Part shown: piece after piece, positions 1-64,000 of the stretch
How positions within the stretch are numbered: position 1 is the first letter of the stretch
Layout: each line of letters opens with the position of its first letter
Origin: Bacilli bacterium
GTDB lineage: Bacteria; Bacillota_I; Bacilli_A; RF39; UBA660
Length of the DNA stretch: 64,000 nucleotides
NCBI GenBank assembly: GCA_025992315.1
Contig: DAJPHG010000001.1
Location: 810,070 to 874,069 of the forward strand
Direction: 5' to 3'
Notes under the pieces: generated by a model
Told to the model about the DNA's origin: nothing
The model's input: only the letters and a program-made list of their open reading frames with translations
Database searches by the model: none
Position numbers and translations under genes: made by a program

Positions 1-103
1 CATAATAAATGAACTTTCAAATCAAACATCTGCTTGTGGTATAATTTTAGAAAATTTAAATCAAAACTATCTTTTTTATCAAAATATTGATATTACAAAA
101 GAA

Positions 104-640
104 ATGAGATCTAATATGAAAAATCAAGTTCCTAAAACAATTTGGTTTACAGGATTATCTTGTAGTGGTAAATCTACATTGGCTAACGCTTTAGAAAGAT
201 ATTTAACTTCTTTAGGTAAACATACTATGTTGTTAGATGGAGATAATATAAGATTAGGAATTAATAAAGATTTATCATTTAGTATAGAAGATCGTAATGA
301 AAACTTAAGGAGAGTAGCAAATATCGCTAAATTATTTAATGATGCAGGAATTATTTGTATAACTAGTTTTATTACGCCTTTAAAAAGTCAAAGAAAAATG
401 ATAAAAGATATAATTGGCGATGATTATATAGAAGTATATGTAAATACAGATATTAAAACATGTGCTAAAAGAGATAAAAAAGGTCTTTATCAAAAAGCCT
501 TTAATAAAGAAATAAGTGATTTTACAGGAGTAGATAGTCCTTATGAAATACCTAGTAATCCTGATATTATTATCAATAACAATGATGATTTAGATGATGC
601 AATAAAAGAATTGATTAAAAATATAGAAATAAGTGAGTAA
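104..640 (+). CDS. cysC: Adenylyl-sulfate (APS) kinase; makes PAPS. The reading frame stays open upstream to the window edge, so it may be the C-terminal domain of a longer sat/cysN-cysC fusion.
   Basis: P-loop GLSCSGKST; LLDGDNIRLGINKDLSFS...DRNENLRR matches the APS-kinase signature; size about 175 aa. Confidence 0.85.
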   Translation: MRSNMKNQVPKTIWFTGLSCSGKSTLANALERYLTSLGKHTMLLDGDNIRLGINKDLSFSIEDRNENLRRVANIAKLFNDAGIICITSFITPLKSQRKMIKDIIGDDYIEVYVNTDIKTCAKRDKKGLYQKAFNKEISDFTGVDSPYEIPSNPDIIINNNDDLDDAIKELIKNIEISE

Positions 641-1541
641 AATGAATAAAAGTTTTAAAGTAGATTTTTTATGTGTTGGATTTAATAAATGTGGTACTAC
701 TACATTAGAAACTTTAATGAAATCAAATTCTGATATAACTTTACCCAAAAATAAAAAGGAAACTCTATTTTTTGATTGGTATAAAAATATCGAAAATCCT
801 TTAAAAGTGTTACAAGAAAAGTATTATCCAGATTATCTAAATAACAAATGTATAGGTAGTATAGAGCCGTCTTATATATCTAAAGCAAAAGAAGTTTATG
901 AGTATTTTGGTAAAGATGTTAAATTAATATTTATGTTAAGAAATCCTATTAAAGCAACTAATTCAATGTTTAGAATGCGTTTAAGAAGAGTACCAAATAA
1001 ATATTATGTTAATCTTTACAAGAAATATAATAATTTGGATGATATGTTTAATGATTTTATAGAAAATCAGATAAAAACAAAAAAATGTAAAGATTTTTTC
1101 TATGATGATACAATAAATGAATATTTAAAATATTTTAAAAAAGAACAAATGAAATTTATTGTCATGGAAGATTTTTTTAAAAATCCTAATAAATATATGA
1201 AAGAAATATCTAAATTTTTAAATATCAAAAATATAAAATATACAGATAAAGATATACATGTTTCTAATAAGGGGGATAAAATATCTAAAAATTATCTTTG
1301 CGCATATATCAATAATAAAACTATGAATTATCAAAGAAGACAAAGATGTAAAAAAGGAAATAATGAAAATAATTATGCTAGGAATATAATTAATAAAATA
1401 TATAAATATACTTTAAAGTCTTGCGATTATAAAATGAATGATACTCATGAAAAAATATTAAATGAAGTATATAAAAAAAGTATAACTAATACTTCAAAAC
1501 TAATTGGAATAGATTTATCTAACTCCTGGAATTTAAAGTAA
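633..1541 (+). CDS. PAPS-dependent sulfotransferase (carbohydrate sulfotransferase-like)
   Basis: 5'-PSB motif KCGTT (cf. PKxGTT), 3'-PB motif LRNPIKATNSMF (cf. RNPxxRxxS); translationally coupled to the APS kinase (ATGA overlap). Confidence 0.6.
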   Translation: MSKMNKSFKVDFLCVGFNKCGTTTLETLMKSNSDITLPKNKKETLFFDWYKNIENPLKVLQEKYYPDYLNNKCIGSIEPSYISKAKEVYEYFGKDVKLIFMLRNPIKATNSMFRMRLRRVPNKYYVNLYKKYNNLDDMFNDFIENQIKTKKCKDFFYDDTINEYLKYFKKEQMKFIVMEDFFKNPNKYMKEISKFLNIKNIKYTDKDIHVSNKGDKISKNYLCAYINNKTMNYQRRQRCKKGNNENNYARNIINKIYKYTLKSCDYKMNDTHEKILNEVYKKSITNTSKLIGIDLSNSWNLK

Positions 1542-1555
1542 AAGGAGAAGTTATA

Positions 1556-2575
1556 ATGAAAAATATATTATTATATACTATGACTTTAAATTATGGTGGT
1601 GCTGAAAAAAATATTTGTGCTTTAGCAAATTACTTAAGTGAGTTTTATAATGTTATTTTAGTTAGTAATATAAAATCAAAAAAAGCTTTTAAATTAAAGT
1701 CTAATATTAAAGTTTATCAGTTTGATAATTTTGATTCTGGGTATAAAAAATTAAAAGCAAAGATATCTAAAAAAAGAACTAAACAATTAAAAAGTATTAT
1801 ACTTAATGAGCAAGTTAATACTGTAATTGCTTTTTTGCCAGAGCCAAGTATTAGAGCTTTACAATTAAAAAAAGAACTAAACATTAAAGTAATTGTTAGC
1901 GTGCGAAATAATCCTAAATATGAATTCAAATATTGTAAGTTTATGAGAAATTATTATTATAAAATGGCTGATAAAATAGTCGTACAGGATGAAACATATA
2001 AAAAGTTTTTACCATGCAATGAAAAATGTATAGTTGTGCCTAATTTTTTAGAAAAAATAAATATTAGCCCTAATTTAAAAAAGGAAAATTATATTATTAA
2101 TGTTGGAAGACTTGAAAAGAATAAGAATCAAAAACTATTAATTAAAGCTTATTCTTTAATATCAACTGACTTGAAACTTTATATATATGGTGAAGGGTCA
2201 TTAAAAAATAAATTATTAAAATTAATAAAAAAATTAAATTTAGAAGGTAAAGTAATTATTAAACCATATGATAGTAATATATATGAAAAAATAGCTAAAG
2301 CTAAATTATTTGTTTTGTCTTCGTTGTATGAAGGAATGCCTAATGTAGTTTTAGAATCATTAGCTCTAAAGACTAAAGTAGTGTCAACTAATAATAGTCC
2401 AATGATAGCAAATTTATTGCCAAAAGAATTCGTTAGTCAATTTAATCCATATAATTTAGCTAAATGTATTGAAACTGCTTTAAAAAGTGACAAAATAATT
2501 CAATTTAATTATAATAATGATGATTCAAAAATTATGTGGAAGAAGATAGTAGAAGATGATAACGATGATGAATAA
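1556..2575 (+). CDS. Glycosyltransferase family 4 (GT-B fold)
   Basis: C-terminal EGMPNVVLESLALKTKVV matches the GT4 EX7E/E-G-x-P motif; RBS AAGGAGAAG. Confidence 0.7.
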   Translation: MKNILLYTMTLNYGGAEKNICALANYLSEFYNVILVSNIKSKKAFKLKSNIKVYQFDNFDSGYKKLKAKISKKRTKQLKSIILNEQVNTVIAFLPEPSIRALQLKKELNIKVIVSVRNNPKYEFKYCKFMRNYYYKMADKIVVQDETYKKFLPCNEKCIVVPNFLEKINISPNLKKENYIINVGRLEKNKNQKLLIKAYSLISTDLKLYIYGEGSLKNKLLKLIKKLNLEGKVIIKPYDSNIYEKIAKAKLFVLSSLYEGMPNVVLESLALKTKVVSTNNSPMIANLLPKEFVSQFNPYNLAKCIETALKSDKIIQFNYNNDDSKIMWKKIVEDDNDDE

Positions 2576-3872
2576 GAAATATATTATAGCTTTAGAAGAA
2601 TTTAATAAAAAATATCAAGATTTATATAATCATAAAGCTTTAAGAAAATATCGCAGAAATCAAAGAATAAAAGAAATGATTATACATGGCGAAATAAAAA
2701 ATTTATTTTTAAAAGCTTTTAAAAAATGCAAAAATAATAAAACAGAATTTTTAAAGCCTATTAAATATAATAATAAAATGGGTAAAAATGTAGTTTATAC
2801 GTGTATTTTAAATAATTATGACAGTTTATATGATCCATTAATTGAAAGTGAAAATACTGATTATATAGTATTTAGTGATAATCCTAATATTGCAATTAAT
2901 TCTAAATATTGGACTTTCAAACCAATTCCTAAAGCTATCTTAGAAAAATATAATAATAATCCTACACTGGTTAATAGATATTTAAAAATGCACCCTTATG
3001 AAGTATTTAAGGATTATGATTATTCTTTATATATAGATGGAACTATTGAGGTGGTTTCTGATATAAATGATTGTTTTAATTATATAAATAAAAAAACTGG
3101 TTTAGCTATGCATGATCATCGTAGTAGAAATGATGTTTATCAAGAAGCACAAGCATGTATAAAACAAAAAATTGGTAATAAAGAAAAAATAATTGAACTA
3201 ATGAATAAATATCAATTAGATGGATTTAAAGAAAATTACGGATTATTAGAAGCTACAGTTATAGCAAGTGATTTAAATAATCCTAAGTCAGTAGAATTGC
3301 TTGATTTATGGTATAAAGATTTTATAGAAAGTAAGTGTTTTAGAGATCAATTGGTATTACCATATATCTTGTATAAAAATAATTTAAAAATTAATGATGT
3401 TGGTATAATGGCACCTAATTTGAGTGTGAATTATAAATTTATTAGGCATATTCATATAAAAAGATATAATAACTGGTTTAGCAAAATAAAAGTTAGAATT
3501 ATTAATTTTGGCTTTAAATATAAGTGTGAAATATGTCATTCTCATTTAAATAAATATCTTAATAATGAGATATGTCCAGTTTGTAAAACTACTAAAGAAG
3601 AAAGAGAAGTATATAAATATTTAGAAAATAAAACTTTAAAAAATATATTAATTGTAAATGCAGATTTTAAAGTAACAACTTATAAGTTAAAGAAAAAAGG
3701 TGTTAGTGTAATTTGTATTAGTGATGATAAAATATCTAATTCTCAAAAATATGATTGTTTAATTTACAAAATAGAAAATAACAATCTAAAAAAATTGAAT
3801 AAATTATTTGATGAAAAAAACTATAATATTATTAAATTAGATGATAAAATATTTGTTATAGAGAAAAAATAA
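2556..3872 (+). CDS. Putative glycosyltransferase (DUF616/TOD1-like) with a C-terminal Cys4 zinc ribbon
   Basis: VYTCILNNYDSLYDP motif typical of DUF616; CEICH...CPVCK near the C-terminus. Confidence 0.3.
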   Translation: MITMMNKKYIIALEEFNKKYQDLYNHKALRKYRRNQRIKEMIIHGEIKNLFLKAFKKCKNNKTEFLKPIKYNNKMGKNVVYTCILNNYDSLYDPLIESENTDYIVFSDNPNIAINSKYWTFKPIPKAILEKYNNNPTLVNRYLKMHPYEVFKDYDYSLYIDGTIEVVSDINDCFNYINKKTGLAMHDHRSRNDVYQEAQACIKQKIGNKEKIIELMNKYQLDGFKENYGLLEATVIASDLNNPKSVELLDLWYKDFIESKCFRDQLVLPYILYKNNLKINDVGIMAPNLSVNYKFIRHIHIKRYNNWFSKIKVRIINFGFKYKCEICHSHLNKYLNNEICPVCKTTKEEREVYKYLENKTLKNILIVNADFKVTTYKLKKKGVSVICISDDKISNSQKYDCLIYKIENNNLKKLNKLFDEKNYNIIKLDDKIFVIEKK

Positions 3873-3884
3873 AGAGGTGTTTAG

Positions 3885-4568
3885 ATGGATCTTACAATAT
3901 TATTGCCTTGTTTAAATGAAGAAGAAACCTTAGATGAAACCATAAAAGAAATTAAAAGAGAATTAAAAAAAATTGATATAAAATCTGAAATTTTAGTTGT
4001 TGATAATGGAAGTTGTGATAATTCTATTAAAATTGCTAAAGAAAATGAGGTTAGAATTGTAAGAGAAAATTTAAAAGGCTATGGAAGTGCTTTATTAACT
4101 GGAATAAAAAATTCTCAAGGAAAATATATAATTTTTGGCGATTGTGATCGAAGTTATCATTTTGAAAATATAGAAGAATATTTAAGCAGTTTAGAACAAG
4201 GGTATGACATAGTTATTGGATCTCGTTATAAAGGAGTAATGGAAAAGGATTCCATGCCATTTTCACATAAATATTTAGGTACTCCAATTATTACTTTCTT
4301 AGGAAGAAAATTATATAAAGTATCTGTTAGTGATTTTAATTCAGGATTAAGAGGGGTAAATAAAGAAAAAATATTAAGTATAAATTTAAATTGTATGGGA
4401 ATGGAATTTGCTAGTGAAATGTTAATAAAAGGTGCAAAATGCAATTTGAAAATTAAAGAAATTCCAATAAATTTTTATAAAGATAAAAGAGGTAGAAAAC
4501 CTCATTTAAGAGCATTTAGAGATGGAATGAGACATCTAAAAATATTATTAAAGGAATTAAGAAAATGA
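3885..4568 (+). CDS. GT2 polyprenyl-phosphate glycosyltransferase (GtrB/CsbB/DPM1-like)
   Basis: LLPCLNEEETL...VVDNGSCDNS...GDCDRS GT2 motifs; about 227 aa, typical of this family. Confidence 0.65.
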   Translation: MDLTILLPCLNEEETLDETIKEIKRELKKIDIKSEILVVDNGSCDNSIKIAKENEVRIVRENLKGYGSALLTGIKNSQGKYIIFGDCDRSYHFENIEEYLSSLEQGYDIVIGSRYKGVMEKDSMPFSHKYLGTPIITFLGRKLYKVSVSDFNSGLRGVNKEKILSINLNCMGMEFASEMLIKGAKCNLKIKEIPINFYKDKRGRKPHLRAFRDGMRHLKILLKELRK

Positions 4569-6217
4569 AACTAACATCTAGAGAAAAGAAAATATTTTTT
4601 ATCAGCATCTTATTTTTATTATTTGGTATTAAATTATTTATTGTTAGTATTCAACCGATTTATATACTTAATTATATACACGATGATTCTCTTTTTGTAT
4701 TAAGAGCATTTAATATTTTAAATGGAAATTATTTAGGTAATTATAATGATATTATTTTATCAAAAGGAATTATAGGCAGTCTTTTTATAGCATTAGCAAA
4801 TATTACTAAATTAGGATATTTAAAGGCTAATCATTTAATATATTTTATAGCTTGTTTATCAATTATTCATATGTTAAGTAATGTAATAAAAAGCAAGAAA
4901 TGGTTATTAATTATTTATATTATAATTTTATTTAATCCTATTTCTTATAGTGATGTTGTATCTTTTGTTTATAGAGATGGTATTTACATTTCATTTATTA
5001 TGCTTTTCTTTTCATTGAGTTTTGAAATGTTTTTTAACTATAAATCTTTAAAAAAAATTATATTTTATAGTATAACCTTTGGAATAACTTTTACTTGTAT
5101 ATATTTATGTAGAGAAGAAACAACGTGGTTATATCCATATTTAATTTTACAATATTTAATAATAACTTTATTTATTATAAAAGATAAATCTTGCTTAAAG
5201 AAATTTAAAAAAATAATATCAATGGTTGTGTTGCCAGTTGTAATTTTAGGATTAAGCTGTACTTGGATAGCCACTTTAAATTATAAATATTATCAGAGAT
5301 TTGTTATAAATGATTTTACTAGTAAAGATTTTAAAGATGCATATGGAGCTTTGACTAGAATAAAGCAAGACGATTATATTAATAGAGTGCCTTTAAATAA
5401 AAAAAACAGATTAAAACTATATGAGCTAAGTCCTACATTTAATGAATTAAAATCGTATTTAGAAAATGATGGATTAAAATATACAAATGAACATCAAAAT
5501 GAATATAATGAAGGATTTTTATATTGGGCAGTTAGAGAAGGTGCATATAAATTAGGATATTATCAGAATGCTCAGAAAGCTAAAGATTTTTATAAACGTT
5601 TAGCTAATGAAATAAATGATCTTTGTGATAATAATAAACTTTCTTGCTATCCAAAAAGAAGTTCATTAACTGCACCATTTATTAAAGAAGAATATAGTGA
5701 GTTTGCTAAATATGTCCCAAAAACATTTATTACGCAACTGAATTATAGTAATGTCTATGTTAAAATACCTAATAAAAATAAAACTAATAGATTATTTAAT
5801 GAAATTACTTTAAATAAAGACAATTATACTAATAAAGATTTAAAATCAGTACGCTTAAAAGTTATGAATCTTATTTTAAGGATATATCAGAATATAAATA
5901 TATATTTAATGATAATTTCAATAGTTTTATATACAATATTAATTGTAAAGTTTTTTAAAACTAATTTTAAAAATTATAAAGAAATAATTGTTTTAAGTGC
6001 TTTGTTCTGCTTATATATCGTAAGAATATTAGCCGTTGCGTTTGTAGCTGCTACTGAGTATAAATCTGCTATAAATAAATGCCAATATTTATCTTGCTGT
6101 TATGTTATTCAGTCTTTATTTACTATTTTAGCGATAATTTTCTTTTTAAAGGAGTATAAAAATGCAATATTTAACTTATCAAAAAGAATCAATAGATCTA
6201 ACAAAATTAAGCATTGA
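4565..6217 (+). CDS. Polytopic membrane protein, GT-C-fold glycosyltransferase-like (partner of the upstream GT2)
   Basis: About 10 predicted TM helices, HDDSLF acidic motif in the first extracytoplasmic loop, large soluble loop of about 200 aa; start overlaps the GT2 stop. Confidence 0.35.
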   Translation: MKLTSREKKIFFISILFLLFGIKLFIVSIQPIYILNYIHDDSLFVLRAFNILNGNYLGNYNDIILSKGIIGSLFIALANITKLGYLKANHLIYFIACLSIIHMLSNVIKSKKWLLIIYIIILFNPISYSDVVSFVYRDGIYISFIMLFFSLSFEMFFNYKSLKKIIFYSITFGITFTCIYLCREETTWLYPYLILQYLIITLFIIKDKSCLKKFKKIISMVVLPVVILGLSCTWIATLNYKYYQRFVINDFTSKDFKDAYGALTRIKQDDYINRVPLNKKNRLKLYELSPTFNELKSYLENDGLKYTNEHQNEYNEGFLYWAVREGAYKLGYYQNAQKAKDFYKRLANEINDLCDNNKLSCYPKRSSLTAPFIKEEYSEFAKYVPKTFITQLNYSNVYVKIPNKNKTNRLFNEITLNKDNYTNKDLKSVRLKVMNLILRIYQNINIYLMIISIVLYTILIVKFFKTNFKNYKEIIVLSALFCLYIVRILAVAFVAATEYKSAINKCQYLSCCYVIQSLFTILAIIFFLKEYKNAIFNLSKRINRSNKIKH

Positions 6218-7031
6218 TGAATTAAATTATCTTAATTTTAAAGAAGAAAGTCATTTTGCTTTAGAAATTAAAAAATTAGAACCATTTTCTAAAAAAAGAT
6301 TTCATTATATGAAAGAAGCATATAAAAAAATATTTATAATATCTAATGAAAAAAAATCTAGGTTAAACAAAAAAACATATGGTGCCACTAATGCATCAAT
6401 TAACTTACTAAAAAAATTAGTTAAACAGCAGAATATTAATGTATTTTATGAAGCAGGCGTAGCTAATTTATTTGCTATAAAACAATTAGATTTTTTAGAT
6501 AAAAATAAAATTTATGGATGTGATATTTTTTTGGAAAATAATTTAAAGAAAGGATATAAAAATATTCATGAAAATGATTTATATCATGATTTGCTGAAGC
6601 TCCCAGATAATTTTATAGATTTTTTCTATGCTGATAATGTTATGGAACATATAGTAGAAGATGAATATCAAGAAACATTAAAATTAATAGTAAAGAAAAT
6701 GAAAAAAGGTGGTCTTTTATATTTTATTATTCCAAATTTATATAATGGTCCAGATGATGCTTCAAAATATGTTTTAAAAAGGGGAGAGAAAGCTTGCTGT
6801 TTTCATTTTATGCAAAGAAGTTATAAAGATAATATAAATGATTTTTATAGTTATGGTTTAAGAGTAAAATATGATGCTATTTATATTAAATCTAATGAAA
6901 TTAAAGTTTTTAAATCTAATAAATTAACTGAACAAATAAAAATATTTTTTGAAAAAATGATTGCTAAAGAAACTAAGTATCATTTATTAAAAAGATTAGG
7001 ATATGATATTTATATTTTAGAAAAGAAGTGA
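6162..7031 (+). CDS. SAM-dependent methyltransferase-like protein
   Basis: NVMEHIVEDE...KGGLLYFIIPN resembles Methyltransf_11/23; RBS AAGGAG before the ATG. Confidence 0.4.
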   Translation: MQYLTYQKESIDLTKLSIDELNYLNFKEESHFALEIKKLEPFSKKRFHYMKEAYKKIFIISNEKKSRLNKKTYGATNASINLLKKLVKQQNINVFYEAGVANLFAIKQLDFLDKNKIYGCDIFLENNLKKGYKNIHENDLYHDLLKLPDNFIDFFYADNVMEHIVEDEYQETLKLIVKKMKKGGLLYFIIPNLYNGPDDASKYVLKRGEKACCFHFMQRSYKDNINDFYSYGLRVKYDAIYIKSNEIKVFKSNKLTEQIKIFFEKMIAKETKYHLLKRLGYDIYILEKK

Positions 7032-7119
7032 TAATATAAAAGTTTTAAAAATTGCTAAAAGATTATTTTATTTAGGTAATAGATATCAGTGTAACTTATG
7101 TGGTTTTAGAGTTAGAAAA

Positions 7120-7776
7120 ATGTTGTCAACTGGTCATAAACATCAAATTTTTTTAGATAATACAATTATCGGTGCAGGGTATAGAAATAATGCTGTATGT
7201 CCAATTTGTTACTCAAAAGATAAAGACAGATTAGTTTATTATTATTTAAAGAAATATACGAATATATTTAAAGATAAAGAAAATGTTTTGCATATTGCAC
7301 CAGAAGGGCAACTTAGAAGAAGGATAAAAAATAATAGAAAAATAAATTATATTGACGGTGATATTAACTTGGATTATGTATCTAATTATATAGATATTAC
7401 AAATATCCAATACGATGATAACTATTTTGATTATATTATAATTAATCATGTATTAGAGCATGTACTTGATGAAAATAAAGCAATTATGGAATTAATTAGG
7501 GTATTAAATAGGAATGGTAAACTAATTATTACTGTTCCAATATGTCTTAATCATGAACATACTTTTGAAGATAATAGCATTGTAGAGCCAAAATTGCGAA
7601 TGAAGTATTTTTGCCAAGAGGATCATGTTAGATTATATGGAAAAGATTTTAAACAAAGAATAGAAAAGTATAATGTTTTGGTACAAGAGTTTAAACTAAA
7701 TGATCAAGAAAAGAAATTACTAAAGAGAAACTGTGTGTTAGAAGATGGAATAATATTTATAATAACAAAAAAATAA
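7120..7776 (+). CDS. SAM-dependent methyltransferase with an N-terminal zinc ribbon. The true start is probably upstream (from about 7033), with no canonical start codon visible.
   Basis: NHVLEHVLDENKAIMELIRVLNRNGKLIITVP methyltransferase motifs; the in-frame upstream sequence encodes YQCNLCGF, which pairs with CPICYS to form a Cys4 ribbon. Confidence 0.45.
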   Translation: MLSTGHKHQIFLDNTIIGAGYRNNAVCPICYSKDKDRLVYYYLKKYTNIFKDKENVLHIAPEGQLRRRIKNNRKINYIDGDINLDYVSNYIDITNIQYDDNYFDYIIINHVLEHVLDENKAIMELIRVLNRNGKLIITVPICLNHEHTFEDNSIVEPKLRMKYFCQEDHVRLYGKDFKQRIEKYNVLVQEFKLNDQEKKLLKRNCVLEDGIIFIITKK

Positions 7777-7787
7777 GACATAAAGTC

Positions 7788-8663
7788 TTATTCATAAAAT
7801 CTTTTGATCCAATTATGATAGTCGTAATAATCGACTATTTTTTTAGGTATTTTTTTATAAGGAGTATTCAAAAATTTTGGTAGATCCTTGTAATCATCTT
7901 TACCTATAATAAATACATTTTCTTTTCGATAAAAATCATAATTTGCAATATCTTCATTAGTAGTTATTAATTTCTTTTCAAAAAATATTGATTCCATTGG
8001 TCTTAAAGACAAACCAATTTGATGATTAGCATTAACATCTAATACTGCTTTAGATTTAGCTACTTCTTCTAGATATTTATCATAAGGTACAAAATCTTTT
8101 TCATTTTTACAAATATAGATATTTGTTTTTAAGTTATTAGCAATAAAATTATCGTTAATTTCTTTTAATATTTTTTCTCTACCTTTATCTCTACCACAAA
8201 AACATACATCTTGAATTACTTCTTTTTTTGGTAATTTACAATCCCAAGAATAGAATTGAGTATTATATTTCAAATTATATTTTTTTACTTCATTTTTATC
8301 AAAAGACCAAAATTCATCAACGTTAGGATCTTTTAATATTTTTTTATAACCTTCATTTAAGACATTCCAATAATATACAATAACACGACAGTGTTTATTT
8401 TTTTGCTTTATATATTTAGAAATATGAAAGCTATAATTATTTTCACCTAGTATTACTAAATCATATTTATCAATATCTTTTTTCCAATCTCCCCATAATT
8501 TTTTACTGTCAATTTTACATTTTCTTAAAATTTTAAACATTTTACTTTTAGGATGAAAAATATAGTATTTCTTAATATTTCTATTTTTTATATGCTTTAA
8601 GAAATAATCATTATTTTTATCCTTTAAAAATATGTAATTGTATTTTTCCATTACTTCCTCCAA
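7788..8663 (-). CDS. Hypothetical polysaccharide-biosynthesis protein of unknown family; the only minus-strand gene in the locus
   Basis: 291 aa soluble Lys/Tyr/Trp-rich protein embedded between glycosyltransferases; no motif recognised. Confidence 0.3.
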   Translation of the reverse strand: MEEVMEKYNYIFLKDKNNDYFLKHIKNRNIKKYYIFHPKSKMFKILRKCKIDSKKLWGDWKKDIDKYDLVILGENNYSFHISKYIKQKNKHCRVIVYYWNVLNEGYKKILKDPNVDEFWSFDKNEVKKYNLKYNTQFYSWDCKLPKKEVIQDVCFCGRDKGREKILKEINDNFIANNLKTNIYICKNEKDFVPYDKYLEEVAKSKAVLDVNANHQIGLSLRPMESIFFEKKLITTNEDIANYDFYRKENVFIIGKDDYKDLPKFLNTPYKKIPKKIVDYYDYHNWIKRFYE

Positions 8664-8731
8664 AAACTATGTATCTGTTTCTAGCATAACATGAAATAAT
8701 GGCATTTACTAGTTAGTTTTGATATAATGTT

Positions 8732-9853
8732 ATGGTAAATAAGGAACGTGATAATGTGAAAATATTATATACTGCTAATACAGATATGCATATAAATTTA
8801 TGTCATATTCCATATATTAAAGAGCTTTCAAAGAAACATATTGTTCATGTCGCAACAAATAGTTTCTTAAATATTAATTATGCCTCCGAGAAAATATCTT
8901 TACCTATTAAAAGAACTCCGTTTCACTTTTCCAATATTAAAGCAATTTTTAAGTTAAGAAAAATTATAAAACAAGAAAAGTATGATTTAATTATTACAAA
9001 TACTCCAATGGGAAGTGTAGTTACTAGATTAGCAGCTAAGGGGTGTAAAATAAAAATTATTTATATAGCTCATGGTTTTCATTTTTATAAAAATTGTCCA
9101 AAAATTAATTATTTATTATATTATCCTGTTGAAAAATATTTATCTAAATCTACTGATTTAATAATAACGATTAATCAAGAAGATTATTTATTTGCTAAAC
9201 AACATTTTAAAACTAATATAAAATTTATACCAGGTATTGGTTTTAATCAAAATAATTTTAATAATAAATTAACTTCAAAAGAAATATTGATATTAAAGAA
9301 TAAATTAGGAATTACTAAAAATGATTTTGTAATATCATATATAGCAGAAATTTCTAAAAGAAAAAGACAACTTTATCTATTAGAATGTTTAAGTAAGTTA
9401 AATAATTCTAATATTAAATTAGTTTTAGTTGGTAATAATATATTAGGTAATAAAATAGATAAAACAATAAAAAAATATAATTTAGAAGATAATGTTATCT
9501 TATTAGGATTTAGAAATGATATTAGTGATATTTTAGATATAACTGATTTAGTAATATCTACAAGTAAACAAGAAGGATTACCTTTAAATATTATGGAGGC
9601 AATGTATAAAAATAAAAATATTTTAGTAACTGACTGCCGCGGTAATAGAGATTTAATAAATAATGATAATGGAAAAATAGTAAATTTAAATGATCAAAAT
9701 GAGCTTATTGAAGACATAAATTATTTTATTAAAAATAAAGAAATTAAATATGATAATAAAAAAACAGCTTTAAACTACAGTATTGATAATATAAAAATGA
9801 AATATATAAATATTTTTAATGATTATTTAGGAGTCAAAAATGAAGAAAAATAA
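8732..9853 (+). CDS. Glycosyltransferase family 4
   Basis: ISTSKQEGLPLNIMEAM, the GT4 E-G-x-P...EAM motif. Confidence 0.7.
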   Translation: MVNKERDNVKILYTANTDMHINLCHIPYIKELSKKHIVHVATNSFLNINYASEKISLPIKRTPFHFSNIKAIFKLRKIIKQEKYDLIITNTPMGSVVTRLAAKGCKIKIIYIAHGFHFYKNCPKINYLLYYPVEKYLSKSTDLIITINQEDYLFAKQHFKTNIKFIPGIGFNQNNFNNKLTSKEILILKNKLGITKNDFVISYIAEISKRKRQLYLLECLSKLNNSNIKLVLVGNNILGNKIDKTIKKYNLEDNVILLGFRNDISDILDITDLVISTSKQEGLPLNIMEAMYKNKNILVTDCRGNRDLINNDNGKIVNLNDQNELIEDINYFIKNKEIKYDNKKTALNYSIDNIKMKYINIFNDYLGVKNEEK

Positions 9854-11066
9854 AGAATTGATCACTACAACATATTTAATTGCTACTTTAATTTTATTGT
9901 TTATAGGAATGATATTTATATATTTTCAAGTAATATTATTTCAGGATTATATGTATATATTTTATGGTTTATCTTTAATCAGCATTCCTATAATGTTTAT
10001 AAATAAAATAAGATTTAAAGATATTTATCCTATTTGTATATTTTTACTAGTATTATACTTATCTTCACTATTTTCGGGAGATTTTAATCAATCGTTATTT
10101 GGATTTAGTGGTAGATATGAGGGATTGTTATCATTTATTAGTTATGCATTATTGTTTATGTGTGCGACTAGTATTAAAAATGAAAAATATAAAAAATATG
10201 TTATAAATACAATTTTCTGTGTAGGAATAGGAAATATTTTATTTGCAACTTTACAAAACTTTAGAATTATAGAGTATAATCATTTATATCCAAAATCTTT
10301 ACTTGGCAATTCTAATTCTTATGCAACTTTATGTTTAATGAGTTCTATTTTAGCTTTGGGAATGTTTTTATATAATAAAAAGAGAATTTATCTTATTTTA
10401 TTTATCGCTTTTGTATATGGTCTTTTATTAAGTGGATCTATGGGATGTTTATTAGCATTTATTATTACTTTAGTAATATGGTTTATATATAATTTATGTA
10501 TTAAAAAAATAAAAATATCTAAAAGATCGATAAAAATTAGTTTGGCAGTAATTTCTATTATATTAATCTTTTATTTTATATTAAATCTAGGAAATAATAA
10601 TCATTTAACTAGAGATATAATAGAGTATAAAAACGACTTTATTAATTTATTATCAGGACAGGTTAGTGATAGACTGGGGAATAATAGATTTCAAATATGG
10701 AAAGGAGTATTAGCAATAACACCTCAATATTTATTACATGGAACTGGTGTTGATCGACTTGCATATGCTCTAAATGAAGTTGGTTTTGTTTTAAATACTG
10801 GAGAATTGGTAGATAAAGCTCATTGCGAGTATTTACAATTATTAGTTACAGGTGGAATATTTGCTTTAGCTTCATATATTTATTTTTTAATAATTGCTTT
10901 GATTAAATCTTTTAGAAATGCTAAGAATAATAAATTATTTTTAGCAATATTCTTTACAATTATAGCTTATTTACTTCAAGCTTTTGTTGGTATTAGTGTA
11001 ACTAGAGTAGCTTATATATTTTATATAATAATGGGCTTAGGATATAATAAAGGAAATGAGGGTTAA
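9840..11066 (+). CDS. O-antigen ligase / Wzy-type polymerase family membrane protein
   Basis: About 11 TM helices; Wzy_C-like loop RLGNNRFQIWKGVL...HGTGVD...AHCEYLQLLVTGG. Confidence 0.6.
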   Translation: MKKNKELITTTYLIATLILLFIGMIFIYFQVILFQDYMYIFYGLSLISIPIMFINKIRFKDIYPICIFLLVLYLSSLFSGDFNQSLFGFSGRYEGLLSFISYALLFMCATSIKNEKYKKYVINTIFCVGIGNILFATLQNFRIIEYNHLYPKSLLGNSNSYATLCLMSSILALGMFLYNKKRIYLILFIAFVYGLLLSGSMGCLLAFIITLVIWFIYNLCIKKIKISKRSIKISLAVISIILIFYFILNLGNNNHLTRDIIEYKNDFINLLSGQVSDRLGNNRFQIWKGVLAITPQYLLHGTGVDRLAYALNEVGFVLNTGELVDKAHCEYLQLLVTGGIFALASYIYFLIIALIKSFRNAKNNKLFLAIFFTIIAYLLQAFVGISVTRVAYIFYIIMGLGYNKGNEG

Positions 11067-11067
11067 T

Positions 11068-11459
11068 ATGGAAAAATTTATTAATTATTATAATTCACCA
11101 TTAGGTAAAATTGCTTTAAGCAGTGATAAAGAATATTTAACAGGCTTGTGGTTTGTTATATTTGATGAAGCTAAAAAATGGTTAGATATTTACTTTACAG
11201 GACAAAATCCTTCATTTATTCCTAAATATAAATTTGAAAATTTAACACCTTTTAAGAAAAGAGTTTTTGATATATTAAATGAAATATCTTATGGAAAAAT
11301 AATTACTTATAATGATATAGTTCAAAAATATGTTTAATTGTTCCTTGTCATAGAGTAATTGGGATAACTGGATATGGTGGAGGTATTGAAAATAAAATGG
11401 AGTTATTAAAATTAGAAGATGTCGATACAACTAAAATGTTTATAAAAAAGGAATACTAA
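11068..11459 (+). pseudogene. ogt: Methylated-DNA-protein-cysteine methyltransferase (ogt) pseudogene with an internal deletion of about 50 bp plus a frameshift
   Basis: The N-terminal frame (SPLGKIAL...LTPFKKRVFDILNEISYGKIITYNDIVQKY) stops at 11335-11337. The active-site segment IVPCHRVIGITGYGGGIENKMELL is in another frame (11316-11459). The RAVGxAxGxNP segment between them is missing. Confidence 0.6.
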
Positions 11460-11460
11460 A

Positions 11461-12036
11461 ATGAATAGATGTAAATGGTGTAATTTAAATAATAAAAAAT
11501 ACATAGAATATCATGATAAAGAATGGGGTGTTTTAAATACAAATGATTATTATTTATTTGAAATACTTATATTAGAATCTTTCCAAGCTGGATTATCTTG
11601 GGAATGTGTGCTTAATAAAAGAGAAAATTTTAAGAAAGCATATGATAATTTTGACTATGAAAAAGTTGCATTGTATGATGAGGCAAAAATTAATGAACTT
11701 GCAAATAATAAAAGTATTATAAGAAATAAACTAAAAATAAGAGCAAGTATAAATAATGCAATAATATTTAAAACTATTTTAAATGATTATGGAAGTTTTT
11801 ATAACTATTTAAAAGCATTTACTGATAATAAAATAATTTATGAAGTAAATAAAACTAAATCTAGTTTATCAGATGTAATTTCTAAAGATTTAACAAAAAG
11901 AGGAATGAAATTTGTTGGAACAACTATAATCTATTCTTTTTTACAAGCAATTGGTATAATATATTCGCATGACAAAGAATGCTTTTTATATAAGGAGGAT
12001 AATGATGAAAAGAATCAAGAAAATATTTCAAAGTAA
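11461..12036 (+). CDS. tag: DNA-3-methyladenine glycosylase I
   Basis: CKWC...YHDKEWGV...LFEILILESFQAGLSWECVLNKRENFKKAY...IIRNKLKI Tag signature. Confidence 0.8.
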   Translation: MNRCKWCNLNNKKYIEYHDKEWGVLNTNDYYLFEILILESFQAGLSWECVLNKRENFKKAYDNFDYEKVALYDEAKINELANNKSIIRNKLKIRASINNAIIFKTILNDYGSFYNYLKAFTDNKIIYEVNKTKSSLSDVISKDLTKRGMKFVGTTIIYSFLQAIGIIYSHDKECFLYKEDNDEKNQENISK

Positions 12037-12658
12037 TTACATATGGATAGTATGTTTTGTTTGTCTAATTTTATTTTTAGCTTTAGCAGAAGATGTGTTT
12101 AATAAAGATCTAATGAGAGGGGATGTATTTGGTTATAATTTTATAGCTAAATATTTAATTCATAATTCTCTTACTCCAATAGTTAAAGGAATAACATTTT
12201 TTGGAGGAGTAGTCTGGTTATTAATATTAACTATTCTCTTAGTAATTTTTATAAAAAATAGGAAAATAAAGATATTAATTTGTTCTAATTTAGTAATTAT
12301 AACATTACTAAATCAAGTACTTAAATTTATTTTAGAAAGACCTAGACCAACTGAATATAGAATTATTAATGAAACTGGATATAGTTTTCCATCTGGCCAT
12401 TCAATGATTAGCATGGCTTTCTATGGCTTTTTAATATATTTAATTTATAAATATGTAAAAAATAAGTATCTGAAAATATTTTCTATCTGTGGTATGTCTT
12501 TATTAATAGTAATGATAGGAATTAGTAGAATCTATTTAGGAGTGCATTATACAAGTGATGTAATAGGAGGATTCTTAATTTCAATATCATATTTAATAGT
12601 CTTTATTAAATTCAGTAATAAATATATTTTAAAGGAAGCGGTTGTACATGAAAAATAA
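12002..12658 (+). CDS. PAP2-family phosphatase, probably a BcrC-type undecaprenyl-pyrophosphate phosphatase; start taken at ATGATG after a GGAGG RBS
   Basis: KFILERPRP, PSGHS, SRIYLGVHYTSD: the three PAP2 motifs; multiple TM helices. Confidence 0.7.
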   Translation: MMKRIKKIFQSNYIWIVCFVCLILFLALAEDVFNKDLMRGDVFGYNFIAKYLIHNSLTPIVKGITFFGGVVWLLILTILLVIFIKNRKIKILICSNLVIITLLNQVLKFILERPRPTEYRIINETGYSFPSGHSMISMAFYGFLIYLIYKYVKNKYLKIFSICGMSLLIVMIGISRIYLGVHYTSDVIGGFLISISYLIVFIKFSNKYILKEAVVHEK

Positions 12659-13013
12659 GAAAGTTATAAATAGTTTTAAGTATGCATTTGAAGGAATATT
12701 TAGTTGCTTTAAAACGGAAAGAAATATGAAAATTCATTTAAGTATTATGATTTTAGTTATTATAATGGGAACTTATTTTAAAATATCGGTATTTGAATGG
12801 GTCGCTTGTGTAACTTGTTTTGCTTTAGTAATGGGTGGAGAAATGTTTAATACTTCTATTGAAACTATTGTAGATATGGTTATGCCTAGTAAAAATGAAA
12901 AAGCTAAAAAAGCAAAAGATGTAGCAGCAGGAGGAGTTTTAATATTTGCTATATTTTCAGCAATAGTAGGATTGATAATATTTCTTCCTAAGATTATAGC
13001 ATTGTTTAGATAA
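12642..13013 (+). CDS. dgkA: Undecaprenol/diacylglycerol kinase (DgkA family)
   Basis: GGEMFNTSIETIVDMV...AKDVAAGGVLIFAIFSAIVG DgkA motifs; 3 TM helices; about 120 aa. Confidence 0.7.
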   Translation: MYMKNKKVINSFKYAFEGIFSCFKTERNMKIHLSIMILVIIMGTYFKISVFEWVACVTCFALVMGGEMFNTSIETIVDMVMPSKNEKAKKAKDVAAGGVLIFAIFSAIVGLIIFLPKIIALFR

Positions 13014-13025
13014 AAATATATGTTT

Positions 13026-13053
13026 AAGCTTTCAAAATTTGAAAGTTTTTTTA
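13026..13053 (+). terminator. Rho-independent terminator after dgkA
   Basis: AAGCTTTC-aaaattt-GAAAGTTT hairpin followed by a T-tract. Confidence 0.5.
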
Positions 13054-13110
13054 TATTTATATAATAATTTTGCTATAATTTATTTAGAGAAAGGTGTGTT
13101 CTTTAAAATA

Positions 13111-13869
13111 ATGAAAAAAGTAATAGAAGTATTAAATTTAACAAAGGAATATAAGACTAAAAAAGCCATTGATGATTTATCATTTAATGTTTATGAAGGA
13201 GAAATACTGGGCTTATTGGGACCTAATGGAAGTGGGAAAAGTACCACTATAAATTGTTTATTAACATTATTAAAATATAATGGTATTATAAAAATATTTG
13301 GTGAAGAAATGTCTCCCAGTGCTTATGAATTAAAATCGAAAATTGGTGTTATATTTCAAGATGTTGCAGTGTTTAATGAATTGAATGTTTATGATAATAT
13401 TAATTATTTTTGTGGGTTATATATAAAAGATAAAAATATTAGAAAAAAATATGTTGATGATGCTATTAAATTAGTTGGTTTGACTGAATATAAAAAATAT
13501 TTACCTAAGCAATTATCTGGAGGATTATTAAGAAGATTAAATATTGCTTGTGGGATAGCTCATAAACCTAAACTGATATTTCTTGATGAGCCGACTGTTG
13601 CTGTAGATCCTCAAAGTAGAAATAATATTTTGGAACAAATAAAAAAACTTAGAGATGATGGTGCAACTATAGTTTATACTACTCATTACATGGAAGAAGT
13701 AGAGATGTTATGTGATCGTATTATTATTTTAGATAAAGGTAAAATAATTGCTCAAGGAACAAGTGATGAATTAAAGAAAAAAGCCAATATTAAAGAAACG
13801 GTTCAAAAAGTAGGACCAACACTAAATGATGTTTTCTTAAAACTTACAGGAAAGGAATTAAGAGATTAA
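13111..13869 (+). CDS. ABC transporter ATP-binding protein. Start at MKKVIEVLNL; the 13039 start in the ORF track adds a spurious extension.
   Basis: Walker A GPNGSGKST, signature LSGGLLRRL, Walker B LIFLDEPT. Confidence 0.8.
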   Translation: MKKVIEVLNLTKEYKTKKAIDDLSFNVYEGEILGLLGPNGSGKSTTINCLLTLLKYNGIIKIFGEEMSPSAYELKSKIGVIFQDVAVFNELNVYDNINYFCGLYIKDKNIRKKYVDDAIKLVGLTEYKKYLPKQLSGGLLRRLNIACGIAHKPKLIFLDEPTVAVDPQSRNNILEQIKKLRDDGATIVYTTHYMEEVEMLCDRIIILDKGKIIAQGTSDELKKKANIKETVQKVGPTLNDVFLKLTGKELRD

Positions 13870-15023
13870 TGTTTGTTCATAATTTAAAATATACAATTAA
13901 AAGTTTATTTAAAAATAAAGTTTTGATTTTTTGGACATTTGCTTTTCCTATTATACTTGGTATATTTTTTAATATGGCATTTTCTAATATCGAAAAAGAT
14001 GAAAAATTACAAATATTTGATATAGCTGTTGTTAATAATAAAGATTTAATTTATAAAGAAGCATTAAATGAACTATCAAATAAAAATAATAAAGATAGAT
14101 TGTTTAATATAAAGTATGTAAATCAAAATAAAGCTGATAAATTATTAGATGATAACAAAATAGAAGGATATTTATTATTTAAGGATAATAAACCTAATAT
14201 AGTAGTAAAAGAAAGTGGAACTAATCAAACAATATTGAAATTAGTAGTTAATGAAATAGAAGAAAATAAAATTATAATAAATAATTTAACCAAAGAAGAA
14301 ATTATTAATGGAAACCAAGATAATCCTGAAATTATAGCAAAAAATATTTTCGCAAAGATAAATAGAAAAACAGTTAATTTTAAAAATATTTCTAATTCAA
14401 ATTTAAGTTATATGATGATAGAATTTTATACTTTAATAGCTATGGCATGTATGTATGGAGGAATGCTGGGGTTGACTGCAATTAATAATTGTTTAGCAAA
14501 TATGAGCAGTAAAGGGAAAAGGATATCTATCTCTCCAACTAAGAAAAGCGTTATTGTAACTAGTTCTTTAATTGGATCTTATATTGTTAGTTTAATTGGA
14601 ATAAGTTTACTTTTATTATTTTTAATATTTATTATTCATGTTGATTTTGGTACTAAAATACCATTAATTATTCTTTTAACTTTAATAGGAGATTTGGCTG
14701 GTATATCTTTAGGAGTATTAATTGCTTCCTGCTTTAAGGTAAATGAAGGAGCTAAGACTGGTATTACAATAGCAATAACAATGTTCCTATCTGTTTTATC
14801 AGGCATGATGGGTGTAACTTTAAAATATGTTATTGATACTAATCTGCCAATTATTAATAAATTAAATCCTAATAATTTAATTACTGATGGTTTCTATTCA
14901 CTATATTATTATGATACGTTAAATAGATATTGGAATAATTTACTAGGATTAATTATATTTGTTATTTTATGTTTATCGATATCTTTTATCAGTTTAAGGA
15001 GAGAAAAGTATGATAGTATTTAA
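13869..15023 (+). CDS. ABC-2 type transporter permease
   Basis: N-terminal TM helix, extracytoplasmic domain, then a 5-TM bundle; coupled to the ATPase. Confidence 0.5.
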   Translation: MFVHNLKYTIKSLFKNKVLIFWTFAFPIILGIFFNMAFSNIEKDEKLQIFDIAVVNNKDLIYKEALNELSNKNNKDRLFNIKYVNQNKADKLLDDNKIEGYLLFKDNKPNIVVKESGTNQTILKLVVNEIEENKIIINNLTKEEIINGNQDNPEIIAKNIFAKINRKTVNFKNISNSNLSYMMIEFYTLIAMACMYGGMLGLTAINNCLANMSSKGKRISISPTKKSVIVTSSLIGSYIVSLIGISLLLLFLIFIIHVDFGTKIPLIILLTLIGDLAGISLGVLIASCFKVNEGAKTGITIAITMFLSVLSGMMGVTLKYVIDTNLPIINKLNPNNLITDGFYSLYYYDTLNRYWNNLLGLIIFVILCLSISFISLRREKYDSI

Positions 15024-16158
15024 GACTATATTAAAAATATTAAATAAATTAAAAGGAATGCTAATACTATATACTGTTATGTTAATACTTATAACTGTAT
15101 TAACGCAAACTTCAGATAATAATCTAGCTAAGTTTGAAGAAAGTAAACCTGATATTTTAATAATTAATAAAGATGAACAAAGTGATTTAACAAATAATTT
15201 TGTAAAATATTTAGCGAAACATGCTAATTTAGCTGATATCGATATTAAAGATGAAGAAAAAATAAATGATGCTTTATTTTATAGAGATGTAAATTATGTA
15301 ATATATATTCCCAAAAATTTTACAAATGATATATTACAAGGCAAAAAACCTATAATGAATTATAAATCAACTAATGATGAATCTGCTTCTTATAGTCAAA
15401 TGTTAGTAAACAAATATATTAAAACGGCGTTAATTTATAAAGATTATTATCAAGCAAATGATTTGATAAAAAAAATAAATGAAACACTAAGTACTAATAC
15501 TAATGTTAAAATTAAAACACATTTAGATACATCAAAAGTAAGTGCAGCAACTAGATATTTTAATTTTCTAAATTATGCTTTTCTAGCAGGTTGTGTTTAT
15601 TGTATAAGTATGATTTTAGCTAGTTTAAAAGAGGGAAATGTTAATAGAAGAACTATAATTAGTAGCTATAGTTTAAGAAAATATAATAGAATAGTTCTAT
15701 TGTCAAATGCATGTGTTATTTTTCTAATGTGGCTGTTCTATATGATTTTAAGTTTTATTTTATTTAAAAAGCTAATGGTTAGTTTTAATGGTATATTATA
15801 TATGATAAATTCTTTAGTTTTTGCATTCTGCGGTTTAACAATAGGATTTTTAATTGGAAATATAACTCAGAATAAAAATGCTATTGGAGGAATTGTTAAT
15901 GTAGTAGCATTAGGATCTTCATTTCTTTGTGGCTGTTTTGTACCAATTAGTTATTTACCAAATTATGTTTTAAAAATTGCTAAAATATTACCATCATATT
16001 ATTTTGTAACTAATAATGAATTAACTAAAAGTATAGAAATCTTTAGTTGGAGTAATATTAAGCCATTATTTATAAATAATATTGTTATAATATGTTTTGG
16101 TATTTTGTTTATAGTAATAACAAATTTTATAAATAAGAAAAAACAAATTATTAATTGA
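15010..16158 (+). CDS. ABC-2 type transporter permease (second subunit)
   Basis: Same architecture as the previous gene; overlapping start. Confidence 0.5.
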   Translation: MIVFKTILKILNKLKGMLILYTVMLILITVLTQTSDNNLAKFEESKPDILIINKDEQSDLTNNFVKYLAKHANLADIDIKDEEKINDALFYRDVNYVIYIPKNFTNDILQGKKPIMNYKSTNDESASYSQMLVNKYIKTALIYKDYYQANDLIKKINETLSTNTNVKIKTHLDTSKVSAATRYFNFLNYAFLAGCVYCISMILASLKEGNVNRRTIISSYSLRKYNRIVLLSNACVIFLMWLFYMILSFILFKKLMVSFNGILYMINSLVFAFCGLTIGFLIGNITQNKNAIGGIVNVVALGSSFLCGCFVPISYLPNYVLKIAKILPSYYFVTNNELTKSIEIFSWSNIKPLFINNIVIICFGILFIVITNFINKKKQIIN

Positions 16159-16172
16159 TAAGGAAGATAATT

Positions 16173-16880
16173 ATGATAGAAATAAAAAATTTAACTAAGA
16201 TATATAATAATAAAAAAGTAGTGGATGATATTTCATTCACTGTTAATGATAAAGAAATATTTGCTTTTATAGGTCATAATGGAGCTGGTAAAACAACTAC
16301 TATAAAATCGATAGTAGGAATAAATGATTTTGATAGTGGAGAAATATTAATCAATGGTAAATCTATTAAGACACAGTCATTAGAAGCTAAAAAAGTTATA
16401 GCTTATGTACCTGATAATCCAGATCTTTATGAAAATATGAGAGCAATAGATTTTATTAATTTCATCTGCGATATGTATGAAATAGATGAAGAAAAAAGAC
16501 AAAATAGAATTTTAAAATATGCTAAGTTATTAGAAATTGAAGATAAATTAAATGATGAAATATCTTCGTTCTCACATGGTATGAAACAAAAAATCGCCAT
16601 TATTTCAGCATTAGCACATGATCCGGATATTTTAATAATGGATGAACCATTTGTAGGATTAGATCCAAAAGCAGTTTATGATTTAAAAAATATTATGAAG
16701 GAAATGTGTCAAAATAATAAAACAATTTTCTTTTCAACTCATATATTAGATGTTGCTGAAAAGTTATGTGATAGAGTGGCAATTATCAAGAATGGAAAAA
16801 TTGTAAAAGTAGGTAAGATGAAAGATATTAAAGGTGATGAATCTTTAGAAACTGTTTTTCTGGAGTTGGAGGATAAGTAA
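16173..16880 (+). CDS. ABC transporter ATP-binding protein (second ATPase of the cluster)
   Basis: GHNGAGKTT Walker A, FSHGMKQK signature, ILIMDEP Walker B; RBS AAGGAAG. Confidence 0.8.
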   Translation: MIEIKNLTKIYNNKKVVDDISFTVNDKEIFAFIGHNGAGKTTTIKSIVGINDFDSGEILINGKSIKTQSLEAKKVIAYVPDNPDLYENMRAIDFINFICDMYEIDEEKRQNRILKYAKLLEIEDKLNDEISSFSHGMKQKIAIISALAHDPDILIMDEPFVGLDPKAVYDLKNIMKEMCQNNKTIFFSTHILDVAEKLCDRVAIIKNGKIVKVGKMKDIKGDESLETVFLELEDK

Positions 16881-18478
16881 TGATGAAGATGGTATCTTTA
16901 TTAAAAGCAATGATGAGTCAAGATATGAATCTATTTAAATATAAAGTTAAGGGCTCGAATAATATTAAGAAAGTAATTTTAATACTACTGCTTAGCATTG
17001 TATTTATGAGTGCTATTGGAAGTTATTATTTTATGCTTGCAAAAATGTTAAGAAAAATTGAGTTAACATTTATCATGTTAACTATAGCTTTATTAATTCC
17101 TTCAATCTTTACTTTAATAGAAGGCATATATAAATCTCAGGGTATTTTATTTGATGCTAAAGATAATGATTTATTATTTTCACTACCAATTAAAAAGAGA
17201 ACAATTATAACAGCTAGACTTATTAAAATGTATATCTTTCAATTTATTTATAATTTAATTTTTATTTTACCAGCATTGGTAATTTATATTTATTTAGAAA
17301 GCCCTGGTTTTAATTTTTATTTTCTATCATTAATAATGATGGCTCTTGTCCCTATAATACCAACTATTATTGCTTGTTTTATAGGAGCTATAATTAAAAA
17401 TGTATCTATTAAATTTAAAGCTAAGAAAACTGTTCAAATTATTTTAACTTTTGCATTGTTTTTTGGAATTTATTTTCTATCATTAAATAGTAATAACTGG
17501 CTAAATGCTATTGTAAAGAATGCAACAAGTATAAATGATGCAATAACAAAGATTTATTATCCAATTGGTGCTTATATAAATTTAATTCAGCATTTTGATT
17601 TATTAATATTCATGAAATTATTATTAATTAATTTTATTCCTTTAATAATTTTTATTTTAATACTTAATAAATCTTATTTTAAAACTATATCAAAAACTAA
17701 AGAATCTAGTTTAGTGAATAATAATACTAAACTTAAATTTAGAAAGAGGAGTATTATTAAGGCATTAGTTTTAAAAGAAGCAAAAAAATATTTTTCTTCG
17801 CCTGTATATATATTTAATACAATGTTTGGATTACTTTTAATGATTATATTTACTATAGCAATTTGTGTAAACTTTAAAGGCACTATGTCTATTATGTTAA
17901 ATTTATCAAATAAAGATTTAGTTTTTTTAGTATCAATTGTTCCAAAAGTATATTATTGTATTATTATATTACTGACTTTTATGACTTCAATAACATCGTC
18001 ATCTATTTCAATAGAAGGAAAAAGCTTTAATATTTCTAAAAGTTTACCAATTAGTATTGAAAAATCAATTGCTGCTAAAATAATATTTAGTTGTTTAATC
18101 ATGATTCCTATTATATTAATTTGCAACTTAATATTTATTATAAATTTTAAAGTAAAGATATTAGATTTTTTAGCTATTTTCTTAATAAGTTTTATAGCAC
18201 CATTTATATCATCATGTCTAGGTTTAATAATTAATCTAAAATACCCAAAAATGAATTTTACATCTGATACTGAAGTTGTTAAACAAAGCATGAGTTCTAT
18301 AATATCTGTTTTATTAGGCATATTAATGGCGATGGCTTTAATAGGAATGTTCTTTATTAAAATTAATTTAAATTATGTAGTTTGGATTCAGCTATTATTA
18401 CTAATATTAGTTTCATTTGTTTTAATTGTCATTTTGAAAAAGTATGGTATTAAAAAGTATAGAGAAATAGAAATTTGA
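16880..18478 (+). CDS. Large polytopic membrane protein, putative ABC permease partner
   Basis: 532 aa, 12 or more hydrophobic helices; ATGA overlap with the preceding ATPase. Confidence 0.4.
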   Translation: MMKMVSLLKAMMSQDMNLFKYKVKGSNNIKKVILILLLSIVFMSAIGSYYFMLAKMLRKIELTFIMLTIALLIPSIFTLIEGIYKSQGILFDAKDNDLLFSLPIKKRTIITARLIKMYIFQFIYNLIFILPALVIYIYLESPGFNFYFLSLIMMALVPIIPTIIACFIGAIIKNVSIKFKAKKTVQIILTFALFFGIYFLSLNSNNWLNAIVKNATSINDAITKIYYPIGAYINLIQHFDLLIFMKLLLINFIPLIIFILILNKSYFKTISKTKESSLVNNNTKLKFRKRSIIKALVLKEAKKYFSSPVYIFNTMFGLLLMIIFTIAICVNFKGTMSIMLNLSNKDLVFLVSIVPKVYYCIIILLTFMTSITSSSISIEGKSFNISKSLPISIEKSIAAKIIFSCLIMIPIILICNLIFIINFKVKILDFLAIFLISFIAPFISSCLGLIINLKYPKMNFTSDTEVVKQSMSSIISVLLGILMAMALIGMFFIKINLNYVVWIQLLLLILVSFVLIVILKKYGIKKYREIEI

Positions 18479-18526
18479 ATGATATTAGAATATATTAATT
18501 AGTTTTAACTATTTAATAGCTTATAA

Positions 18527-18555
18527 AAGATAATTAAAAAAATTATCTTTTTTTG
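18527..18555 (+). terminator. Rho-independent terminator after the ABC cluster
   Basis: AAGATAATT-aaaaa-AATTATCTT followed by TTTTT. Confidence 0.55.
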
Positions 18556-18583
18556 TTATAATACATATTAAAGGAGAAAATTT

Positions 18584-19255
18584 ATGTTAACAGTAAATAA
18601 AAAAGGATTACTTATTGTAGTATCGGGGCCTAGTGGAGCTGGTAAGGATACGATATGTCAAAATTTATTAAAAAGTACTAAAGACGCATGGCTATCTATA
18701 TCAATGACAACTAGAAAGCCTAGACCACAAGAAAAAAATGAAGTTGACTATTATTTTGTTTCAAAAGAAGAGTTTGAAAAAAGAATTAATGATCATATAT
18801 TTTTAGAATATGCAATGTATAATGATAACTATTATGGTACGCCAAAAGATAAAGTAGAAGAGCATTTGAACAAAGGAATAGATGTTATTTTAGTAATTGA
18901 TATAAAGGGTGCAATAAATATTAAAAAGCTAGTACCATCAGCTTTGTTTATATTTATAATGCCACCGGATATGAGAACACTTAAAAATAGATTAATTAAT
19001 CGTAAAACAGAAAATAAAGAAAAAGTTATTAATCGTTTTAAAACAGCTTATAATGAAATAAATAATTACAAAAAATATAATTATGTTGTTGTTAATGATA
19101 ATATAGAAGACTGTACTTTGAAGGTAAAATCTATAATAACTGCTGAAAAATGTAGAGTGGATAGAATAGAAGATATTGCTTTGGGTAATCAAGAAGAATT
19201 GATTCATGAAATATTAATTGATAAAAACTTTGTCAATGATGATATTAAATTATAA
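18584..19255 (+). CDS. gmk: Guanylate kinase
   Basis: VVSGPSGAGKDT P-loop; YYFVSKEEFE...FLEYAMYNDNYYGT Gmk motifs. Confidence 0.8.
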   Translation: MLTVNKKGLLIVVSGPSGAGKDTICQNLLKSTKDAWLSISMTTRKPRPQEKNEVDYYFVSKEEFEKRINDHIFLEYAMYNDNYYGTPKDKVEEHLNKGIDVILVIDIKGAINIKKLVPSALFIFIMPPDMRTLKNRLINRKTENKEKVINRFKTAYNEINNYKKYNYVVVNDNIEDCTLKVKSIITAEKCRVDRIEDIALGNQEELIHEILIDKNFVNDDIKL

Positions 19256-19283
19256 AGAATTATAAAATATATAATTCTTTTTT
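19256..19283 (+). terminator. Rho-independent terminator after gmk
   Basis: AGAATTAT-aaaatat-ATAATTCT followed by TTTTT. Confidence 0.55.
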
Positions 19284-19350
19284 AATTATTTAATATATTA
19301 ATTCATATGGTATAATTAATTTGTTAGTAATCTTTATGAAGGAGTAGTTT

Positions 19351-19815
19351 ATGAAAAAGGAAAAATTTTTATCTGCTGTATATTTGATAATTAAAAATGA
19401 AAATGAAGATATTTTATTGCAAAGAAGACAAAATACTAAATTATGGCCTGGATTTTTAGCTTTACCTGCTGGTCATGTTGATGAAAAAGAAAATGCAATA
19501 GAAGCTTTAATAAGAGAAGTAAAGGAAGAACTTGGAATAGAAATATCAATAGATGATATTGTTGATACATTTGTTGTTAATAGGCGCAATAAATCTTTAT
19601 TACCATATTATGATATATATTTTGAAGTTAAAAACTATAAGGGACAAATAAGAATAAATGAACCCGATAAATGCTCTCAAATAGTATGGTGTAATATAAA
19701 TAATTTACCAGAAGATATGATAGATTATGAAATAGAAGCAATTAAAAATAATCAGCTAGGAATAAAATTTAGTGTTATTGATACTGATAATGAGAAAAAA
19801 TTAATATTAAAATGA
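19351..19815 (+). CDS. Nudix hydrolase
   Basis: Nudix box GHVDEKENAIEALIREVKEELGIE; TGGTATAAT extended -10 upstream. Confidence 0.7.
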   Translation: MKKEKFLSAVYLIIKNENEDILLQRRQNTKLWPGFLALPAGHVDEKENAIEALIREVKEELGIEISIDDIVDTFVVNRRNKSLLPYYDIYFEVKNYKGQIRINEPDKCSQIVWCNINNLPEDMIDYEIEAIKNNQLGIKFSVIDTDNEKKLILK

Positions 19816-19906
19816 TTCACTTAAAGAATCAATAAAAATTGGTGTTTCTATAATTGAAAATAGCTATAAAAAGTGATATAAAAATGTTAGAAAGGATGCT
19901 AATTTT

Positions 19907-20671
19907 ATGTTTTTAGAAAATAATTTTATAGGAAATAATACTGATATAATAGAAATAACTTCAAGTATTACAGTATCTTTAGCACTTAAAAAAGTTGGGA
20001 TTGATAATATAAAAGTACATTTACCATTTTCTTTTGATATTGGTAATTTAAAAGAAATGCAAGAATTTAAAAGAAATGAACTTAATAAATTTATATCTGG
20101 TGAAAAAATAGACTTTGATTTTACTGAATTATTTAATAAATTAAAAGAATATGTAAATAATGCTAAAAAAATAAGAGTGTGGTCAAGCTTATTTGATGCA
20201 GATGAATATTGTATGTTGCTTTTTATTTGTCATCATTTTAAAGATAAAGAAATAAGTGTAATTTTTGCAAGTGAAGGAAATATATGGTCAAGTTTTATAC
20301 TTCATAATAGTGAAGAAGAAATAAAACAATTAGAAAATAAAGAACATATATTAAAGGAATACGAGAAAGAAGAATTAGATAAAGAATGGAATGAAATAAT
20401 ATTATCAAATAAAGAACTTAGATATATGATAAATGGAAGTGTCAAATCAGTTGATTTAGATTATTTTGATAATAATATAATTGAAAGATTAAAATCATTA
20501 GGAAAAGTTAGTAAACGTGAATTTGTAATAAATTTAATGAGTAATTCTATTATTCCAAGATGTTGTTATGCTCAGTTTATTCAAGAATATTTTATTAATA
20601 GTTTAATTAGAAAAGACTTAATAAAAAGTGCTTTTGAAGATAATAAAGAAATGGTAGAAATTGTAAAGTAA
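19907..20671 (+). CDS. Hypothetical protein, DUF1835-like
   Basis: N-terminal ITSSITVSLALKKVG and IRVWSSLFDADEYCMLLFI resemble DUF1835/DUF3658 proteins; weak. Confidence 0.25.
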   Translation: MFLENNFIGNNTDIIEITSSITVSLALKKVGIDNIKVHLPFSFDIGNLKEMQEFKRNELNKFISGEKIDFDFTELFNKLKEYVNNAKKIRVWSSLFDADEYCMLLFICHHFKDKEISVIFASEGNIWSSFILHNSEEEIKQLENKEHILKEYEKEELDKEWNEIILSNKELRYMINGSVKSVDLDYFDNNIIERLKSLGKVSKREFVINLMSNSIIPRCCYAQFIQEYFINSLIRKDLIKSAFEDNKEMVEIVK

Positions 20672-20694
20672 ATTAATGTGTAAATAAAATTATA

Positions 20695-21045
20695 ATGAAA
20701 AAGAATAGCAAAAAACCATTTGTGTATGCAAAAGCAGCAGCAAATCTTCGTTTATCAAAAGAAGAATTTATTAATCAAAAAGAGTCTAATAGTATGACTA
20801 ATCAAAGACAAATTATAAATAACTATTTAAAAGAACATAAATAATATAAATTAGTTGATTATTATGTAGATGATGGATATACAGGAACTAATTTTGATAG
20901 ACCAGAATTTCAAAGAATGTTAGAAGACATTAAAAATAAAAAAATAGGGGTAATACATATGAATGAAAATAAAACTAATATAAACTGTTTGATAGGAAAT
21001 TATGCAACATATTTTGAAAAAAGCCATAAAATAAGGGTAAAATAG
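20695..21045 (+). pseudogene. Large serine recombinase, N-terminal catalytic-domain fragment; in-frame TAA at 20842, truncated after about 87 aa
   Basis: FVYAKAAANLRLSKEEFINQKESNSMTNQRQIINNYLKEHK*YKLVDYYVDDGYTGTNFDRPEFQRMLEDIKNKKIGVI matches the resolvase/large-serine-recombinase N-terminus (catalytic Ser in RLS). It then reads into sequence identical to the rbgA start (HMNENKTNIN). Confidence 0.55.
20928..20987 (+). repeat. Direct repeat copy A (att-like): 29 nt matching the rbgA 5' end plus about 30 nt shared with copy B
   Basis: ATTAAAAATAAAAAAATAGGGGTAATACATATGAATGAAAATAAAACTAATATAAACTG. Confidence 0.7.
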
Positions 21046-21175
21046 ACATTGAGTAATTACATTTTTTTAGTAAAAATTACATAAAATAGCGAAAAATACA
21101 CAAAAACGCCCTAAAAATGGCTAAGTATTTATAGGGTGGTGAATGGACGCAACACTTGATGGAAGAGGCGGTAAA

Positions 21176-21814
21176 ATGAAGAAAAAACTAAAAAGTACAT
21201 TTTCAGATTCATTAGGTTTATCGGATGATGTTATTGAAAGACGTTGTATTTGTCTATATCATGGTATAAGATTTGATGCTATTAATAGATTAGAATCTAT
21301 TTTTCAAACTGGTTATATATTACCAAGTAATAAAGTTAAAAGGGATTTTGTATCATATGATGGAACTGTTAAATATTTATATATAAGCAATGATAGTGAT
21401 GAAAATTGTAATATGGGAAAATATGTAAGTGTAATGCCATATGAGGATGATTTAGAATTTAAACTATTTGTTAGAGAAAATTTATTTTTTGCTATTAAAG
21501 AGACAATAAAAGCCTTTGAAACTACGCACGTTTCTTATGATGAATATTGTGATAAAAAAAATAAAGATGAATGTGATGATTATTATAGTTATGCTTTTAA
21601 TGAATATTTTGTTGAAAATGATATATCCTTAGATGATGTTATTTATATTGGAATAGATTCTAGCTACTTTAATGGCAATTATGATAAAATAGTTGAAGAT
21701 GTTATCAATTTAATTAATGTCTATGAAATAGATATACCTTTAGTTGATGAAAGAACAAATAGTGAAATTTACAGATTAAATAGTAAACAAATAATTAAAA
21801 ATAAAAGGAGGTAA
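21176..21814 (+). CDS. Hypothetical Cys/Asp-rich cytoplasmic protein carried between repeats A and B
   Basis: ORF with RBS GAGGCGG; no recognisable domain. Confidence 0.3.
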   Translation: MKKKLKSTFSDSLGLSDDVIERRCICLYHGIRFDAINRLESIFQTGYILPSNKVKRDFVSYDGTVKYLYISNDSDENCNMGKYVSVMPYEDDLEFKLFVRENLFFAIKETIKAFETTHVSYDEYCDKKNKDECDDYYSYAFNEYFVENDISLDDVIYIGIDSSYFNGNYDKIVEDVINLINVYEIDIPLVDERTNSEIYRLNSKQIIKNKRR

Positions 21815-21851
21815 TACTCATGAATGAAAATAAAACTAATATTAACTGGTA
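21793..21851 (+). repeat. Direct repeat copy B: 32 nt identical to the rbgA start, ending in a stop (MNENKTNINW*)
   Basis: ATTAAAAATAAAAGGAGGTAATACTCATGAATGAAAATAAAACTAATATTAACTGGTA. Confidence 0.7.
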
Positions 21852-22049
21852 AGTGGGGAGTTATGAAAAAACACTATTAAACCCTTGAAAATAAAGGAAA
21901 AAAATAAAACTACCTATTAAGAATATAGAAACTAACATAATTTTAAATGCCTTAATACAATTTAAAAATGATAAATTAAAACAGGGTATATATACAGAAC
22001 CTATTGATGAACTAATTTTAAAATTAAATAAAATTTATTAAACATATTT

Positions 22050-22080
22050 GAACTGATTAAAAATGGTCAGTTCTTTTTTT
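22050..22080 (+). terminator. Rho-independent terminator
   Basis: GAACTGA-ttaaaaatgg-TCAGTTC followed by TTTTTTT. Confidence 0.55.
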
Positions 22081-22151
22081 ATGCCAGAAATGGAATACAT
22101 AGCCATCTTATTAAATTAAGGCGGCTAAATTAAAAGAAAGGAGGTGAGAAT

Positions 22152-22373
22152 ATGCAAGAAAGTAAGCACAAGGTAATTGCAATCACAAATCAGAAAGGAG
22201 GAGTTGGTAGGACCACAACAACATTTAATCTTGGAGTAGCATTGGCTAAACAAGGGAAAAAAGTGTTAGTTGTAGATGTTGATCCTCAGAGTAATTTAAC
22301 TACTTTAAGGCTGAGTAAGTATGCTAATTGCAATTTTAAAATTAAGTATAGAAAAACTAATTCTATATACTAA
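22152..22373 (+). pseudogene. ParA/Soj-family partition ATPase, N-terminal fragment only (73 aa)
   Basis: [45 protein letters not shown] deviant Walker A, then unrelated sequence and a stop. Confidence 0.5.
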
Positions 22374-22430
22374 AATAAAAAAGGTTATTTCTAAAATAAA
22401 GAAATAGCCTTGATACATAATTAAATTATA

Positions 22431-22473
22431 TTACAAAATTGTAATATTGAGTAATATTAGAATGACGACTTAT
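22431..22473 (+). promoter_or_regulatory. Promoter/operator copy 1 (candidate response-regulator binding site) upstream of the mgt-RR-HK operon
   Basis: TTACAAAATTGTAATATTGAGTAATATTAGAATGACGACTTAT. Contains the palindrome TTACAAAATTGTAA. 40/43 nt identical to the copy at 25029. Confidence 0.5.
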
Positions 22474-22537
22474 ATGATAAAAAATGATAATATTATTGCA
22501 ATAAATTACTTTTTAGTAAAGAAGGGATTAGCATTAT

Positions 22538-23227
22538 ATGAAATTAGTTAAAAAGATTACAATAACAGTTTTATTAATATTTATTTGTATAGGAAGTTAT
22601 TTTATTTGTAGTGGTTATCAAATGTATAAGAATGCCATAAATAAAATGCCATTAAAGGATAAAATTACAACAATTAGGCAAAAAGAAGATTATACAAAAA
22701 TTGATGATATGCCTCAAATATATTTAAAAGCAGTTGTATCAGTTGAAGATCATAGATTTTACAAACATTTTGGGATAGATGTCATTTCTATTGGAAGAGC
22801 ATTTGTAAATGATATAAAAAAAATGAAATTTGTAGAGGGAGGAAGCACAATTACCCAACAACTAGCCAAGAATATCTATTTTACACAAGATAAGAAAATA
22901 GTAAGGAAAGTTGCAGAAATTTTTATGGCATTTAGCATAGAAAGTAACTCTAATAAGGATGAAATATTAGAATTATATTTGAATACTTCATATTTTGGCA
23001 ATGGATTTTATTCTGTTAAGTCAGCAAGTTTAGGTTATTTTAATAAATTACCAAAAGATATGAACGATAGTGAATCAATTATGCTAGCAGGAACCCTAAA
23101 TGCTCCGTCTTTATATAATCCAATTCAAAATAAAAATTTAGCAATTGAAAGACAGAGGCAAGTTATAAATAAAATGATTAAATATGGTAACCTAGATAAA
23201 GTTGAAGCAGAAAAAATTATAAAATAA
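22538..23227 (+). CDS. mgt: Monofunctional peptidoglycan glycosyltransferase (GT51 transglycosylase)
   Basis: VSVEDHRFYKHFGID, GGSTITQQLAKN, RKVAEIFMAFSIE, LELYLNTSYFG: the GT51 motifs; N-terminal TM anchor. Confidence 0.75.
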   Translation: MKLVKKITITVLLIFICIGSYFICSGYQMYKNAINKMPLKDKITTIRQKEDYTKIDDMPQIYLKAVVSVEDHRFYKHFGIDVISIGRAFVNDIKKMKFVEGGSTITQQLAKNIYFTQDKKIVRKVAEIFMAFSIESNSNKDEILELYLNTSYFGNGFYSVKSASLGYFNKLPKDMNDSESIMLAGTLNAPSLYNPIQNKNLAIERQRQVINKMIKYGNLDKVEAEKIIK

Positions 23228-23319
23228 TTATATTTAATTTTCTGAATTATTATAATTTAGAAAATTAAAGTGATATAATATGAATGATTAAAAAAGCAAA
23301 TTATGAAAGGAGACAAACT

Positions 23320-23982
23320 ATGAAAAAAATATTAATTATAGAAGATGAAAAAATTATCAGAAATGAGTTAAAATCTTTGTTAGAAAACTCAGGGTATGAA
23401 GTATTAATTATAGAAAAGTTTGATAATGTTAAAGAAAATATAAAAAATATGAAATTTGATTTAATTTTAATGGATATTAATTTACCTAATAAAAATGGTG
23501 AAATTTTATTAAAAGAAATTAGAAAAGAATCTAATGTTCCTATTATTATGGTTACGAGCAGAGTAGGAGAAGTAGATGAAGTTTTATCTATATCTTATGG
23601 TGCAGACGATTATATTACTAAGCCATATAATCCAACAATCTTATTATTGAGAATACAAAATATATTTAAACGAATGGATAATAATATGGACGACTTATTT
23701 TATGATAATATTAGTGTTAATCCACAAAAAGGAATATTGAAACAAGGTGAAAAGATATTAGAACTTACTAAAAATGAAATGATTATCTTTACATATCTTT
23801 TAAGTAATCGTGGTAGAATAGTAACTCGTGATGATTTAATGACTGATTTATGGAATAATAATGAATTTATAAATGACAACGCTCTAACAGTAAATATTAG
23901 TAGATTAAGAAATAAATTACAAAATTTTGGACTTGAAAATAGAATTGAAACAAGAAAAGGACAAGGGTATAAATTATTATGA
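23320..23982 (+). CDS. OmpR-family response regulator (BceR-like)
   Basis: Receiver domain ILIIEDE...LILMDINLP...; winged-helix C-terminus RIETRKGQGYKL. Confidence 0.85.
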   Translation: MKKILIIEDEKIIRNELKSLLENSGYEVLIIEKFDNVKENIKNMKFDLILMDINLPNKNGEILLKEIRKESNVPIIMVTSRVGEVDEVLSISYGADDYITKPYNPTILLLRIQNIFKRMDNNMDDLFYDNISVNPQKGILKQGEKILELTKNEMIIFTYLLSNRGRIVTRDDLMTDLWNNNEFINDNALTVNISRLRNKLQNFGLENRIETRKGQGYKLL

Positions 23983-24995
23983 GTTTTAAAAAATATTTAT
24001 TAGATAAAACAGTACAAATAACTGTGTCAATTGTTGGATTCATAATTGCTATTCTTATGTTAAACGCATTTAAAGTGGAAAATGATTTGAAAATAGCATT
24101 GACAATATTATTTTTTTTAGTTGCAACATTTAATATTATTTTTGATTATTTCAGGAAATACAAATTTTACAAAAAAATATTAAATAAGCTTGATAAGTTA
24201 GATAAAAAATATTTAATTTTAGAAATATTAAATAAGCCAAACTTTTATGATGGCAAAATTTTTTATCAAATTCTTTATGATATAAACAAGTCAATGATTG
24301 AAAATGTAAAAGAATATAATTTAAGTATTACCGATTTCAAGGAATATGTAGAAATGTGGATTCATGAAGTAAAGATTCCAGTAGCAAGTTTAACTTTATT
24401 AATTCATAACAACAAAAATATGTTTGATAAGAGATATATAGAACAAATTAGAAAGTTAGATAACTATATAGATCAAATTTTATATTTCGTTCGAAGCGAA
24501 AATGCCGAGAAAGATTATCTTATCAAAGAAATTGAATTGCAGAAGATTATCAAAGATGTTGCTTTAAAAAATAAAGATGACTTATTAGAAAACAAAGTTA
24601 ATCTTGAAGTTGATGTTCATAATGAAAAAGTTTTGACGGATTCGAAATGGTTAGAGTTTGTATTAAATCAGATTATAAACAATAGTATTAAATATAAAAA
24701 GAATAATAACGATCCAATAATAAAAATCAGTGTAAAAGATGAAAAAGATAAAGTATATCTAACTATTTGGGATAATGGAATAGGAATACCTAAAAACGAT
24801 ATAAAAAGAGTATTTGATAAATCTTTCACTGGTGAAAATGGTAGAATAATGGCAAAATCAACAGGTATGGGACTTTATATTGTCAAGAAATTATGCGATA
24901 AATTAGGACATAAGATAATTATTGAATCTGAAATACATAAATATACAAAAATTACAATTATCTTTTATAAAAATGATTTTTATAAAGTTGATTAA
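23979..24995 (+). CDS. Intramembrane-sensing histidine kinase (BceS-like)
   Basis: Two N-terminal TM helices with no extracellular domain; H-box and HATPase_c motifs (WDNGIGIP, GMGLYIVKKL). Confidence 0.8.
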   Translation: MSFKKYLLDKTVQITVSIVGFIIAILMLNAFKVENDLKIALTILFFLVATFNIIFDYFRKYKFYKKILNKLDKLDKKYLILEILNKPNFYDGKIFYQILYDINKSMIENVKEYNLSITDFKEYVEMWIHEVKIPVASLTLLIHNNKNMFDKRYIEQIRKLDNYIDQILYFVRSENAEKDYLIKEIELQKIIKDVALKNKDDLLENKVNLEVDVHNEKVLTDSKWLEFVLNQIINNSIKYKKNNNDPIIKISVKDEKDKVYLTIWDNGIGIPKNDIKRVFDKSFTGENGRIMAKSTGMGLYIVKKLCDKLGHKIIIESEIHKYTKITIIFYKNDFYKVD

Positions 24996-25028
24996 AGTTT
25001 ATGCAGATTTGGATACTAAAAATAAATA

Positions 25029-25071
25029 TTACAAAATTGTAATATTCTGTAATATTAGAATAACGACTAAT
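25029..25071 (+). promoter_or_regulatory. Promoter/operator copy 2 upstream of the BceAB-like ABC transporter
   Basis: TTACAAAATTGTAATATTCTGTAATATTAGAATAACGACTAAT; a second palindrome ATTACAATGTAAT lies just downstream. Confidence 0.5.
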
Positions 25072-25113
25072 CCTATCTTTTATATTACAATGTAATCAGA
25101 AAGGAGAAAGATT

Positions 25114-25881
25114 ATGGAAAATATCTTAAAAATTGATAAAATTGAAAAATATTATGGCAATAAATCTAGTCTTACAAAAGCAATTGATAACCTATCATTT
25201 GATGTTGAAAAGGGAGAATTTGTTGCAATAATGGGAGCAAGTGGCTCTGGAAAGACTACTCTTTTAAATTGTATATCTACAATTGATAAAGTTACATCTG
25301 GACATATTTATGTAGCAGGTAATGATATCACAAAATTAAGAGGAAATAGTCTAAATAAGTTTAGAAGGGAAGAGTTAGGTTTTATATTTCAAGATTTTAA
25401 TTTGCTTGATACTTTAACTGCTTATGAAAATATTGCTTTGGCACTTTCTATTCAAAACGTGAATTCGAGAGAAATTGATACAAGAATTAAAAAAGTTGCA
25501 AAAGAACTGGATATTGTTAATGTACTTAATAAATATCCATATCAAATGAGTGGAGGTCAAAAGCAAAGAGTCGCTAGTGCAAGAGCAATAATTACTAATC
25601 CAAAGTTAATTCTTGCTGATGAACCAACAGGTGCATTGGATTCAAAGTCAGCTAAAATGCTTTTAGAAAAATTTGATTATTTGAATAAAGAATTACAAGC
25701 AACAATTCTTATGGTGACACATGATGCGTTTACTGCAAGTTATTCTTCAAGAGTCATATTTATCAAAGATGGCAAAATTTTTAATGAAATAATTAAAGGA
25801 ACAAATTCTAGAAAAGAATTTTTTGATAAAATAATAGATGTTGTAACATTACTTGGTGGTGACTTAAACGATGCTCTTTAA
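25114..25881 (+). CDS. ABC ATP-binding protein, BceA/MacB-type
   Basis: GASGSGKTTLLN, MSGGQKQRVASARA, LILADEPTGALD. Confidence 0.85.
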   Translation: MENILKIDKIEKYYGNKSSLTKAIDNLSFDVEKGEFVAIMGASGSGKTTLLNCISTIDKVTSGHIYVAGNDITKLRGNSLNKFRREELGFIFQDFNLLDTLTAYENIALALSIQNVNSREIDTRIKKVAKELDIVNVLNKYPYQMSGGQKQRVASARAIITNPKLILADEPTGALDSKSAKMLLEKFDYLNKELQATILMVTHDAFTASYSSRVIFIKDGKIFNEIIKGTNSRKEFFDKIIDVVTLLGGDLNDAL

Positions 25882-27901
25882 GTTATCATTAAAAAATGTT
25901 AGTAAGAGTATAAAGGATTATGCCATCTATTTCTTTACTCTGATACTAGGTGTTGCAATTTTTTATGTGTTCAATGCAATAGATGATCAGTCAGTTATGA
26001 TGAAGGTATCATCAACAACAGCAGAAATAATAAAACTTATGACCAATGTTCTTTCTGGTGTTAGCGTGTTTGTATCTATAATATTAGCGTTTTTAATTGT
26101 TTATGCAAGTAGATTCTTAATAAAAAGAAGAAATAAAGAATTTGGAGTTTATTTAACGCTTGGAATGAGCAAAAAGAAAATATCCTTAATATTATTTATT
26201 GAAACATTAATAATAGGTATAGTTTCATTGGTAGTTGGTTTAGGAATAGGTTTTTTATTATCACAATTGATGAGTATTTTGGTTGCTAATATGTTTGAAG
26301 CAGATTTAACTAGATTTCAGTTCGTATTTTCAACAAATGCTTGTATTAAAACTTTGATTTATTTTGGTATTATGTATTTTGTAGTTATGATATTTAATAC
26401 TATAAATATTAGTAAATGTAAATTGATAGATTTAATGCATTCTAATAAAAAATCTGAAAAAATAAAATTAAAAAATCCATTGTTCTGTACAATAGTGTTT
26501 ATTATTTCTTGCATAGCACTAGGATTTGCTTATTATCAGGTTACTGGTGGCATTGAGAAAATGACTAATGCAAATAGTATTTTTGTTCCTATAGGAGTAG
26601 GTGCTATTTCAACTTTCTTTGTGTTTTGGTCTTTATCGGGCTTGCTTTTAAAAATATTTATAAGTATGAAGAACACCTATTATAAAGGGTTAAATAGTTT
26701 CACCCTTAGACAGTTTTCAAGTAAAATAAATACTATGACTTTTTCTATGACAATAATATGTTTGATGTTATTTATAACGATTTGTGTACTATCAAGTGCT
26801 TTGTCAATGAAGAATTCTTTAAATAAAAATGTGGTAGAATTTTCTCCAAGGGATATAGAAATTTCAAAACCTGCAAATGTTGATTTAGAAGTTAATGATT
26901 TTACTGATAAACAAATAGAAAATTATAAATTAAGTTTTGAAGAAATTTTTACAAAGAATGGATTTGATTTTAAAAAATTTAAAAATATAGTTTATTTTTC
27001 TTTGTATGCTGATGATTATGTTACTTTAAAGTCTACATTAGGAACTTATTATAAAACTGCAAAGAAAAATTATCCTTTTTTAAGATATGATGATTATATT
27101 GTTTTAATGAAAAATAGTGACTATAATAACTTAGCTAATAATTTTAATTTAGAAAAAATCAATTTAAATAGTGATCAATATGCTGTTGTCGGGAACTATA
27201 AAGAAATGATTGATATTAAGAATGAAGCTTTAAAAAGAAATACAGAGATTATAGTTAATCAAAAAATATATTTACCAAAATATAAAAAAGCAATTAATGG
27301 TTTTTATGAAATGGGTAGTCAAAAGTCAGAGATTGGGTTTATTGTTTTACCAGATGATGCTTTAAATGAAAATCAAAAGATATCTAACAAAATGGTTGCT
27401 GATTATAATGGAAATCAAGATGATATAGAGAAAGATGTTACTTCATTTTTAAATAATACTAGTAAATACATCATAACATTTAATACTAAGAAAGATATAA
27501 GATATGCAAGTGTTGGACTTGGTGCTATTGTTACATTTTTAGGTTTGTATCTTGGAATTATATTTTTGATATCGTGTGCTGCTATTTTAGCTTTAAAAGA
27601 ATTATCAGAGTCAAGTGACAATGTAGAAAAATTTGTTGTGTTAAGAAAAATTGGTGTAGATGAACAAGAATTAAATAAAGCTCTTTTTAAACAAATTGGA
27701 ATATTTTTTATGTTTCCACTTATACTAGCTATAATTCATTCAATATTTGGTGTTATGTTTTGTAATAATATTTTAAAAACAATGGGTGTTAGTTTTAATT
27801 TAAAATCAGTTATAATAACATCTTTGTTTATAATATTTATATATGGAGGTTATTTCTTTATAACTTATATATGTAGTAAAAATATAATTAAGGAAAAATA
27901 A
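25871..27901 (+). CDS. FtsX-family ABC permease, BceB-type (10 TM, large extracellular loop)
   Basis: 676 aa; N- and C-terminal FtsX 4-helix bundles flanking an extracytoplasmic domain of about 200 aa; start overlaps the ATPase stop. Confidence 0.8.
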   Translation: MLFKLSLKNVSKSIKDYAIYFFTLILGVAIFYVFNAIDDQSVMMKVSSTTAEIIKLMTNVLSGVSVFVSIILAFLIVYASRFLIKRRNKEFGVYLTLGMSKKKISLILFIETLIIGIVSLVVGLGIGFLLSQLMSILVANMFEADLTRFQFVFSTNACIKTLIYFGIMYFVVMIFNTINISKCKLIDLMHSNKKSEKIKLKNPLFCTIVFIISCIALGFAYYQVTGGIEKMTNANSIFVPIGVGAISTFFVFWSLSGLLLKIFISMKNTYYKGLNSFTLRQFSSKINTMTFSMTIICLMLFITICVLSSALSMKNSLNKNVVEFSPRDIEISKPANVDLEVNDFTDKQIENYKLSFEEIFTKNGFDFKKFKNIVYFSLYADDYVTLKSTLGTYYKTAKKNYPFLRYDDYIVLMKNSDYNNLANNFNLEKINLNSDQYAVVGNYKEMIDIKNEALKRNTEIIVNQKIYLPKYKKAINGFYEMGSQKSEIGFIVLPDDALNENQKISNKMVADYNGNQDDIEKDVTSFLNNTSKYIITFNTKKDIRYASVGLGAIVTFLGLYLGIIFLISCAAILALKELSESSDNVEKFVVLRKIGVDEQELNKALFKQIGIFFMFPLILAIIHSIFGVMFCNNILKTMGVSFNLKSVIITSLFIIFIYGGYFFITYICSKNIIKEK

Positions 27902-27921
27902 TATATCTTATAAAACGATAA

Positions 27922-27948
27922 AAGAGGCTATTACAAGCCTCTTATTTT
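27922..27948. terminator. Bidirectional rho-independent terminator between bceB-like and the convergent XRE gene
   Basis: AAGAGGCT-attaca-AGCCTCTT with T-tracts on both strands. Confidence 0.6.
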
Positions 27949-28186
27949 AATACTCCAATTTCTCCATATCAAATAATGGAGAGTCATAAAAATCTTTAAG
28001 TTCTATTTTTAAAGTTTTACATATTTTAAAGATAATTGTAGAACTTGGATTATCTACATTGTTTGCCAGTAATGCTCTTAATGTTGATGGTGCAATAGCA
28101 GATAATTCAGCAAGTTTATTTGGAGTGTAATTATATTTGTTACATAATTCAAGTATTCTTAAAGTAATTGCTTCTTTAAATAACAT
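27947..28186 (-). CDS. XRE-family helix-turn-helix transcriptional regulator
   Basis: LRILELCNKYNYTPNKLAELSAIAPSTLRALL HTH_3-like. Confidence 0.6.
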   Translation of the reverse strand: MLFKEAITLRILELCNKYNYTPNKLAELSAIAPSTLRALLANNVDNPSSTIIFKICKTLKIELKDFYDSPLFDMEKLEY

Positions 28187-28406
28187 TTTAAAAACTTCCT
28201 TAACACTACAAAAATTCTAGTGGAAATCGGTTGAAATTATACGCCGATACCGGTTGGCTTTTGGAGGCTATAATGTCAATGTAGTTAGATAAAAATATGA
28301 AATTTATAATTGATTAAGCAGTACGAAAGGATTATAAAAGTTTTTTTGTATTGCTTTTTTTATCAAAAAATGATGGTAATAAATGGATTTAAAGAAGTAG
28401 TAAGAA

Positions 28407-28718
28407 ATGTTTGAAGAATTATTAATATCAGTACTATTTATTATTGTTTTAATTATTTTGTGCATAATTTCTAATTTGTATTCAAAAAAGGAAGAAGAAA
28501 AAGAAACAATAAAAAATAACGATACTGATTGGATGAATATATTTAAAAAGAAAGAAAAAATAAATGAACTAAATAGATTATTGATAGATGAGTTAATTGA
28601 AGATATTGTTGTTAGTGAAGATGGTAATATAAAAGTAATATTCAAATATGAAGATAAATATTTTGAGGCACTATACTTTATAAACAGACAAAACTATGAT
28701 ATAATATTATCCAGTTAA
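28407..28718 (+). CDS. Small hypothetical protein; its C-terminal half resembles the DUF4368 tail of large serine recombinases
   Basis: LLIDELIEDIVVSEDGNIKVIFKYED; N-terminal hydrophobic helix. Confidence 0.2.
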   Translation: MFEELLISVLFIIVLIILCIISNLYSKKEEEKETIKNNDTDWMNIFKKKEKINELNRLLIDELIEDIVVSEDGNIKVIFKYEDKYFEALYFINRQNYDIILSS

Positions 28719-29110
28719 AGGGCGAAATTAGAAAATACTTTTTTAAGTATTTTTTTAAAATAAAGAGAAATAGAAAGAAGTGAAAAAAATGGATATGTAT
28801 CAAAAAAGAAAAATCAGGGCTGAAATGAAAAATAACAATCAAGAAGAAAAGTTAACTAAAGTCGGAATTAACTGGTTGATTACGATTTATCCAAGAATAG
28901 GAGAAAACTCCGATAAAATAAATGATTGTGAGATTTAATATCTTGCATGTTTAATATAAAAAATGATAAAATAGACAAAAAATCATAAAAAATGATTATT
29001 TTTAATGCAAAAAGTAGTAGGAATTAGTAAGGTGATTACGCCACCTAATAATAAAAAATATGGTATTAAATATGACATAATACTTAGCAAAAAGGTAGGT
29101 GAATGATATT

Positions 29111-30118
29111 ATGAAAACAGATATTTTATATTTAAATAATACACCATATGAAAATGGTAAATTATCAGGTGAATATTTTAGGAAAAATGTCATTATTAAT
29201 TTAGAGGAAATTAATAATGTGCTATTAAATAACGACATTAAAAACCAAATTGTTAGCCAACTTGATAATTTGAAAAATGAATATCCAAAATATTATGATG
29301 AAACAATAGGAAAAGCAGATGGTTTAGGAATTGATAGATTAACTTATTTTGCCATCATGTGTCCTGAAATTATTGATATAAAATTTGAACATTGTACAAC
29401 AATTATGTGTAAAAAGGGTAATGGTAGTTTTATAATTTCGCATAATGAAGATGGCGATTATATTGAAGGAAATTTTTGCTTAAGTAAAGTAAAAATAGAT
29501 AATGATAATTGGTTTCTTACAAATGATATGTACAATATGCCATTTGGCAATGGTATTAGTTGGAATAGCTATGGAATAGTTAAAACTATTAATTATTGTC
29601 ATGATGATAATGTTGATATTAAAAATCATCCAAGATATTTTTTACAAAGACATATATCTGAAGCAAGGTCAATTGACGATTTAATTAAAAGATGTAAAGA
29701 AATGAAAGTTGCATCAGGTTTTCATGTTAATGCAATAGATATTAATAATAATGTAGCAGTTTCTATCGAAGTATATTCAGATAGTATTGATGTTGAATAT
29801 ATAGATGATTATTATGTACATTCTAATCATTTTATTCATAAAGATTATTTGCTTAATCAAGTAACTGATAAAGGAAGTAATAGCATATTTAGATTAAACA
29901 AATGTAATGAACAATTAAAATACAAAACAATGAATGAAATTAAAACAATATTATCTTATAGATCAAAAGAAAACAAGTTTGAAAATTCAATATTACAAAC
30001 AAAAGAAGATCCATATATGACATTATTTAATTTTTCCTTTGATACAGATAATAAAAATAAAATATATTTGAATAATTATATAAATAGTGAAATAATTGAG
30101 TTAAAATATGATTTATAA
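29111..30118 (+). CDS. Peptidase C45 / acyl-CoA:6-APA acyltransferase-like Ntn hydrolase (putative)
   Basis: EHCTTIMCKKGNGSFIISHNEDGD resembles the Cys-nucleophile/NED region of C45 and choloylglycine-hydrolase-like proteins. Confidence 0.3.
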   Translation: MKTDILYLNNTPYENGKLSGEYFRKNVIINLEEINNVLLNNDIKNQIVSQLDNLKNEYPKYYDETIGKADGLGIDRLTYFAIMCPEIIDIKFEHCTTIMCKKGNGSFIISHNEDGDYIEGNFCLSKVKIDNDNWFLTNDMYNMPFGNGISWNSYGIVKTINYCHDDNVDIKNHPRYFLQRHISEARSIDDLIKRCKEMKVASGFHVNAIDINNNVAVSIEVYSDSIDVEYIDDYYVHSNHFIHKDYLLNQVTDKGSNSIFRLNKCNEQLKYKTMNEIKTILSYRSKENKFENSILQTKEDPYMTLFNFSFDTDNKNKIYLNNYINSEIIELKYDL

Positions 30119-30134
30119 AAGGAGTTGATCTCTA

Positions 30135-30166
30135 ATGAATGAAAATAAAACTAATATTAACTGGTA
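30135..30166 (+). repeat. Repeat copy C: the native 5' end of rbgA, the presumptive attachment site
   Basis: ATGAATGAAAATAAAACTAATATTAACTGGTA identical to copy B over 32 nt. Confidence 0.7.
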
Positions 30167-30998
30167 TCCAGGTCATATGGCTAAAACTAAAAGACTAATA
30201 AAGGAAAAGTATAATTTAATAGATGTAGTTTATGAATTAGTTGATGCAAGAATACCTTTTTCATCTAAAATACAGGATATTGATGAAATATTAAAAAATA
30301 AACCTAGAATATTAATTATGACTAAAAAAGATCTATGTGATGTTAATGAAACTAATAAATGGGTTAAATATTATGAAGGTAAAGGTTATAAAGTTTTACT
30401 TTTAGATTTAAATAATAATGAAGATTATAAAAAATTAATTGATGAAACTAACATAATAATGGAAGATAGCCAAAAGATAAGAGAACAAAAAGGATTAAAA
30501 GAAAAAGAGATTAGAGCTTTAGTTATTGGGGTGCCTAATGTAGGGAAAAGTACTTTGATAAATAAGCTTGCTGGTAAAAAAATAGCTAACGTTGGAAATA
30601 AGCCAGGAGTTACAACAAATCTTACTTGGTTAAAAACTAAAAGTAATATACTTTTATTAGATACGCCGGGTATTTTATGGCCTAAATTTGATAGTGAAGA
30701 AATCGCTTTAAATTTAGCTAGTATGACATCAATTAAATCAGAAGTTTTACCCATAGATGAAGTAGCAGTTCATATTTTAAAAAAATTAGATTTATTTTAT
30801 AAAGATATTTTGAAAAAAAGATATAATTTAGATTATTTAGATGAAGACTTAGTTGTAGTTTATGATAGCATTGGACGTAAGATTGGTGCTATAATAAGTG
30901 GTGGAGATATAGATTACGATCGTGTTAGTAATGCTATTTTAAATGATATTAAACAAGAATATGTTAAGGGAATTACTTTTGATAGAATAGAGGATTAA
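30135..30998 (+). CDS. rbgA: Ribosome biogenesis GTPase A (YlqF/RbgA)
   Basis: NWYPGHMAK, circularly permuted GTPase motifs GVPNVGKSTLINKL and LDTPGIL. Confidence 0.85.
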   Translation: MNENKTNINWYPGHMAKTKRLIKEKYNLIDVVYELVDARIPFSSKIQDIDEILKNKPRILIMTKKDLCDVNETNKWVKYYEGKGYKVLLLDLNNNEDYKKLIDETNIIMEDSQKIREQKGLKEKEIRALVIGVPNVGKSTLINKLAGKKIANVGNKPGVTTNLTWLKTKSNILLLDTPGILWPKFDSEEIALNLASMTSIKSEVLPIDEVAVHILKKLDLFYKDILKKRYNLDYLDEDLVVVYDSIGRKIGAIISGGDIDYDRVSNAILNDIKQEYVKGITFDRIED

Positions 30999-31000
30999 CT

Positions 31001-31600
31001 ATGAATATAGCTCAAATTGATAATTTACTAGAAGAAAAATTAGTTTATTCAGAATTTTTAAGTGCAACTAATCGTCAAAAAATGTGCGAAATTATTTTTA
31101 ATTATTGCACTAATAAAAGAGTTAGTATGACTATACTGTCATATAGATTAGAGGAAACTATTATTTTTTTACAAGAATTGGATTTAACTCTTGAAGAGAT
31201 TACATCAGCAATAAAAAATAGTCCTTCATTATTACATGCGAATAAAAAGGATATGTTATCTAAATATTTAGTATTAGTATATTTAGATGAGCATTTAAAT
31301 CAACCAATAAGAAAACAAACATTGATTGAAAATACAAAATATTATGTTATAGGTTTATCTACTATATATGCTAGAATTATGTATTTGCAAGAACATAATC
31401 CTAATGAAATATCAAAGTGGCATGTTTTAAAAATGACTAATAAAGAATTTGAAACTAAATTTAATGTAAATACTGATCAATTAAAATTAGATTATCCATT
31501 TGATGATCAAGCATTTATGCACGTTTTAGACCATCCTGACAATGAAGAGATAAAAAATAAAATATTTGTATCATCTAGATCAGGAGGGTATCATGCCTGA
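31001..31600 (+). CDS. Hypothetical protein
   Basis: 199-aa ORF between rbgA and rnhB; no recognised motif. Confidence 0.3.
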
Positions 31601-32219
31601 TTTGCTAAAATATGAAAAAGAATTATATGAAAAAAATATATCTTTAATTGCTGGTGTTGATGAAGTTGGCAGAGGACCTCTTGTAGGACCGGTAGTTGCA
31701 GCAGCTGTTATTTTGCCTAAAAATTATGAGTTATTGGGTTTAACAGATTCTAAAAAATTAAGTGAAAAAAAGCGCAATGCCTTTTATGAAATCTTACAAA
31801 CAGATGCTGTAGCTATAGGTGTTGGAGTTATTAGTGCCAAAATTATTGATGAAGTTAATATTTATGAAGCTTCTAAATTAGCTATGAAAGAAGCATTATC
31901 TAATTTAAAGATTAAGCCAGAATATGTTTTAATTGATGCAATGCCATTAGATCTTGATGTTGATTCAACTTCTATAATTCATGGTGATGCCTTATCATTA
32001 TCTATTGCAGCAGCTAGTGTTATTGCTAAAGTTACTAGAGATAAAATGATGTATGACCTTGATAAAATATATCCTGAATATGGGTTTGCTAAACATAAAG
32101 GTTATCCAACTAAACAACATTTACAAGCAATAAAAAAATATGGAGTTTTAGATAACTATCGTTTTTCTTATAAACCTGTAAAAAATGTAGTAGAAGAAAA
32201 GAGCTTAGTTAATAGTTAA
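31593..32219 (+). CDS. rnhB: Ribonuclease HII
   Basis: [27 protein letters not shown]; RBS GGAGGG. Confidence 0.85.
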
Positions 32220-32340
32220 AAAACTTGACATTAAAATAATTATATGTTATTTTATTTGAACCAATGGGGAATGGTTAGAATAAATTAAATATAGTAGTAT
32301 CCTTATTGAAGGATTTTTTTAATTGAAAGGAAGGATAAGA

Positions 32341-32793
32341 ATGAAAAAGCCAATTAATAAGTATGAAGATATTAGAAATAAGTTATCAGCAATTGCTATA
32401 GCTGCATCTTTTGTAGTTCCTACAGCAGGATTTTATTTGGATAAAGATAAAGTCATAGAAGCAGACCATGTTTTAGATAATTCTGTTTTTGAAAATCAAG
32501 AATTAAATTCAGGATTTTTAAATCAATTAGAAGTAGCTAGAATAGAAGCTGCTTATCCAAAAATGGCTGTTAATGGAAAACATGAATTTGTAAGAGTTGG
32601 AACTAGAAGAGTTGTGAAATTGTATTTAATTCATGCCACACAATATGTTGATGTCGATTCTTTAGAAGCTATTACAGAGCTTGAAGTAGGTCAGGATGTT
32701 CTATTTGATAATAATGGTATGACTGTATATCATTTTGGTCAAAATCCAGAATATATTGATTTATCTGAAAAAACTTTATCATTTAGGTTATAA
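32341..32793 (+). CDS. Hypothetical secreted or membrane-anchored protein
   Basis: N-terminal hydrophobic segment AIAIAASFVVPTAG; RBS GAAAGGAAGG. Confidence 0.3.
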   Translation: MKKPINKYEDIRNKLSAIAIAASFVVPTAGFYLDKDKVIEADHVLDNSVFENQELNSGFLNQLEVARIEAAYPKMAVNGKHEFVRVGTRRVVKLYLIHATQYVDVDSLEAITELEVGQDVLFDNNGMTVYHFGQNPEYIDLSEKTLSFRL

Positions 32794-32837
32794 AAGAGAT
32801 CCTTAATTTAGGATTTTTTTATTAATAGGGGAATTAT

Positions 32838-33758
32838 ATGAAATTAGAACATTTAAATGATTATCACAAATATTATGAAACTATATTAAAATATAAAGCT
32901 TGTATAGTAAATACTGGTAACATAGTAGAAAAAATAAATATAATGAATAGTATTTATGATTATGTTAAAGAAATATCTATATATTTATATAAAAATGATC
33001 CAAACTTTGAAAAAAATTATCTTTATATTGAAAATTTAGTTTTACAATGTGAAAGTTTGCTAGCAAATGAAAAAATAACAGATATTAAATCTAATTTTAA
33101 TATAGAAGTTAAAAAATCTGATCCTATTTCATATATAGTTAATCAAGCAAGAGAATATATTTATAATAATAGATCTGATAAAAAATTGAAATTTGATGAT
33201 TTAGATTTAACTGGTAAATGTTTTATTGCCAGTAATTATATAGAAAATATATGCCATAGAATGAATATAAAATGTTATAAAATAGGATTATTTCCTGGGT
33301 TTACTTATAGTCCTATATTATATAATGGATTAAAACAGCATTATTTTAATATTATTGATTTAAATAATGAATTTTATTTGGTTGATATTACTTATTCTCA
33401 ATTTTTTAAATTAGATAAAAATATTTTAAATAGAATAGGAATTATTAATTTTTTAGGATGTTCTACTGGTATTTTTATGAATATGACGGGGTCTAGAAAA
33501 AATGTTGCAAATAATTTATTAGAAAAAGGATTTATAAAAATAGAAAATGAAGTAATGAAAGATTATTTGGATGGATTTGCTTTATCATATCGCAATGGTT
33601 TATATTATGAAACAACAAATGATTATACTTTTAAAACTAATTATAGTAATGAAGACTATCTTAATTTTTTAATACATAATGATAATCAGATTAATCATGA
33701 AAATGAGAAATTTCTTGATATCCAAAAAATTCCAATAACAAAAAAATTGAAGTTTTAA
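32838..33758 (+). CDS. Hypothetical protein with a transglutaminase-like Cys-His-Asp core
   Basis: GKCFIASNYIENICHRMNIKCYKIG...QHYFNIIDLNNEFYLVDIT resembles the TGase-like C/H/D arrangement. Confidence 0.3.
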   Translation: MKLEHLNDYHKYYETILKYKACIVNTGNIVEKINIMNSIYDYVKEISIYLYKNDPNFEKNYLYIENLVLQCESLLANEKITDIKSNFNIEVKKSDPISYIVNQAREYIYNNRSDKKLKFDDLDLTGKCFIASNYIENICHRMNIKCYKIGLFPGFTYSPILYNGLKQHYFNIIDLNNEFYLVDITYSQFFKLDKNILNRIGIINFLGCSTGIFMNMTGSRKNVANNLLEKGFIKIENEVMKDYLDGFALSYRNGLYYETTNDYTFKTNYSNEDYLNFLIHNDNQINHENEKFLDIQKIPITKKLKF

Positions 33759-33855
33759 TATTAATTGCTATATTTTTATAGTAATTTTTTCTTGCAGTTT
33801 TAAATTTAATGGTTTAATATTAAGTAAAAGTTTATAAATAAAGAAAGGTGATTTA

Positions 33856-35895
33856 ATGAAACATTTGGTAATCGTAGAATCTCCAAGTAAAAGTAAGACT
33901 ATTGAAAAATATTTAGGTAAAGATTATAAAGTAATATCTAGTAAAGGACATGTTAGAGATTTAGCTACAACTGGAAAATTTGGTTTAGGTGTAGATGTTG
34001 AAAATAATTTTAAGCCTAATTATGTTCCTATTAAAGGAAAGAAAAAATTAATAACTGAAATGCAAAAAGATGTTAAAAATAGTGATAAAGTCTATTTAGC
34101 TACCGACCCTGACCGTGAAGGAGAGGCTATTTCTTGGCATTTATATGATGCATTAGGACTTAAAGAAGATGATTATGAAAGAGTAGAGTTTCATGAAATT
34201 ACTAAAGATGTTGTAAAAGATGCATTTAATCATACTAGAAAAATAGACGATAATTTAGTTAAATCTCAAGAAACAAGAAGAATAATCGACAGAATAATTG
34301 GTTTTCGTTTATCAAAGTTAATGCAATCAAAAACTGGCGGTAAGAGTGCGGGAAGAGTTCAAAGTGTTGCTTTAAAATTAATAGTAGATCGTGAAAGAGA
34401 AATCGAAAATTTTGAAGAAGAAGAATATTACACAATTGAAGCAAAATTTGATGGATTTGATGCAACATTACAAAAATATAAAGATAAAAAGATTGAAATT
34501 AAATCTAGTGATGAAGCAGATAAGATTTTAAATAGTTTAGATAAAGAATTTAATATTCAAGATATTGATACTAAAGAAAAAAATAAAAAAGGTAAAGTTC
34601 CATTTAAAACTTCAACTTTACAAAAAGAGGCATCTTCTAAACTAGGATTTGGTTCTTCTAAAACAATGCGTGTAGCTCAAAAACTATATGAAGGTATTGA
34701 TATAGGTAGCGAAACTACAGGTTTAATTACTTATATGCGTACTGATTCTATTAGATTATCTGATATCTTTGTTAAAGAAACTTTTGATTATATAAAAACT
34801 AATTTTGGTAGTGAATATGTGGGTGTTGTAAAAAAAGCAAAGAAAGATGAAAATATGCAAGATGCACATGAAGGTATTAGACCAACAAGTATAAATCGAA
34901 AACCTGAAGATATCAAAAAATATTTGACACCAGATGAATATAAGTTATACAAATTAATCTACTATCGCGCTTTAGCTTCTTTAATGAAAGATGCCAAAGT
35001 ATTAGCTACTAGTGTAACACTAGAAAATAATGATTATTTATTTAAAGCAAATGGAAGTACTTTGATTTTTGATGGTTATTTAAAGGTATATAGTGAATAT
35101 GAAAAAAACGAAGATGTTATTTTACCAGATTTAACTAATCAAAAAGATAAATCTATAGAAGCACTTGAAGTAGTAAAAGAACAACATTTTACTAAGCCTC
35201 CTGCTAGATATACTGAAGCATCATTAATTGATGAAATGGAAAGTTTAGGAATAGGTAGACCATCTACATATGCACCAACAATGGAAACGCTTAAAACTAG
35301 AGCATATGTTACACTAGATAATAAAAGGTTTGTACCAACTGAAATAGGAATAGAAACAACGGATAAATTACAAGAATTCTTTAGTAATATTATTAATGTG
35401 GAATATACTGCTAATATGGAAAAGGAATTAGATGAGATTGCAATGGATAAATGTGATAATATTGCAGTTTTAAAAGATTTTTATAATATTTTTGAACCTA
35501 TAGTTGAAGATGCTTTTAAAAATATGGAGAAAAAGGCGGCAAAAGAAACTGGCGAGATATGCCCTGAATGTGATAGTCCACTAGTAATTAGAAGAGGAAA
35601 ATATGGAGAATTTATTGCCTGCTCTAATTATCCTAAATGTAAATTTATAAAGAAAAAAGAACAGGAAGAAAAAGAATTAATGTCTTGTCCTAAGTGTGAA
35701 GAGGGTAAAGTTGTAGAAAAACATACTAAACGTGGCAAAATATTTTGGGGATGTAATAGATTCCCTGATTGTGATTTTGCTTCTTGGTATGAACCTATAG
35801 CTGAAAAATGTCCTGAATGTAAAAGTATATTAGTAAAAAAGAAAGATAAAATTGCTTGTTCAAATTGTGAGTATGAAAAAGAAGAAACAAATTAG
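33856..35895 (+). CDS. topA: DNA topoisomerase I
   Basis: Toprim LVIVESPSKSKTIEKYLG, active-site Tyr region, three C-terminal C4 zinc ribbons. Confidence 0.9.
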   Translation: MKHLVIVESPSKSKTIEKYLGKDYKVISSKGHVRDLATTGKFGLGVDVENNFKPNYVPIKGKKKLITEMQKDVKNSDKVYLATDPDREGEAISWHLYDALGLKEDDYERVEFHEITKDVVKDAFNHTRKIDDNLVKSQETRRIIDRIIGFRLSKLMQSKTGGKSAGRVQSVALKLIVDREREIENFEEEEYYTIEAKFDGFDATLQKYKDKKIEIKSSDEADKILNSLDKEFNIQDIDTKEKNKKGKVPFKTSTLQKEASSKLGFGSSKTMRVAQKLYEGIDIGSETTGLITYMRTDSIRLSDIFVKETFDYIKTNFGSEYVGVVKKAKKDENMQDAHEGIRPTSINRKPEDIKKYLTPDEYKLYKLIYYRALASLMKDAKVLATSVTLENNDYLFKANGSTLIFDGYLKVYSEYEKNEDVILPDLTNQKDKSIEALEVVKEQHFTKPPARYTEASLIDEMESLGIGRPSTYAPTMETLKTRAYVTLDNKRFVPTEIGIETTDKLQEFFSNIINVEYTANMEKELDEIAMDKCDNIAVLKDFYNIFEPIVEDAFKNMEKKAAKETGEICPECDSPLVIRRGKYGEFIACSNYPKCKFIKKKEQEEKELMSCPKCEEGKVVEKHTKRGKIFWGCNRFPDCDFASWYEPIAEKCPECKSILVKKKDKIACSNCEYEKEETN

Positions 35896-35903
35896 TTTCT
35901 TCT

Positions 35904-36443
35904 TTATTCATATATATTTTTATAGTATTTATCAAAAGTGTTACTTTCTTGTAAATAAGTATCAATTTGTTTATTAAAATCGGACATAACTAGTTTTAAA
36001 TCGTCACATTTCTCTTGCATTCCTTTATATCCTTGAGTATTACAACTAAATTCATCATTTCTTAAATTATAAGTTGCTTCTATATACCATTCATCGTATT
36101 CATTTGCATAATTGTATGATCCTTTAAACTCTCCATTATTCAAATCTAGTGATGCTGTGTAAACACTTTCATAACCGTCTATTTTTTCTTTATTGACAAG
36201 ATTAAAATGTTCTTCTTGGTAATTATAAGCTACAACATTATATTTTGCGTCATCTTCTTGATCGTAATTTTCATCGATATTTTCTAATTGTAATTCATTT
36301 TTGTAATTATCTACAAAATTTTTAGTTTGAAGATATTCTTTTAAATTAGCATCTTTAGAATTTATTATACTTCCTATAATAATTATGATTAAAATTAATG
36401 CTAAACCAAAAAAATACCAATATTTCCTTAATATTCTTTTCAT
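35904..36443 (-). CDS. Hypothetical membrane-anchored protein
   Basis: N-terminal TM helix, acidic/Tyr-rich ectodomain. Confidence 0.3.
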   Translation of the reverse strand: MKRILRKYWYFFGLALILIIIIIGSIINSKDANLKEYLQTKNFVDNYKNELQLENIDENYDQEDDAKYNVVAYNYQEEHFNLVNKEKIDGYESVYTASLDLNNGEFKGSYNYANEYDEWYIEATYNLRNDEFSCNTQGYKGMQEKCDDLKLVMSDFNKQIDTYLQESNTFDKYYKNIYE

Positions 36444-36527
36444 TTTATCTCACCAATATTATTATATATTATAATTGGAAAATTTTCAAAAATATGTTAA
36501 CATTATATGTATAATTGAGGTGTTGAT

Positions 36528-37520
36528 ATGGATGTTTGTACAGACTATCATTTTTTAAGTGGCATCTTGTATGTTAAAATGTTTATTAAAGTTGCTTTAA
36601 TTGTGGTGCCTTTAATAATCATAATTCTAGGTATGTATGATGGATTTAAAGCTATAATGAGTGGTAATCAAGATGATATTAAAAAAATAGCTTTAAATGT
36701 TGCAAGAAGAGTTAGCATAGTGGCAATAGTATTATTACTTCCTACTGTTTTAAATATTATATTTTCTAATTTAGAAGGTTTTTCTGATACAGAAAAAAGA
36801 ATATCTTTATGTTATCAAAATGCTGATAGTAATACAATTGCTGGTTTAAAAAGAGCAAGATTAAAAGAATTGAAAGAAGCAAATATTAAAGAGTCTGAAG
36901 AATATATTGTAAGCTACAATAAAGAAAAATTATTACAAAGTAAAGCAAAAGCTACATCAAATGCTGATACTTCTGTATCTGGTCAAGGAAATTTTCAAAA
37001 GTTTTCCCTTTCTGATGAACAAGTTACTTCTCTTGCAGCTTTAGCTTCACAAGAACAAGGCACACCAAAAGGAGCAGCTGCTGAAGCTTCACTTATGGCT
37101 AATTTATTTGAACTTAAAGGTTCGACGTATGGAACTGGAGCAGATGGACTTATTAATTATGTAAGAAATGGTGGATGGTTTGCAAAAGCAGATCACTACA
37201 TGCAAAATCCAAATAATGTAGATCAAACTACTATTGATGCTGTAAGAAAAGTTTTAGTCGATGGTAAAAGAACACTTCCGGCTTATGTAGATGAGCATGA
37301 TTGTTTTAGTGATATAGCAATTGCTACTAATAATGGCACTGCTATAAACGTTTCTGATAGAAGTGCTTATCAAAAAAATGTTACTGCTGTAAAGAATGTT
37401 TATGATTCTCATTATACATTTTATTCTTTTCCAGATACAGCTTCTGATCCTTTTGGTTATACTAGTGAAGATAATCGAACTAAATTAGGTGATGATTGTT
37501 ATTCATTTGATAACTTATAA
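36528..37520 (+). CDS. Hypothetical membrane protein (2 TM helices plus a soluble domain)
   Basis: Divergent from the previous gene; no recognised motif. Confidence 0.3.
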   Translation: MDVCTDYHFLSGILYVKMFIKVALIVVPLIIIILGMYDGFKAIMSGNQDDIKKIALNVARRVSIVAIVLLLPTVLNIIFSNLEGFSDTEKRISLCYQNADSNTIAGLKRARLKELKEANIKESEEYIVSYNKEKLLQSKAKATSNADTSVSGQGNFQKFSLSDEQVTSLAALASQEQGTPKGAAAEASLMANLFELKGSTYGTGADGLINYVRNGGWFAKADHYMQNPNNVDQTTIDAVRKVLVDGKRTLPAYVDEHDCFSDIAIATNNGTAINVSDRSAYQKNVTAVKNVYDSHYTFYSFPDTASDPFGYTSEDNRTKLGDDCYSFDNL

Positions 37521-37574
37521 TAAAATAATAGTATTTATACTATTTTTTTTGTATAATAAAAAATGGTGAAGTAA

Positions 37575-40151
37575 ATGAAAAAAATAATATTAGTGGACGG
37601 TAATAATTTAATGTTTAGAAGTTATTATGCTACAGCTTATTCTAGAAGTATAATGCGTAATTCTAAAGATTTTCCAACGAATGCTTTATATGGTTTTGTT
37701 TCTATGATAAATAAAATTATTGATGAAGAAAACCCAGAATACATGGCAGTTGCTTTTGATATTGGAAAAAATTTTAGAAAAGATAAATATCAAGATTATA
37801 AAGCTGGAAGACATGAAACTCCTCAAGATTTAAAATTACAAATGCCTGTTGCTAGAGAAATACTTGATAAAATGGGAATTAAACATTTTGAATTGGAGCC
37901 ATATGAAGCAGATGATATAATTGGAACATTGGCTAAAATGGCAGATAATGATCCGGATTTTGATGCTACAATAGTTTCTTCAGATCGAGACTTATTACAA
38001 TTAATTAGTGATGTAGTAGATGTTAAACTTTTAAAACAAAAAGGTCATATTAGATATAATCCTCAAACTTTTTATGAAGATTACAAAATTGCTCCAATAA
38101 ATATTATTGATTTAAAAGCTCTTGCAGGTGATTCATCCGATAACATTCCTGGAGTTAAAGGAGTAGGCGAGAAAACTGCTTTAACATTACTTCAAAAATA
38201 TACAACATTAGAAAATATATATGATCATATTGATGAAATAAAAGGAAAGTTACAAGAAAAATTAATTAATGATAAAGATAATGCCTTTTTTTCTAAAGAA
38301 ATAGCAACTATTTATAGAGATGTTCCATTAAATATAAAAGACTTAGAAGATATAACTTATGAAAAGAATTTTAACAAAGAATTATACGATTTATTTGTGG
38401 AACTAGAATTTTATTCTTTTATTAAAAATTCTGAAAAAGATAAAAATACAAGTTCATCCGTTGAATTTACAAAATTAGATAATCTTGAAAATTTAGTTTT
38501 AGAAGATAAAATATCTTTATATATAGAATGTGATGATGTTAATTATCATACTGCCAATATTATAAGTGTAGCAGTTAGTGATAGTCAAAATAATTATTTA
38601 ATAAATCCAGAACAAATAAAAGAATTATTTCAAATAATAGATGGTAAAGAAATTTATACATATGATTTAAAGAAAAATATAGTTTTATTAAAAAAATATA
38701 ATATAAATATTGCTAATTGCCAATTTGATACTATGATAGCTTCTTCTTTATTATATGATAATCTAAAAGAAGATATTGCTTATTATATGAATAATAAAAA
38801 TGTTGATGTTCCTTTTTATGAAAATTTAAAAAAAGGTAATTTTTCTATAGATGTATTAGAAAAAACTACACCTTTAAAAGCAAGATTTATTTATGATACT
38901 CATGATGAATTAATAAATGAACTTGAAAATAATCAGATGTTAGATTTATTTATTAAAACTGAAATGCCTTTATCAAAAGTTTTAGCTAAAATGGAATTAG
39001 AAGGTGTTAAAGTAAATTTAGATGTTTTACTAGCAATGAAAAAAGAAGTCCAAGAAAAAATAGACATAATATCAGATGAAATATATGAAATGGCAGGAAA
39101 AACATTTAATATTTCTTCTCCAAAACAGCTTGGTGAAGTATTATTTGATGATTTAGGTTTGCCATTTGGTAAAAGAAATGTTAAAGGGTATAAAACTGAT
39201 ATAAAGGTTTTACATAAATTAATGGATTATCATCCAATTATTAATAAAATCATGGAATATCGTAATTTAACTAAGTTAATGAATACTTATATTGATGGCC
39301 TTCCTAATTTTATTTTAGAAGATGGTAAAATACATACAATTTATACACAAACTTTAACTAGAACAGGACGATTGTCATCAATTCTGCCTAATTTACAGAA
39401 TATTCCAACACGTGATCAAGAAGGTAAAAAAATTAGAAAAGCATTTATACCAGTAAATGATTTATTCTTAAGTGCAGATTATTCTCAAATAGAATTACGT
39501 TTACTTGCTCATATTTCAGGCTCTAAAGAATTACAAGATGCTTTTATTAATGGTCAAGATATTCATAAAAAAGTAGCTGCTGATATATTTGGGGTAGAAG
39601 AAAAGGATGTTTCTAAAGAAATGCGTTCTACTGCTAAAGCTGTTATCTTTGGTATAGTTTATGGTATTAGTGGTTTTGGCTTAGGAGAAAATTTAAGTAT
39701 TAATGCTAAAGAAGCAAAAACATTTATAGATAAGTATTTAGAACTTTATCCAGGTGTAAAAAAATATATGGATAATATAGTTAAAGAAGCATATGAAAAG
39801 GGATATGTAAAAACTTTATTTGATCGTAAAAGAAATATAGATGAATTAAAATCAAAAGTTTATCAAGTTCGTAGTGCTGGTGAAAGAATAGCTTTAAATA
39901 CTCCAATTCAAGGAACTAGTGCTGATATAATTAAAATGGCAATGGTTAAAATTGATCGTGAATTTACTAAACTAAATATAAAAAGTAAAATGATTTTACA
40001 AGTTCATGACGAATTAATTTTTGATATAAAATTAGCAGAAAAAGAACAAGTTGAAAGTATTGTTAAAGATATAATGGAAAACATTGTTAGTCTATCAGTT
40101 CCATTAAAAGCTAGTGCAGATTATGGTACTGATTGGTATGAAACGAAATAA
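37575..40151 (+). CDS. polA: DNA polymerase I
   Basis: 5'-nuclease domain, polymerase motifs RSTAKAVIFGIVYGIS and QVHDELIF. Confidence 0.9.
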   Translation: MKKIILVDGNNLMFRSYYATAYSRSIMRNSKDFPTNALYGFVSMINKIIDEENPEYMAVAFDIGKNFRKDKYQDYKAGRHETPQDLKLQMPVAREILDKMGIKHFELEPYEADDIIGTLAKMADNDPDFDATIVSSDRDLLQLISDVVDVKLLKQKGHIRYNPQTFYEDYKIAPINIIDLKALAGDSSDNIPGVKGVGEKTALTLLQKYTTLENIYDHIDEIKGKLQEKLINDKDNAFFSKEIATIYRDVPLNIKDLEDITYEKNFNKELYDLFVELEFYSFIKNSEKDKNTSSSVEFTKLDNLENLVLEDKISLYIECDDVNYHTANIISVAVSDSQNNYLINPEQIKELFQIIDGKEIYTYDLKKNIVLLKKYNINIANCQFDTMIASSLLYDNLKEDIAYYMNNKNVDVPFYENLKKGNFSIDVLEKTTPLKARFIYDTHDELINELENNQMLDLFIKTEMPLSKVLAKMELEGVKVNLDVLLAMKKEVQEKIDIISDEIYEMAGKTFNISSPKQLGEVLFDDLGLPFGKRNVKGYKTDIKVLHKLMDYHPIINKIMEYRNLTKLMNTYIDGLPNFILEDGKIHTIYTQTLTRTGRLSSILPNLQNIPTRDQEGKKIRKAFIPVNDLFLSADYSQIELRLLAHISGSKELQDAFINGQDIHKKVAADIFGVEEKDVSKEMRSTAKAVIFGIVYGISGFGLGENLSINAKEAKTFIDKYLELYPGVKKYMDNIVKEAYEKGYVKTLFDRKRNIDELKSKVYQVRSAGERIALNTPIQGTSADIIKMAMVKIDREFTKLNIKSKMILQVHDELIFDIKLAEKEQVESIVKDIMENIVSLSVPLKASADYGTDWYETK

Positions 40152-40171
40152 TTATTTAGAAGGTGATAATT

Positions 40172-40990
40172 ATGCCTGAAATAGCAGAAGTAGAAACAGT
40201 AAGAAATACATTGAAAAAGCAAATATTGCATAAAAGAATAGTAGATGTAAATGTATTATATTCTAAAATGATTGAGTCAGATGTAGATGAATTTAAAGAA
40301 AAACTAATAAATGAAGAGTTTGTTGATATTAAAAGAAGAGGCAAATGGCTTATATTTGAAACTACTAATTATTATTTGCTTTCTCATTTAAGAATGGAAG
40401 GAAAATTCTTTTTAAAAAGTGCTAAAGATGAGATAGTTAAACATGAACATATAATAATTACATTTGATGATGATACCCAATTAAGATATCATGATACAAG
40501 AAAATTTGGCAGAATGAACTTAATTAATAAAGAAGATTTATATAATGTTGAGGGTATAAAAAAACAAGGTGAAGAACCTTTTAGCAAGAATTTAACTAAA
40601 GAATATTTATTATCTAAATTACAAAATAAAAGACTAGCTATTAAAACTTTATTATTAGACCAAACTATAATTAGTGGTTTAGGAAATATTTATGCAAATG
40701 AAGTTTTATTTGCTGCAAAGATAAATCCATTTAAATCAGGTGGTAAAATAACTATTGATGAATGTCAAAGAATAATAGATGCGGCTAATAAGATAATTAA
40801 AGAAGCTATAAAAATGGGTGGAACTACAATTAAAAGTTACACTTCATCTCTAGGAGTTACTGGAAAGTTTCAACAAAAACTGAATGTTCATAAAAGAGAG
40901 AATGAAAAATGTAAAGTATGCGGTGCTTTAATTAAGAAAGCTAAAATAAATGGTCGAAGTACATATTACTGTGAAAATTGTCAGAAATAA
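40172..40990 (+). CDS. mutM: Formamidopyrimidine-DNA glycosylase
   Basis: N-terminal MPEIAEVETVR, H2TH, C-terminal zinc finger CKVCG...CENCQ. Confidence 0.85.
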   Translation: MPEIAEVETVRNTLKKQILHKRIVDVNVLYSKMIESDVDEFKEKLINEEFVDIKRRGKWLIFETTNYYLLSHLRMEGKFFLKSAKDEIVKHEHIIITFDDDTQLRYHDTRKFGRMNLINKEDLYNVEGIKKQGEEPFSKNLTKEYLLSKLQNKRLAIKTLLLDQTIISGLGNIYANEVLFAAKINPFKSGGKITIDECQRIIDAANKIIKEAIKMGGTTIKSYTSSLGVTGKFQQKLNVHKRENEKCKVCGALIKKAKINGRSTYYCENCQK

Positions 40991-41060
40991 CTTGTAAATA
41001 TTAATAAGCTATTTTATAATATATTTGGTTTTAGTGATTAAATTGAAAAGAGGTATATAT

Positions 41061-41102
41061 ATGTATTATAATGGTGGAGACGAAGACGAAGTTTATTTCT
41101 AA
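41061..41102 (+). other. 13-codon ORF (MYYNGGDEDEVYF) with RBS AAGAGG, immediately followed by a terminator hairpin (41104-41127) and a TGGTATAAT -10 element
   Basis: ATG 8 nt after GAGG; hairpin AGATTCT-atta-AGAATCT followed by T7. Confidence 0.2.
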
Positions 41103-41152
41103 TAGATTCTATTAAGAATCTTTTTTTATGGTATAATTATATAGGTGATTGG

Positions 41153-43600
41153 ATGAAAAAGTATAGAAATTATTTAATTATAATATTGTATGGCCTAGTA
41201 TTAACTATATTGTTAGTGGGTTTAACTAATGTATATGGATCTAAAACTGATTTTATTAATCAACATACTGTTATTCCTCAATATTTTAGACAAATATTTT
41301 ATCAAACCAAAAATTTGTTACCTAATTTTGTTTTTAATTTAGGGGCAGGACAAAATATATTTAATTATAGTTATTATGGTTTATTGAGTCCTATAATTTT
41401 AATATCTTATTTGTTACCATTTGTTAAAATGAGTACTTATATTATGGTAGCTAGTGTAATATTATATTTGGCAAGTGGAATACTAATGTATATATTTTTA
41501 AAAAATAATAAGTTTGATGAAAAAATATCTTTGTTTTCAGCACTACTTTTATTATGTACTGCTCCTTTAACATTTCATTTTCATCATCATATTATGTTTG
41601 TTTGGTATTTACCATTTTTAATTTTAAGTTTAATTGGAGTAGATAAATATTTAAATAAAAATAAATCTTTGTTATTAATTATTAGTATTTTCTTAATAAT
41701 AATGACTAATTATTATTATAGTATTCCTTCAATAATAGTTATTTTAATATATGGCGTTTATAAATTATTACAAAAACAAACTGAATTTAACTTAAAGTTA
41801 TTTATTCATGATATACTAGCAGCTTCTATTAGAATAATAATACCAGTTTTAATGTCTTGCATAATTCTTCTTCCAACATTATACGTTTTAAAAAATTCAA
41901 GTAGAGTAGATGCGCAATCTTTAAAAGTATTAGAACTATTTATATCAAATTTAAATGAAACATTTTATTCTTCATTTAATACTGGTTTAAATTTAATGTT
42001 TTTACTTTGCCCAATTGGTTTGTTATTTACTAAAAAAAGAAATAAAAGTGAGTTATTTTTAAGTATAATTATTTTGATAAGTTTTTTATGTCCATTATTT
42101 ATGTATACTTTAAATGGTATGCTTTATATTAGAGGAAAAGTGTTAATTCCTTTTGTAATATTATATATATATTTATTTGCTAAATTTATATTAAACTTAA
42201 AAAATGGTAATATAAATTTAAAATATTTTATAATAACTAGTGTATGTTTAATATTAATATTACTATTATTAAACTTTAATATAAAACTAGCTTTATTAGT
42301 TATTATAGATTTAATTGTAAGTATTTTAAGTATTATTATTTTTGCTAAATATAAAAAATATATTTATATTTTCTTACCAACACTATTATTCATAGTATGT
42401 ATTAGTTTTTCTAATAATAATGGTGAAAATTATATTAATAAAGATCTTTATAAAGAAATTAATAGTTATTCTATAAATAACTTATTAGATATTAATGATA
42501 ATAGTTTATATAGAGTAAATGATTATAATTATAAATTAACAAATATTAATAAATTTAATGACAAAAATATTTATACTACAAGTATTTATTCTTCAAGTTT
42601 TAATAAGTATTATCATGATTTTTATCATTTTAATTCGGGAAATAATATTATTTTTCGTAATATTTTAATGACTGGTGGAGAAGACAACGCTTTGTTTAAT
42701 AACTTTATGGGCATAAAATATGTTGTAAGTAAAAATAATATAAAAAATTATAAATTGATAAAACGAGAAAATGGTAATAAGTTATATTATAATGATCAAG
42801 CTTTTCCCTTATTATATACTACTTCTAATGTTGGGTCTTATAAAACTTATAAGCAAAAAGAGTTTCCTTATAATCTAGAATATATGTTATTTAATCCTGT
42901 TGTAAATATAAATGAAAATATAGATTATCAAAGTAATATAAAAGAATTATCTTTGAATTTAAATGATGAATATGATTTAGATATAAAAAAAGATAAACAA
43001 GATTATGTATATAAATTGAATGAAACTATAAAAGATAAAATCTTAATTATTTCTTTTGATATGAATTACAGTGATACTTGTAGTAATCAAGATACAACTG
43101 TAACTATTAATGGCGTGAAAAATAAGCTTACTTGTAAAGAATGGCGCTATTATAATCAAAATAAGAATTTTAAATATGTTATTTCTAATTTTGATAGTTT
43201 AGATAAATTAAAAATAACACTGACAAAAGGTAGATATAAAATTAGTAATATAAAAGCTTATACAATGAACAATACAATGAAAAAATATACATCTTTAGAT
43301 AATATTAAAATAAATCAAAAAAATAGCACAATAACAGCTAGTACTGATTTAAAAAATAACGGTTATGTTATTACTAGTATTCCATATGATGAAGGATTTG
43401 AAGTTTATATAGACAATAAAAAATGTGAAATAGAAAAAGTTAATACAGCTTTTTTAGGATTTAAAATTAATAAAGGAAAGCATACAATAAAAATAAAATA
43501 TAAAAGTCCATTATTAAACTATGGATATATATTATCTGGTTGTGGTTTAATAGCATTGATTACATTATTTATATTTGAATATAGAAAAAATAATACTTAA
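41153..43600 (+). CDS. YfhO-like large polytopic membrane protein (putative extracytoplasmic glycosyltransferase)
   Basis: 815 aa, about 13 N-terminal TM helices, a C-terminal beta-rich ectodomain and a final TM helix. Confidence 0.4.
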   Translation: MKKYRNYLIIILYGLVLTILLVGLTNVYGSKTDFINQHTVIPQYFRQIFYQTKNLLPNFVFNLGAGQNIFNYSYYGLLSPIILISYLLPFVKMSTYIMVASVILYLASGILMYIFLKNNKFDEKISLFSALLLLCTAPLTFHFHHHIMFVWYLPFLILSLIGVDKYLNKNKSLLLIISIFLIIMTNYYYSIPSIIVILIYGVYKLLQKQTEFNLKLFIHDILAASIRIIIPVLMSCIILLPTLYVLKNSSRVDAQSLKVLELFISNLNETFYSSFNTGLNLMFLLCPIGLLFTKKRNKSELFLSIIILISFLCPLFMYTLNGMLYIRGKVLIPFVILYIYLFAKFILNLKNGNINLKYFIITSVCLILILLLLNFNIKLALLVIIDLIVSILSIIIFAKYKKYIYIFLPTLLFIVCISFSNNNGENYINKDLYKEINSYSINNLLDINDNSLYRVNDYNYKLTNINKFNDKNIYTTSIYSSSFNKYYHDFYHFNSGNNIIFRNILMTGGEDNALFNNFMGIKYVVSKNNIKNYKLIKRENGNKLYYNDQAFPLLYTTSNVGSYKTYKQKEFPYNLEYMLFNPVVNINENIDYQSNIKELSLNLNDEYDLDIKKDKQDYVYKLNETIKDKILIISFDMNYSDTCSNQDTTVTINGVKNKLTCKEWRYYNQNKNFKYVISNFDSLDKLKITLTKGRYKISNIKAYTMNNTMKKYTSLDNIKINQKNSTITASTDLKNNGYVITSIPYDEGFEVYIDNKKCEIEKVNTAFLGFKINKGKHTIKIKYKSPLLNYGYILSGCGLIALITLFIFEYRKNNT

Positions 43601-43605
43601 TTGTA

Positions 43606-44727
43606 TTATTTTTTTATTGGTTTATTTTTTATTTCAAAATCTCTTTCTTTACTTTCAGTAATTAAATCATATAATATTACAGCGTTATGTTCTATTTTAT
43701 AAGTAGTGCTTTCTTTTTCTGGCTTAAGAGGGATTGTAATATTTTTTTTAATTTTTTTTAAATAATTTTGACCATTATGATTAAAACCTAATATTTTTAT
43801 GTATTGAATAGCAGTTAAATTATCATTCTTTTTAAAATCTAATAAAATATGAATTAACATTCTTTTTAATTTGTTGTAAGTATATCTTTTTGATTTTATA
43901 AGAGTAATAAAATCATCTATATTTTTTGCATTATTTATTTCTTTTTTTAGCTTATTTTCGATTCCTTCATCAACATCTAAATAAATATTTAAATTGTCAC
44001 AAGTATTAATTTTATATTTTAATAATGAAAATAAAAGCTTATAGTTAATTGTTAATATTTTATTTTGAGATGAAGATGGTAGATAAGTACTTATATCTAA
44101 ATTATCTTTGATTTTATTTCTAATATTGGAAGCACTAATTATGGTATTATTACTTTTAATATCATGATAATCATTAGTTCTTTTAATACATTCAAATTCG
44201 ATATTGCTATTAATTTGCTTAATAGCTTTAATATAAGAGATTGCTAATAAATCATTTGGGTTATTATAATTAAATTTGATATGTAAAGTTTTAGCAAGTG
44301 CAGTAGGATAGTTTAAACCTGATTTTAAATATTCTTTAATAGAATCTTGATGATTATTTTTTAATTGTTCATCAGCAATATTTTCTAATATTTTGATGTT
44401 ATTAGATTCACTACCAAAAATAATTTTATCAACTTTAAAATAGTTTAATATTTCTATAGAATGATATGCAAATTTATCGGCGGATTGTGTGCCAAAAATT
44501 GCTGGTAATTCTAAAACTAAATCAATATTATTATCTAAAGCTATTTCAGTTTTAGATTGTTTGCTTAAAATACTTGCTTCTCCTCGTTGCATAAAATAAC
44601 CATTTACTACTAAAATTATTATTGAGTCTTTATATAATTGTTTTATTTTATTTATATGATATAAATGACCATTATGAAATGGATTGTATTCACATATTAT
44701 GCCGATTACTTGCATACTAATCACCAA
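43606..44727 (-). CDS. tmcAL: tRNA(Met) cytidine acetate ligase (YlbM/TmcAL family nucleotidyltransferase)
   Basis: N-terminal VIGIICEYNPFHNGHLYHI matches YlbM; located before yceD-rpmF as in Bacillus. Confidence 0.55.
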   Translation of the reverse strand: MVISMQVIGIICEYNPFHNGHLYHINKIKQLYKDSIIILVVNGYFMQRGEASILSKQSKTEIALDNNIDLVLELPAIFGTQSADKFAYHSIEILNYFKVDKIIFGSESNNIKILENIADEQLKNNHQDSIKEYLKSGLNYPTALAKTLHIKFNYNNPNDLLAISYIKAIKQINSNIEFECIKRTNDYHDIKSNNTIISASNIRNKIKDNLDISTYLPSSSQNKILTINYKLLFSLLKYKINTCDNLNIYLDVDEGIENKLKKEINNAKNIDDFITLIKSKRYTYNKLKRMLIHILLDFKKNDNLTAIQYIKILGFNHNGQNYLKKIKKNITIPLKPEKESTTYKIEHNAVILYDLITESKERDFEIKNKPIKK

Positions 44728-44790
44728 ATTTAGTTTAACATTATTTGCAAAAAAGATAAATACTTAGTATAATTAGAGCAGGTGATAAAT

Positions 44791-45273
44791 ATGGATATTG
44801 AGTTAAGTAAATTATCTAGTGCCAAATATAATGTAGACCAAGATATCTCTTTTAATGAAGATGTTTATAAAGATACAGAGATAAAAGGATTAAAAAATAT
44901 TCATGTTAATGGAACAATTAATTTTGATTTTGAAGATAATTTAATTATTAATTTAAAATTAACTGGCATAATGATGCTAATTGACTCTTATACATTAAAT
45001 TTAGTTGATTATAAATTTTCTTGTGATATTGATGAAAGTATTGATAATAAAGAGTTAAATTTACTAAAAGTTGTAAAAAATAATGAAAATATACTTGATA
45101 TTAGTAGCATTTTATGGCAAAATATTGTATTGGAGGTCCCAATAAGTTATACTTTAGAAAAAGATCATAGTAATATTAAAGGTGAAGGTTGGGAACTAGT
45201 AGATGAAAAGAAAGAAAAAATCGATCCTAGATTAGCTAAGTTAGCTGAGCTACTTGAGGAAGGGAAGGAGTGA
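44791..45273 (+). CDS. YceD/DUF177 family protein
   Basis: Acidic 160-aa protein immediately upstream of rpmF. Confidence 0.5.
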
Positions 45274-45277
45274 TTTT

Positions 45278-45472
45278 ATGGCAGTTCCATTTAGAAGAAC
45301 AAGTAAGACTAAAAAAAGAATGCGTCGTACTCATTTAAAGAAAGAAGTAGGAGCAATTAGCACATGTCCTAAATGTGGAGAAACTTTAAGACCTCATCGT
45401 GCATGTTCTAAATGCGGTTATTATAAAGGTAAAGAAGTTATTAAACAACAAACTGAAGAAACTGAAAAATAG
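45278..45472 (+). CDS. rpmF: 50S ribosomal protein L32
   Basis: [19 protein letters not shown]...CPKCGE...[12 protein letters not shown]. Confidence 0.9.
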
Positions 45473-45493
45473 TCATATCTCATGACTATTTTT
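45470..45493 (+). terminator. Rho-independent terminator after rpmF
   Basis: TAGTCAT-atctc-ATGACTA followed by TTTTT. Confidence 0.6.
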
Positions 45494-45737
45494 CATATTA
45501 TAAAAGTTGATTATTTGTAAATATTATTGTATATTAAAAAAGGCTTAACTATATTGTTGAGCAATCTTATTTTAAACTCATATTTAATATGAGTTTTTTA
45601 ATACCCAAAACCCCTTTTGTGTGATTGATATAAAACGCTCTACAGCTAAGCCTGAAATAATTATAACATAATTTTTACATATTGCAAACATATTAATATA
45701 TTTATAATAATTACATAAAATATATTGGTGATGAAAA

Positions 45738-46088
45738 ATGGATAAAAAAGAGGAATTTAAACGTTTTGCTTCTTTACATCCTAGTTTGATTAAACATATA
45801 AAAAATAAAAGCATGACTTGGCAAAAGTTTTATGAAATATATGATATCTATGGCGATAATCCAGATGCGTGGAGTGAATATATAGAAGATAATAGTTCAT
45901 CAAGTAGTATTAAAAATATAAGTGATATGGTAAAAAATGTAGATATGGATTCAATTCAAAAACATATTAATACGGCTCAAAAAGCTTTAGGGTTTATTTC
46001 TGATTTAACTACTAAAAATCAAACACCATCAGTTAGTCCTAAGGGACCACTTAATCCTAGACCATTAAATAAATTCTTTGAGGATTAA
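45738..46088 (+). CDS. YlbD-like putative spore coat protein
   Basis: LHPSLIKHIKNKSMTWQKFYEIYDIYGD resembles B. subtilis YlbD. Confidence 0.4.
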   Translation: MDKKEEFKRFASLHPSLIKHIKNKSMTWQKFYEIYDIYGDNPDAWSEYIEDNSSSSSIKNISDMVKNVDMDSIQKHINTAQKALGFISDLTTKNQTPSVSPKGPLNPRPLNKFFED

Positions 46089-46311
46089 TATGCAAAAGAG
46101 TTTACAAATAAAATTAAATGAAAACCCTAAAATGAAAGAATATTTAAAATTAAATTCTAATTGGTATAAAGACTTAAATAGATCAGCCACTAATTATAAA
46201 AATTTTGAACAAACTATGAAAGATATATATAAACTAAGAACTACTGATAAAATAAATGATGCTTTAGAAAATATAGATTTGATAAGTAGTGTCTTAAATG
46301 TAATTAAGTAA
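46078..46311 (+). CDS. YlbE-like small protein
   Basis: NPKMKEYLKLNSNWYKDLNRS resembles the YlbE NPEWYRILSRNP motif. Confidence 0.35.
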   Translation: MRINMQKSLQIKLNENPKMKEYLKLNSNWYKDLNRSATNYKNFEQTMKDIYKLRTTDKINDALENIDLISSVLNVIK

Positions 46312-46364
46312 TTGATTTATCTTTTTTCATGTTATATAATTGTAACATAGGGAGAGATCAATTT

Positions 46365-46787
46365 ATGAAGAATACTAATATACTTAATAAAAAAGGTTTT
46401 ACTTTGATAGAATTACTTGCTGTTATAGTTATACTTGCAATATTAATGCTACTAGCTACACCAAGTGTACTTAAAATAATGAATAATGCTCAAAAGAGCG
46501 CTTTTGAAACAGAAGCTGCAACAATATTAAGCGCGGCTAAAACACAGTATGCTGCTGATGCAGGGACTACAGATGGAAGTCAGAATTGTTATGATAAAAG
46601 CAGTTTAACTACTATTGATAAGAATTTTAGCCCTGCAGCATCTTTTAAGGTTGAGATTAGTGAAGTTAATGATAAACTTACATACAAGGTTTCATATACA
46701 GATGGAAAATATAATGTTTCAGATAGTGATGACGGAAAGGATGCTGACCCTGTTAGCGGAAAAGTTTCTTATTCATGTACTAAATAA
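46365..46787 (+). CDS. Type IV pilin (PilA-like) with a class III signal peptide
   Basis: KKGFTLIELLAVIVILAILMLL prepilin cleavage/methylation motif; C-terminal Cys pair; RBS AGGGAGAG. Confidence 0.7.
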   Translation: MKNTNILNKKGFTLIELLAVIVILAILMLLATPSVLKIMNNAQKSAFETEAATILSAAKTQYAADAGTTDGSQNCYDKSSLTTIDKNFSPAASFKVEISEVNDKLTYKVSYTDGKYNVSDSDDGKDADPVSGKVSYSCTK

Positions 46788-46880
46788 TTTTCATTCAAGT
46801 GTAAAAGCTTGTTTTTTTATTTTCTAAAATATAGAAAAGATGGTATACTAATATAGTAATAATAATATAGGAGTGATAAT

Positions 46881-47609
46881 ATGTTATGTCCTAGATGTAA
46901 TAGTGAGAATGAACTAGGAGAAAAATTCTGTCGTTTTTGTGGTGCACCATTAATAGATACGGAATTATTTTTAGATCCTAAAGAACAAAAAAGAAGAGAA
47001 AAAAATCGTAAAAAGCAACAACGTTTGAGAGAAAAGGATGAACAAGCGAGAAGAAATGCTACAACTATGGCTCAAAATAATAGTGTTGCTCCAAAAAGAA
47101 CTTATTCTTTAATTGAAAAGGCATATCAAAGAGATTATACAAGAATTATACTTAGTTTAGCTAAATCTATAATTATATTGGTTATTCTTTTGGCAGCTAT
47201 ATATTTTATATTTTCATTTGTATCTGTAAAATATGCAGAATCAACGCACAATTATAGTGTAAGTGGTAATGATATTCCATCACTTAATTATGTTGTTGGT
47301 GATCGAAGCATAAAGAAAGTAAAATATAGTTTTGATAATCATATATTTAAAACACAGTATGTTTTTGAAAATATAAGTAATCCTACAAATGACATTTTAA
47401 AATATACTGCTTATTTAACAAGCAATAATAAATACCAAATAATTGAAGATTTTGATCCTTCATTAGAAAATGGTAGTGCTAAGTTAGCAGTAAAATCAGT
47501 GAGTACTTTTGAAGATATGATTGTTGTAGAAATTAATTGGACAAAAAATAGTTATTCTATAATAGTTTATAAAGATAAAAGTACATTGGAAAATTCAACT
47601 AATAATTAG
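46881..47609 (+). CDS. Zinc-ribbon membrane protein (hypothetical)
   Basis: CPRCNSENELGEKFCRFCG ribbon, basic linker, one TM helix, extracellular domain. Confidence 0.3.
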   Translation: MLCPRCNSENELGEKFCRFCGAPLIDTELFLDPKEQKRREKNRKKQQRLREKDEQARRNATTMAQNNSVAPKRTYSLIEKAYQRDYTRIILSLAKSIIILVILLAAIYFIFSFVSVKYAESTHNYSVSGNDIPSLNYVVGDRSIKKVKYSFDNHIFKTQYVFENISNPTNDILKYTAYLTSNNKYQIIEDFDPSLENGSAKLAVKSVSTFEDMIVVEINWTKNSYSIIVYKDKSTLENSTNN

Positions 47610-47678
47610 TTTGAATTTTTTATTTGACATTTATTATTAAACGAGTATAATAGTTTTCCCAATTTATATGGAGGCGTT

Positions 47679-48332
47679 ATGAAAATTAATATAAATAAGT
47701 TTTGTGCTTTTTTAACAACTTTTACTTTAGTGGGTACGATGAGCGGATGCTATAAAACAAATAAGAATAATTATAATAATATTAATAAACCGGAGGTTAC
47801 TACCTCTTATCAAAATATAGAAAATAGTATTAATGTAGAAAATGAGAACTTTGAAGTTATCGCTAAATATAATTTTGATCCAGTTCAAAGTGAAAAATGG
47901 TATATTTCAGATGATAAGATTTGCCAATTAAGTGTAAAAATTGAAAACTCAAATAGTAAAGTTTATCTAGATAGTATTGATATAATCGTGAACTTATTAT
48001 CTTGTTTTAATGATTTTGATAATGTAGTTCAAGATACCATTAATATTAATGCTAATAATTACTTATTTAATGCAGAAGAGTATACATGTACTTTCAATAT
48101 AAATGGTTTAGATGCTAACTTATTTGCAAATCCTAATTTTGATGTGTCTTCTATTGATTTAGAACAATTAATTCAAGGTTACAAAATAATTGGTAATCAT
48201 ATTGAAATAAAATATAATATAAAAATTGAAGAAGAAAATGAAATTGATACTATTGTAGTTGAAGATAACTTATTAATTAATGCCGATAAATACGAAATAA
48301 ATAATTCTAATACAAGAAGATTAGTAAAGTAA
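47679..48332 (+). CDS. Putative lipoprotein
   Basis: Signal peptide with lipobox LVGTMSGC. Confidence 0.35.
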   Translation: MKININKFCAFLTTFTLVGTMSGCYKTNKNNYNNINKPEVTTSYQNIENSINVENENFEVIAKYNFDPVQSEKWYISDDKICQLSVKIENSNSKVYLDSIDIIVNLLSCFNDFDNVVQDTININANNYLFNAEEYTCTFNINGLDANLFANPNFDVSSIDLEQLIQGYKIIGNHIEIKYNIKIEEENEIDTIVVEDNLLINADKYEINNSNTRRLVK

Positions 48333-48380
48333 TTCTTGTATTTTTTTGTATCTTTTGAGATAATTTTTAGGGTGGTAAAA

Positions 48381-49292
48381 ATGTTAATTATAGGATCTCA
48401 TGTATCTTTTAAAAATAACCAATTATATGGTAGTTTAAAAGAAGCATTAGGATATGGTGCAAATACATTTATGTTTTATACTGGTGCACCGACAAATACA
48501 GTAAGAAAAGAAATAAATGATAGTTTAACAATGGATGCATATGAACTTATGAATCAAAATGATATTAAATTAGCAAATATTGTTTGTCATGCCCCATATA
48601 TTGTTAACTTAGCAAATAGAAATGATGAAGAAAAATATAAATTTAGTGTAAACTTTTTAAAACAAGAAGTTAGCAGATGTGAAGAATTAGGAATTACTAA
48701 ATTAGTTTTACATCCAGGGAGTGCAGTTGCTACAACTAGAGCAAATGGTTTAAAAAATATCATAGATGGGATAAATCAAATTTTATATCCAGGGTGTAAA
48801 GTAACTATTTTACTTGAAACTATGGCTGGCAAAGGAAATGAACTTGGAATAAATTTAGATGAACTAAAAACAATAATTGATAATATTGAAATTAAAGAAA
48901 ATATTGGAGTTTGTTTAGATACATGTCATTTAAATGATGCTGGTTATGATATGGCGAATTTTGATTTATATTTAGATGATTTTGATAAAGAAATAGGCAT
49001 AGATAAAATAGGATGTATTCATATTAATGATAGTAAAAATCCAATTAATTCTCATAAAGATCGTCACGAGAATATAGGACTTGGAACTATTGGTTTTGAT
49101 AATTTAATTAAAGTAATTTATAACAAACGTCTTGAAAATATTCCTAAAATTTTAGAAACCCCTTATATTGATGATGAAGAAATTTCAAAAAAGCGTGTTT
49201 ATGCACCATACAAATTTGAAATAAAAATGATAAAAGATAAAACATTCAATAATAATTTATTAAATGATATTAAAGAGTATTATAAAAAGTAG
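48381..49292 (+). CDS. nfo: Endonuclease IV (AP endonuclease family 2)
   Basis: IGSHVS, HAPYIVNLA, LHPGS, LETMAGKGNELG, DTCH; RBS AGGGTGG. Confidence 0.85.
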   Translation: MLIIGSHVSFKNNQLYGSLKEALGYGANTFMFYTGAPTNTVRKEINDSLTMDAYELMNQNDIKLANIVCHAPYIVNLANRNDEEKYKFSVNFLKQEVSRCEELGITKLVLHPGSAVATTRANGLKNIIDGINQILYPGCKVTILLETMAGKGNELGINLDELKTIIDNIEIKENIGVCLDTCHLNDAGYDMANFDLYLDDFDKEIGIDKIGCIHINDSKNPINSHKDRHENIGLGTIGFDNLIKVIYNKRLENIPKILETPYIDDEEISKKRVYAPYKFEIKMIKDKTFNNNLLNDIKEYYKK

Positions 49293-49301
49293 GAGAGATT
49301 T

Positions 49302-49922
49302 ATGAGTAAAACTTATTATGTTCCAGTTAATCAAATTAAAGAAAATCAAAATATTTATGATATTAATTTATATGCCGGTTATAATTTTTCAAATATAAAT
49401 CTATTTAAAAATGAGCAATCTATAAATAGAGTAAAAGCTAGTAATTTAGATGATTTAAAATTAATTGTCAATTATAATGAGGAAAAACAAATTGCTAAAG
49501 AAATATTGACTAATGTAAGTGTTCCTATTATTAAAGTGTGTTATAAAGACGCTGAATTATCTAATTCTCCAATAACATGTAGTTTAGATCCTTCTTTACA
49601 CAAAACTAAAACAATTAATACTGCAGCACTATATATTTTAGATAAATCATATTATGATGAGAAAAATAATCTTCATAGTTTAACGTTTAATGAAAATAGT
49701 GACTTAGAAAATATGAATCCTCGTGATGCAATAACTATTTTAGAAACTTATCGTTATCTTTATGATTCTGAAAACATGAAAAAAATGCTTACTTATTTAA
49801 AAGAACAAGGTAAGTTAAATGCAAGAAAAGCCTTTTATAATTTTCTTGAAGCTGCTTCTAACGAATATATAAACTCAAAAGAAGTTAAAACTTTAATAAA
49901 AAAATTAAAAAACCATTCTTAA
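49302..49922 (+). CDS. Hypothetical protein
   Basis: ORF with RBS; no motif. Confidence 0.25.
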   Translation: MSKTYYVPVNQIKENQNIYDINLYAGYNFSNINLFKNEQSINRVKASNLDDLKLIVNYNEEKQIAKEILTNVSVPIIKVCYKDAELSNSPITCSLDPSLHKTKTINTAALYILDKSYYDEKNNLHSLTFNENSDLENMNPRDAITILETYRYLYDSENMKKMLTYLKEQGKLNARKAFYNFLEAASNEYINSKEVKTLIKKLKNHS

Positions 49923-50182
49923 TTTAAAAATGGTTTAAACTTAAGAGAATACTCTTTGAAGAGTATTTTTATTTTTTCAAAATTATTTTCGGAATAGTAT
50001 TGTTTATAAGAATCTAAATTAAAGTTATCGTAATTATTAATTATTTCAAGACCATGTGATTTTACAAATTTATATGTAAATTCTAACTCTTGTTTACTAA
50101 GAACTATATTATGCATTAATGCAAAACTAGTTATTTGTTCTTTTGTTAATTTTTTTAAATAATTATTAATTAAATTATTCAT
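49919..50182 (-). CDS. Hypothetical small protein
   Basis: 87-aa ORF convergent with the previous gene. Confidence 0.2.
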   Translation of the reverse strand: MNNLINNYLKKLTKEQITSFALMHNIVLSKQELEFTYKFVKSHGLEIINNYDNFNLDSYKQYYSENNFEKIKILFKEYSLKFKPFLN

Positions 50183-50257
50183 TTTTCACCTCTAGTTTAT
50201 TGTATGAAAATGTATAGTTATTTAATACTTATTTATAATAAATATTAAGGTGATTCT

Positions 50258-52237
50258 ATGGGGAATATTAAAAAAATTAGTATTTATGGAATTGTTATCT
50301 TATTATTTTTATTTATTATTTTTATATTAGGTTATATTAACATATATAAGCATAATTTTTATGCTAGAAAGTTAGACGATAAACAGAATAAATATATTTC
50401 TTTAACATCTGCACCAAGAGGTAGAATATTAGATAGAAATGGCAATATTTTAGTGGATAATATTGGAGTTAAAACAATAGTTTATAAAAAGAGTAATTCT
50501 GTAAAGAAAACAGATGAAATAGAAATAGCTAAGAAATTAGCTGATTTAATAACTTTAGATTATAATGAAAGTATAAGAGAACTAAAAGATTATTATATTT
50601 TATTAAATAAGGAGAAGACAGATAATTTAATAACTGATAAAGAATATGACTTATATAATAATAGAAAATTATCAAATGATGATTTATATAAATATAAATT
50701 AGAACGAATTACTGAGGAAATGCTTTCTACTTTTAATGATAAAGATAGATTAACTGCTCATATATATTCTTTAATGAATAAAGGCTATAAGTATGAAATA
50801 AAAATTATTAAGGATAAAGATGTAACTGAGGAAGAATATGCTAAGATTATTGAGAGTAATATAGAAGGAGTTACTGGAAGTATAAGTTGGGAAAGAACAT
50901 ATCCATATAATAATGTTTTAAGAAAAATATTTGGTACTGTAAGCAGTCGAGAAAATGGAGTCCCTAATGATAAAAAAAGTTATTATTTAAATAAAGGTTA
51001 TAGTTTAAATGATAGAGTAGGAACAAGTTATTTAGAAGAGTATTATGAAGAATATTTAAAAGGGAAAAAGGCTATTTATAAAGTTAATAATGATAATACT
51101 TTAACTTTAGTAGAAAAAGAAGAAAAAGGAAATGATTTAGTGTTATCTATTGATATTAATTTACAAATGGAAGTGGAAAAAATTATTCAAGATAAAATAA
51201 TTGCTGGTAAGAAGTTAAAAAATACAGAGTATTATAATCATGCTTATGCAATTATAAGTAATCCAAATGATGGCAGTATTTTAACTATGGCTGGTCAACG
51301 TTTAAATGAAAATACTAATGAGTTTAGTGATATATCACCTAATATAATAAATTCTGCATATACAATGGGTTCTGTAGTTAAAGGAGCAAGTCAAACGGTG
51401 GGATATCAAACTAATGTTATTGAGCCTAATAAATATATGACTGATTCATGTGTTAAATTGTATTTAGTTCCAGAAAAATGTTCTTTTAAAAGGTTAGGAA
51501 GAATAAATGATATTACGGCTTTAAAATGGTCTAGTAATTATTATCAATTTATTACAGCTATTAAAGCAAGTGGAAAAACATATCGTTATAATATGAAGCT
51601 TAATTCTACAAAAGATGATTTTAAACGATATAGAGATACATTTGCTTCATATGGTTTAGGCGTTTTAACGGATATTGATTTGCCAAATGAAAAACCAGGA
51701 ATAATTGGAACAAAACAAGCGGATGATTTGCTATTAAATCTTTCAATAGGACAATATGATACTTATACGCCAATAGAACTGGTTCAATATATAAATACTA
51801 TCGCTAATAATGGTAAAAGAATAAAATTAAGTTTAATGAATAAAATTGTTGATAGTGATAATAATGTTATTAAAAAAAATGATAGTAAAGTTTTAAATAC
51901 TGTAGAGTTAGATAATTATTACTTTGAGCGTTTAAAAGAAGGATTTAGACAAGTACTTGATGGAGGAACAGGAGCTGGTTATACTGAATTAAAATATAAA
52001 CCTGCAGGAAAAACAGGAACAAGTGAATCTTTTTATGATAGTGATCTAGATGGAAAGGTTGATGTTAAAACTATATCAATGTCATATGCAATGTTTGCAC
52101 CGGTAGATAATCCTAAATATAGCTTAGTAGTTATTTCGCCAAATGTAAGTCACACTAATGGCAAAACTGAATATATAGCTTATATTAATAAGCATATCAG
52201 CAAAGAAGTTTCAAAAATTCTCTTTGAAAATTACTAA
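50258..52237 (+). CDS. Class B penicillin-binding protein (transpeptidase)
   Basis: N-terminal TM helix; SxxK (TMGSVVKGAS), SSN, KTGT (AGKTGTSE). Confidence 0.8.
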   Translation: MGNIKKISIYGIVILLFLFIIFILGYINIYKHNFYARKLDDKQNKYISLTSAPRGRILDRNGNILVDNIGVKTIVYKKSNSVKKTDEIEIAKKLADLITLDYNESIRELKDYYILLNKEKTDNLITDKEYDLYNNRKLSNDDLYKYKLERITEEMLSTFNDKDRLTAHIYSLMNKGYKYEIKIIKDKDVTEEEYAKIIESNIEGVTGSISWERTYPYNNVLRKIFGTVSSRENGVPNDKKSYYLNKGYSLNDRVGTSYLEEYYEEYLKGKKAIYKVNNDNTLTLVEKEEKGNDLVLSIDINLQMEVEKIIQDKIIAGKKLKNTEYYNHAYAIISNPNDGSILTMAGQRLNENTNEFSDISPNIINSAYTMGSVVKGASQTVGYQTNVIEPNKYMTDSCVKLYLVPEKCSFKRLGRINDITALKWSSNYYQFITAIKASGKTYRYNMKLNSTKDDFKRYRDTFASYGLGVLTDIDLPNEKPGIIGTKQADDLLLNLSIGQYDTYTPIELVQYINTIANNGKRIKLSLMNKIVDSDNNVIKKNDSKVLNTVELDNYYFERLKEGFRQVLDGGTGAGYTELKYKPAGKTGTSESFYDSDLDGKVDVKTISMSYAMFAPVDNPKYSLVVISPNVSHTNGKTEYIAYINKHISKEVSKILFENY

Positions 52238-52283
52238 TTGTTTGATATAATAGATTTGCGTTAATTTAAAGGAGGGAAGTATT

Positions 52284-52448
52284 ATGGCAAAAAATGAAAA
52301 TCGTAGCAATGTTGCATTAAAATGTACTAAATGTAAAAGAGATAATTATTATACAAGCAAAAATAAAAAGAATACTACTGAAAAATTAATATTAAATAAA
52401 TTTTGTAAAGATTGTCGTGAGAAAACTGAACATAAAGAAGCAAAATAG
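52284..52448 (+). CDS. rpmG: 50S ribosomal protein L33 (absent from the ORF track: below the size cutoff)
   Basis: MAKNENRSNVALKCTKCKRDNYYTSKNKKNTTEKLILNKFCKDCREKTEHKEAK; RBS AAGGAGGGAAG. Confidence 0.8.
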   Translation: MAKNENRSNVALKCTKCKRDNYYTSKNKKNTTEKLILNKFCKDCREKTEHKEAK

Positions 52449-52456
52449 TTTGGAAG

Positions 52457-52693
52457 TTGATTAAAATGAATTATTTATTAAATCTAAAACGTATGATGTT
52501 AAAGATGAAGCCTATTGGAAATTCTTGCTTTTATGATGAAACTAAGAAGTATGGAAATTGTGGTAATTTTAATGAATACGAAAATGCGTTTAGTAAAAAA
52601 TTATTAAAAGAAGAGAATACATGTGGATATACTCGTAAGCTTATTGATGTTCAAAGTACTAGAAGAAAAGTTAAAAATAGAGGTGGAAAATAA
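52457..52693 (+). CDS. Hypothetical small Cys-containing protein; may be spurious
   Basis: 78-aa ORF overlapping the efp start by ATGA. Confidence 0.15.
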   Translation: MIKMNYLLNLKRMMLKMKPIGNSCFYDETKKYGNCGNFNEYENAFSKKLLKEENTCGYTRKLIDVQSTRRKVKNRGGK

Positions 52694-53253
52694 TGAATAT
52701 AAATATAAATGATATTAAAAATGGAATGACTGTTATTATAGATGGAAATCTATGTTTAATTCAAGAATTCCAACATGTTAAGCCTGGCAAAGGTCCTGCT
52801 TTTGTTAGAATTAAACTTAAAAATTTAAGAACTGGATCTATTGTAGAAAATACTTTTAATACTAATATTAAAATTGAAAAAGCTCATGTAGATCGTAAAA
52901 AAATGCAATATTTATATTCTGCTGGTACTAATTATGTTTTCATGGATTGTGAAACTTATGAACAAGTAGAAATTCCTGAAGAAAAATTAGAAGAAGAAAA
53001 GAAATTTTTAAAAGAAAATTTAGAAATAGATATTTCTTATTATGAAGGTGAAATAATTGGTATAACATTACCAGAAAAAATTGAATATGAAGTTGTTGAA
53101 ACATTTGATGCTACAAAAGGGAATACAACTAATAATGCAATGAAAGACGCAACAATAGAAACAGGTTATGTTGTTAAAGTTCCATTATTTATTTCTAATG
53201 GTGAGAAAATAATTATTTCTACAAAAGATGGAAAATATTGTTCTAGAGCTTAA
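52693..53253 (+). CDS. efp: Elongation factor P
   Basis: VKPGKGPAFVRIKLKNLRTG loop with the modified Lys. Confidence 0.9.
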   Translation: MNININDIKNGMTVIIDGNLCLIQEFQHVKPGKGPAFVRIKLKNLRTGSIVENTFNTNIKIEKAHVDRKKMQYLYSAGTNYVFMDCETYEQVEIPEEKLEEEKKFLKENLEIDISYYEGEIIGITLPEKIEYEVVETFDATKGNTTNNAMKDATIETGYVVKVPLFISNGEKIIISTKDGKYCSRA

Positions 53254-53323
53254 TGGCTCTTTTTTATTTATTATATAGACAAACAAATGTACTTGTTTTA
53301 TAATAGGATTAGGAAGTGATAAT

Positions 53324-53947
53324 TTGAATAGAATTGAGTTTATAAAAAATGATAACTGTATTGACGTTAATAAGCGTGATAAAAAAGATTTACAAAATTT
53401 AAGAAATAAGATCAAAAATAAATTAAGAAATACTAGTTATATGATTAATCTAAGAACTAATTTTGTTGCAACTATTAATAATAGAAATATAGGAAAGCTG
53501 TTACATCCCGCTCCTAATTTTAATCCTTATGATAAAAACTATATAAATAACTTAAATGCCTTATTTGAAATTGAACAACTTTTTAAAATTGCGGTTTATA
53601 TAACTTCTTTAAAGCCAATGAAGGGCAAAGAAAACAAAAAAAGTTTAAAGAAATATCATCATTTTGTAGCACCTTTAATTATGAATGGCAAAAAGTATAA
53701 AGTTTTATTAACGGCATTAGAAAAGAGTACGTCTAAAGTTTTATTTATTAATTCTTTAGATGTATGTAAGATAAATTTTTATCTAGATTCTATTTTTTAT
53801 ATCAATTCTATTTCTTTGAAACATCTTATTAAAAATGTAAAAATTTATAATTATGATGATGAAGATTTCATAGAATATAATTTAGATGATATAATTTCTA
53901 AAAATGATTTTATAAAAGAGGAATCAGAAGTGTTTTTACTAAGCTAA
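53324..53947 (+). CDS. Hypothetical protein
   Basis: 207-aa basic protein; no motif. Confidence 0.25.
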   Translation: MNRIEFIKNDNCIDVNKRDKKDLQNLRNKIKNKLRNTSYMINLRTNFVATINNRNIGKLLHPAPNFNPYDKNYINNLNALFEIEQLFKIAVYITSLKPMKGKENKKSLKKYHHFVAPLIMNGKKYKVLLTALEKSTSKVLFINSLDVCKINFYLDSIFYINSISLKHLIKNVKIYNYDDEDFIEYNLDDIISKNDFIKEESEVFLLS

Positions 53948-54007
53948 TTTATAGATTGAAAAACATTTAAGTAATGTAGTATAATTACTATAGTGAGGTA
54001 GATAGTT

Positions 54008-54373
54008 ATGAATAAAAAAGGTTATACAGTAGTTGATTTGGTTATAGTAATAGCAGTTTTAGGAGTAATGACAGTATTTATGATATCAAAAGTTTCATAT
54101 GCTTTGAGTGATGATAATTCACAAATGTATGATTTAGAAGTTAAATTAATAGAAACTCAAGCAAAAGCTTATGGAAGTACAAAAATTGAAGAGTTAAAAC
54201 AAAATGATTCGATTGTTACAGTTAATTCTTTAATAAAAGATAATTATTTACAAGCAGATGATGATTCTGGTAATATTTATGACCCTAGAGATAAAAGAAA
54301 AACATTAAATGATGTAAAAGTATCTTTATCATATAATCAAGATACTAATGAAGTAGTGGCTAAATTAAAATAG
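54008..54373 (+). CDS. Pilin/pseudopilin-like protein with a prepilin-type N-terminus (Asp at +5)
   Basis: MNKKGYTVVDLVIVIAVLGVMTVF. Confidence 0.45.
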   Translation: MNKKGYTVVDLVIVIAVLGVMTVFMISKVSYALSDDNSQMYDLEVKLIETQAKAYGSTKIEELKQNDSIVTVNSLIKDNYLQADDDSGNIYDPRDKRKTLNDVKVSLSYNQDTNEVVAKLK

Positions 54374-54378
54374 AAAGT

Positions 54379-55845
54379 TTGTTTATAATGGTACAAAGAA
54401 TTAATAATATTGGTAATAAGAAGTTAGTTGGATCATGTTTTTTAATAGCCGTACTTATAATGGTAATTAGTTTTGCATACGCTTATTGGAATATGAGCTT
54501 TACACAAACTGGAAAAACAGTTAGTAGTTATGATTGCTTTGATGTTAAATTTGTAGAAGAAAAAGATGGCGTTACATTAACAAATGGCTATCCGCTTAGT
54601 GATGAAGCTGGTTTAGGAACGGAGAGCTATGATGTTACAATTACAAATGTCTGTAATACTATAACTAGTTATGATGTTGTTTTAAATAAATTAGATACAT
54701 CTACTTTAAAAGATGATTATATTAAAATTGCTGTTAATGATGATATAGAACTTCTTAGTGATACTAAAACAGTTAAATCAAATTTGGCAAATGCTTTAGA
54801 AGGAAAAGTTATTTTATCAGGCGTTCTTCTTGAAAATCAAAGTAAAACAATAAGTATTAGAAATTGGATGGATATAGATACACCAGAAGAAGAGGGAACA
54901 AATAAAGTTTTAGAATATAAGATTACTATAGAAGCTACAGCGGGTGAAAGTAATTTATTAGCTTCAAATATTTTAAAAAATAACATTGTTAATGAATCAC
55001 CTAATTATTTAATAGGAGAGCCGCCATCTAGTTCTTCAAATACAGGTAGTGGATTATACAAAGCTGAAGACAATGATGGGGATAGTTATTATTATCGTGG
55101 TGCTGTTTCAAATAACTATGTTTTGTTTGCGGGGATAACATGGCGCATAGTTCGAATCAATGGTGATGGAACTATCAGAATAATAATGCAAGATAGTTCT
55201 TTAAGAGATATATTTAATACTGCAGGAGACGGTCACAAGTATACAGGCTTTACTTATGATAATGAAAGCTTATGTAGTTTAGATAATCAATGTATTACAA
55301 CATTTGATGTTAATTCTAAAACTTTTACAAATAATAAAAATGTAACTAACAGTACTATAAAATCAACTTTGGAAAATTGGTATATATCTAATTTATCTGA
55401 TTTTGACTCTCATATTGCTTTAACAAATTATTGTGCTGACACTTATTATACGGTTGGAGGAGATTGGCACACTTACGGTGCATTTACTAGAGTTAGCCAA
55501 GGAAATCCAAGCTTCCTTTGCACTAATCCAAATGATACATACGGTGGATCTTATAAATTAAAGATTGGACTTTTAAGTTTGGATGAGTTTAACATGGCAG
55601 GGTATGGTTATAATGAAGCAGCAAATGCAAGCAATTATTTATACATAACTAGAAGCGAATGGACTATGACTCCTAGATATTCATCATCAACAAAATCTGC
55701 AGTTTGCACAACAAAAAATGGAAATGCTAATGAAAATTATATTACGTCTTATACTGAAACTTATCGACCAGTAATAAATTTGAATGCAAATGTAGAGATA
55801 TCTGGAGGAAATGGAAGCTCATTAAAGCCATATATTATAAAATAA
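54379..55845 (+). CDS. Large secreted or membrane-anchored protein (possible pilus-associated or adhesin)
   Basis: N-terminal hydrophobic helix, Thr/Ser/Asn-rich ectodomain; ATG 5 nt after the pilin-like gene. Confidence 0.3.
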   Translation: MFIMVQRINNIGNKKLVGSCFLIAVLIMVISFAYAYWNMSFTQTGKTVSSYDCFDVKFVEEKDGVTLTNGYPLSDEAGLGTESYDVTITNVCNTITSYDVVLNKLDTSTLKDDYIKIAVNDDIELLSDTKTVKSNLANALEGKVILSGVLLENQSKTISIRNWMDIDTPEEEGTNKVLEYKITIEATAGESNLLASNILKNNIVNESPNYLIGEPPSSSSNTGSGLYKAEDNDGDSYYYRGAVSNNYVLFAGITWRIVRINGDGTIRIIMQDSSLRDIFNTAGDGHKYTGFTYDNESLCSLDNQCITTFDVNSKTFTNNKNVTNSTIKSTLENWYISNLSDFDSHIALTNYCADTYYTVGGDWHTYGAFTRVSQGNPSFLCTNPNDTYGGSYKLKIGLLSLDEFNMAGYGYNEAANASNYLYITRSEWTMTPRYSSSTKSAVCTTKNGNANENYITSYTETYRPVINLNANVEISGGNGSSLKPYIIK

Positions 55846-55893
55846 AAATAGACCTAATAGGTCTTTTTTGATATAATAAAATTGGTGATAAAA

Positions 55894-56289
55894 ATGGCAT
55901 TAACTAGAAGTGATTTAAGAGAAAAAATTATGATAATTTTATATCAGATAGAAATACTTAAAAGATATAATGTTGAATATGATATAAATGAAGTTATTAA
56001 AGATAATATGCAAATTGAAAATGAATTTGTAGAAAATATTGTGTATGGAGTAATTACTCATGAAAATGAAATAAATGCAAAAGCTAATTCATTAATGAAA
56101 GATTGGAGTATTGATAGAATAGATAAAACCGGTGCTTCAATTTTAAGAATGGCATTATATGAATTAGAATATTTAGATACTCCTCAAATAGTTGTTATTA
56201 ATGAAGCTGTTGAACTTGCAAAAAAATATAGCGATGATAACGTTCGTAAAATTATAAATGCGGTTTTAGATAAGGCAGCAAATGAATAG
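55894..56289 (+). CDS. nusB: Transcription antitermination factor NusB
   Basis: RSDLREKIMIILYQ..., RMALYEL, INEAVELAK. Confidence 0.8.
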   Translation: MALTRSDLREKIMIILYQIEILKRYNVEYDINEVIKDNMQIENEFVENIVYGVITHENEINAKANSLMKDWSIDRIDKTGASILRMALYELEYLDTPQIVVINEAVELAKKYSDDNVRKIINAVLDKAANE

Positions 56290-57190
56290 CAAACTAGAAG
56301 AAAAATTTAATAAATGTAGAGAAGATGCTTTTATTGATTTAGATAAATTTCTTTTAGAAAATAAATATGATGATGTAAAGATTTTACAGCAACAAACTTC
56401 TGTAAAGGAATATTTTTGCAATGATGGAGGAATAATTTATAAACCTCAAACTAATCTTTACGAATGTTATGTTGAAGTTATAATGTATAATTTAGCTAAA
56501 CTTTTAAATATTGATTGTGCTTATTATGATTTAGGCTTTGACAGTGATACAATAGGAAATATTACAATTGATTTTAAAAAAGAAAATTATAACTATTATA
56601 GTTTAACTAATATTATAGATGATTATACAAAATTTTATAAAGAAAGACATAGTTCTATAGAGGTTATGGTTTATACAAATAATCTAGAAAATATATGGGA
56701 TGCATTATATTCTAAGTATTATTCTTTAGATAATTATGAAGAAATAGTAAAGAAATTAATGGATCAGTTAGTAGAAATATTTTGCTTTGATTTATTAACG
56801 ATTAATAACGATAGAAATCTAAATAATTTAATAATTGCTGAAAGTAAAGATTTAACAAATATTAGTTTTGCTCCTATATTTGATAATTCTCTAAGTTTAA
56901 ACTATTCTAAGACTTCAAGAATGGGTGTAGAGATTGATTGGCAAGAATATGATCATTTTACTCTTTTAGCTAAATTTTTAAGCGCATCTTCTACAGAATA
57001 TCTAGAAAAATTTAAAAGCATGTATGAGAAATTTGATATTAGTTTATTAAAAAGTGCTATAATTGCTACAGAACAACAAATAAATGGTAATTTGCCTAAT
57101 AAAATTAAAGAACAATTAATTCATAACTTTTGTGAAAACAGAGCTAAATTTGGTGATGTTTTAGAAAACTATAAAAATAAGGAGCGTTAA
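56282..57190 (+). CDS. HipA-like Ser/Thr kinase C-terminal-domain protein (putative)
   Basis: FDLLTINNDRNLNNLII (cf. HipA catalytic loop) and APIFDNSLSL (cf. APLYD). Confidence 0.35.
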   Translation: MNSKLEEKFNKCREDAFIDLDKFLLENKYDDVKILQQQTSVKEYFCNDGGIIYKPQTNLYECYVEVIMYNLAKLLNIDCAYYDLGFDSDTIGNITIDFKKENYNYYSLTNIIDDYTKFYKERHSSIEVMVYTNNLENIWDALYSKYYSLDNYEEIVKKLMDQLVEIFCFDLLTINNDRNLNNLIIAESKDLTNISFAPIFDNSLSLNYSKTSRMGVEIDWQEYDHFTLLAKFLSASSTEYLEKFKSMYEKFDISLLKSAIIATEQQINGNLPNKIKEQLIHNFCENRAKFGDVLENYKNKER

Positions 57191-57191
57191 G

Positions 57192-58469
57192 ATGGAAGAA
57201 AAGAAGTATGTAAGTATTAGTTTAATTAATAAAGCAATAAAAAATGTAATTGACGCTCAGCCATTTTTAAATAAAGTCTATTTAAAAGGTGAAATATCTA
57301 ATTTTAAGGGTCATACTAGAGGACATTTATATTTTACTTTAAAAGATGAATCAAGTCGTATAAGTGCAGTTATGTTTGCTTCAGCTGCTTCATCTTTGAC
57401 TTTTACGCCAGCTGATGGAATGAATGTTTTAGTTGAAGGAAGAATTAGTGTTTATGAAGCAAATGGTGGTTATCAAATATACGTTGATAAAATGGATGAA
57501 GATGGTATTGGTAATCTATATTTGGAATATGAAAAACTAAAGAAAAAATTAGCTAGTGAAGGTTTGTTTGATGAAAAACACAAGCTTCCTATACCTAAGT
57601 ATCCTAATACAATAGGTATTATTACAGCACCAACAGGAGCAGCAGTTAGAGATATTATAAGTACAATAAAGCGAAGATACCCTCTAAGCCAAACAATTCT
57701 TTTTCCAACTCTTGTTCAAGGAGAGCTAGCAAAAGATAATATTGTAAAACAAATAGAAACTGCTCAAAATTATGATTTAGATTTAATTATATGCGGTCGT
57801 GGTGGAGGATCAATAGAAGATTTGTGGGCTTTTAACGAGGAATGTGTTGCCCGAGCTATTTATGATTCTAAAATTCCTATAATAAGTGCAGTTGGTCATG
57901 AGCCAGATTTTACAATAGCTGATTATGTTGCTGATCTAAGAGCACCAACACCAACGGGAGCAGCTGAAATGGCTGTACCTAATTTAGTGGATTTAAAAAC
58001 ATTGATTAATCAATATGAAATTAGACTTAATGAAGCGATAAACAATAAAATTAAAAATTATTCAAAACAATTAGAAAAAATAAAAGATTCATTTATTTTA
58101 AAAAATCCTTTAAGTATGTATGAAGTAAAAGAACAAAAATTAGACAACTTAATAAATATTTTAAATAGTTATATAAAGAATCTTTTAGAATATAAAAAAC
58201 AGCAATATAACAATATTACATCAAAATATATATTAAAAAATCCATTAACTATGTACGAAAAGAAAGAACACCAATTTCAACTATTATTAAATAAAATAAC
58301 TATTTTAAATCCTTTAAAAATTTTAGAAAAAGGTTATTCTGTAGTTGAATGTGAAAATAATATTATAAATAGTACAGAAAATGTTAAAATTGACGATGTT
58401 TTAAATATTAAATTATCTAAAGGTAATTTAAAAGCTAAAGTAACAGAAATAGGAAAGGATGATGAATAA
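57192..58469 (+). CDS. xseA: Exodeoxyribonuclease VII large subunit
   Basis: OB-fold N-terminus, GHEPDFTIADYVADLRAPTPTGAAE. Confidence 0.85.
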   Translation: MEEKKYVSISLINKAIKNVIDAQPFLNKVYLKGEISNFKGHTRGHLYFTLKDESSRISAVMFASAASSLTFTPADGMNVLVEGRISVYEANGGYQIYVDKMDEDGIGNLYLEYEKLKKKLASEGLFDEKHKLPIPKYPNTIGIITAPTGAAVRDIISTIKRRYPLSQTILFPTLVQGELAKDNIVKQIETAQNYDLDLIICGRGGGSIEDLWAFNEECVARAIYDSKIPIISAVGHEPDFTIADYVADLRAPTPTGAAEMAVPNLVDLKTLINQYEIRLNEAINNKIKNYSKQLEKIKDSFILKNPLSMYEVKEQKLDNLINILNSYIKNLLEYKKQQYNNITSKYILKNPLTMYEKKEHQFQLLLNKITILNPLKILEKGYSVVECENNIINSTENVKIDDVLNIKLSKGNLKAKVTEIGKDDE

Positions 58470-58693
58470 TGGAAAATGAAAAAACATTTGAACAATCATT
58501 AAATGAATTAGAAATTATTGTTAAAGAACTAGAACAAGGAAATGTTGATTTAGAAAAATCAATTGAAAAATATACAACTGCTATGAATTTAGCAAAAGAT
58601 TGCGGTAATAAATTAAATGATGCCACAGCAAAAGTAAATAAAATTCTTAGTGAAAACGGAACTTTAGAAGATTTTGAAATAAAAGAAGATTAA
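58469..58693 (+). CDS. xseB: Exodeoxyribonuclease VII small subunit
   Basis: FEQSLNELEIIVKELEQGNVDLEKSIEKY. Confidence 0.8.
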   Translation: MENEKTFEQSLNELEIIVKELEQGNVDLEKSIEKYTTAMNLAKDCGNKLNDATAKVNKILSENGTLEDFEIKED

Positions 58694-58781
58694 TGTATAA
58701 AATTTTATACATTTTTTTATTGCCATTAATTGGTCTAATTGCTTTTGTGCTTTAGTTAATACTAATAGTGGAAGTGATTAT

Positions 58782-59759
58782 ATGAAAAAGAGAAAAATAA
58801 TATTTTTGCTATTATCTATTATCATATTCCCATTAAATGTTTTTGCTTATTCTAATTATGTTATTCCTGGTGGAGAAAATGTTGGAATTGAGATAAATAG
58901 CAAAGGGATAATGGTTATAGGGTTTTATAAAATTAATGGAAAATTAAATAAAGGAAATCCTGAAATAAAAGTAGGTGACCAGATATTAAAAGTAAAAGAT
59001 AAAGATGTATCTACTACAGATGAATTAATTAATGCGATTGATAAATATAGAAAAGATAATAATGTAGAAATCACAATATTACGAAATAATAATAAAAAAG
59101 TAGTTAATTTAGAGCTGATTTTAGTTGACAATATTTATAAAACGGGTCTTTATGTAAAAGATAATATTACAGGAATTGGAACATTAACATATATAGATCC
59201 GGAAACTCTTATATATGGAGCTTTGGGTCATCAAGTAGCTGAAAGTAACTCTAATAAAACTGTAGAGGTGAAAAGTGGAATAATTTTTAGAAGTTATGTC
59301 ACAAGTATAGATAAGAGTGCAAGGGGAAATCCAGGAGGCAAAAATGCTAAGCTTGATTATAATACTAAATATGGCAGCATTTTAAGCAATACAGAATATG
59401 GCATTTTTGGAAAATATACAGAAACTTTGCCGAGTAAAGAAACGGTTCAAGTTGCAACAGCAGATGAAATAGAATTAGGAGAAGCTTATATATATACTGT
59501 CTTAAATGATGAAGATGTAGAAAAATTTAAAATAAATATTACTAAGATTGATAAAAGCAATGATATAAAAAATATATATTTTGAAGTTACTGATGAAACA
59601 TTGCTAGATAAAACTGGTGGTGTTGTCCAGGGAATGAGCGGATCTCCAATTATTCAGAATAATAAAATAATCGGTGGTGTCACTCATGTAATAGTTTCAA
59701 ATCCTACTACAGGAATGGGCATTTTTATAACCACTATGCTAAAAGAAGGGGAAAAGTAA
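58782..59759 (+). CDS. spoIVB: SpoIVB-type S55 peptidase (PDZ domain plus serine protease)
   Basis: Signal anchor, PDZ region, GALGH and QGMSGSPI catalytic motifs. Confidence 0.7.
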   Translation: MKKRKIIFLLLSIIIFPLNVFAYSNYVIPGGENVGIEINSKGIMVIGFYKINGKLNKGNPEIKVGDQILKVKDKDVSTTDELINAIDKYRKDNNVEITILRNNNKKVVNLELILVDNIYKTGLYVKDNITGIGTLTYIDPETLIYGALGHQVAESNSNKTVEVKSGIIFRSYVTSIDKSARGNPGGKNAKLDYNTKYGSILSNTEYGIFGKYTETLPSKETVQVATADEIELGEAYIYTVLNDEDVEKFKINITKIDKSNDIKNIYFEVTDETLLDKTGGVVQGMSGSPIIQNNKIIGGVTHVIVSNPTTGMGIFITTMLKEGEK

Positions 59760-59801
59760 TAAAAAATCTCTATAAAAATTATAGAGATTTTAATTATAAA
59801 A

Positions 59802-59830
59802 GAAAAAAACTTAGAAAATAAATTCTAAGT
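59802..59830 (-). terminator. Terminator for the minus-strand tRNA-Leu
   Basis: ACTTAGAA-aataa-TTCTAAGT with an A7 tract on the plus strand. Confidence 0.5.
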
Positions 59831-59843
59831 TTAATATCAATAT

Positions 59844-59931
59844 GGTGCCCAAGGCCGGACTTGAACCGGCACGGGCTTTAACACCCGCAGGATTTTAAGT
59901 CCTGTGCGTCTACCAATTCCGCCACTTGGGC
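59844..59931 (-). tRNA. tRNA-Leu (anticodon TAA), long variable arm, CCA encoded
   Basis: The reverse complement reads GCCCAAGTGGCGGAATTGGTAGACGCACAGGACTTAAAATCCTG...CCTTGGGCACCA. Confidence 0.85.
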
Positions 59932-60074
59932 AAAATAGGCACCATGTCTTTTTAAGACTATTAAAGTATAACCTAAATTTAGTATATTTTCAAGTATTAT
60001 TTAGAAATTTTTATAAAAAATTGCAAAAAAATAACTTTATGTAAATGTTTTATAAAATTAACTATATATATTTG

Positions 60075-60104
60075 TTGACAACCAATTTTTAATTATGCTA
60101 TAAT
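60075..60104 (+). promoter_or_regulatory. Consensus sigma-A promoter for the tRNA operon
   Basis: TTGACA, 18-nt spacer, TATAAT. Confidence 0.6.
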
Positions 60105-60134
60105 CTTATTGTTGTCAGACGAATTAATCAATGT

Positions 60135-60227
60135 GGAGGAATACCCAAGTCTGGCTGAAGGGACCGGTCTTGAAAACCGGAAGGTCGGGTAACCGGCGCA
60201 GGGGTTCGAATCCCTTTTCCTCCGCCA
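60135..60227 (+). tRNA. tRNA-Ser (anticodon TGA)
   Basis: 93 nt, long variable arm, anticodon loop CTTGAAAAC, CCA encoded. Confidence 0.85.
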
Positions 60228-60237
60228 TTTAATTTAT

Positions 60238-60314
<77 letters not shown>

Positions 60315-60317
60315 TTT

Positions 60318-60393
60318 GGTTCCGTAGTGTAGCGGTTATCACGTCTGCCTGTCACGCAGAAGATCGCGGGTTCAATTCCCGTCGGAACCGCCA
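60318..60393 (+). tRNA. tRNA-Asp (anticodon GTC)
   Basis: Anticodon loop CTGTCAC; 76 nt with CCA. Confidence 0.85.
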
Positions 60394-60396
60394 TTT

Positions 60397-60472
<76 letters not shown>

Positions 60473-60514
60473 GAATGTTAGGAAACTCAAGCCTTTAGAG
60501 TTTGAAGAATATAT

Positions 60515-60540
60515 ACTAGTTAGCAATAACTAGTTTTTTT
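60515..60540 (+). terminator. Terminator after the tRNA cluster
   Basis: ACTAGTT-agcaata-AACTAGT followed by T7. Confidence 0.6.
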
Positions 60541-60694
60541 ATGTATTAAATATAAATATTTTATTAATATATTGAATAAATATTAAAAATTTGTTATTGG
60601 ATATGCTCTTAGTTTAAATGAAGCATTAGCTTTAAAAGTTTTAGCTATAGGAGTAATACCTATTATAATTACAGAACTTGTTATTGCCTTATTA

Positions 60695-61171
60695 ATGGGG
60701 ATTAGAATTAGAAAAATGCATCCTATAACGGCAAGAATATGTTATTGTCTATTTTGTATAACAACAGGAATAACATTTTCAACTATTTTTATGACTTATT
60801 CATTAAATTCTTTGATGTCAATATTTTTAATTAGTGGGATTATATTTGGATGTCTTGCTTTATATGGATACAAAACTAATAAAGATTTAGGCAGATTTGG
60901 TACTATTTTATTAGTAACATTATTAATTATAATAATATCTTCAATTTTAAACTTTTTGATATTTAAAAGTAGTGGAGTTGAATTAGGCTTAAGTGCTTTA
61001 GGGGTATTAATATTCTGCGGATATATTGCTTATGATATGCAAAAAGTTAAAATGTTAATTCCTGCTATTGGTGAAGATAAAGCTGCTATATATGGTGCAT
61101 TTGAATTGTATTTAGACTTTATTAATTTATTTATAAGATTATTAGAATTATTTGGAAAAAGAGACGATTAA
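60695..61171 (+). CDS. BAX-inhibitor-1/YccA family membrane protein, apparently N-terminally short
   Basis: C-terminal AYDMQKV...AAIYGAFELYLDFINLFIRLLELFG matches the BI-1 family. The in-frame upstream 36 codons are hydrophobic but lack a start codon. Confidence 0.5.
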   Translation: MGIRIRKMHPITARICYCLFCITTGITFSTIFMTYSLNSLMSIFLISGIIFGCLALYGYKTNKDLGRFGTILLVTLLIIIISSILNFLIFKSSGVELGLSALGVLIFCGYIAYDMQKVKMLIPAIGEDKAAIYGAFELYLDFINLFIRLLELFGKRDD

Positions 61172-61212
61172 TTCTTTTTTATTTGACAAATGAATAAATT
61201 ATAATATATAAT

Positions 61213-61497
61213 TTGTTCATAAAGACATTGAAAAAGAAGAGTAGTAATATGATTTTTATAAAGTGAGTCTAGGATAGTGCAAACTAGATTAAAATAATAT
61301 TATGAAAAACGCTTTGGAGTTGCTTATCAAAAAAGAGTTAATCTTTAGTAGACTAAGTCGGTGGCTTACCGTTAACATAGCTTTGATTTGATTGGATCAA
61401 AAAAGAGATCATAAACTTTATGATAAATTGGGTGGCACCGCGGAAAGACTAGTTTCGTCCCATAGTATTTGGGAAATACGATACTAGTCTTTTTTAT
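61213..61497 (+). promoter_or_regulatory. T-box riboswitch leader with terminator/antiterminator upstream of asnB (promoter TTGACA at 61183, TATAAT at 61207)
   Basis: T-box AAATTGGGTGGCACCGCGG at 61426-61444; terminator AAGACTAGT...ACTAGTCTTTTTT at 61446-61496. Confidence 0.7.
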
Positions 61498-61524
61498 ATT
61501 TTATTAAAGAAAGAAGGAATTTAA

Positions 61525-63105
61525 ATGTGTAGCTTTTTAGTAAGTACTACAAGTAGTGTTGATGAACAACAATTTAAAAAATCTTTAGAGAAAATCCGAT
61601 ACCGTGGACCAGACATGAGTAGAATAATTAAAGACAAAGGAGTTTTTGGCTTTAACCGTTTATCTATAATGGGTCTTGATGAAACAGGGATGCAGCCTTT
61701 TACTGATAATGGAAGCATTGCGGTTTGCAATGGAGAACTTTATGCTTTTAGAAAATTAAAAAGAGAATTATGTGATGATGGAGTATCTTTTATAAGCGAA
61801 AGTGATTGTGAAATAATATTACCTTTGTTTAAAAAATATGGAGTGGAAATGTTTAAAAAGTTAGATGGGGAATTTGCTATGGTAATATATGATGCTAAAT
61901 CTGATTCATTTATAGCTGCAAGAGATCCATTTGGAATAAGAGGAATGTTTTATGGTTACTCTAAAATTGATAAAAAAATAATGTTTGCTAGTGAAGCAAA
62001 AGCTTTAATTGATTTGTGTGATGATATCAAACCATTTCCTATAGGGTCATATTATTTAGAAGGAAAGTTTGTGAAATATTTTGATGTAAGTAAAAGCAGC
62101 AATTATCATGATGATGATTTAGAAACTATTTATAAAAATATTAAACAAAAATTAATAGATGGCGTCAAAAAAAGATTAGATAGTGATGCACCAGTTGGCT
62201 TTTTATTAAGTGGTGGTTTAGATTCATCTTTAGTATGTTCTATAGCAGCTTTAGAATCTAAAAAGCCAATTAAAACATTTGCTATTGGGATGAGTACAGA
62301 TGCAATTGATTTAAAATATGCTAAAATTGTAGCTGACTATATTCATAGTGACCATACAGAAGTTATTATTACTAAAGATGATGTTATTAATGCTTTAGAA
62401 GAAGTTATTTACCATCTTGAAACTTGGGATATAACAACAATTAGAGCATCATTAGGTATGTATTTATTATGCAAATGGATTCATGAAAATACGGATATAA
62501 AAGTACTATTGACTGGAGAAATAAGTGATGAATTATTTGGTTACAAATATACTGATTTTGCCCCAAATGCTGTAGAATTTCAGAAAGAAAGTGAAAAAAG
62601 AGTTAGAGAGCTTTATATGTATGATGTTTTAAGAGCAGATAGATGCATATCTGGCTGTTCTTTAGAAGCAAGAGTTCCATTTGGTGATTTAGATTTTGTG
62701 GATTATGTTATGGGAATTGATCCTAAAAAGAAAATGAATGTATATAATAAAGGAAAATATTTGTTAAGAATGGCTTTTAAAGGTGATTATCTGCCAGACG
62801 AAATTTTAATGAGAGAAAAAGCGGCTTTTTCTGATGCTGTAGGACATTCTATGGTTGATTATATTAAAGAGTATGCTGAAGAAAAGTATAGTACTGAAGA
62901 ATATGAAGAAAAAATTAAAAAATATAAAAAACATACTCCATTTACTAAAGAATCTTTACTTTATCGCGAAATATTTGAAAAATATTATCCAGAATGTAGT
63001 GATTTTATAGTTGATTATTGGATGCCTAATAAGGCATGGGACGGATGTAACGTTAATGATCCTTCAGCAAGAGTTCTATCTAATTATGGTGATAGTGGAA
63101 AATAG
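61525..63105 (+). CDS. asnB: Asparagine synthetase (glutamine-hydrolysing)
   Basis: N-terminal MC nucleophile, GPD, SGGLDSS PP-loop. Confidence 0.85.
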   Translation: MCSFLVSTTSSVDEQQFKKSLEKIRYRGPDMSRIIKDKGVFGFNRLSIMGLDETGMQPFTDNGSIAVCNGELYAFRKLKRELCDDGVSFISESDCEIILPLFKKYGVEMFKKLDGEFAMVIYDAKSDSFIAARDPFGIRGMFYGYSKIDKKIMFASEAKALIDLCDDIKPFPIGSYYLEGKFVKYFDVSKSSNYHDDDLETIYKNIKQKLIDGVKKRLDSDAPVGFLLSGGLDSSLVCSIAALESKKPIKTFAIGMSTDAIDLKYAKIVADYIHSDHTEVIITKDDVINALEEVIYHLETWDITTIRASLGMYLLCKWIHENTDIKVLLTGEISDELFGYKYTDFAPNAVEFQKESEKRVRELYMYDVLRADRCISGCSLEARVPFGDLDFVDYVMGIDPKKKMNVYNKGKYLLRMAFKGDYLPDEILMREKAAFSDAVGHSMVDYIKEYAEEKYSTEEYEEKIKKYKKHTPFTKESLLYREIFEKYYPECSDFIVDYWMPNKAWDGCNVNDPSARVLSNYGDSGK

Positions 63106-63147
63106 CCTTTTATAAATTAAACAAATATAGTAAAATTAGATTGGTGA

Positions 63148-63417
63148 ATGATTATGAAATTACTAATTATTAATGCTATATGGAGTCCTATATTTAAAAT
63201 TACTAATAAAAATATAAAAGAAATTTCTAAAATATTTCCTGATCTTAAAATTATAGAATATGATTATGAATATGATAGTGAAAATATAAAATATTATAAT
63301 ATTGGCGAAATGCTGCCAGTTTTAATTCTTTTAGATGAACAAGGCTTTGAAAAAGGCAGATTAGTCGGCGAAAAAAGTGCAGATGAAATTAAAGAATTTA
63401 TTATTAAGAAAAGCTAG
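63148..63417 (+). CDS. Thioredoxin-fold protein lacking CXXC cysteines
   Basis: AIWSPIFKI in place of AEWCGPCK; C-terminal PVLILLDEQGFEKGRLVGEKSADEIKEFI. Confidence 0.45.
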   Translation: MIMKLLIINAIWSPIFKITNKNIKEISKIFPDLKIIEYDYEYDSENIKYYNIGEMLPVLILLDEQGFEKGRLVGEKSADEIKEFIIKKS

Positions 63418-63502
63418 ATAATCTAGTTTTTTTTATTGTATTTTATTGACTTTTCTCTCTAATTTTAATAATATTAATTTAGAGTAGAAGAGGATGTTTA
63501 AA

Positions 63503-64000
63503 ATGAAAAAGTATCAAATATCACAGTTTATATGTTTCTTTATAATTTTTTGCTTAGGTGCAGCTTTAATGATATATCCTTCATTAGGATTCAAAAATAT
63601 TAATCAATTATTTTTCTTAATTATGCTTATTTACGGATTTTTAAGCTATGTTTTATATATGTTAATTAGAAGAAAAGATGATTATGAATATCTTTATATA
63701 TCTTTAGCTTCAGTAATAATAGCAATGATAGAAGTATTTTTACCAAAAGAAAATGTTAATTTGGTGTTATCTTTATCACTAGTAGGATGGATGTCACTAG
63801 TTGCAATTATAAAATTAATAAAAGTAGATTATTATCATGATCGAAATGACATATTATGGTTTGTTAGATCTATTACGTTTGTTTTATTTTTAATAATAGG
63901 TACGTTAACAGCTGTTAATCTTTACTACAACATTGAAATTCAATCTTTAATGTTAGGATTCTTTTTGATTAGCGTTTCGATTTTAGAAGTATTTGATCCA
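63503..64000 (+). CDS. Polytopic membrane protein, partial (runs off the window end)
   Basis: RBS AGAGTAGAAGAGG; at least 5 hydrophobic helices. Confidence 0.3.
   Translation, partial: MKKYQISQFICFFIIFCLGAALMIYPSLGFKNINQLFFLIMLIYGFLSYVLYMLIRRKDDYEYLYISLASVIIAMIEVFLPKENVNLVLSLSLVGWMSLVAIIKLIKVDYYHDRNDILWFVRSITFVLFLIIGTLTAVNLYYNIEIQSLMLGFFLISVSILEVFDP

Follow-up and report, generated by a model that had tools for sequence, protein, structure and literature searches.

A candidate sulfation cassette in a cell-envelope glycan operon of an uncultured member of the Bacilli

Results

Gene content and organization of the locus

The window analysed here is the whole of a 64,000-nucleotide stretch of DNA from a metagenome-assembled genome that carries the label "Bacilli bacterium"; the source is an uncultured, low-GC, spore-forming organism, and its label places it in the Bacilli rather than in the Clostridia-like background proposed in the initial annotation. 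The window opens within a string of glycan-related genes (Table 1), and the genes upstream of its edge were supplied by contig L001, which matches the window without a difference over 4484 nt. Read across the two, the order is Wzm-Wzt-CysD-CysNC-sulfotransferase-GT4-TOD1-GT2-GT-C-methyltransferase-methyltransferase-(glycosyltransferase)-GT4-Wzy_C, preceded on L001 by a dehydrogenase-like gene and followed, beyond the Wzy_C gene, by DNA-repair and lipid-phosphatase housekeeping genes.

Table 1. Genes of the glycan locus; positions refer to the window unless contig L001 is named
Feature	Position	Strand	Domains, matches and remarks
Wzm-type permease	L001 5794-6579		ABC2_membrane; outside window
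Wzt-type ATPase	L001 6576-7298		ABC_tran; best NCBIfam matches TagH and galactan Wzt, all under equivalog cut-offs; outside window
CysN-CysC fusion, full 597 aa	L001 8206-9999		GTP_EFTU, GTP-eEF1A_C, APS_kinase
cysNC, 3' end	2..640	+	last ~34 CysN codons, then complete APS-kinase domain at 104-640
PAPS-dependent sulfotransferase, heparan-sulfate-sulfotransferase-like, 299 aa	642..1541	+	PF00685
GT4 glycosyltransferase (cytoplasmic chain assembly)	1556..2575	+	PF00534, E 2.5e-26
TOD1/MUCI70 (formerly DUF616)-type glycosyltransferase-like	2556..3872	+	PF04765, 39.9 bits vs cut-off 21.4
GT2, polyprenyl-phosphate sugar synthase-like (GtrB/AglJ/PpgS-like)	3885..4568	+	PF00535, E 9.7e-26
GT-C fold membrane glycosyltransferase, 550 aa	4565..6217	+	no Pfam family
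SAM-methyltransferase-like protein 1	6162..7031	+	PF08241, 22.5 bits vs cut-off 21.2, weak match
SAM-methyltransferase 2	7120..7776	+	PF08241 (Methyltransf_11), E 1.6e-9
WaaS/CpsH-family glycosyltransferase	7788..8663	-	NF053598, 200.5 bits vs cut-off 60
Second GT4 glycosyltransferase	8732..9853	+	PF00534, E 5e-28; PF13477
Wzy_C/O-antigen-ligase-family membrane protein, last gene of the locus	9840..11066	+	PF04932, 52.7 bits vs cut-off 31.7, E 5e-14

All genes named in the initial annotation were recovered where it had placed them, and profile searches confirmed its family assignments for the two GT4s, the DUF616-like protein, the GT2, the two methyltransferases and the Wzy-like protein. The description of the genes as all co-directional has to be revised, however, because the minus-strand WaaS/CpsH-family gene had been missed, and the junctions, although mostly short or overlapping as described, are wider at two places: the two methyltransferase genes lie 88 nt apart, and a second interval accommodates this minus-strand gene. 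Neither is there an ATGA overlap between cysC and the sulfotransferase gene: the junction reads TAA-A-ATG, with the stop codon at 638-640, a 1-nt spacer and the ATG at 642; with the alternative start, a GTG at 633, the two genes would share 8 nt. A true 4-nt overlap is found at the GT2/GT-C junction (4565-4568).

Synthesis of PAPS

The cysNC frame is open from base 2 of the window, so that the gene starts upstream, and it matches the profile of the bifunctional CysN/CysC protein (NF004035) at model positions 416-627 of 632. The APS-kinase domain, as originally called, is well supported by PF01583 (E 1.8e-60; 203.8 bits vs a cut-off of 21.1; model positions 3-152 of 152) and by TIGR00455, apsK (210.7 bits vs 138.7), and its translation contains the P-loop GLSCSGKST. 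In the full 597-aa protein on L001, the CysN part scores 414 against TIGR02034 (cut-off 336), and the entire protein scores 674 against NF004035, just below the cut-off of 715. Directly upstream lies CysD (NF009214, 465 bits vs 413). The suggestion that ATP sulfurylase might be fused to the kinase or encoded upstream thus turned out to be true on both counts: the open frame encodes the end of a CysN-CysC fusion, and CysD precedes it on L001. As judged from sequence, the arrangement is that of a NodQ-type bifunctional CysN-CysC with an adjacent CysD, and the predicted PAPS pathway is complete and contiguous across L001 and the window.

A sulfotransferase intact in sequence

The product of the next gene scores 43.8 bits with Sulfotransfer_1 (PF00685; cut-off 22). 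This 299-aa protein is predicted to be soluble, with neither a signal peptide nor any transmembrane segment. Both PAPS-binding motifs reported for it in the initial annotation proved to be conserved in 22 homologues, down to 26% identity. In the 5'-PSB motif, GFNKCGTT, K16 and T19 are invariant, and in the 3'-PB motif, RNPxxxxxS, R100 and N101 are present in at least 90% of the sequences, with P102 and S108 invariant. The pair K39-E40 is invariant as well, and E40 aligns with the glutamate of QEIHFFD in 3-OST-5 and with that of KKEAHFF in 3rnl. The glutamate of motifs of the QEIHFFD type is the catalytic base in heparan-sulfate 3-O-sulfotransferases, and we take E40, which aligns with it, to be the putative catalytic base here.

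The family profile matched PDB 3rnl (1.4e-40), an Alicyclobacillus acidocaldarius sulfotransferase of unassigned function, heparan-sulfate 3-OST-5 (1.5e-26) and NDST1 (1.5e-13). Structure prediction, which had been proposed as a check along with the profile match, led to the same family: in a Foldseek comparison of the AlphaFold model (pLDDT 90.8, pTM 0.88) with the PDB, the top 50 matches were all sulfotransferases, the best being 3rnl, 3-OST-3/1/5 and NDST1, and the TM score was ~0.6-0.7 versus carbohydrate sulfotransferases and ~0.4 versus cytosolic SULTs. The modelled fold is that of a PAPS sulfotransferase with a PAPS cleft and, by its sequence, the enzyme is intact, with the heparan-sulfate 3-O- and N-sulfotransferases as its nearest relatives.

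Glycan assembly, methylation and export

A ribosome-binding site, AAGGAG, lies 8 nt upstream of the first GT4 gene, and the TOD1/MUCI70-type protein carries a Cys-rich C-terminal extension. The GT2 finds its best NCBIfam matches in AglJ, dolichyl-phosphate hexose transferase and PpgS, all under the cut-offs. The GT-C protein spans the membrane several times in a GT-C fold, has acidic residues in its first extracytoplasmic loop and is presumed to be the extracytoplasmic partner of the GT2; certain of its homologues carry a fused GT2 domain, and those of 865-872 aa carry PF08241, that is, methyltransferase 1 is fused to the GT-C C-terminus in some relatives. The Wzy_C protein may be a ligase, a polymerase or an O-oligosaccharyltransferase, its sequence being compatible with each. 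Upstream, the permease and the ATPase form a predicted Wzm/Wzt-type exporter. The ORFs scanned, from the window and the 9.4 kb upstream of it, included no initiating polyprenyl-phosphate phosphoglycosyl transferase (WecA/TagO or WbaP type); the gene for this enzyme may lie in another part of the genome.

Relatives of the cysD-cysNC-sulfotransferase triad

The triad is present, in independent contexts, in each of the five close relatives whose flanking sequence is long enough to show it. The most informative of these, L076, is an orthologous glycan locus in which GT4a, TOD1, GT2, GT-C, methyltransferase 2, WaaS, GT4b and Wzy_C are 42-64% identical to their counterparts in the window (51% for the first GT4, 52% for methyltransferase 2, 61% for WaaS/CpsH and 64% for the second GT4) and in which the triad is kept despite a different gene order. 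There, the orthologue of methyltransferase 2 stands directly after the sulfotransferase, that of WaaS/CpsH is on the minus strand too, and the TOD1/MUCI70 homologue forms one protein with a complete UDP-glucose/GDP-mannose dehydrogenase. In L078, a contig of 60% GC, the triad adjoins DUF2142, two GT2s and a polysaccharide deacetylase, and it is also found in L080. Tandem sulfotransferase homologues occur in a TagF-type, teichoic-acid-like locus (L079) and, in L082, next to genes for a GT4 and an APS kinase. Other contexts are different: in L073, the triad, with a sulfotransferase 56% identical to that of the window, is located between yabG and veg/spoVG, near FkbH-ACP-MBOAT genes and without glycosyltransferase neighbours, and a long-form sulfotransferase clade (~37% identical) is found among folC-folE-folP genes. 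These two contexts imply that family membership alone does not fix a glycan acceptor.

Discussion

The observed domain identities, conserved PAPS-binding and catalytic residues, folds, gene order and conservation of the triad are best explained if the region represents the downstream two-thirds of an operon for a cell-envelope glycan, equipped with a sulfation cassette of its own. All the computational evidence gathered supports the central idea of the initial annotation, namely, that the PAPS genes feed the sulfotransferase within a surface-glycan locus, and none of the refuting conditions named in that annotation was borne out. The acceptor, the order of the steps and the chemistry in the following scheme are what we infer. 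CysD and the CysN domain would make APS out of sulfate and ATP, the APS-kinase domain fused to CysN would turn APS into PAPS, and the translationally coupled, soluble sulfotransferase would sulfate the glycan at a hydroxyl or amino group while its chain, bound to a lipid carrier, is being assembled on the cytoplasmic side of the membrane by the two GT4s and the TOD1/MUCI70-type and WaaS/CpsH-type enzymes. At the same stage, the two SAM methyltransferases would O-methylate the glycan; the finished chain would then leave via the upstream-encoded Wzm/Wzt ABC transporter, side-chain sugars would be added outside the membrane by the pair of GT2, acting as a polyprenyl-phosphate-sugar synthase, and GT-C, and the Wzy_C protein would join the chain to its final acceptor. 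We consider it probable that sulfation and methylation occur in the cytoplasm, followed by export through the ABC transporter and decoration outside the membrane. Counted against the operon interpretation are the L073 triad, the long-form homologues among folate genes, the fatty-acid sulfotransferase of a gut member of the Clostridia discussed below, the truncation of the upstream nucleotide-sugar dehydrogenase (258 aa, below the family cut-off) and the absence from the locus of an initiating phosphoglycosyl transferase, a sulfate importer and a PAP phosphatase.

Given that CysD and CysN are standard assimilatory enzymes, it is conceivable that cysD-cysNC performs housekeeping sulfate activation for cysteine and that the sulfotransferase is an unrelated neighbour or inactive. 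We regard this as very improbable: cysH, sulfite reductase, cysK and sulfate permease were not found among ORFs of at least 150 aa across the 64-kb window and the 9.4 kb preceding it, so that the nearby assimilatory sulfate-reduction and cysteine-synthesis pathway that would have spoken for housekeeping is missing from ~73 kb, although this search covered only that part of a 1.19-Mb contig and cysH or sulfite reductase may lie elsewhere. Moreover, the sulfotransferase follows directly in a triad retained by every close relative in which it could be assessed, and its catalytic motifs are all intact. In Bacillus-type assimilation, APS is reduced directly and APS kinase is not required.

The acceptor is the subject of two further alternatives. 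The cassette might have an acceptor that is not a polysaccharide, for example a small metabolite, a glycolipid or some other lipid, in which case the glycan operon would only have offered a mobile cysD-cysNC-sulfotransferase module a convenient place to insert. The genomic backgrounds of the triad are indeed very unlike (GC from 21% to 60%), as expected of such a module; L073 lacks glycosyltransferases, the long-form homologues belong to folate-biosynthesis gene strings, and the sulfotransferase family, with 53,061 clusters at E<=1e-3, is very large and must act on a variety of substrates. Furthermore, according to the available text of PMC13449962, ErSULT from the gut member of the Bacillota Eubacterium ramulus is a PAPS sulfotransferase, with activity shown experimentally, that acts on hydroxy fatty acids; it is, however, of the Stf1-like type, unlike the window enzyme, and that text describes no glycan context or linked PAPS genes. 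Such an acceptor nevertheless seems unlikely, since in the window the triad sits inside an operon, with the exporter on one side, the glycosyltransferases on the other and junctions of 1-14 nt, L076 retains it with the same glycosyltransferase set despite rearrangement, L078, L079 and L082 are glycan contexts too, and the nearest solved relatives act on polysaccharides. Gene context supports a carbohydrate acceptor, yet not uniformly across the family. Alternatively, the glycan could be attached to protein instead of peptidoglycan, as a sulfated, methylated O-glycan carried by a surface protein such as that of an S-layer, or it could be a glycan of the spore surface, with Wzy_C as the O-oligosaccharyltransferase, a possibility that differs from the cell-envelope operon reading in the final acceptor only. 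Geobacillus and Paenibacillus possess ABC-transporter-dependent S-layer glycosylation loci, an architecture that the set of Wzm/Wzt, glycosyltransferases, methyltransferase and Wzy_C fits; genes resembling those for the coat proteins SpoVID and YsxE (YsxE 1e-29, below the cut-off) lie a few kb upstream, the window contains a SpoIVB gene, and the L073 triad is surrounded by sporulation genes. We find attachment to protein quite unlikely, however, in view of the lack of an S-layer (SLH) or target protein gene in the window and of the resemblance of the Wzt ATPase to TagH, the teichoic-acid exporter ATPase. In addition, the exporter, GT-C and Wzy_C imply passage through the cytoplasmic membrane, which the known spore-coat glycans, being assembled by the mother cell, do not require.

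The design of the operon, with its putative sulfation cassette, parallels known systems. In Sinorhizobium meliloti, NodP, NodQ and NodH, that is, a CysD homologue, a fused CysN-APS-kinase and a PAPS sulfotransferase, are encoded together and, in gene organization, likewise make up a dedicated sulfation cassette that acts on a glycan produced by neighbouring glycosyltransferase genes. The acceptor in the Nod system, however, is a lipo-chitooligosaccharide that a Gram-negative symbiont secretes as a signal, whereas the neighbours seen here (ABC exporter, GT4, GT2, GT-C and Wzy_C) point to a cell-envelope polymer. The predicted enzyme shares with the heparan-sulfate 3-O-sulfotransferases, the NDST domain and 3rnl the fold, the 5'-PSB lysine, the 3'-PB arginine and serine, and the glutamate of KE..FF(D), but sequence identity is only ~15%, a leucine takes the place of the histidine of the animal E-x-H-F-F-D motif, and the enzyme is predicted to be a bacterial cytoplasmic protein, whereas the animal enzymes reside in the Golgi. 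Gram-positive wall polysaccharide and teichoic-acid pathways resemble the locus in combining Wzm/Wzt (TagG/TagH-like) export with a polyprenyl-phosphate-sugar GT2 and a GT-C; unlike the GtrB/GT-C (CsbB/YfhO-type) decoration pathways, however, the window has a GT-C of no Pfam family. To our knowledge, none of the described Gram-positive systems of ABC export with GtrB/GT-C includes PAPS synthesis genes or a sulfotransferase.

The marine Vibrio sp. KMM 8419, with a sulfated capsule proven by NMR, provides a further parallel, the presence of cysNDC and sulfotransferases in a polysaccharide cluster having been termed a hallmark of sulfated polysaccharide synthesis (PMC11641403). In this strain, as in Cobetia marina KMM 1449 (PMC11766843), a second cysN/cysD/cysC set, sulfotransferases, glycosyltransferases and an ABC transporter belong to one cluster, and the co-location of PAPS genes, sulfotransferase, glycosyltransferases and exporter that defines a sulfated-polysaccharide cluster is also seen in the gene predictions reported here. 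The marine capsules differ in that these Gammaproteobacteria are Gram-negative and use Kps-type export through the outer membrane, the genes are spread over an 80-gene region that has no fused, translationally coupled triad, and no GT2/GT-C system for extracytoplasmic decoration has been described for them. Sulfated glycans and clusters of PAPS and sulfotransferase genes occur in more lineages than the few originally listed (PMC11641403, PMC13390465). Although sulfated surface glycans have not yet been described in the group to which the source organism belongs, they are known from other bacterial groups and, judging from the gene context that suggests the acceptor, this organism very probably makes one.

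Gene organization of the locus and its surroundings

Every gene named for this region in the initial annotation, namely, an APS kinase gene (cysC) and a sulfotransferase gene at the head of a surface-glycan locus, with the glycosyltransferase and methyltransferase genes behind them, was recovered in the ORF listing and the Pfam and NCBIfam scans of the window (see table). Three structural details are to be revised. The ATGA overlap proposed for the junction between cysC and the sulfotransferase gene is actually TAA (638-640), a single A and ATG (642), where an 8-nt overlap would arise only if translation began at the GTG codon at 633; the genes are not all co-directional because the WaaS/CpsH-family glycosyltransferase is encoded on the minus strand; and the locus extends no further than 11066. 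The G+C content of the locus is 21.6%, as against 24% for the window and 24.4% for the remainder.

Features of the glycan locus and its surroundings (window coordinates, except for L001, the overlapping Logan contig)
Feature	Position	Strand	Remarks
APS kinase	104-640	+	PF01583, E 1.8e-60
Sulfotransfer_1 protein, 299 aa	642-1541	+	43.8 bits vs cut-off 22
GT4 (GT4a)	1556-2575	+	
TOD1/MUCI70	2556-3872	+	formerly DUF616
GT2	3885-4568	+	
Membrane protein (GT-C), 550 aa	4565-6217	+	no family match
Methyltransf_11 (MT1)	6162-7031	+	weak, 22.5 bits
Methyltransf_11 (MT2)	7120-7776	+	
WaaS/CpsH-family glycosyltransferase	7788-8663	minus	200 bits vs cut-off 60
GT4 (GT4b)	8732-9853	+	
Wzy_C	9840-11066	+	last gene of locus
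ogt-like ORF, 93 aa	11056-11337		
YfhO family (GenBank name)	41153-43600		
SpoIVB peptidase	58782-59759		
Five-tRNA gene cluster	59846-60469		
T-box leader	61219-61465		128.6 bits
Asparagine synthase B	61525-63105		
SpoVID/YsxE-like coat genes	L001 1-1162		
MatE-PF13189 fusion, 661 aa	L001 1464-3449		
Nucleotide-sugar dehydrogenase, truncated, 258 aa	L001 5037-5813		144 bits vs cut-off 190
Wzm	L001, upstream of window		ABC2_membrane
Wzt, 240 aa	L001, upstream of window		best matches TagH and galactan Wzt
CysD	L001, upstream of window		465 bits vs 413
CysN-APS-kinase fusion, 597 aa	L001, running into window		

The GT2 protein is most similar to polyprenyl-phosphate-sugar synthases (AglJ, dolichyl-phosphate hexose transferase, PpgS) and, together with the GT-C protein encoded next to it, is predicted to form a familiar extracytoplasmic glycosylation system of the GtrB/GT-C type. 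The GT-C and MT1 genes share 56 nt, each in its own reading frame. Several relatives have one protein of ~870 aa in place of the two; the split form is kept in many assemblies of the window species. A second system of extracytoplasmic glycosylation, serving wall polymers, may be present in this organism, given the YfhO-family gene for a second GT-C type enzyme 30 kb downstream. On the 3' side of the locus are a truncated ogt-like ORF and genes for 3-methyladenine glycosylase, PAP2 phosphatase and ABC transporters; the ogt-like ORF, directly adjacent to the locus, retains only fragments of both O6-methylguanine-DNA methyltransferase domains and probably represents ogt in truncated or decayed form. 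In promoter and terminator scans, promoter-like sites were no commoner than in shuffled sequence; a TTGTCT-17-TATAAT site 5' of the dehydrogenase-like gene, a terminator-like hairpin 3' of MT2 (7817-7839) and an extended -10 element ahead of GT4b are weak hints only.

The initial annotation had placed the locus in a Clostridia-like Firmicute; the record is labeled as a Bacilli bacterium. Judging from the SpoIVB peptidase and the YsxE-like gene, the organism appears to be a spore-former; its genome, with a longest contig of 1.19 Mb, is possibly small, and the penicillin-binding proteins and transglycosylase that it encodes indicate a peptidoglycan wall. Elsewhere in the window, a T-box leader directly precedes the gene for asparagine synthase B, and five tRNA genes form a cluster.

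PAPS supply

The cysC frame is open from window base 2, and the residues preceding the APS kinase are the end of CysN, matching positions 416-627 of the 632 positions of the bifunctional CysN/CysC model. An exact-sequence look-up of the sulfotransferase identified the contig L001, which is identical to the window across the whole 4484-nt overlap and extends the locus upstream. There, a truncated nucleotide-sugar dehydrogenase, Wzm, Wzt, CysD and the CysN-APS-kinase fusion are encoded in this order on the same strand, each gene abutting or overlapping the next. ATP sulfurylase, which had been expected either fused to cysC or just upstream, is therefore both. The dehydrogenase keeps the catalytic-Cys motif GSCLPKD; its N-terminal domain is shortened and the whole C-terminal nucleotide-sugar-binding domain is absent. 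Further upstream are SpoVID/YsxE-like coat genes, a HAD protein and an unknown gene; the stretch separating the coat genes from the glycan locus also encodes a fusion of a MatE transporter with a cytidylate-kinase-like (PF13189) domain.

The sulfotransferase

Among 22 homologues, down to 26% identity, K16 and T19 of GFxKCGTT (the 5'-phosphosulfate loop), P102 and S108 of RNPxxxxxS, and E40 are invariant, and R100, N101 and K39 are present in at least 90%. The top match of the family profile is PDB 3rnl, a bacterial sulfotransferase of unknown function (1.4e-40), followed by heparan-sulfate 3-O-sulfotransferases 5, 1 and 3 (1e-26 to 1e-20) and NDST1 (1e-13 to 1e-15); cytosolic SULTs match far more poorly (1e-5 or above). 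In the alignment with 3-OST-5, E40 coincides with the Glu of the QEIHFFD motif, which is the catalytic base. In a Foldseek search, the confident AlphaFold model (pLDDT 90.8) retrieved sulfotransferases exclusively, carbohydrate enzymes first, with TM values of 0.6-0.7 compared to ~0.4 for SULTs. The protein thus matches sulfotransferase models and has the predicted fold of a PAPS-sulfotransferase, so that the refutations of this assignment proposed in the initial annotation fail. The N-terminus leads straight into the PAPS loop, leaving no signal peptide or membrane anchor, and the enzyme is, by its sequence, cytoplasmic. The protein type is not rare, considering that the wider family comprises 53,061 clusters (50% identity) at E<=1e-3 and 5,589 at E<=1e-30.

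Conservation of the cysD-cysNC-sulfotransferase triad

In all five close short-form members with enough flank, cysD-cysNC lies directly 5' of the sulfotransferase gene: the window itself (L001) and the contigs L073, L076, L078 (60% GC) and L080, whose sulfotransferases are, respectively, 56%, 57%, 37% and 45% identical to that of the window. The L076 locus is orthologous to the window locus, with counterparts of GT4a (51% identity), TOD1 (42%), GT2 (64%), GT-C (49%), MT2 (52%), the minus-strand WaaS (61%), GT4b (64%) and Wzy_C (46%), in an order unlike that of the window and with additional genes for RmlC, RmlB/D, a Glf-like flavoprotein, DUF6020 and a TOD1-dehydrogenase fusion. Retention of the triad with the same set of glycosyltransferases through this rearrangement is the strongest argument for a joint function. 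Rhamnose (rml) genes were sought in the window since they are present in L076, and the candidate ORFs at 29099-31600 proved to encode AAT-family, GTPase and mTERF-like proteins. In L080, the triad is directly followed (3654-4175) by a fragment whose start, recognized by eye in translation, resembles a transporter of the chromate/sulfate (ChrA-like) family; this gene may encode the sulfate importer of the cassette, and none like it was seen in the window.

Glycan contexts recur in other contigs, with DUF2142, two GT2s and a polysaccharide deacetylase encoded near the L078 triad, two tandem sulfotransferases within a TagF-type teichoic-acid-like locus in L079, and GT4, two sulfotransferases and APS kinase in L082. 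A profile scan of 185,579 species-representative genomes gave best matches only 38% identical to the sulfotransferase and thus did not recover the window species; it also missed the closest clade (P0003-P0005), which reads KSG rather than the KCG of the scan pattern. Within these genomes, homologues with cysD/N/C genes no more than 10 kb away are found in Clostridium sp. AM49-4BH (where cysD-cysN-cysC lies 2.6 kb upstream), in two Dorea MAGs, in Oscillospiraceae MAGs and in two flavobacteria, cysN and cysC being unfused in the cultured Clostridia that carry the cassette; Eubacterium plexicaudatum ASF492 is another cultured relative with a homologue, there in a locus rich in glycosyltransferase genes. 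The sulfotransferase clusters contain 37 and 70 member sequences, compared with 32-104 for core genes, so the species seems to carry the locus stably and not as a rare island.

Proposed pathway and alternatives

Domain identities, motifs, folds, gene order and conservation are shown for this locus; from these, we infer an acceptor, a sequence of events and a chemistry, in a scheme that we consider probable as a whole. CysD and CysN would convert sulfate to APS, and the fused kinase would convert APS to PAPS. In the cytoplasm, the WaaS-type enzyme, TOD1 and the GT4s would build a lipid-linked glycan, which would receive O-sulfate (or N-sulfate) and O-methyl groups there; Wzm/Wzt would then export the chain. 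Outside the membrane, GT2 and GT-C would supply side-chain sugars, and Wzy_C would join the chain to its acceptor. Methyl or phosphate caps end chains in O8/O9a-type systems; sulfate was considered here as a possible cap and not adopted, and the 240-aa Wzt has no room for a carbohydrate-binding module.

Action of the sulfotransferase on a non-polysaccharide acceptor is unlikely in our estimation, even though some homologues lie away from glycan genes. In L073, from another low-GC spore-former, the triad (within 1521-10903) has no glycosyltransferase neighbors and lies between yabG and veg/spoVG/yabP/yabQ; upstream of it, genes for FkbH, acyl carrier protein, glyoxalase and MBOAT form a set that resembles a Dlt-like polymer-acylation system. 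In a Butyribacter sp. MAG (L004; JAZQLD010000030, 8118-13715), two long-form homologues of 411-436 aa with an additional N-terminal domain of ~120 aa are encoded amid folC-like, folE and folP genes, with no glycosyltransferases near them, which suggests a non-glycan, perhaps pterin- or folate-related, acceptor for the long-form clade. Given these contexts, family membership alone does not prove a glycan acceptor. A gut-Clostridia sulfotransferase characterized in 2026 acts on fatty acids (PMC13449962). Somewhat less likely still is a glycan that is protein-linked or placed on the spore surface, which would differ from the main scheme only in the final acceptor; the spore-coat version is rated low because of the export machinery. 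That cysD-cysNC serves plain assimilation is very improbable: neither among the window ORFs of at least 150 aa nor in the 9.4 kb upstream were cysH, sulfite reductase, cysK or sulfate permease genes found.

Implications

Surface glycans owe a strong and fixed negative charge to sulfate esters, which, in animals, mediate most glycan-protein recognition. Most of the bacterial surface glycans that are proven to be sulfated belong to rhizobia, mycobacteria, cyanobacteria or marine Gram-negatives. In its design, the triad equals NodP-NodQ-NodH. Genes for PAPS synthesis, a sulfotransferase, glycosyltransferases and an ABC exporter occur together in a marine Vibrio whose capsule NMR has proven to be sulfated, and the authors consider this combination a hallmark of sulfated polysaccharide synthesis (PMC11641403); exopolysaccharide clusters that include a sulfotransferase are known from cyanobacteria and have been predicted for Actinoplanes (PMC13390465). 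In the full-text literature, the coverage of which is incomplete so that absence is not proven, we found no description of a sulfated wall-glycan or polysaccharide cluster in Bacillota.

The sulfated glycan is thus a genomic prediction from familiar parts, and the locus a solid, testable lead: an unsurprising mechanism apparently operating in a host group and a type of envelope for which it is undescribed. The cassette so far ranges over low-GC Bacilli MAGs, one 60%-GC contig and cultured Clostridia. Conceivably, although we hold this only tentatively, the triad marks sulfated cell-wall glycopolymers of an undescribed class that is fairly widespread in Gram-positives; anionic, methylated and possibly uronic-acid-containing, they could replace teichoic acids or mimic sulfated glycans of the host. 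If the prediction of a sulfated glycan is correct, members of Bacillota, including the cultured carriers of homologues, would bear sulfated wall polymers, with possible effects on phage adsorption, on cation binding and immune recognition, and on resistance to host sulfatase-dependent foragers; glyco-engineering would gain bacterial carbohydrate sulfotransferases that come with a PAPS supply of their own.

Follow-up and report, generated by a model that had tools for sequence, protein, structure and literature searches.

How did the start of one gene come to be repeated through an island of accessory genes? The gene is rbgA, which encodes a ribosome-assembly GTPase and is essential in Bacillus subtilis. 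In the window (the whole 64,000-nucleotide stretch of Bacilli DNA analysed here), a pattern search finds the exact sequence ATGAATGAAAATAAAACTAATAT at 20959, 21820 and 30135, each time on the + strand, and three matches were reached in 0 of 100 shuffles. Copies 2 and 3 of this start have 32 nt in common, through ...AACTGGTA; copy 1 has two mismatches. A first-pass annotation had already noticed the three copies and had read them as one decayed serine-recombinase element that targets the start codon region, leaving attL/attR cores and a stray third copy. Its view of the repeats as recombination junctions at the rbgA 5′ end, of serine recombinases as the associated enzymes and of the contents as accessory stands. 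Its count of elements and its target do not: we consider it probable (about 0.8) that 20695-30166 consists of four or more units stacked in tandem, integrated site-specifically at one point, the TG of rbgA codon Trp-10.

Junctions at codon 10 of rbgA

The central TG dinucleotides of four junctions lie at 20986, 21847, 28873 and 30162, all on the + strand; the junction at 28873 had been missed.

20959-21036, +, junction 1: orphan rbgA start (MNENKTNIN-), TG 20986-20987, type-I-like right arm TTTGATAGGAAATTAT...GCCATAAAATAAGG
21820-21897, +, junction 2: orphan rbgA start MNENKTNINW*, TG 21847-21848, right arm GTAAGTGGGGAGTTATGAAAAAACAC...CCCTTGAAAATAAAGG
28867-28921, +, junction 3: TG 28873-28874, then a perfect type-I right arm GTTGATTACGATTTATCCAAGAATAGGAGAAAACTCCGATAAAAT
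30135-30998, +, rbgA: Pfam MMR_HSR1/RsgA, with its 5′ 28 nt supplied by unit 3

The junctions differ in their arms, with three distinct right arms and three variants of the left arm; right-arm half-sites in general fall into several subtypes. Junction 1 has the exact 23-nt repeat and matches a site model (nhmmer E 3e-11 and 1e-11 in two runs), and the right-arm subtype of junction 2 recurs in another species, L048, where it lies 5′ of a RhuM gene (91% over 69 nt). The right arm of junction 3 matches AACTGGTTGATTACGATTTAT at 21/21 positions (nhmmer E 1e-6) and, together with a leader of ~190 nt, is 83-86% identical to cassettes of four other loci (L013, L033, L038 and L070). Its left arm differs from the other copies (MDMYQKRK...GINW, in an ORF at 28780-28938), and by eye its left and right halves are mirror-like at 9/12 positions. 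No junction can be recognised at the left end of the array, where a recombinase pseudogene begins 24 nt after the DUF1835 gene.

The recombination point in rbgA itself is TG 30162-30163, in codon Trp-10 and within the conserved I-N-W-Y-P-G-H-M coding sequence. The start codon is not where homology breaks; the break is at codon 10/11 (AAC-TGG-T). Between strains of the species the breakpoints fall at 30155-30167 and the sequence is identical from ~30164 on, which by sequence comparison narrows the exchange to AACTGGTA, 30159-30166; the TG is the likely crossover dinucleotide. The N-terminus of RbgA varies between strains, and every insertion swaps the ribosome-binding site, start codon and N-terminus of this GTPase.

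Units of the array

20695-20958, +, unit 0 remnant: ~87 N-terminal codons of a short-type large serine recombinase (LSR), pseudogene
20988-21848, +, unit 1 (861 bp): right arm and leader, ORF 21143-21814, left arm with AGGAGG and rbgA start
21849-28874, +, unit 2 (7.0 kb, composite, decayed), annotated by Pfam and tblastn
22050-22073, unit 2, terminator-like hairpin
22152-22373, unit 2, ParA N-terminal fragment
22538-23227, unit 2, intact monofunctional transglycosylase (Pfam Transgly E 6e-60)
23284-23982, unit 2, BceR-like
23979-24995, unit 2, BceS-like
25114-25881, unit 2, BceA-like
25871-27901, unit 2, BceB-like
27947-28186, -, unit 2, XRE
28407-28718, unit 2, long-type LSR C-terminal remnant (tblastn to the LSR of L060)
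28776-28874, unit 2, left arm, encoding MDMYQKRK...GINW
28875-30163, +, unit 3 (1.29 kb): right arm and conserved leader 28875-29098, hydrolase 29099-30118, left arm

The array thus comprises the unit 0 remnant, a cassette with a 223-aa ORF (21143-21814, which has no Pfam, NCBIfam or PADLOC match), a 7-kb Bce/transglycosylase unit and a C45 cassette. It is unable to move by itself because both LSR genes have been destroyed by deletion in the source strain, and the earlier statement that the recombinase is dead holds for the array as a whole. The transglycosylase had been passed over as a protein-fragment region. From its domains, the cargo of unit 2 also includes a predicted Bce-type peptide-antibiotic resistance module, with a BceA ATPase, an FtsX-type permease, an OmpR-type regulator and a kinase; the Bce type is further defined by a large extracellular loop in BceB and a kinase of the intramembrane-sensing type. 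The domains, assigned by Pfam in identical genes of L086 and L095, are ABC_tran (255 aa), FtsX (676 aa), Response_reg with Trans_reg_C, and HATPase_c. A repeated ATTACAAAATTGTAAT box stands 5′ of both bceA and the transglycosylase gene. The left arm of unit 2 matches an N-terminal extension of RbgA in L050, L101 and L096. In unit 3, the C45-like hydrolase proposed earlier is confirmed as a member of the C45/AAT family (Pfam AAT E 8.5e-27; NCBIfam C45_proenzyme 122 bits, cut-off 85), and the left arm (AAGGAG, ATG 30135, MNENKTNINW) now provides the start of rbgA.

The units follow a common plan. Each begins with a conserved right-arm half-site for recombination, about 22-50 nt long (for example GTTGATTACGATTTAT..CCTTATAAATAAAGG). 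Behind it lie a leader of roughly 150 nt with possible promoter activity (a promoter scan did no better than shuffles) and cargo that is nearly always on the rbgA strand. The unit closes with a left arm, in which a ribosome-binding site and an ATG precede 9-30 surrogate N-terminal codons, the last of which encode I-N-W. On integration, the incoming left arm would replace the rbgA 5′ end, and the displaced end would stay upstream as a short orphan ORF. The rbgA-adjacent junction would remain usable, so that units pile up with the newest closest to rbgA. LSRs, encoded at the right end of some units, probably catalyse integration, and cassettes without a recombinase are presumably mobilised in trans.

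Recombinase remnants

Two remnants of LSR genes remain in the window. The frame at 20695-21045 matches positions 5-69 of the 145 of Pfam Resolvase (PF00239; E 6e-10), with an in-frame TAA at 20842-20844, as the first-pass annotation had it. Within 20695-20958 the R-x-S serine motif is present (...NLRLSKEE...YVDDGYTGTNFDRPEFQRM), and the translation is 83% identical in amino acids to the LSR of L050 (tblastn, residues 3-79 of the LSR against 11-87 of the pseudogene). At the DNA level it is 87-90% identical to the intact LSR genes of L050 and L101, with homology reaching 20960-20966. The frame breaks off near residue 87, at the point where the left arm with the rbgA start takes over, and is fused by deletion to this left arm of junction 1. 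No Recombinase (PF07508) and zinc-ribbon (PF13408) domains follow the catalytic domain of 20695-20958 in an intact frame; it is a pseudogene fragment and cannot encode an active enzyme. It is kept in all conspecific contigs.

The segment at 28407-28718, suspected earlier of being a recombinase C-terminal remnant, matches residues 469-520 of the L060 LSR (tblastn E 1.8e-8, 48% identity). It scores 20 bits against Pfam DUF4368, the tail of clostridial-type LSRs, under the cut-off of 25, and on the tblastn match we accept it as a true LSR remnant at the level of sequence. A 123-nt indel within it varies between strains. Judged by their closest matches, the N- and C-terminal remnants derive from two LSR genes, one of the short L050/L101 type and one of the long L060 type.

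Variation within the species

Conspecific loci are 98.2-99.1% identical downstream, and the sequence to the right of AACTGGT is constant. Strains of the species retain the units of the window, except that L100 is without unit 1, its junction-1 core being joined directly to 21911. Some have gained extra units exactly at the rbgA-proximal point, carrying GNAT, YhcG, HD or UDG-LSR-RhuM genes. In L095, L096, L097 and L101 the hydrolase gene keeps the left arm of unit 3, which abuts foreign right arms; beyond it come one or several new units and then rbgA, which has gained a new N-terminus. Intact LSRs are present in L094, L098 and L101. Because other strains carry extra units at the rbgA-proximal junction, some with intact LSRs, this junction appears from the sequence comparison to be active within the species. 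The island had been thought fixed, which is true of the old units in the source strain and not of the species. No conspecific contig examined has the empty site that had been predicted, in which DUF1835 would adjoin rbgA directly, and relatives with the same 9 kb and no repeat were not seen either.

The hotspot in related species

The hotspot recurs in many uncultured low-GC gut Bacilli. Apart from the sites in rbgA itself, the site model matches 48 others, distributed over 29 of 80 loci from related species; its hits (80 in all) are every one on the + strand, with 47 upstream of rbgA and 0 downstream. Units across the related loci are 306-3416 bp long (median about 1.2 kb), plus one of 9.4 kb, and the longest arrays elsewhere have seven sites, in L013. 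The units have spread horizontally, with 88-97% nucleotide identity between hosts whose RbgA proteins are just 55-58% identical in amino acids. Most carry no recombinase. LSR genes or remnants are physically associated with the site: 11 of the 80 loci have them upstream of rbgA at a distance of no more than 2.5 kb, in seven of these they end within about 150 nt of the rbgA start, and L029 and L057 each have two LSRs in tandem.

The simplest arrangement is that of L060, a single 9.3-kb unit whose attL bears the native MNENKTNIN start and whose LSR adjoins rbgA. It is the sole locus with conjugation-like cargo (ParB, sortase and adhesin). Its attL and attR have no long repeat in common. In the reconstructed attP, GTTTCaAaAAAcCGTAATCAAt-TG-GTTGATTACGaTTTaTaGAAAC, 18/22 positions match in a dyad around the TG, a score reached at just 18 of 1.2 million background positions (1.5e-5). 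The site is an imperfect inverted repeat whose central dinucleotide is not palindromic, as in serine-recombinase att sites.

What made the junctions

One decayed element at the rbgA start, with two repeats as attL/attR cores and the third as a duplicate, would account for the presence of a recombinase N-terminus, a C-terminal remnant and repeats. That reading is unlikely, since it is contradicted by four junctions with three right arms and three left-arm variants, by remnants of two different LSR types, by conspecific strains that gain or lack single units at individual junctions, and by the arrays of up to 7 sites in other species. About equally doubtful is the idea that a tyrosine recombinase, or another enzyme encoded elsewhere, made the junctions and that the LSRs are passengers. 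Streptococcal ICEs do hit the rbgA 5′ end with tyrosine integrases, and the direct repeats they leave behind overlap sequence upstream of the gene (PMC4701971); islands formed by tyrosine integrases typically have long identical left arms, and the majority of the cassettes here have no recombinase. Crude checks, however, found no tyrosine recombinase in the inserted DNA. Precomputed Pfam lists gave no Phage_integrase in the inserted segments (one rve-type IS gene occurs, in L094), a census of 54 cargo proteins gave no recombinase domain other than LSR among 25 families listed, and a regex gave 0 tyrosine-recombinase box-II motifs in 446 upstream ORFs. By contrast, both conspecific strains and 11 related species have LSRs in a fixed place, the unit right end beside the left arm, and the attP of the LSR-bearing unit in L060, a near-perfect inverted repeat with a 2-nt centre, has the signature of a serine recombinase.

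Duplication of the rbgA 5′ end by homologous or illegitimate recombination, with foreign DNA inserted later between the copies, would need no site-specific enzyme. Microhomology deletions are clearly present in the region, and L030 has a 72-nt perfect direct repeat that extends 47 nt beyond the usual breakpoint. Such a process is very improbable given that dozens of junctions across species share the same breakpoint, that right arms of 50-190 nt are conserved beside unrelated cargo, and that the same units occur in distant hosts invariably at this point of rbgA. Serial site-specific integration of separate units is the reading carried forward here.

Comparison with known systems

The streptococcal ICEs share with the rbgA arrays the gene, its 5′ end and direct repeats into the upstream region, and some of their insertions alter upstream sequence, promoter included (PMC4701971). 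They are large conjugative elements with tyrosine integrases and reportedly leave the protein N-terminus unchanged (PMC4701971), whereas the arrays have LSRs, mostly small units and a changed N-terminus; the tyrosine integrase with conjugation module that defines those elements (PMC4701971) is not found in them. Canonical LSR phages and elements (attP x attB, 2-nt crossover, RDF-controlled excision) are a good match for L060, with its single unit, LSR at one end and palindromic attP. Canonical systems destroy attB and form no arrays (PMC3783163); here the rbgA-adjacent junction is used again, and native-like left arms are frequent at internal junctions. Most internal junctions are attL-like, with a native-like left half and an element right half. 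Since canonical serine integrases recombine attP x attB only (PMC3783163), repeated integration at such junctions needs relaxed (SCC-like) site use or a further step, and so does moving a cassette whose terminal left arm is native-like.

Integron arrays resemble the rbgA arrays in their co-oriented, mostly single-gene cassettes at one site, newest beside the fixed site, in the recombination site that each cassette brings and in the lack of a nearby recombinase in some arrays. Regex and Pfam lists gave neither motif nor domain of an IntI-type tyrosine recombinase in the rbgA arrays. Their sites are rbgA-start/right-arm junctions and not, as far as examined, attC-type imperfect hairpins; their cassettes carry their own leader, and a housekeeping gene, at its coding start, serves as the platform. 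A tentative reading, to which we give somewhat less than even odds, is that the rbgA start is the serine-recombinase counterpart of an integron platform, serially capturing cassettes with a surrogate ribosome-binding site and RbgA N-terminus. The left half-site would be the chromosomal one, so that the target is regenerated; integration and excision would be one reaction without a directionality factor, and single or paired LSRs of other units would shuffle recombinase-free cassettes in trans. If true, this would be a previously undescribed route around serine-integrase directionality, with a major flow of accessory and candidate defence genes among uncultured gut Bacilli.

The nearest analogue is the SCC composite island. 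SCC/SCCmec at rlmH and the enterococcal cassette chromosome likewise use LSRs at one fixed site in a conserved housekeeping gene, whose end is restored by the element, and have short direct repeats because element and chromosomal sites share a half-site (PMC11470126, PMC6222049). They also grow by tandem or nested accretion, with recombinase-less units beside recombinase-bearing ones and some tandem LSR pairs, and carry resistance and candidate anti-phage genes (PMC11470126, PMC6222049). As in SCC, the rbgA units are bounded by integration-site repeats, stand in tandem (four co-oriented junctions in the window, seven in L013) and include recombinase-less members. The two differ in target, recombinases and unit size. 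SCC enters the 3′ end of rlmH (orfX), and here the target is the 5′ end of rbgA, at codon 10; unlike SCC, the rbgA units are mostly single-gene, about 1.2 kb long and each provided with a conserved leader, in uncultured low-GC gut Bacilli. SCC carries ccrA/ccrB/ccrC, while the LSRs here are not Ccr: those of L098, L101 and L029 score 53-112 bits against NCBIfam CcrA/B/C, where the cut-offs are 700-900.

The array at the rbgA start

The window carries one allele of a polymorphic hotspot at which multiple units have accreted. In the first-pass annotation it was read as a single decayed serine-recombinase element, with repeats of the rbgA start as its attL and attR cores. Serine-recombinase junctions do lie at the 5′ end of rbgA, and no live recombinase is left in this array, but the single-element architecture is wrong: there are four junctions, and the units vary among strains. 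The triplication of the rbgA start holds, with 23 nt (ATGAATGAAAATAAAACTAATAT) found exactly at 20959, 21820 and 30135, all on the + strand (three matches in 0/100 shuffles). Copies 2 and 3 are identical over 32 nt, up to and including AACTGGTA, and copy 1 differs by two changes. A fourth junction, at TG 28873, has a different left arm. There a leader peptide (28780-28938, MDMYQKRK...GINW) like that of the related-species locus L050 reads past its Trp codon into TGATTACGATTTATCC... instead of into rbgA. Each junction is placed at the TG of the rbgA Trp-10 codon, and a unit comprises a right arm, a leader, cargo and a left arm with the RBS and surrogate first codons of RbgA.

Order of features in the window array (LSR, large serine recombinase)
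20695-20958: LSR N-terminal remnant
TG 20986: junction 1
Between junctions 1 and 2: unit 1, a 223-aa ORF without a family match
TG 21847: junction 2
Unit 2: ParA fragment, transglycosylase, BceRS-AB-like module, XRE regulator, LSR C-terminal remnant, MDMYQ-type left arm
TG 28873: junction 3
Between junctions 3 and 4: unit 3, C45 hydrolase
TG 30162: junction 4, continuous with rbgA

The product of the ORF at 20695 is indeed a catalytic domain of the resolvase type, matching Pfam PF00239 (E 6e-10) over profile positions 5-69. A TAA interrupts the frame at 20842, and the likeness to recombinases ends at about residue 87, at the start of copy 1. Upstream of 20959 the window has no match to the site model or to the core, and a 15-nt match at 5775, considered as an extra junction, was rejected as low-complexity. 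The contents of the island are as first listed, except that 22538-23227, taken for protein fragments, is an intact monofunctional transglycosylase gene. A 46-nt direct repeat (22428-22473 and 25026-25071, 91% identical) holds the inverted repeat ATTACAAAATTGTAAT; one copy lies upstream of the transglycosylase gene and the other upstream of bceA. We take this repeat to resemble a BceR-type regulator box, which would put the transglycosylase in the regulon of the ABC transporter. The window DNA, that of an uncultured gut bacterium of the Bacilli, is about 23% G+C. Compared with 185,579 species representatives, its RbgA reaches 72% identity at best, in MAGs labelled Bacilli, Erysipelotrichaceae or Candidatus Coprovivens.

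Gain and loss among strains

The mTERF-like protein encoded downstream of rbgA occurs in 601 blocks of the assembly collection, and ten long conspecific contigs (L094-L103) were retrieved through it. Downstream of rbgA all ten (10/10) match the window at 98.2-99.1% identity; upstream they differ as follows.

Arrangements next to rbgA in conspecific contigs
L099, L100, L102, L103: the arrangement of the window
L097: GNAT cassette between the C45 unit and rbgA
L095: YhcG/DUF1016 cassette, RhuM debris, GNAT cassette
L096: RhuM debris and an HD-domain gene
L101: UDG gene, intact 397-aa LSR, RhuM unit
L094, L098: a tandem pair of intact LSR genes (566-569 and 522-530 aa) directly ahead of rbgA

In L095, L096, L097 and L101 the left arm of window unit 3 (...AAAAGGAGTTGATCTCTAATGAATGAAAATAAAACTAATATTAACTGGT) is kept and fused to a foreign right arm, and rbgA is unchanged from ATCCAGGTCATATGG on, preceded by the left arm of the incoming unit, so that RbgA now begins MNDNKININW, ...KSLPSTGINW or ...SFPSVGINW. 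Homology of these strains to the window on the left and on the right overlaps only at AACTGGTA, 30159-30166. The alignments thus show site-specific insertion at a single point, with units added one after another beside rbgA. The RbgA N-terminus of L098 is different again (MSNTNENQSVAKTNINW), and both L098 and L094 carry at least 9 kb of unrelated DNA upstream. In both two-LSR elements a DUF6870 gene (88-89 aa; L098 5489-5755, L094 5448-5717) lies directly upstream of the LSR pair, and its product is a candidate accessory or directionality factor.

The distal part of the array is the older one. The stretch from gmk through the NUDIX and DUF1835 genes, the LSR remnant and unit 1 to the start of unit 2 recurs unchanged in conspecific contigs found through DUF1835; contigs found through NUDIX share the flank up to the LSR remnant, and some diverge beyond it. 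An empty site, which the first-pass annotation had expected in related genomes, was not found in the species by look-ups with RbgA, the mTERF-like protein, NUDIX, DUF1835 or the 223-aa ORF. The C45 protein as delimited here, from a GTG start, is not on record. For the mTERF-like gene itself (31001-31600, between rbgA and rnhB) the Pfam mTERF match is marginal, at 23.5 bits where the cut-off is 23.1. Hundreds of conspecific assemblies have the gene with 100% conservation, but in related species it is poorly conserved or absent.

Several independent short-read contigs (L001, L083, L085, L090-L092) stop precisely at one of two places, junction 2 or the ATG of rbgA. This is expected if the 32-nt repeats break short-read (de Bruijn) assemblies at these junctions, as they appear to do, and MAGs probably contain fewer such arrays than exist. 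L100 and L114 lie on the same contig (1,175,918 bp), whose two ends flank the DUF1835-rbgA interval, a layout that points to a very small genome, nearly complete, in which the interval spans roughly 40 kb. In the strain of L098 and L109, the NUDIX and rbgA loci are about 75 kb apart on one contig.

Arms, leaders and a census of sites

In L050, an LSR gene and a RhuM-like gene lie directly upstream of rbgA, and RbgA has an N-terminal extension (MDMYQKREMRKNKK...STSINW-YPGHM). Each related locus was searched with the 22 nt that lead up to the breakpoint in its own rbgA. Extra copies were present in 16 loci, always on the rbgA strand and always ending ...AAYTGGT, and past each copy came a conserved right arm that is not rbgA sequence: type I (TGATTACGATTTAT..CCTTATAAATAAAGG), type II (ATAAACCGACTTATGGAAAAC..CTTATAAAT) or further subtypes. 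A site profile built from these copies recovered all four window junctions and found 48 non-rbgA sites in 29 of 80 related-species loci (23/46 among those with at least 2 kb upstream), an undercount because other arm types, such as that of the L044 site, are missed. All matches are on the + strand, 47 upstream of rbgA and 0 downstream. Sites are 306-3416 bp apart (median 1189), with one 9.4-kb unit besides.

Past the right arm, a leader is conserved for about 190 nt ahead of unrelated cargo genes. Following type-I arms it is 83-86% identical among these copies:

Leaders after type-I right arms
Window: 28875-29098
L013: 6306-6545
L033: 7909-8150
L038: 2444-2680
L070: 8296-8428

The leader has an invariant core (window 29029-29052, AAGGTGATTACGCCACCTAATAAT) and an invariant Shine-Dalgarno-like AGGTG that could pair with CACCT 7 nt downstream, and it repeats TGATTACG of the recombination arm. 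An Rfam scan of 19800-30400 at E<=1 gave no match, so the conserved arms and leaders belong to no known RNA family. Promoter evidence was set aside, as promoter-like sites are no commoner than in shuffles of this AT-rich DNA. Carriage by phages was considered and set aside: the type-I arm occurs in one IMG/VR contig only.

Two variants of the rbgA start were also seen. L030, from a CAG-433-like species, has a single beta-lactamase-like gene between two identical 72-nt direct copies of the rbgA start (2864-2935 and 3836-3907; compare L026 2596-2670); the repeat extends 47 nt past the usual breakpoint and does not fit a TG crossover. In L005 (3259), L049, L052 and L072, I-N-W-F-PGHM (TGGTTTCC) replaces W-Y, so that the right half-site in the chromosome begins with other bases, a change that may influence which subtypes of right arm can integrate.

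Recombinases and the crossover

Eleven related loci (L014, L017, L018, L020, L029, L043, L044, L050, L057, L060 and L064) have LSR genes or remnants a short way upstream of rbgA. The LSR ends no more than about 150 nt from the rbgA start in 7/11; other cassette genes intervene in L050 and L057, and L029 and L057 have two LSRs each. A clean single element is found in L060.

The L060 element
attL, 659-733: native MNENKTNIN start joined to a type-I arm
Interior: 9.3 kb of cargo (ParB, adhesin, sortase, others), then the LSR
Right end: left arm encoding MSNINENEKFQKTVINW, then rbgA

It is established that serine-recombinase sites are marked by an inverted repeat about a non-palindromic dinucleotide (PMC3783163). 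Joining the ends of L060 rebuilds an attP, GTTTCaAaAAAcCGTAATCAAt-TG-GTTGATTACGaTTTaTaGAAAC (also written GTTTCAAAAAACCGTAATCAAT-TG-GTTGATTACGATTTATAGAAAC), whose dyad has 18/22 matches and the Trp-codon TG at its centre. Such a score is reached at only 18 of 1.2 million locus positions, and those listed resemble terminator hairpins. Junction 3 is likewise mirror-like by eye (9/12). In an alignment of 51 internal sites the TG is 94% conserved, and the two positions after it (68% and 84%) vary with right-arm subtype (GT, TT, AT, TG). Because the dyad centres on TG, and TG is conserved while the next two positions vary by arm, we infer that TG is the crossover; positions 3-4 would then be part of the right arms. 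A GT crossover, with a TGGT core and the TGTT of junction 1 as an inactivating mutation, was dropped because the L060 dyad centres on TG.

No tyrosine recombinase was found in inserted DNA by three imperfect checks: a regex search of 446 ORFs, the precomputed Pfam lists of conspecific inserts, and the 25 families listed in a census of 54 cargo proteins. The LSRs are of a generic type: their NCBIfam scores for CcrA/B/C and XisF fall far short of the cut-offs, and the solved proteins nearest to them are TnpX and SPbeta SprA. Together with their roughly 46-bp palindromic site, the LSRs are candidate tools for genome engineering.

Cargo and horizontal spread

The units have spread horizontally between hosts. 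In L101, the LSR-RhuM unit is 88-92% identical in nucleotides to L050, the RhuM part is 96% identical to L022, and the UDG part shares 96.6-96.9% identity with L043 and L044, the homology starting at the crossover; the RbgA proteins of hosts sharing such units are only 55-58% identical. Nearly all cargo ORFs (68/73) are on the rbgA strand. Their products include RhuM (21 copies in 18 loci), Bro-N, ASCH, GNAT, deaminases, YhcG and KilA-N. Two of these, RhuM and YhcG, have PADLOC matches, to PDC-S05 and PDC-S02 respectively, both of them candidate anti-phage defence families. A peptide-antibiotic resistance module is also part of the cargo.

Comparison with known systems

The ancestral neighbourhood of the gene is rplS-lepB-rbgA-rnhB, which is tight in Bacillus, Paenibacillus, Sporolactobacillus and L066 and widened by 2-9 kb in most gut lineages. 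rbgA is essential in Bacillus subtilis, and a target inside it is unusual in that each insertion rewrites the translation start and N-terminus. Streptococcal ICEs target the same 5′ end with tyrosine integrases, reportedly leaving the N-terminus unchanged (PMC4701971); these were the only reports found in the literature on rbgA/ylqF with serine recombinases, cassettes or hotspots, and no account of the present arrangement was found there. The SCC region at rlmH is the best functional analogue. The two have in common serine recombinases, one fixed site within a housekeeping gene, defence cargo, direct repeats from a common half-site, and nested or tandem cassettes, some without a recombinase (PMC11470126). 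Its defining features, the ccr genes and the rlmH target, are absent here, and the rbgA array differs in lying at a 5′ end, swapping the N-terminus and consisting for the most part of single-gene cassettes, each of which has a leader.

Canonical serine integrases recombine attP with attB only (PMC3783163). This rule leaves unexplained the reuse of junctions after integration and the movement of cassettes ending in a host-like left half-site, and the arrays therefore challenge textbook directionality. They also define an exact site of gene capture, widely shared among uncultured gut bacteria with small genomes, a group for which descriptions of mobile elements are scarce.

Decay and traffic

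The two recombinase remnants of the window come from different LSR genes, since the N-terminal one is of the short type (~395 aa, as in L050 and L101; 87-90% nucleotide identity) and the C-terminal one is a long-type tail (L060 ...IKIDFKYIDQYNEAIRYL; window ...IKVIFKYEDKYFEALYF). The N-terminal remnant meets the left arm of junction 1 where gene and arm are alike (ATTAAAAATAAAA..GGTAATAC), which fits joining by a microhomology deletion. An independent event of the same kind is found in L043 and L044, where LSR codon ~41 is fused to the RhuM C-terminus via a shared IDNFLNE.

Strains also differ by further decay and insertion: a 123-nt indel varies in the C-terminal remnant, an element sits in the kinase gene at 24381, and L100 has lost unit 1, with the junction-1 core CTG joined to 21911. 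In some, a large, unrelated LSR transposon lies inside the N-terminal pseudogene at 20898 (L109, L110 and L114 from 11528; L100 to 939). It follows ...AATTTTGAT, has terminal inverted repeats GAGGTAAGATAACGATAC with TTTTGAT at both ends, and encodes, on the other strand, a 558-aa LSR of the DUF4368 type; its serine-recombinase system is distinct from that of the rbgA junctions. Throughout, the left arm is always kept, as expected because it carries the current rbgA translation start.
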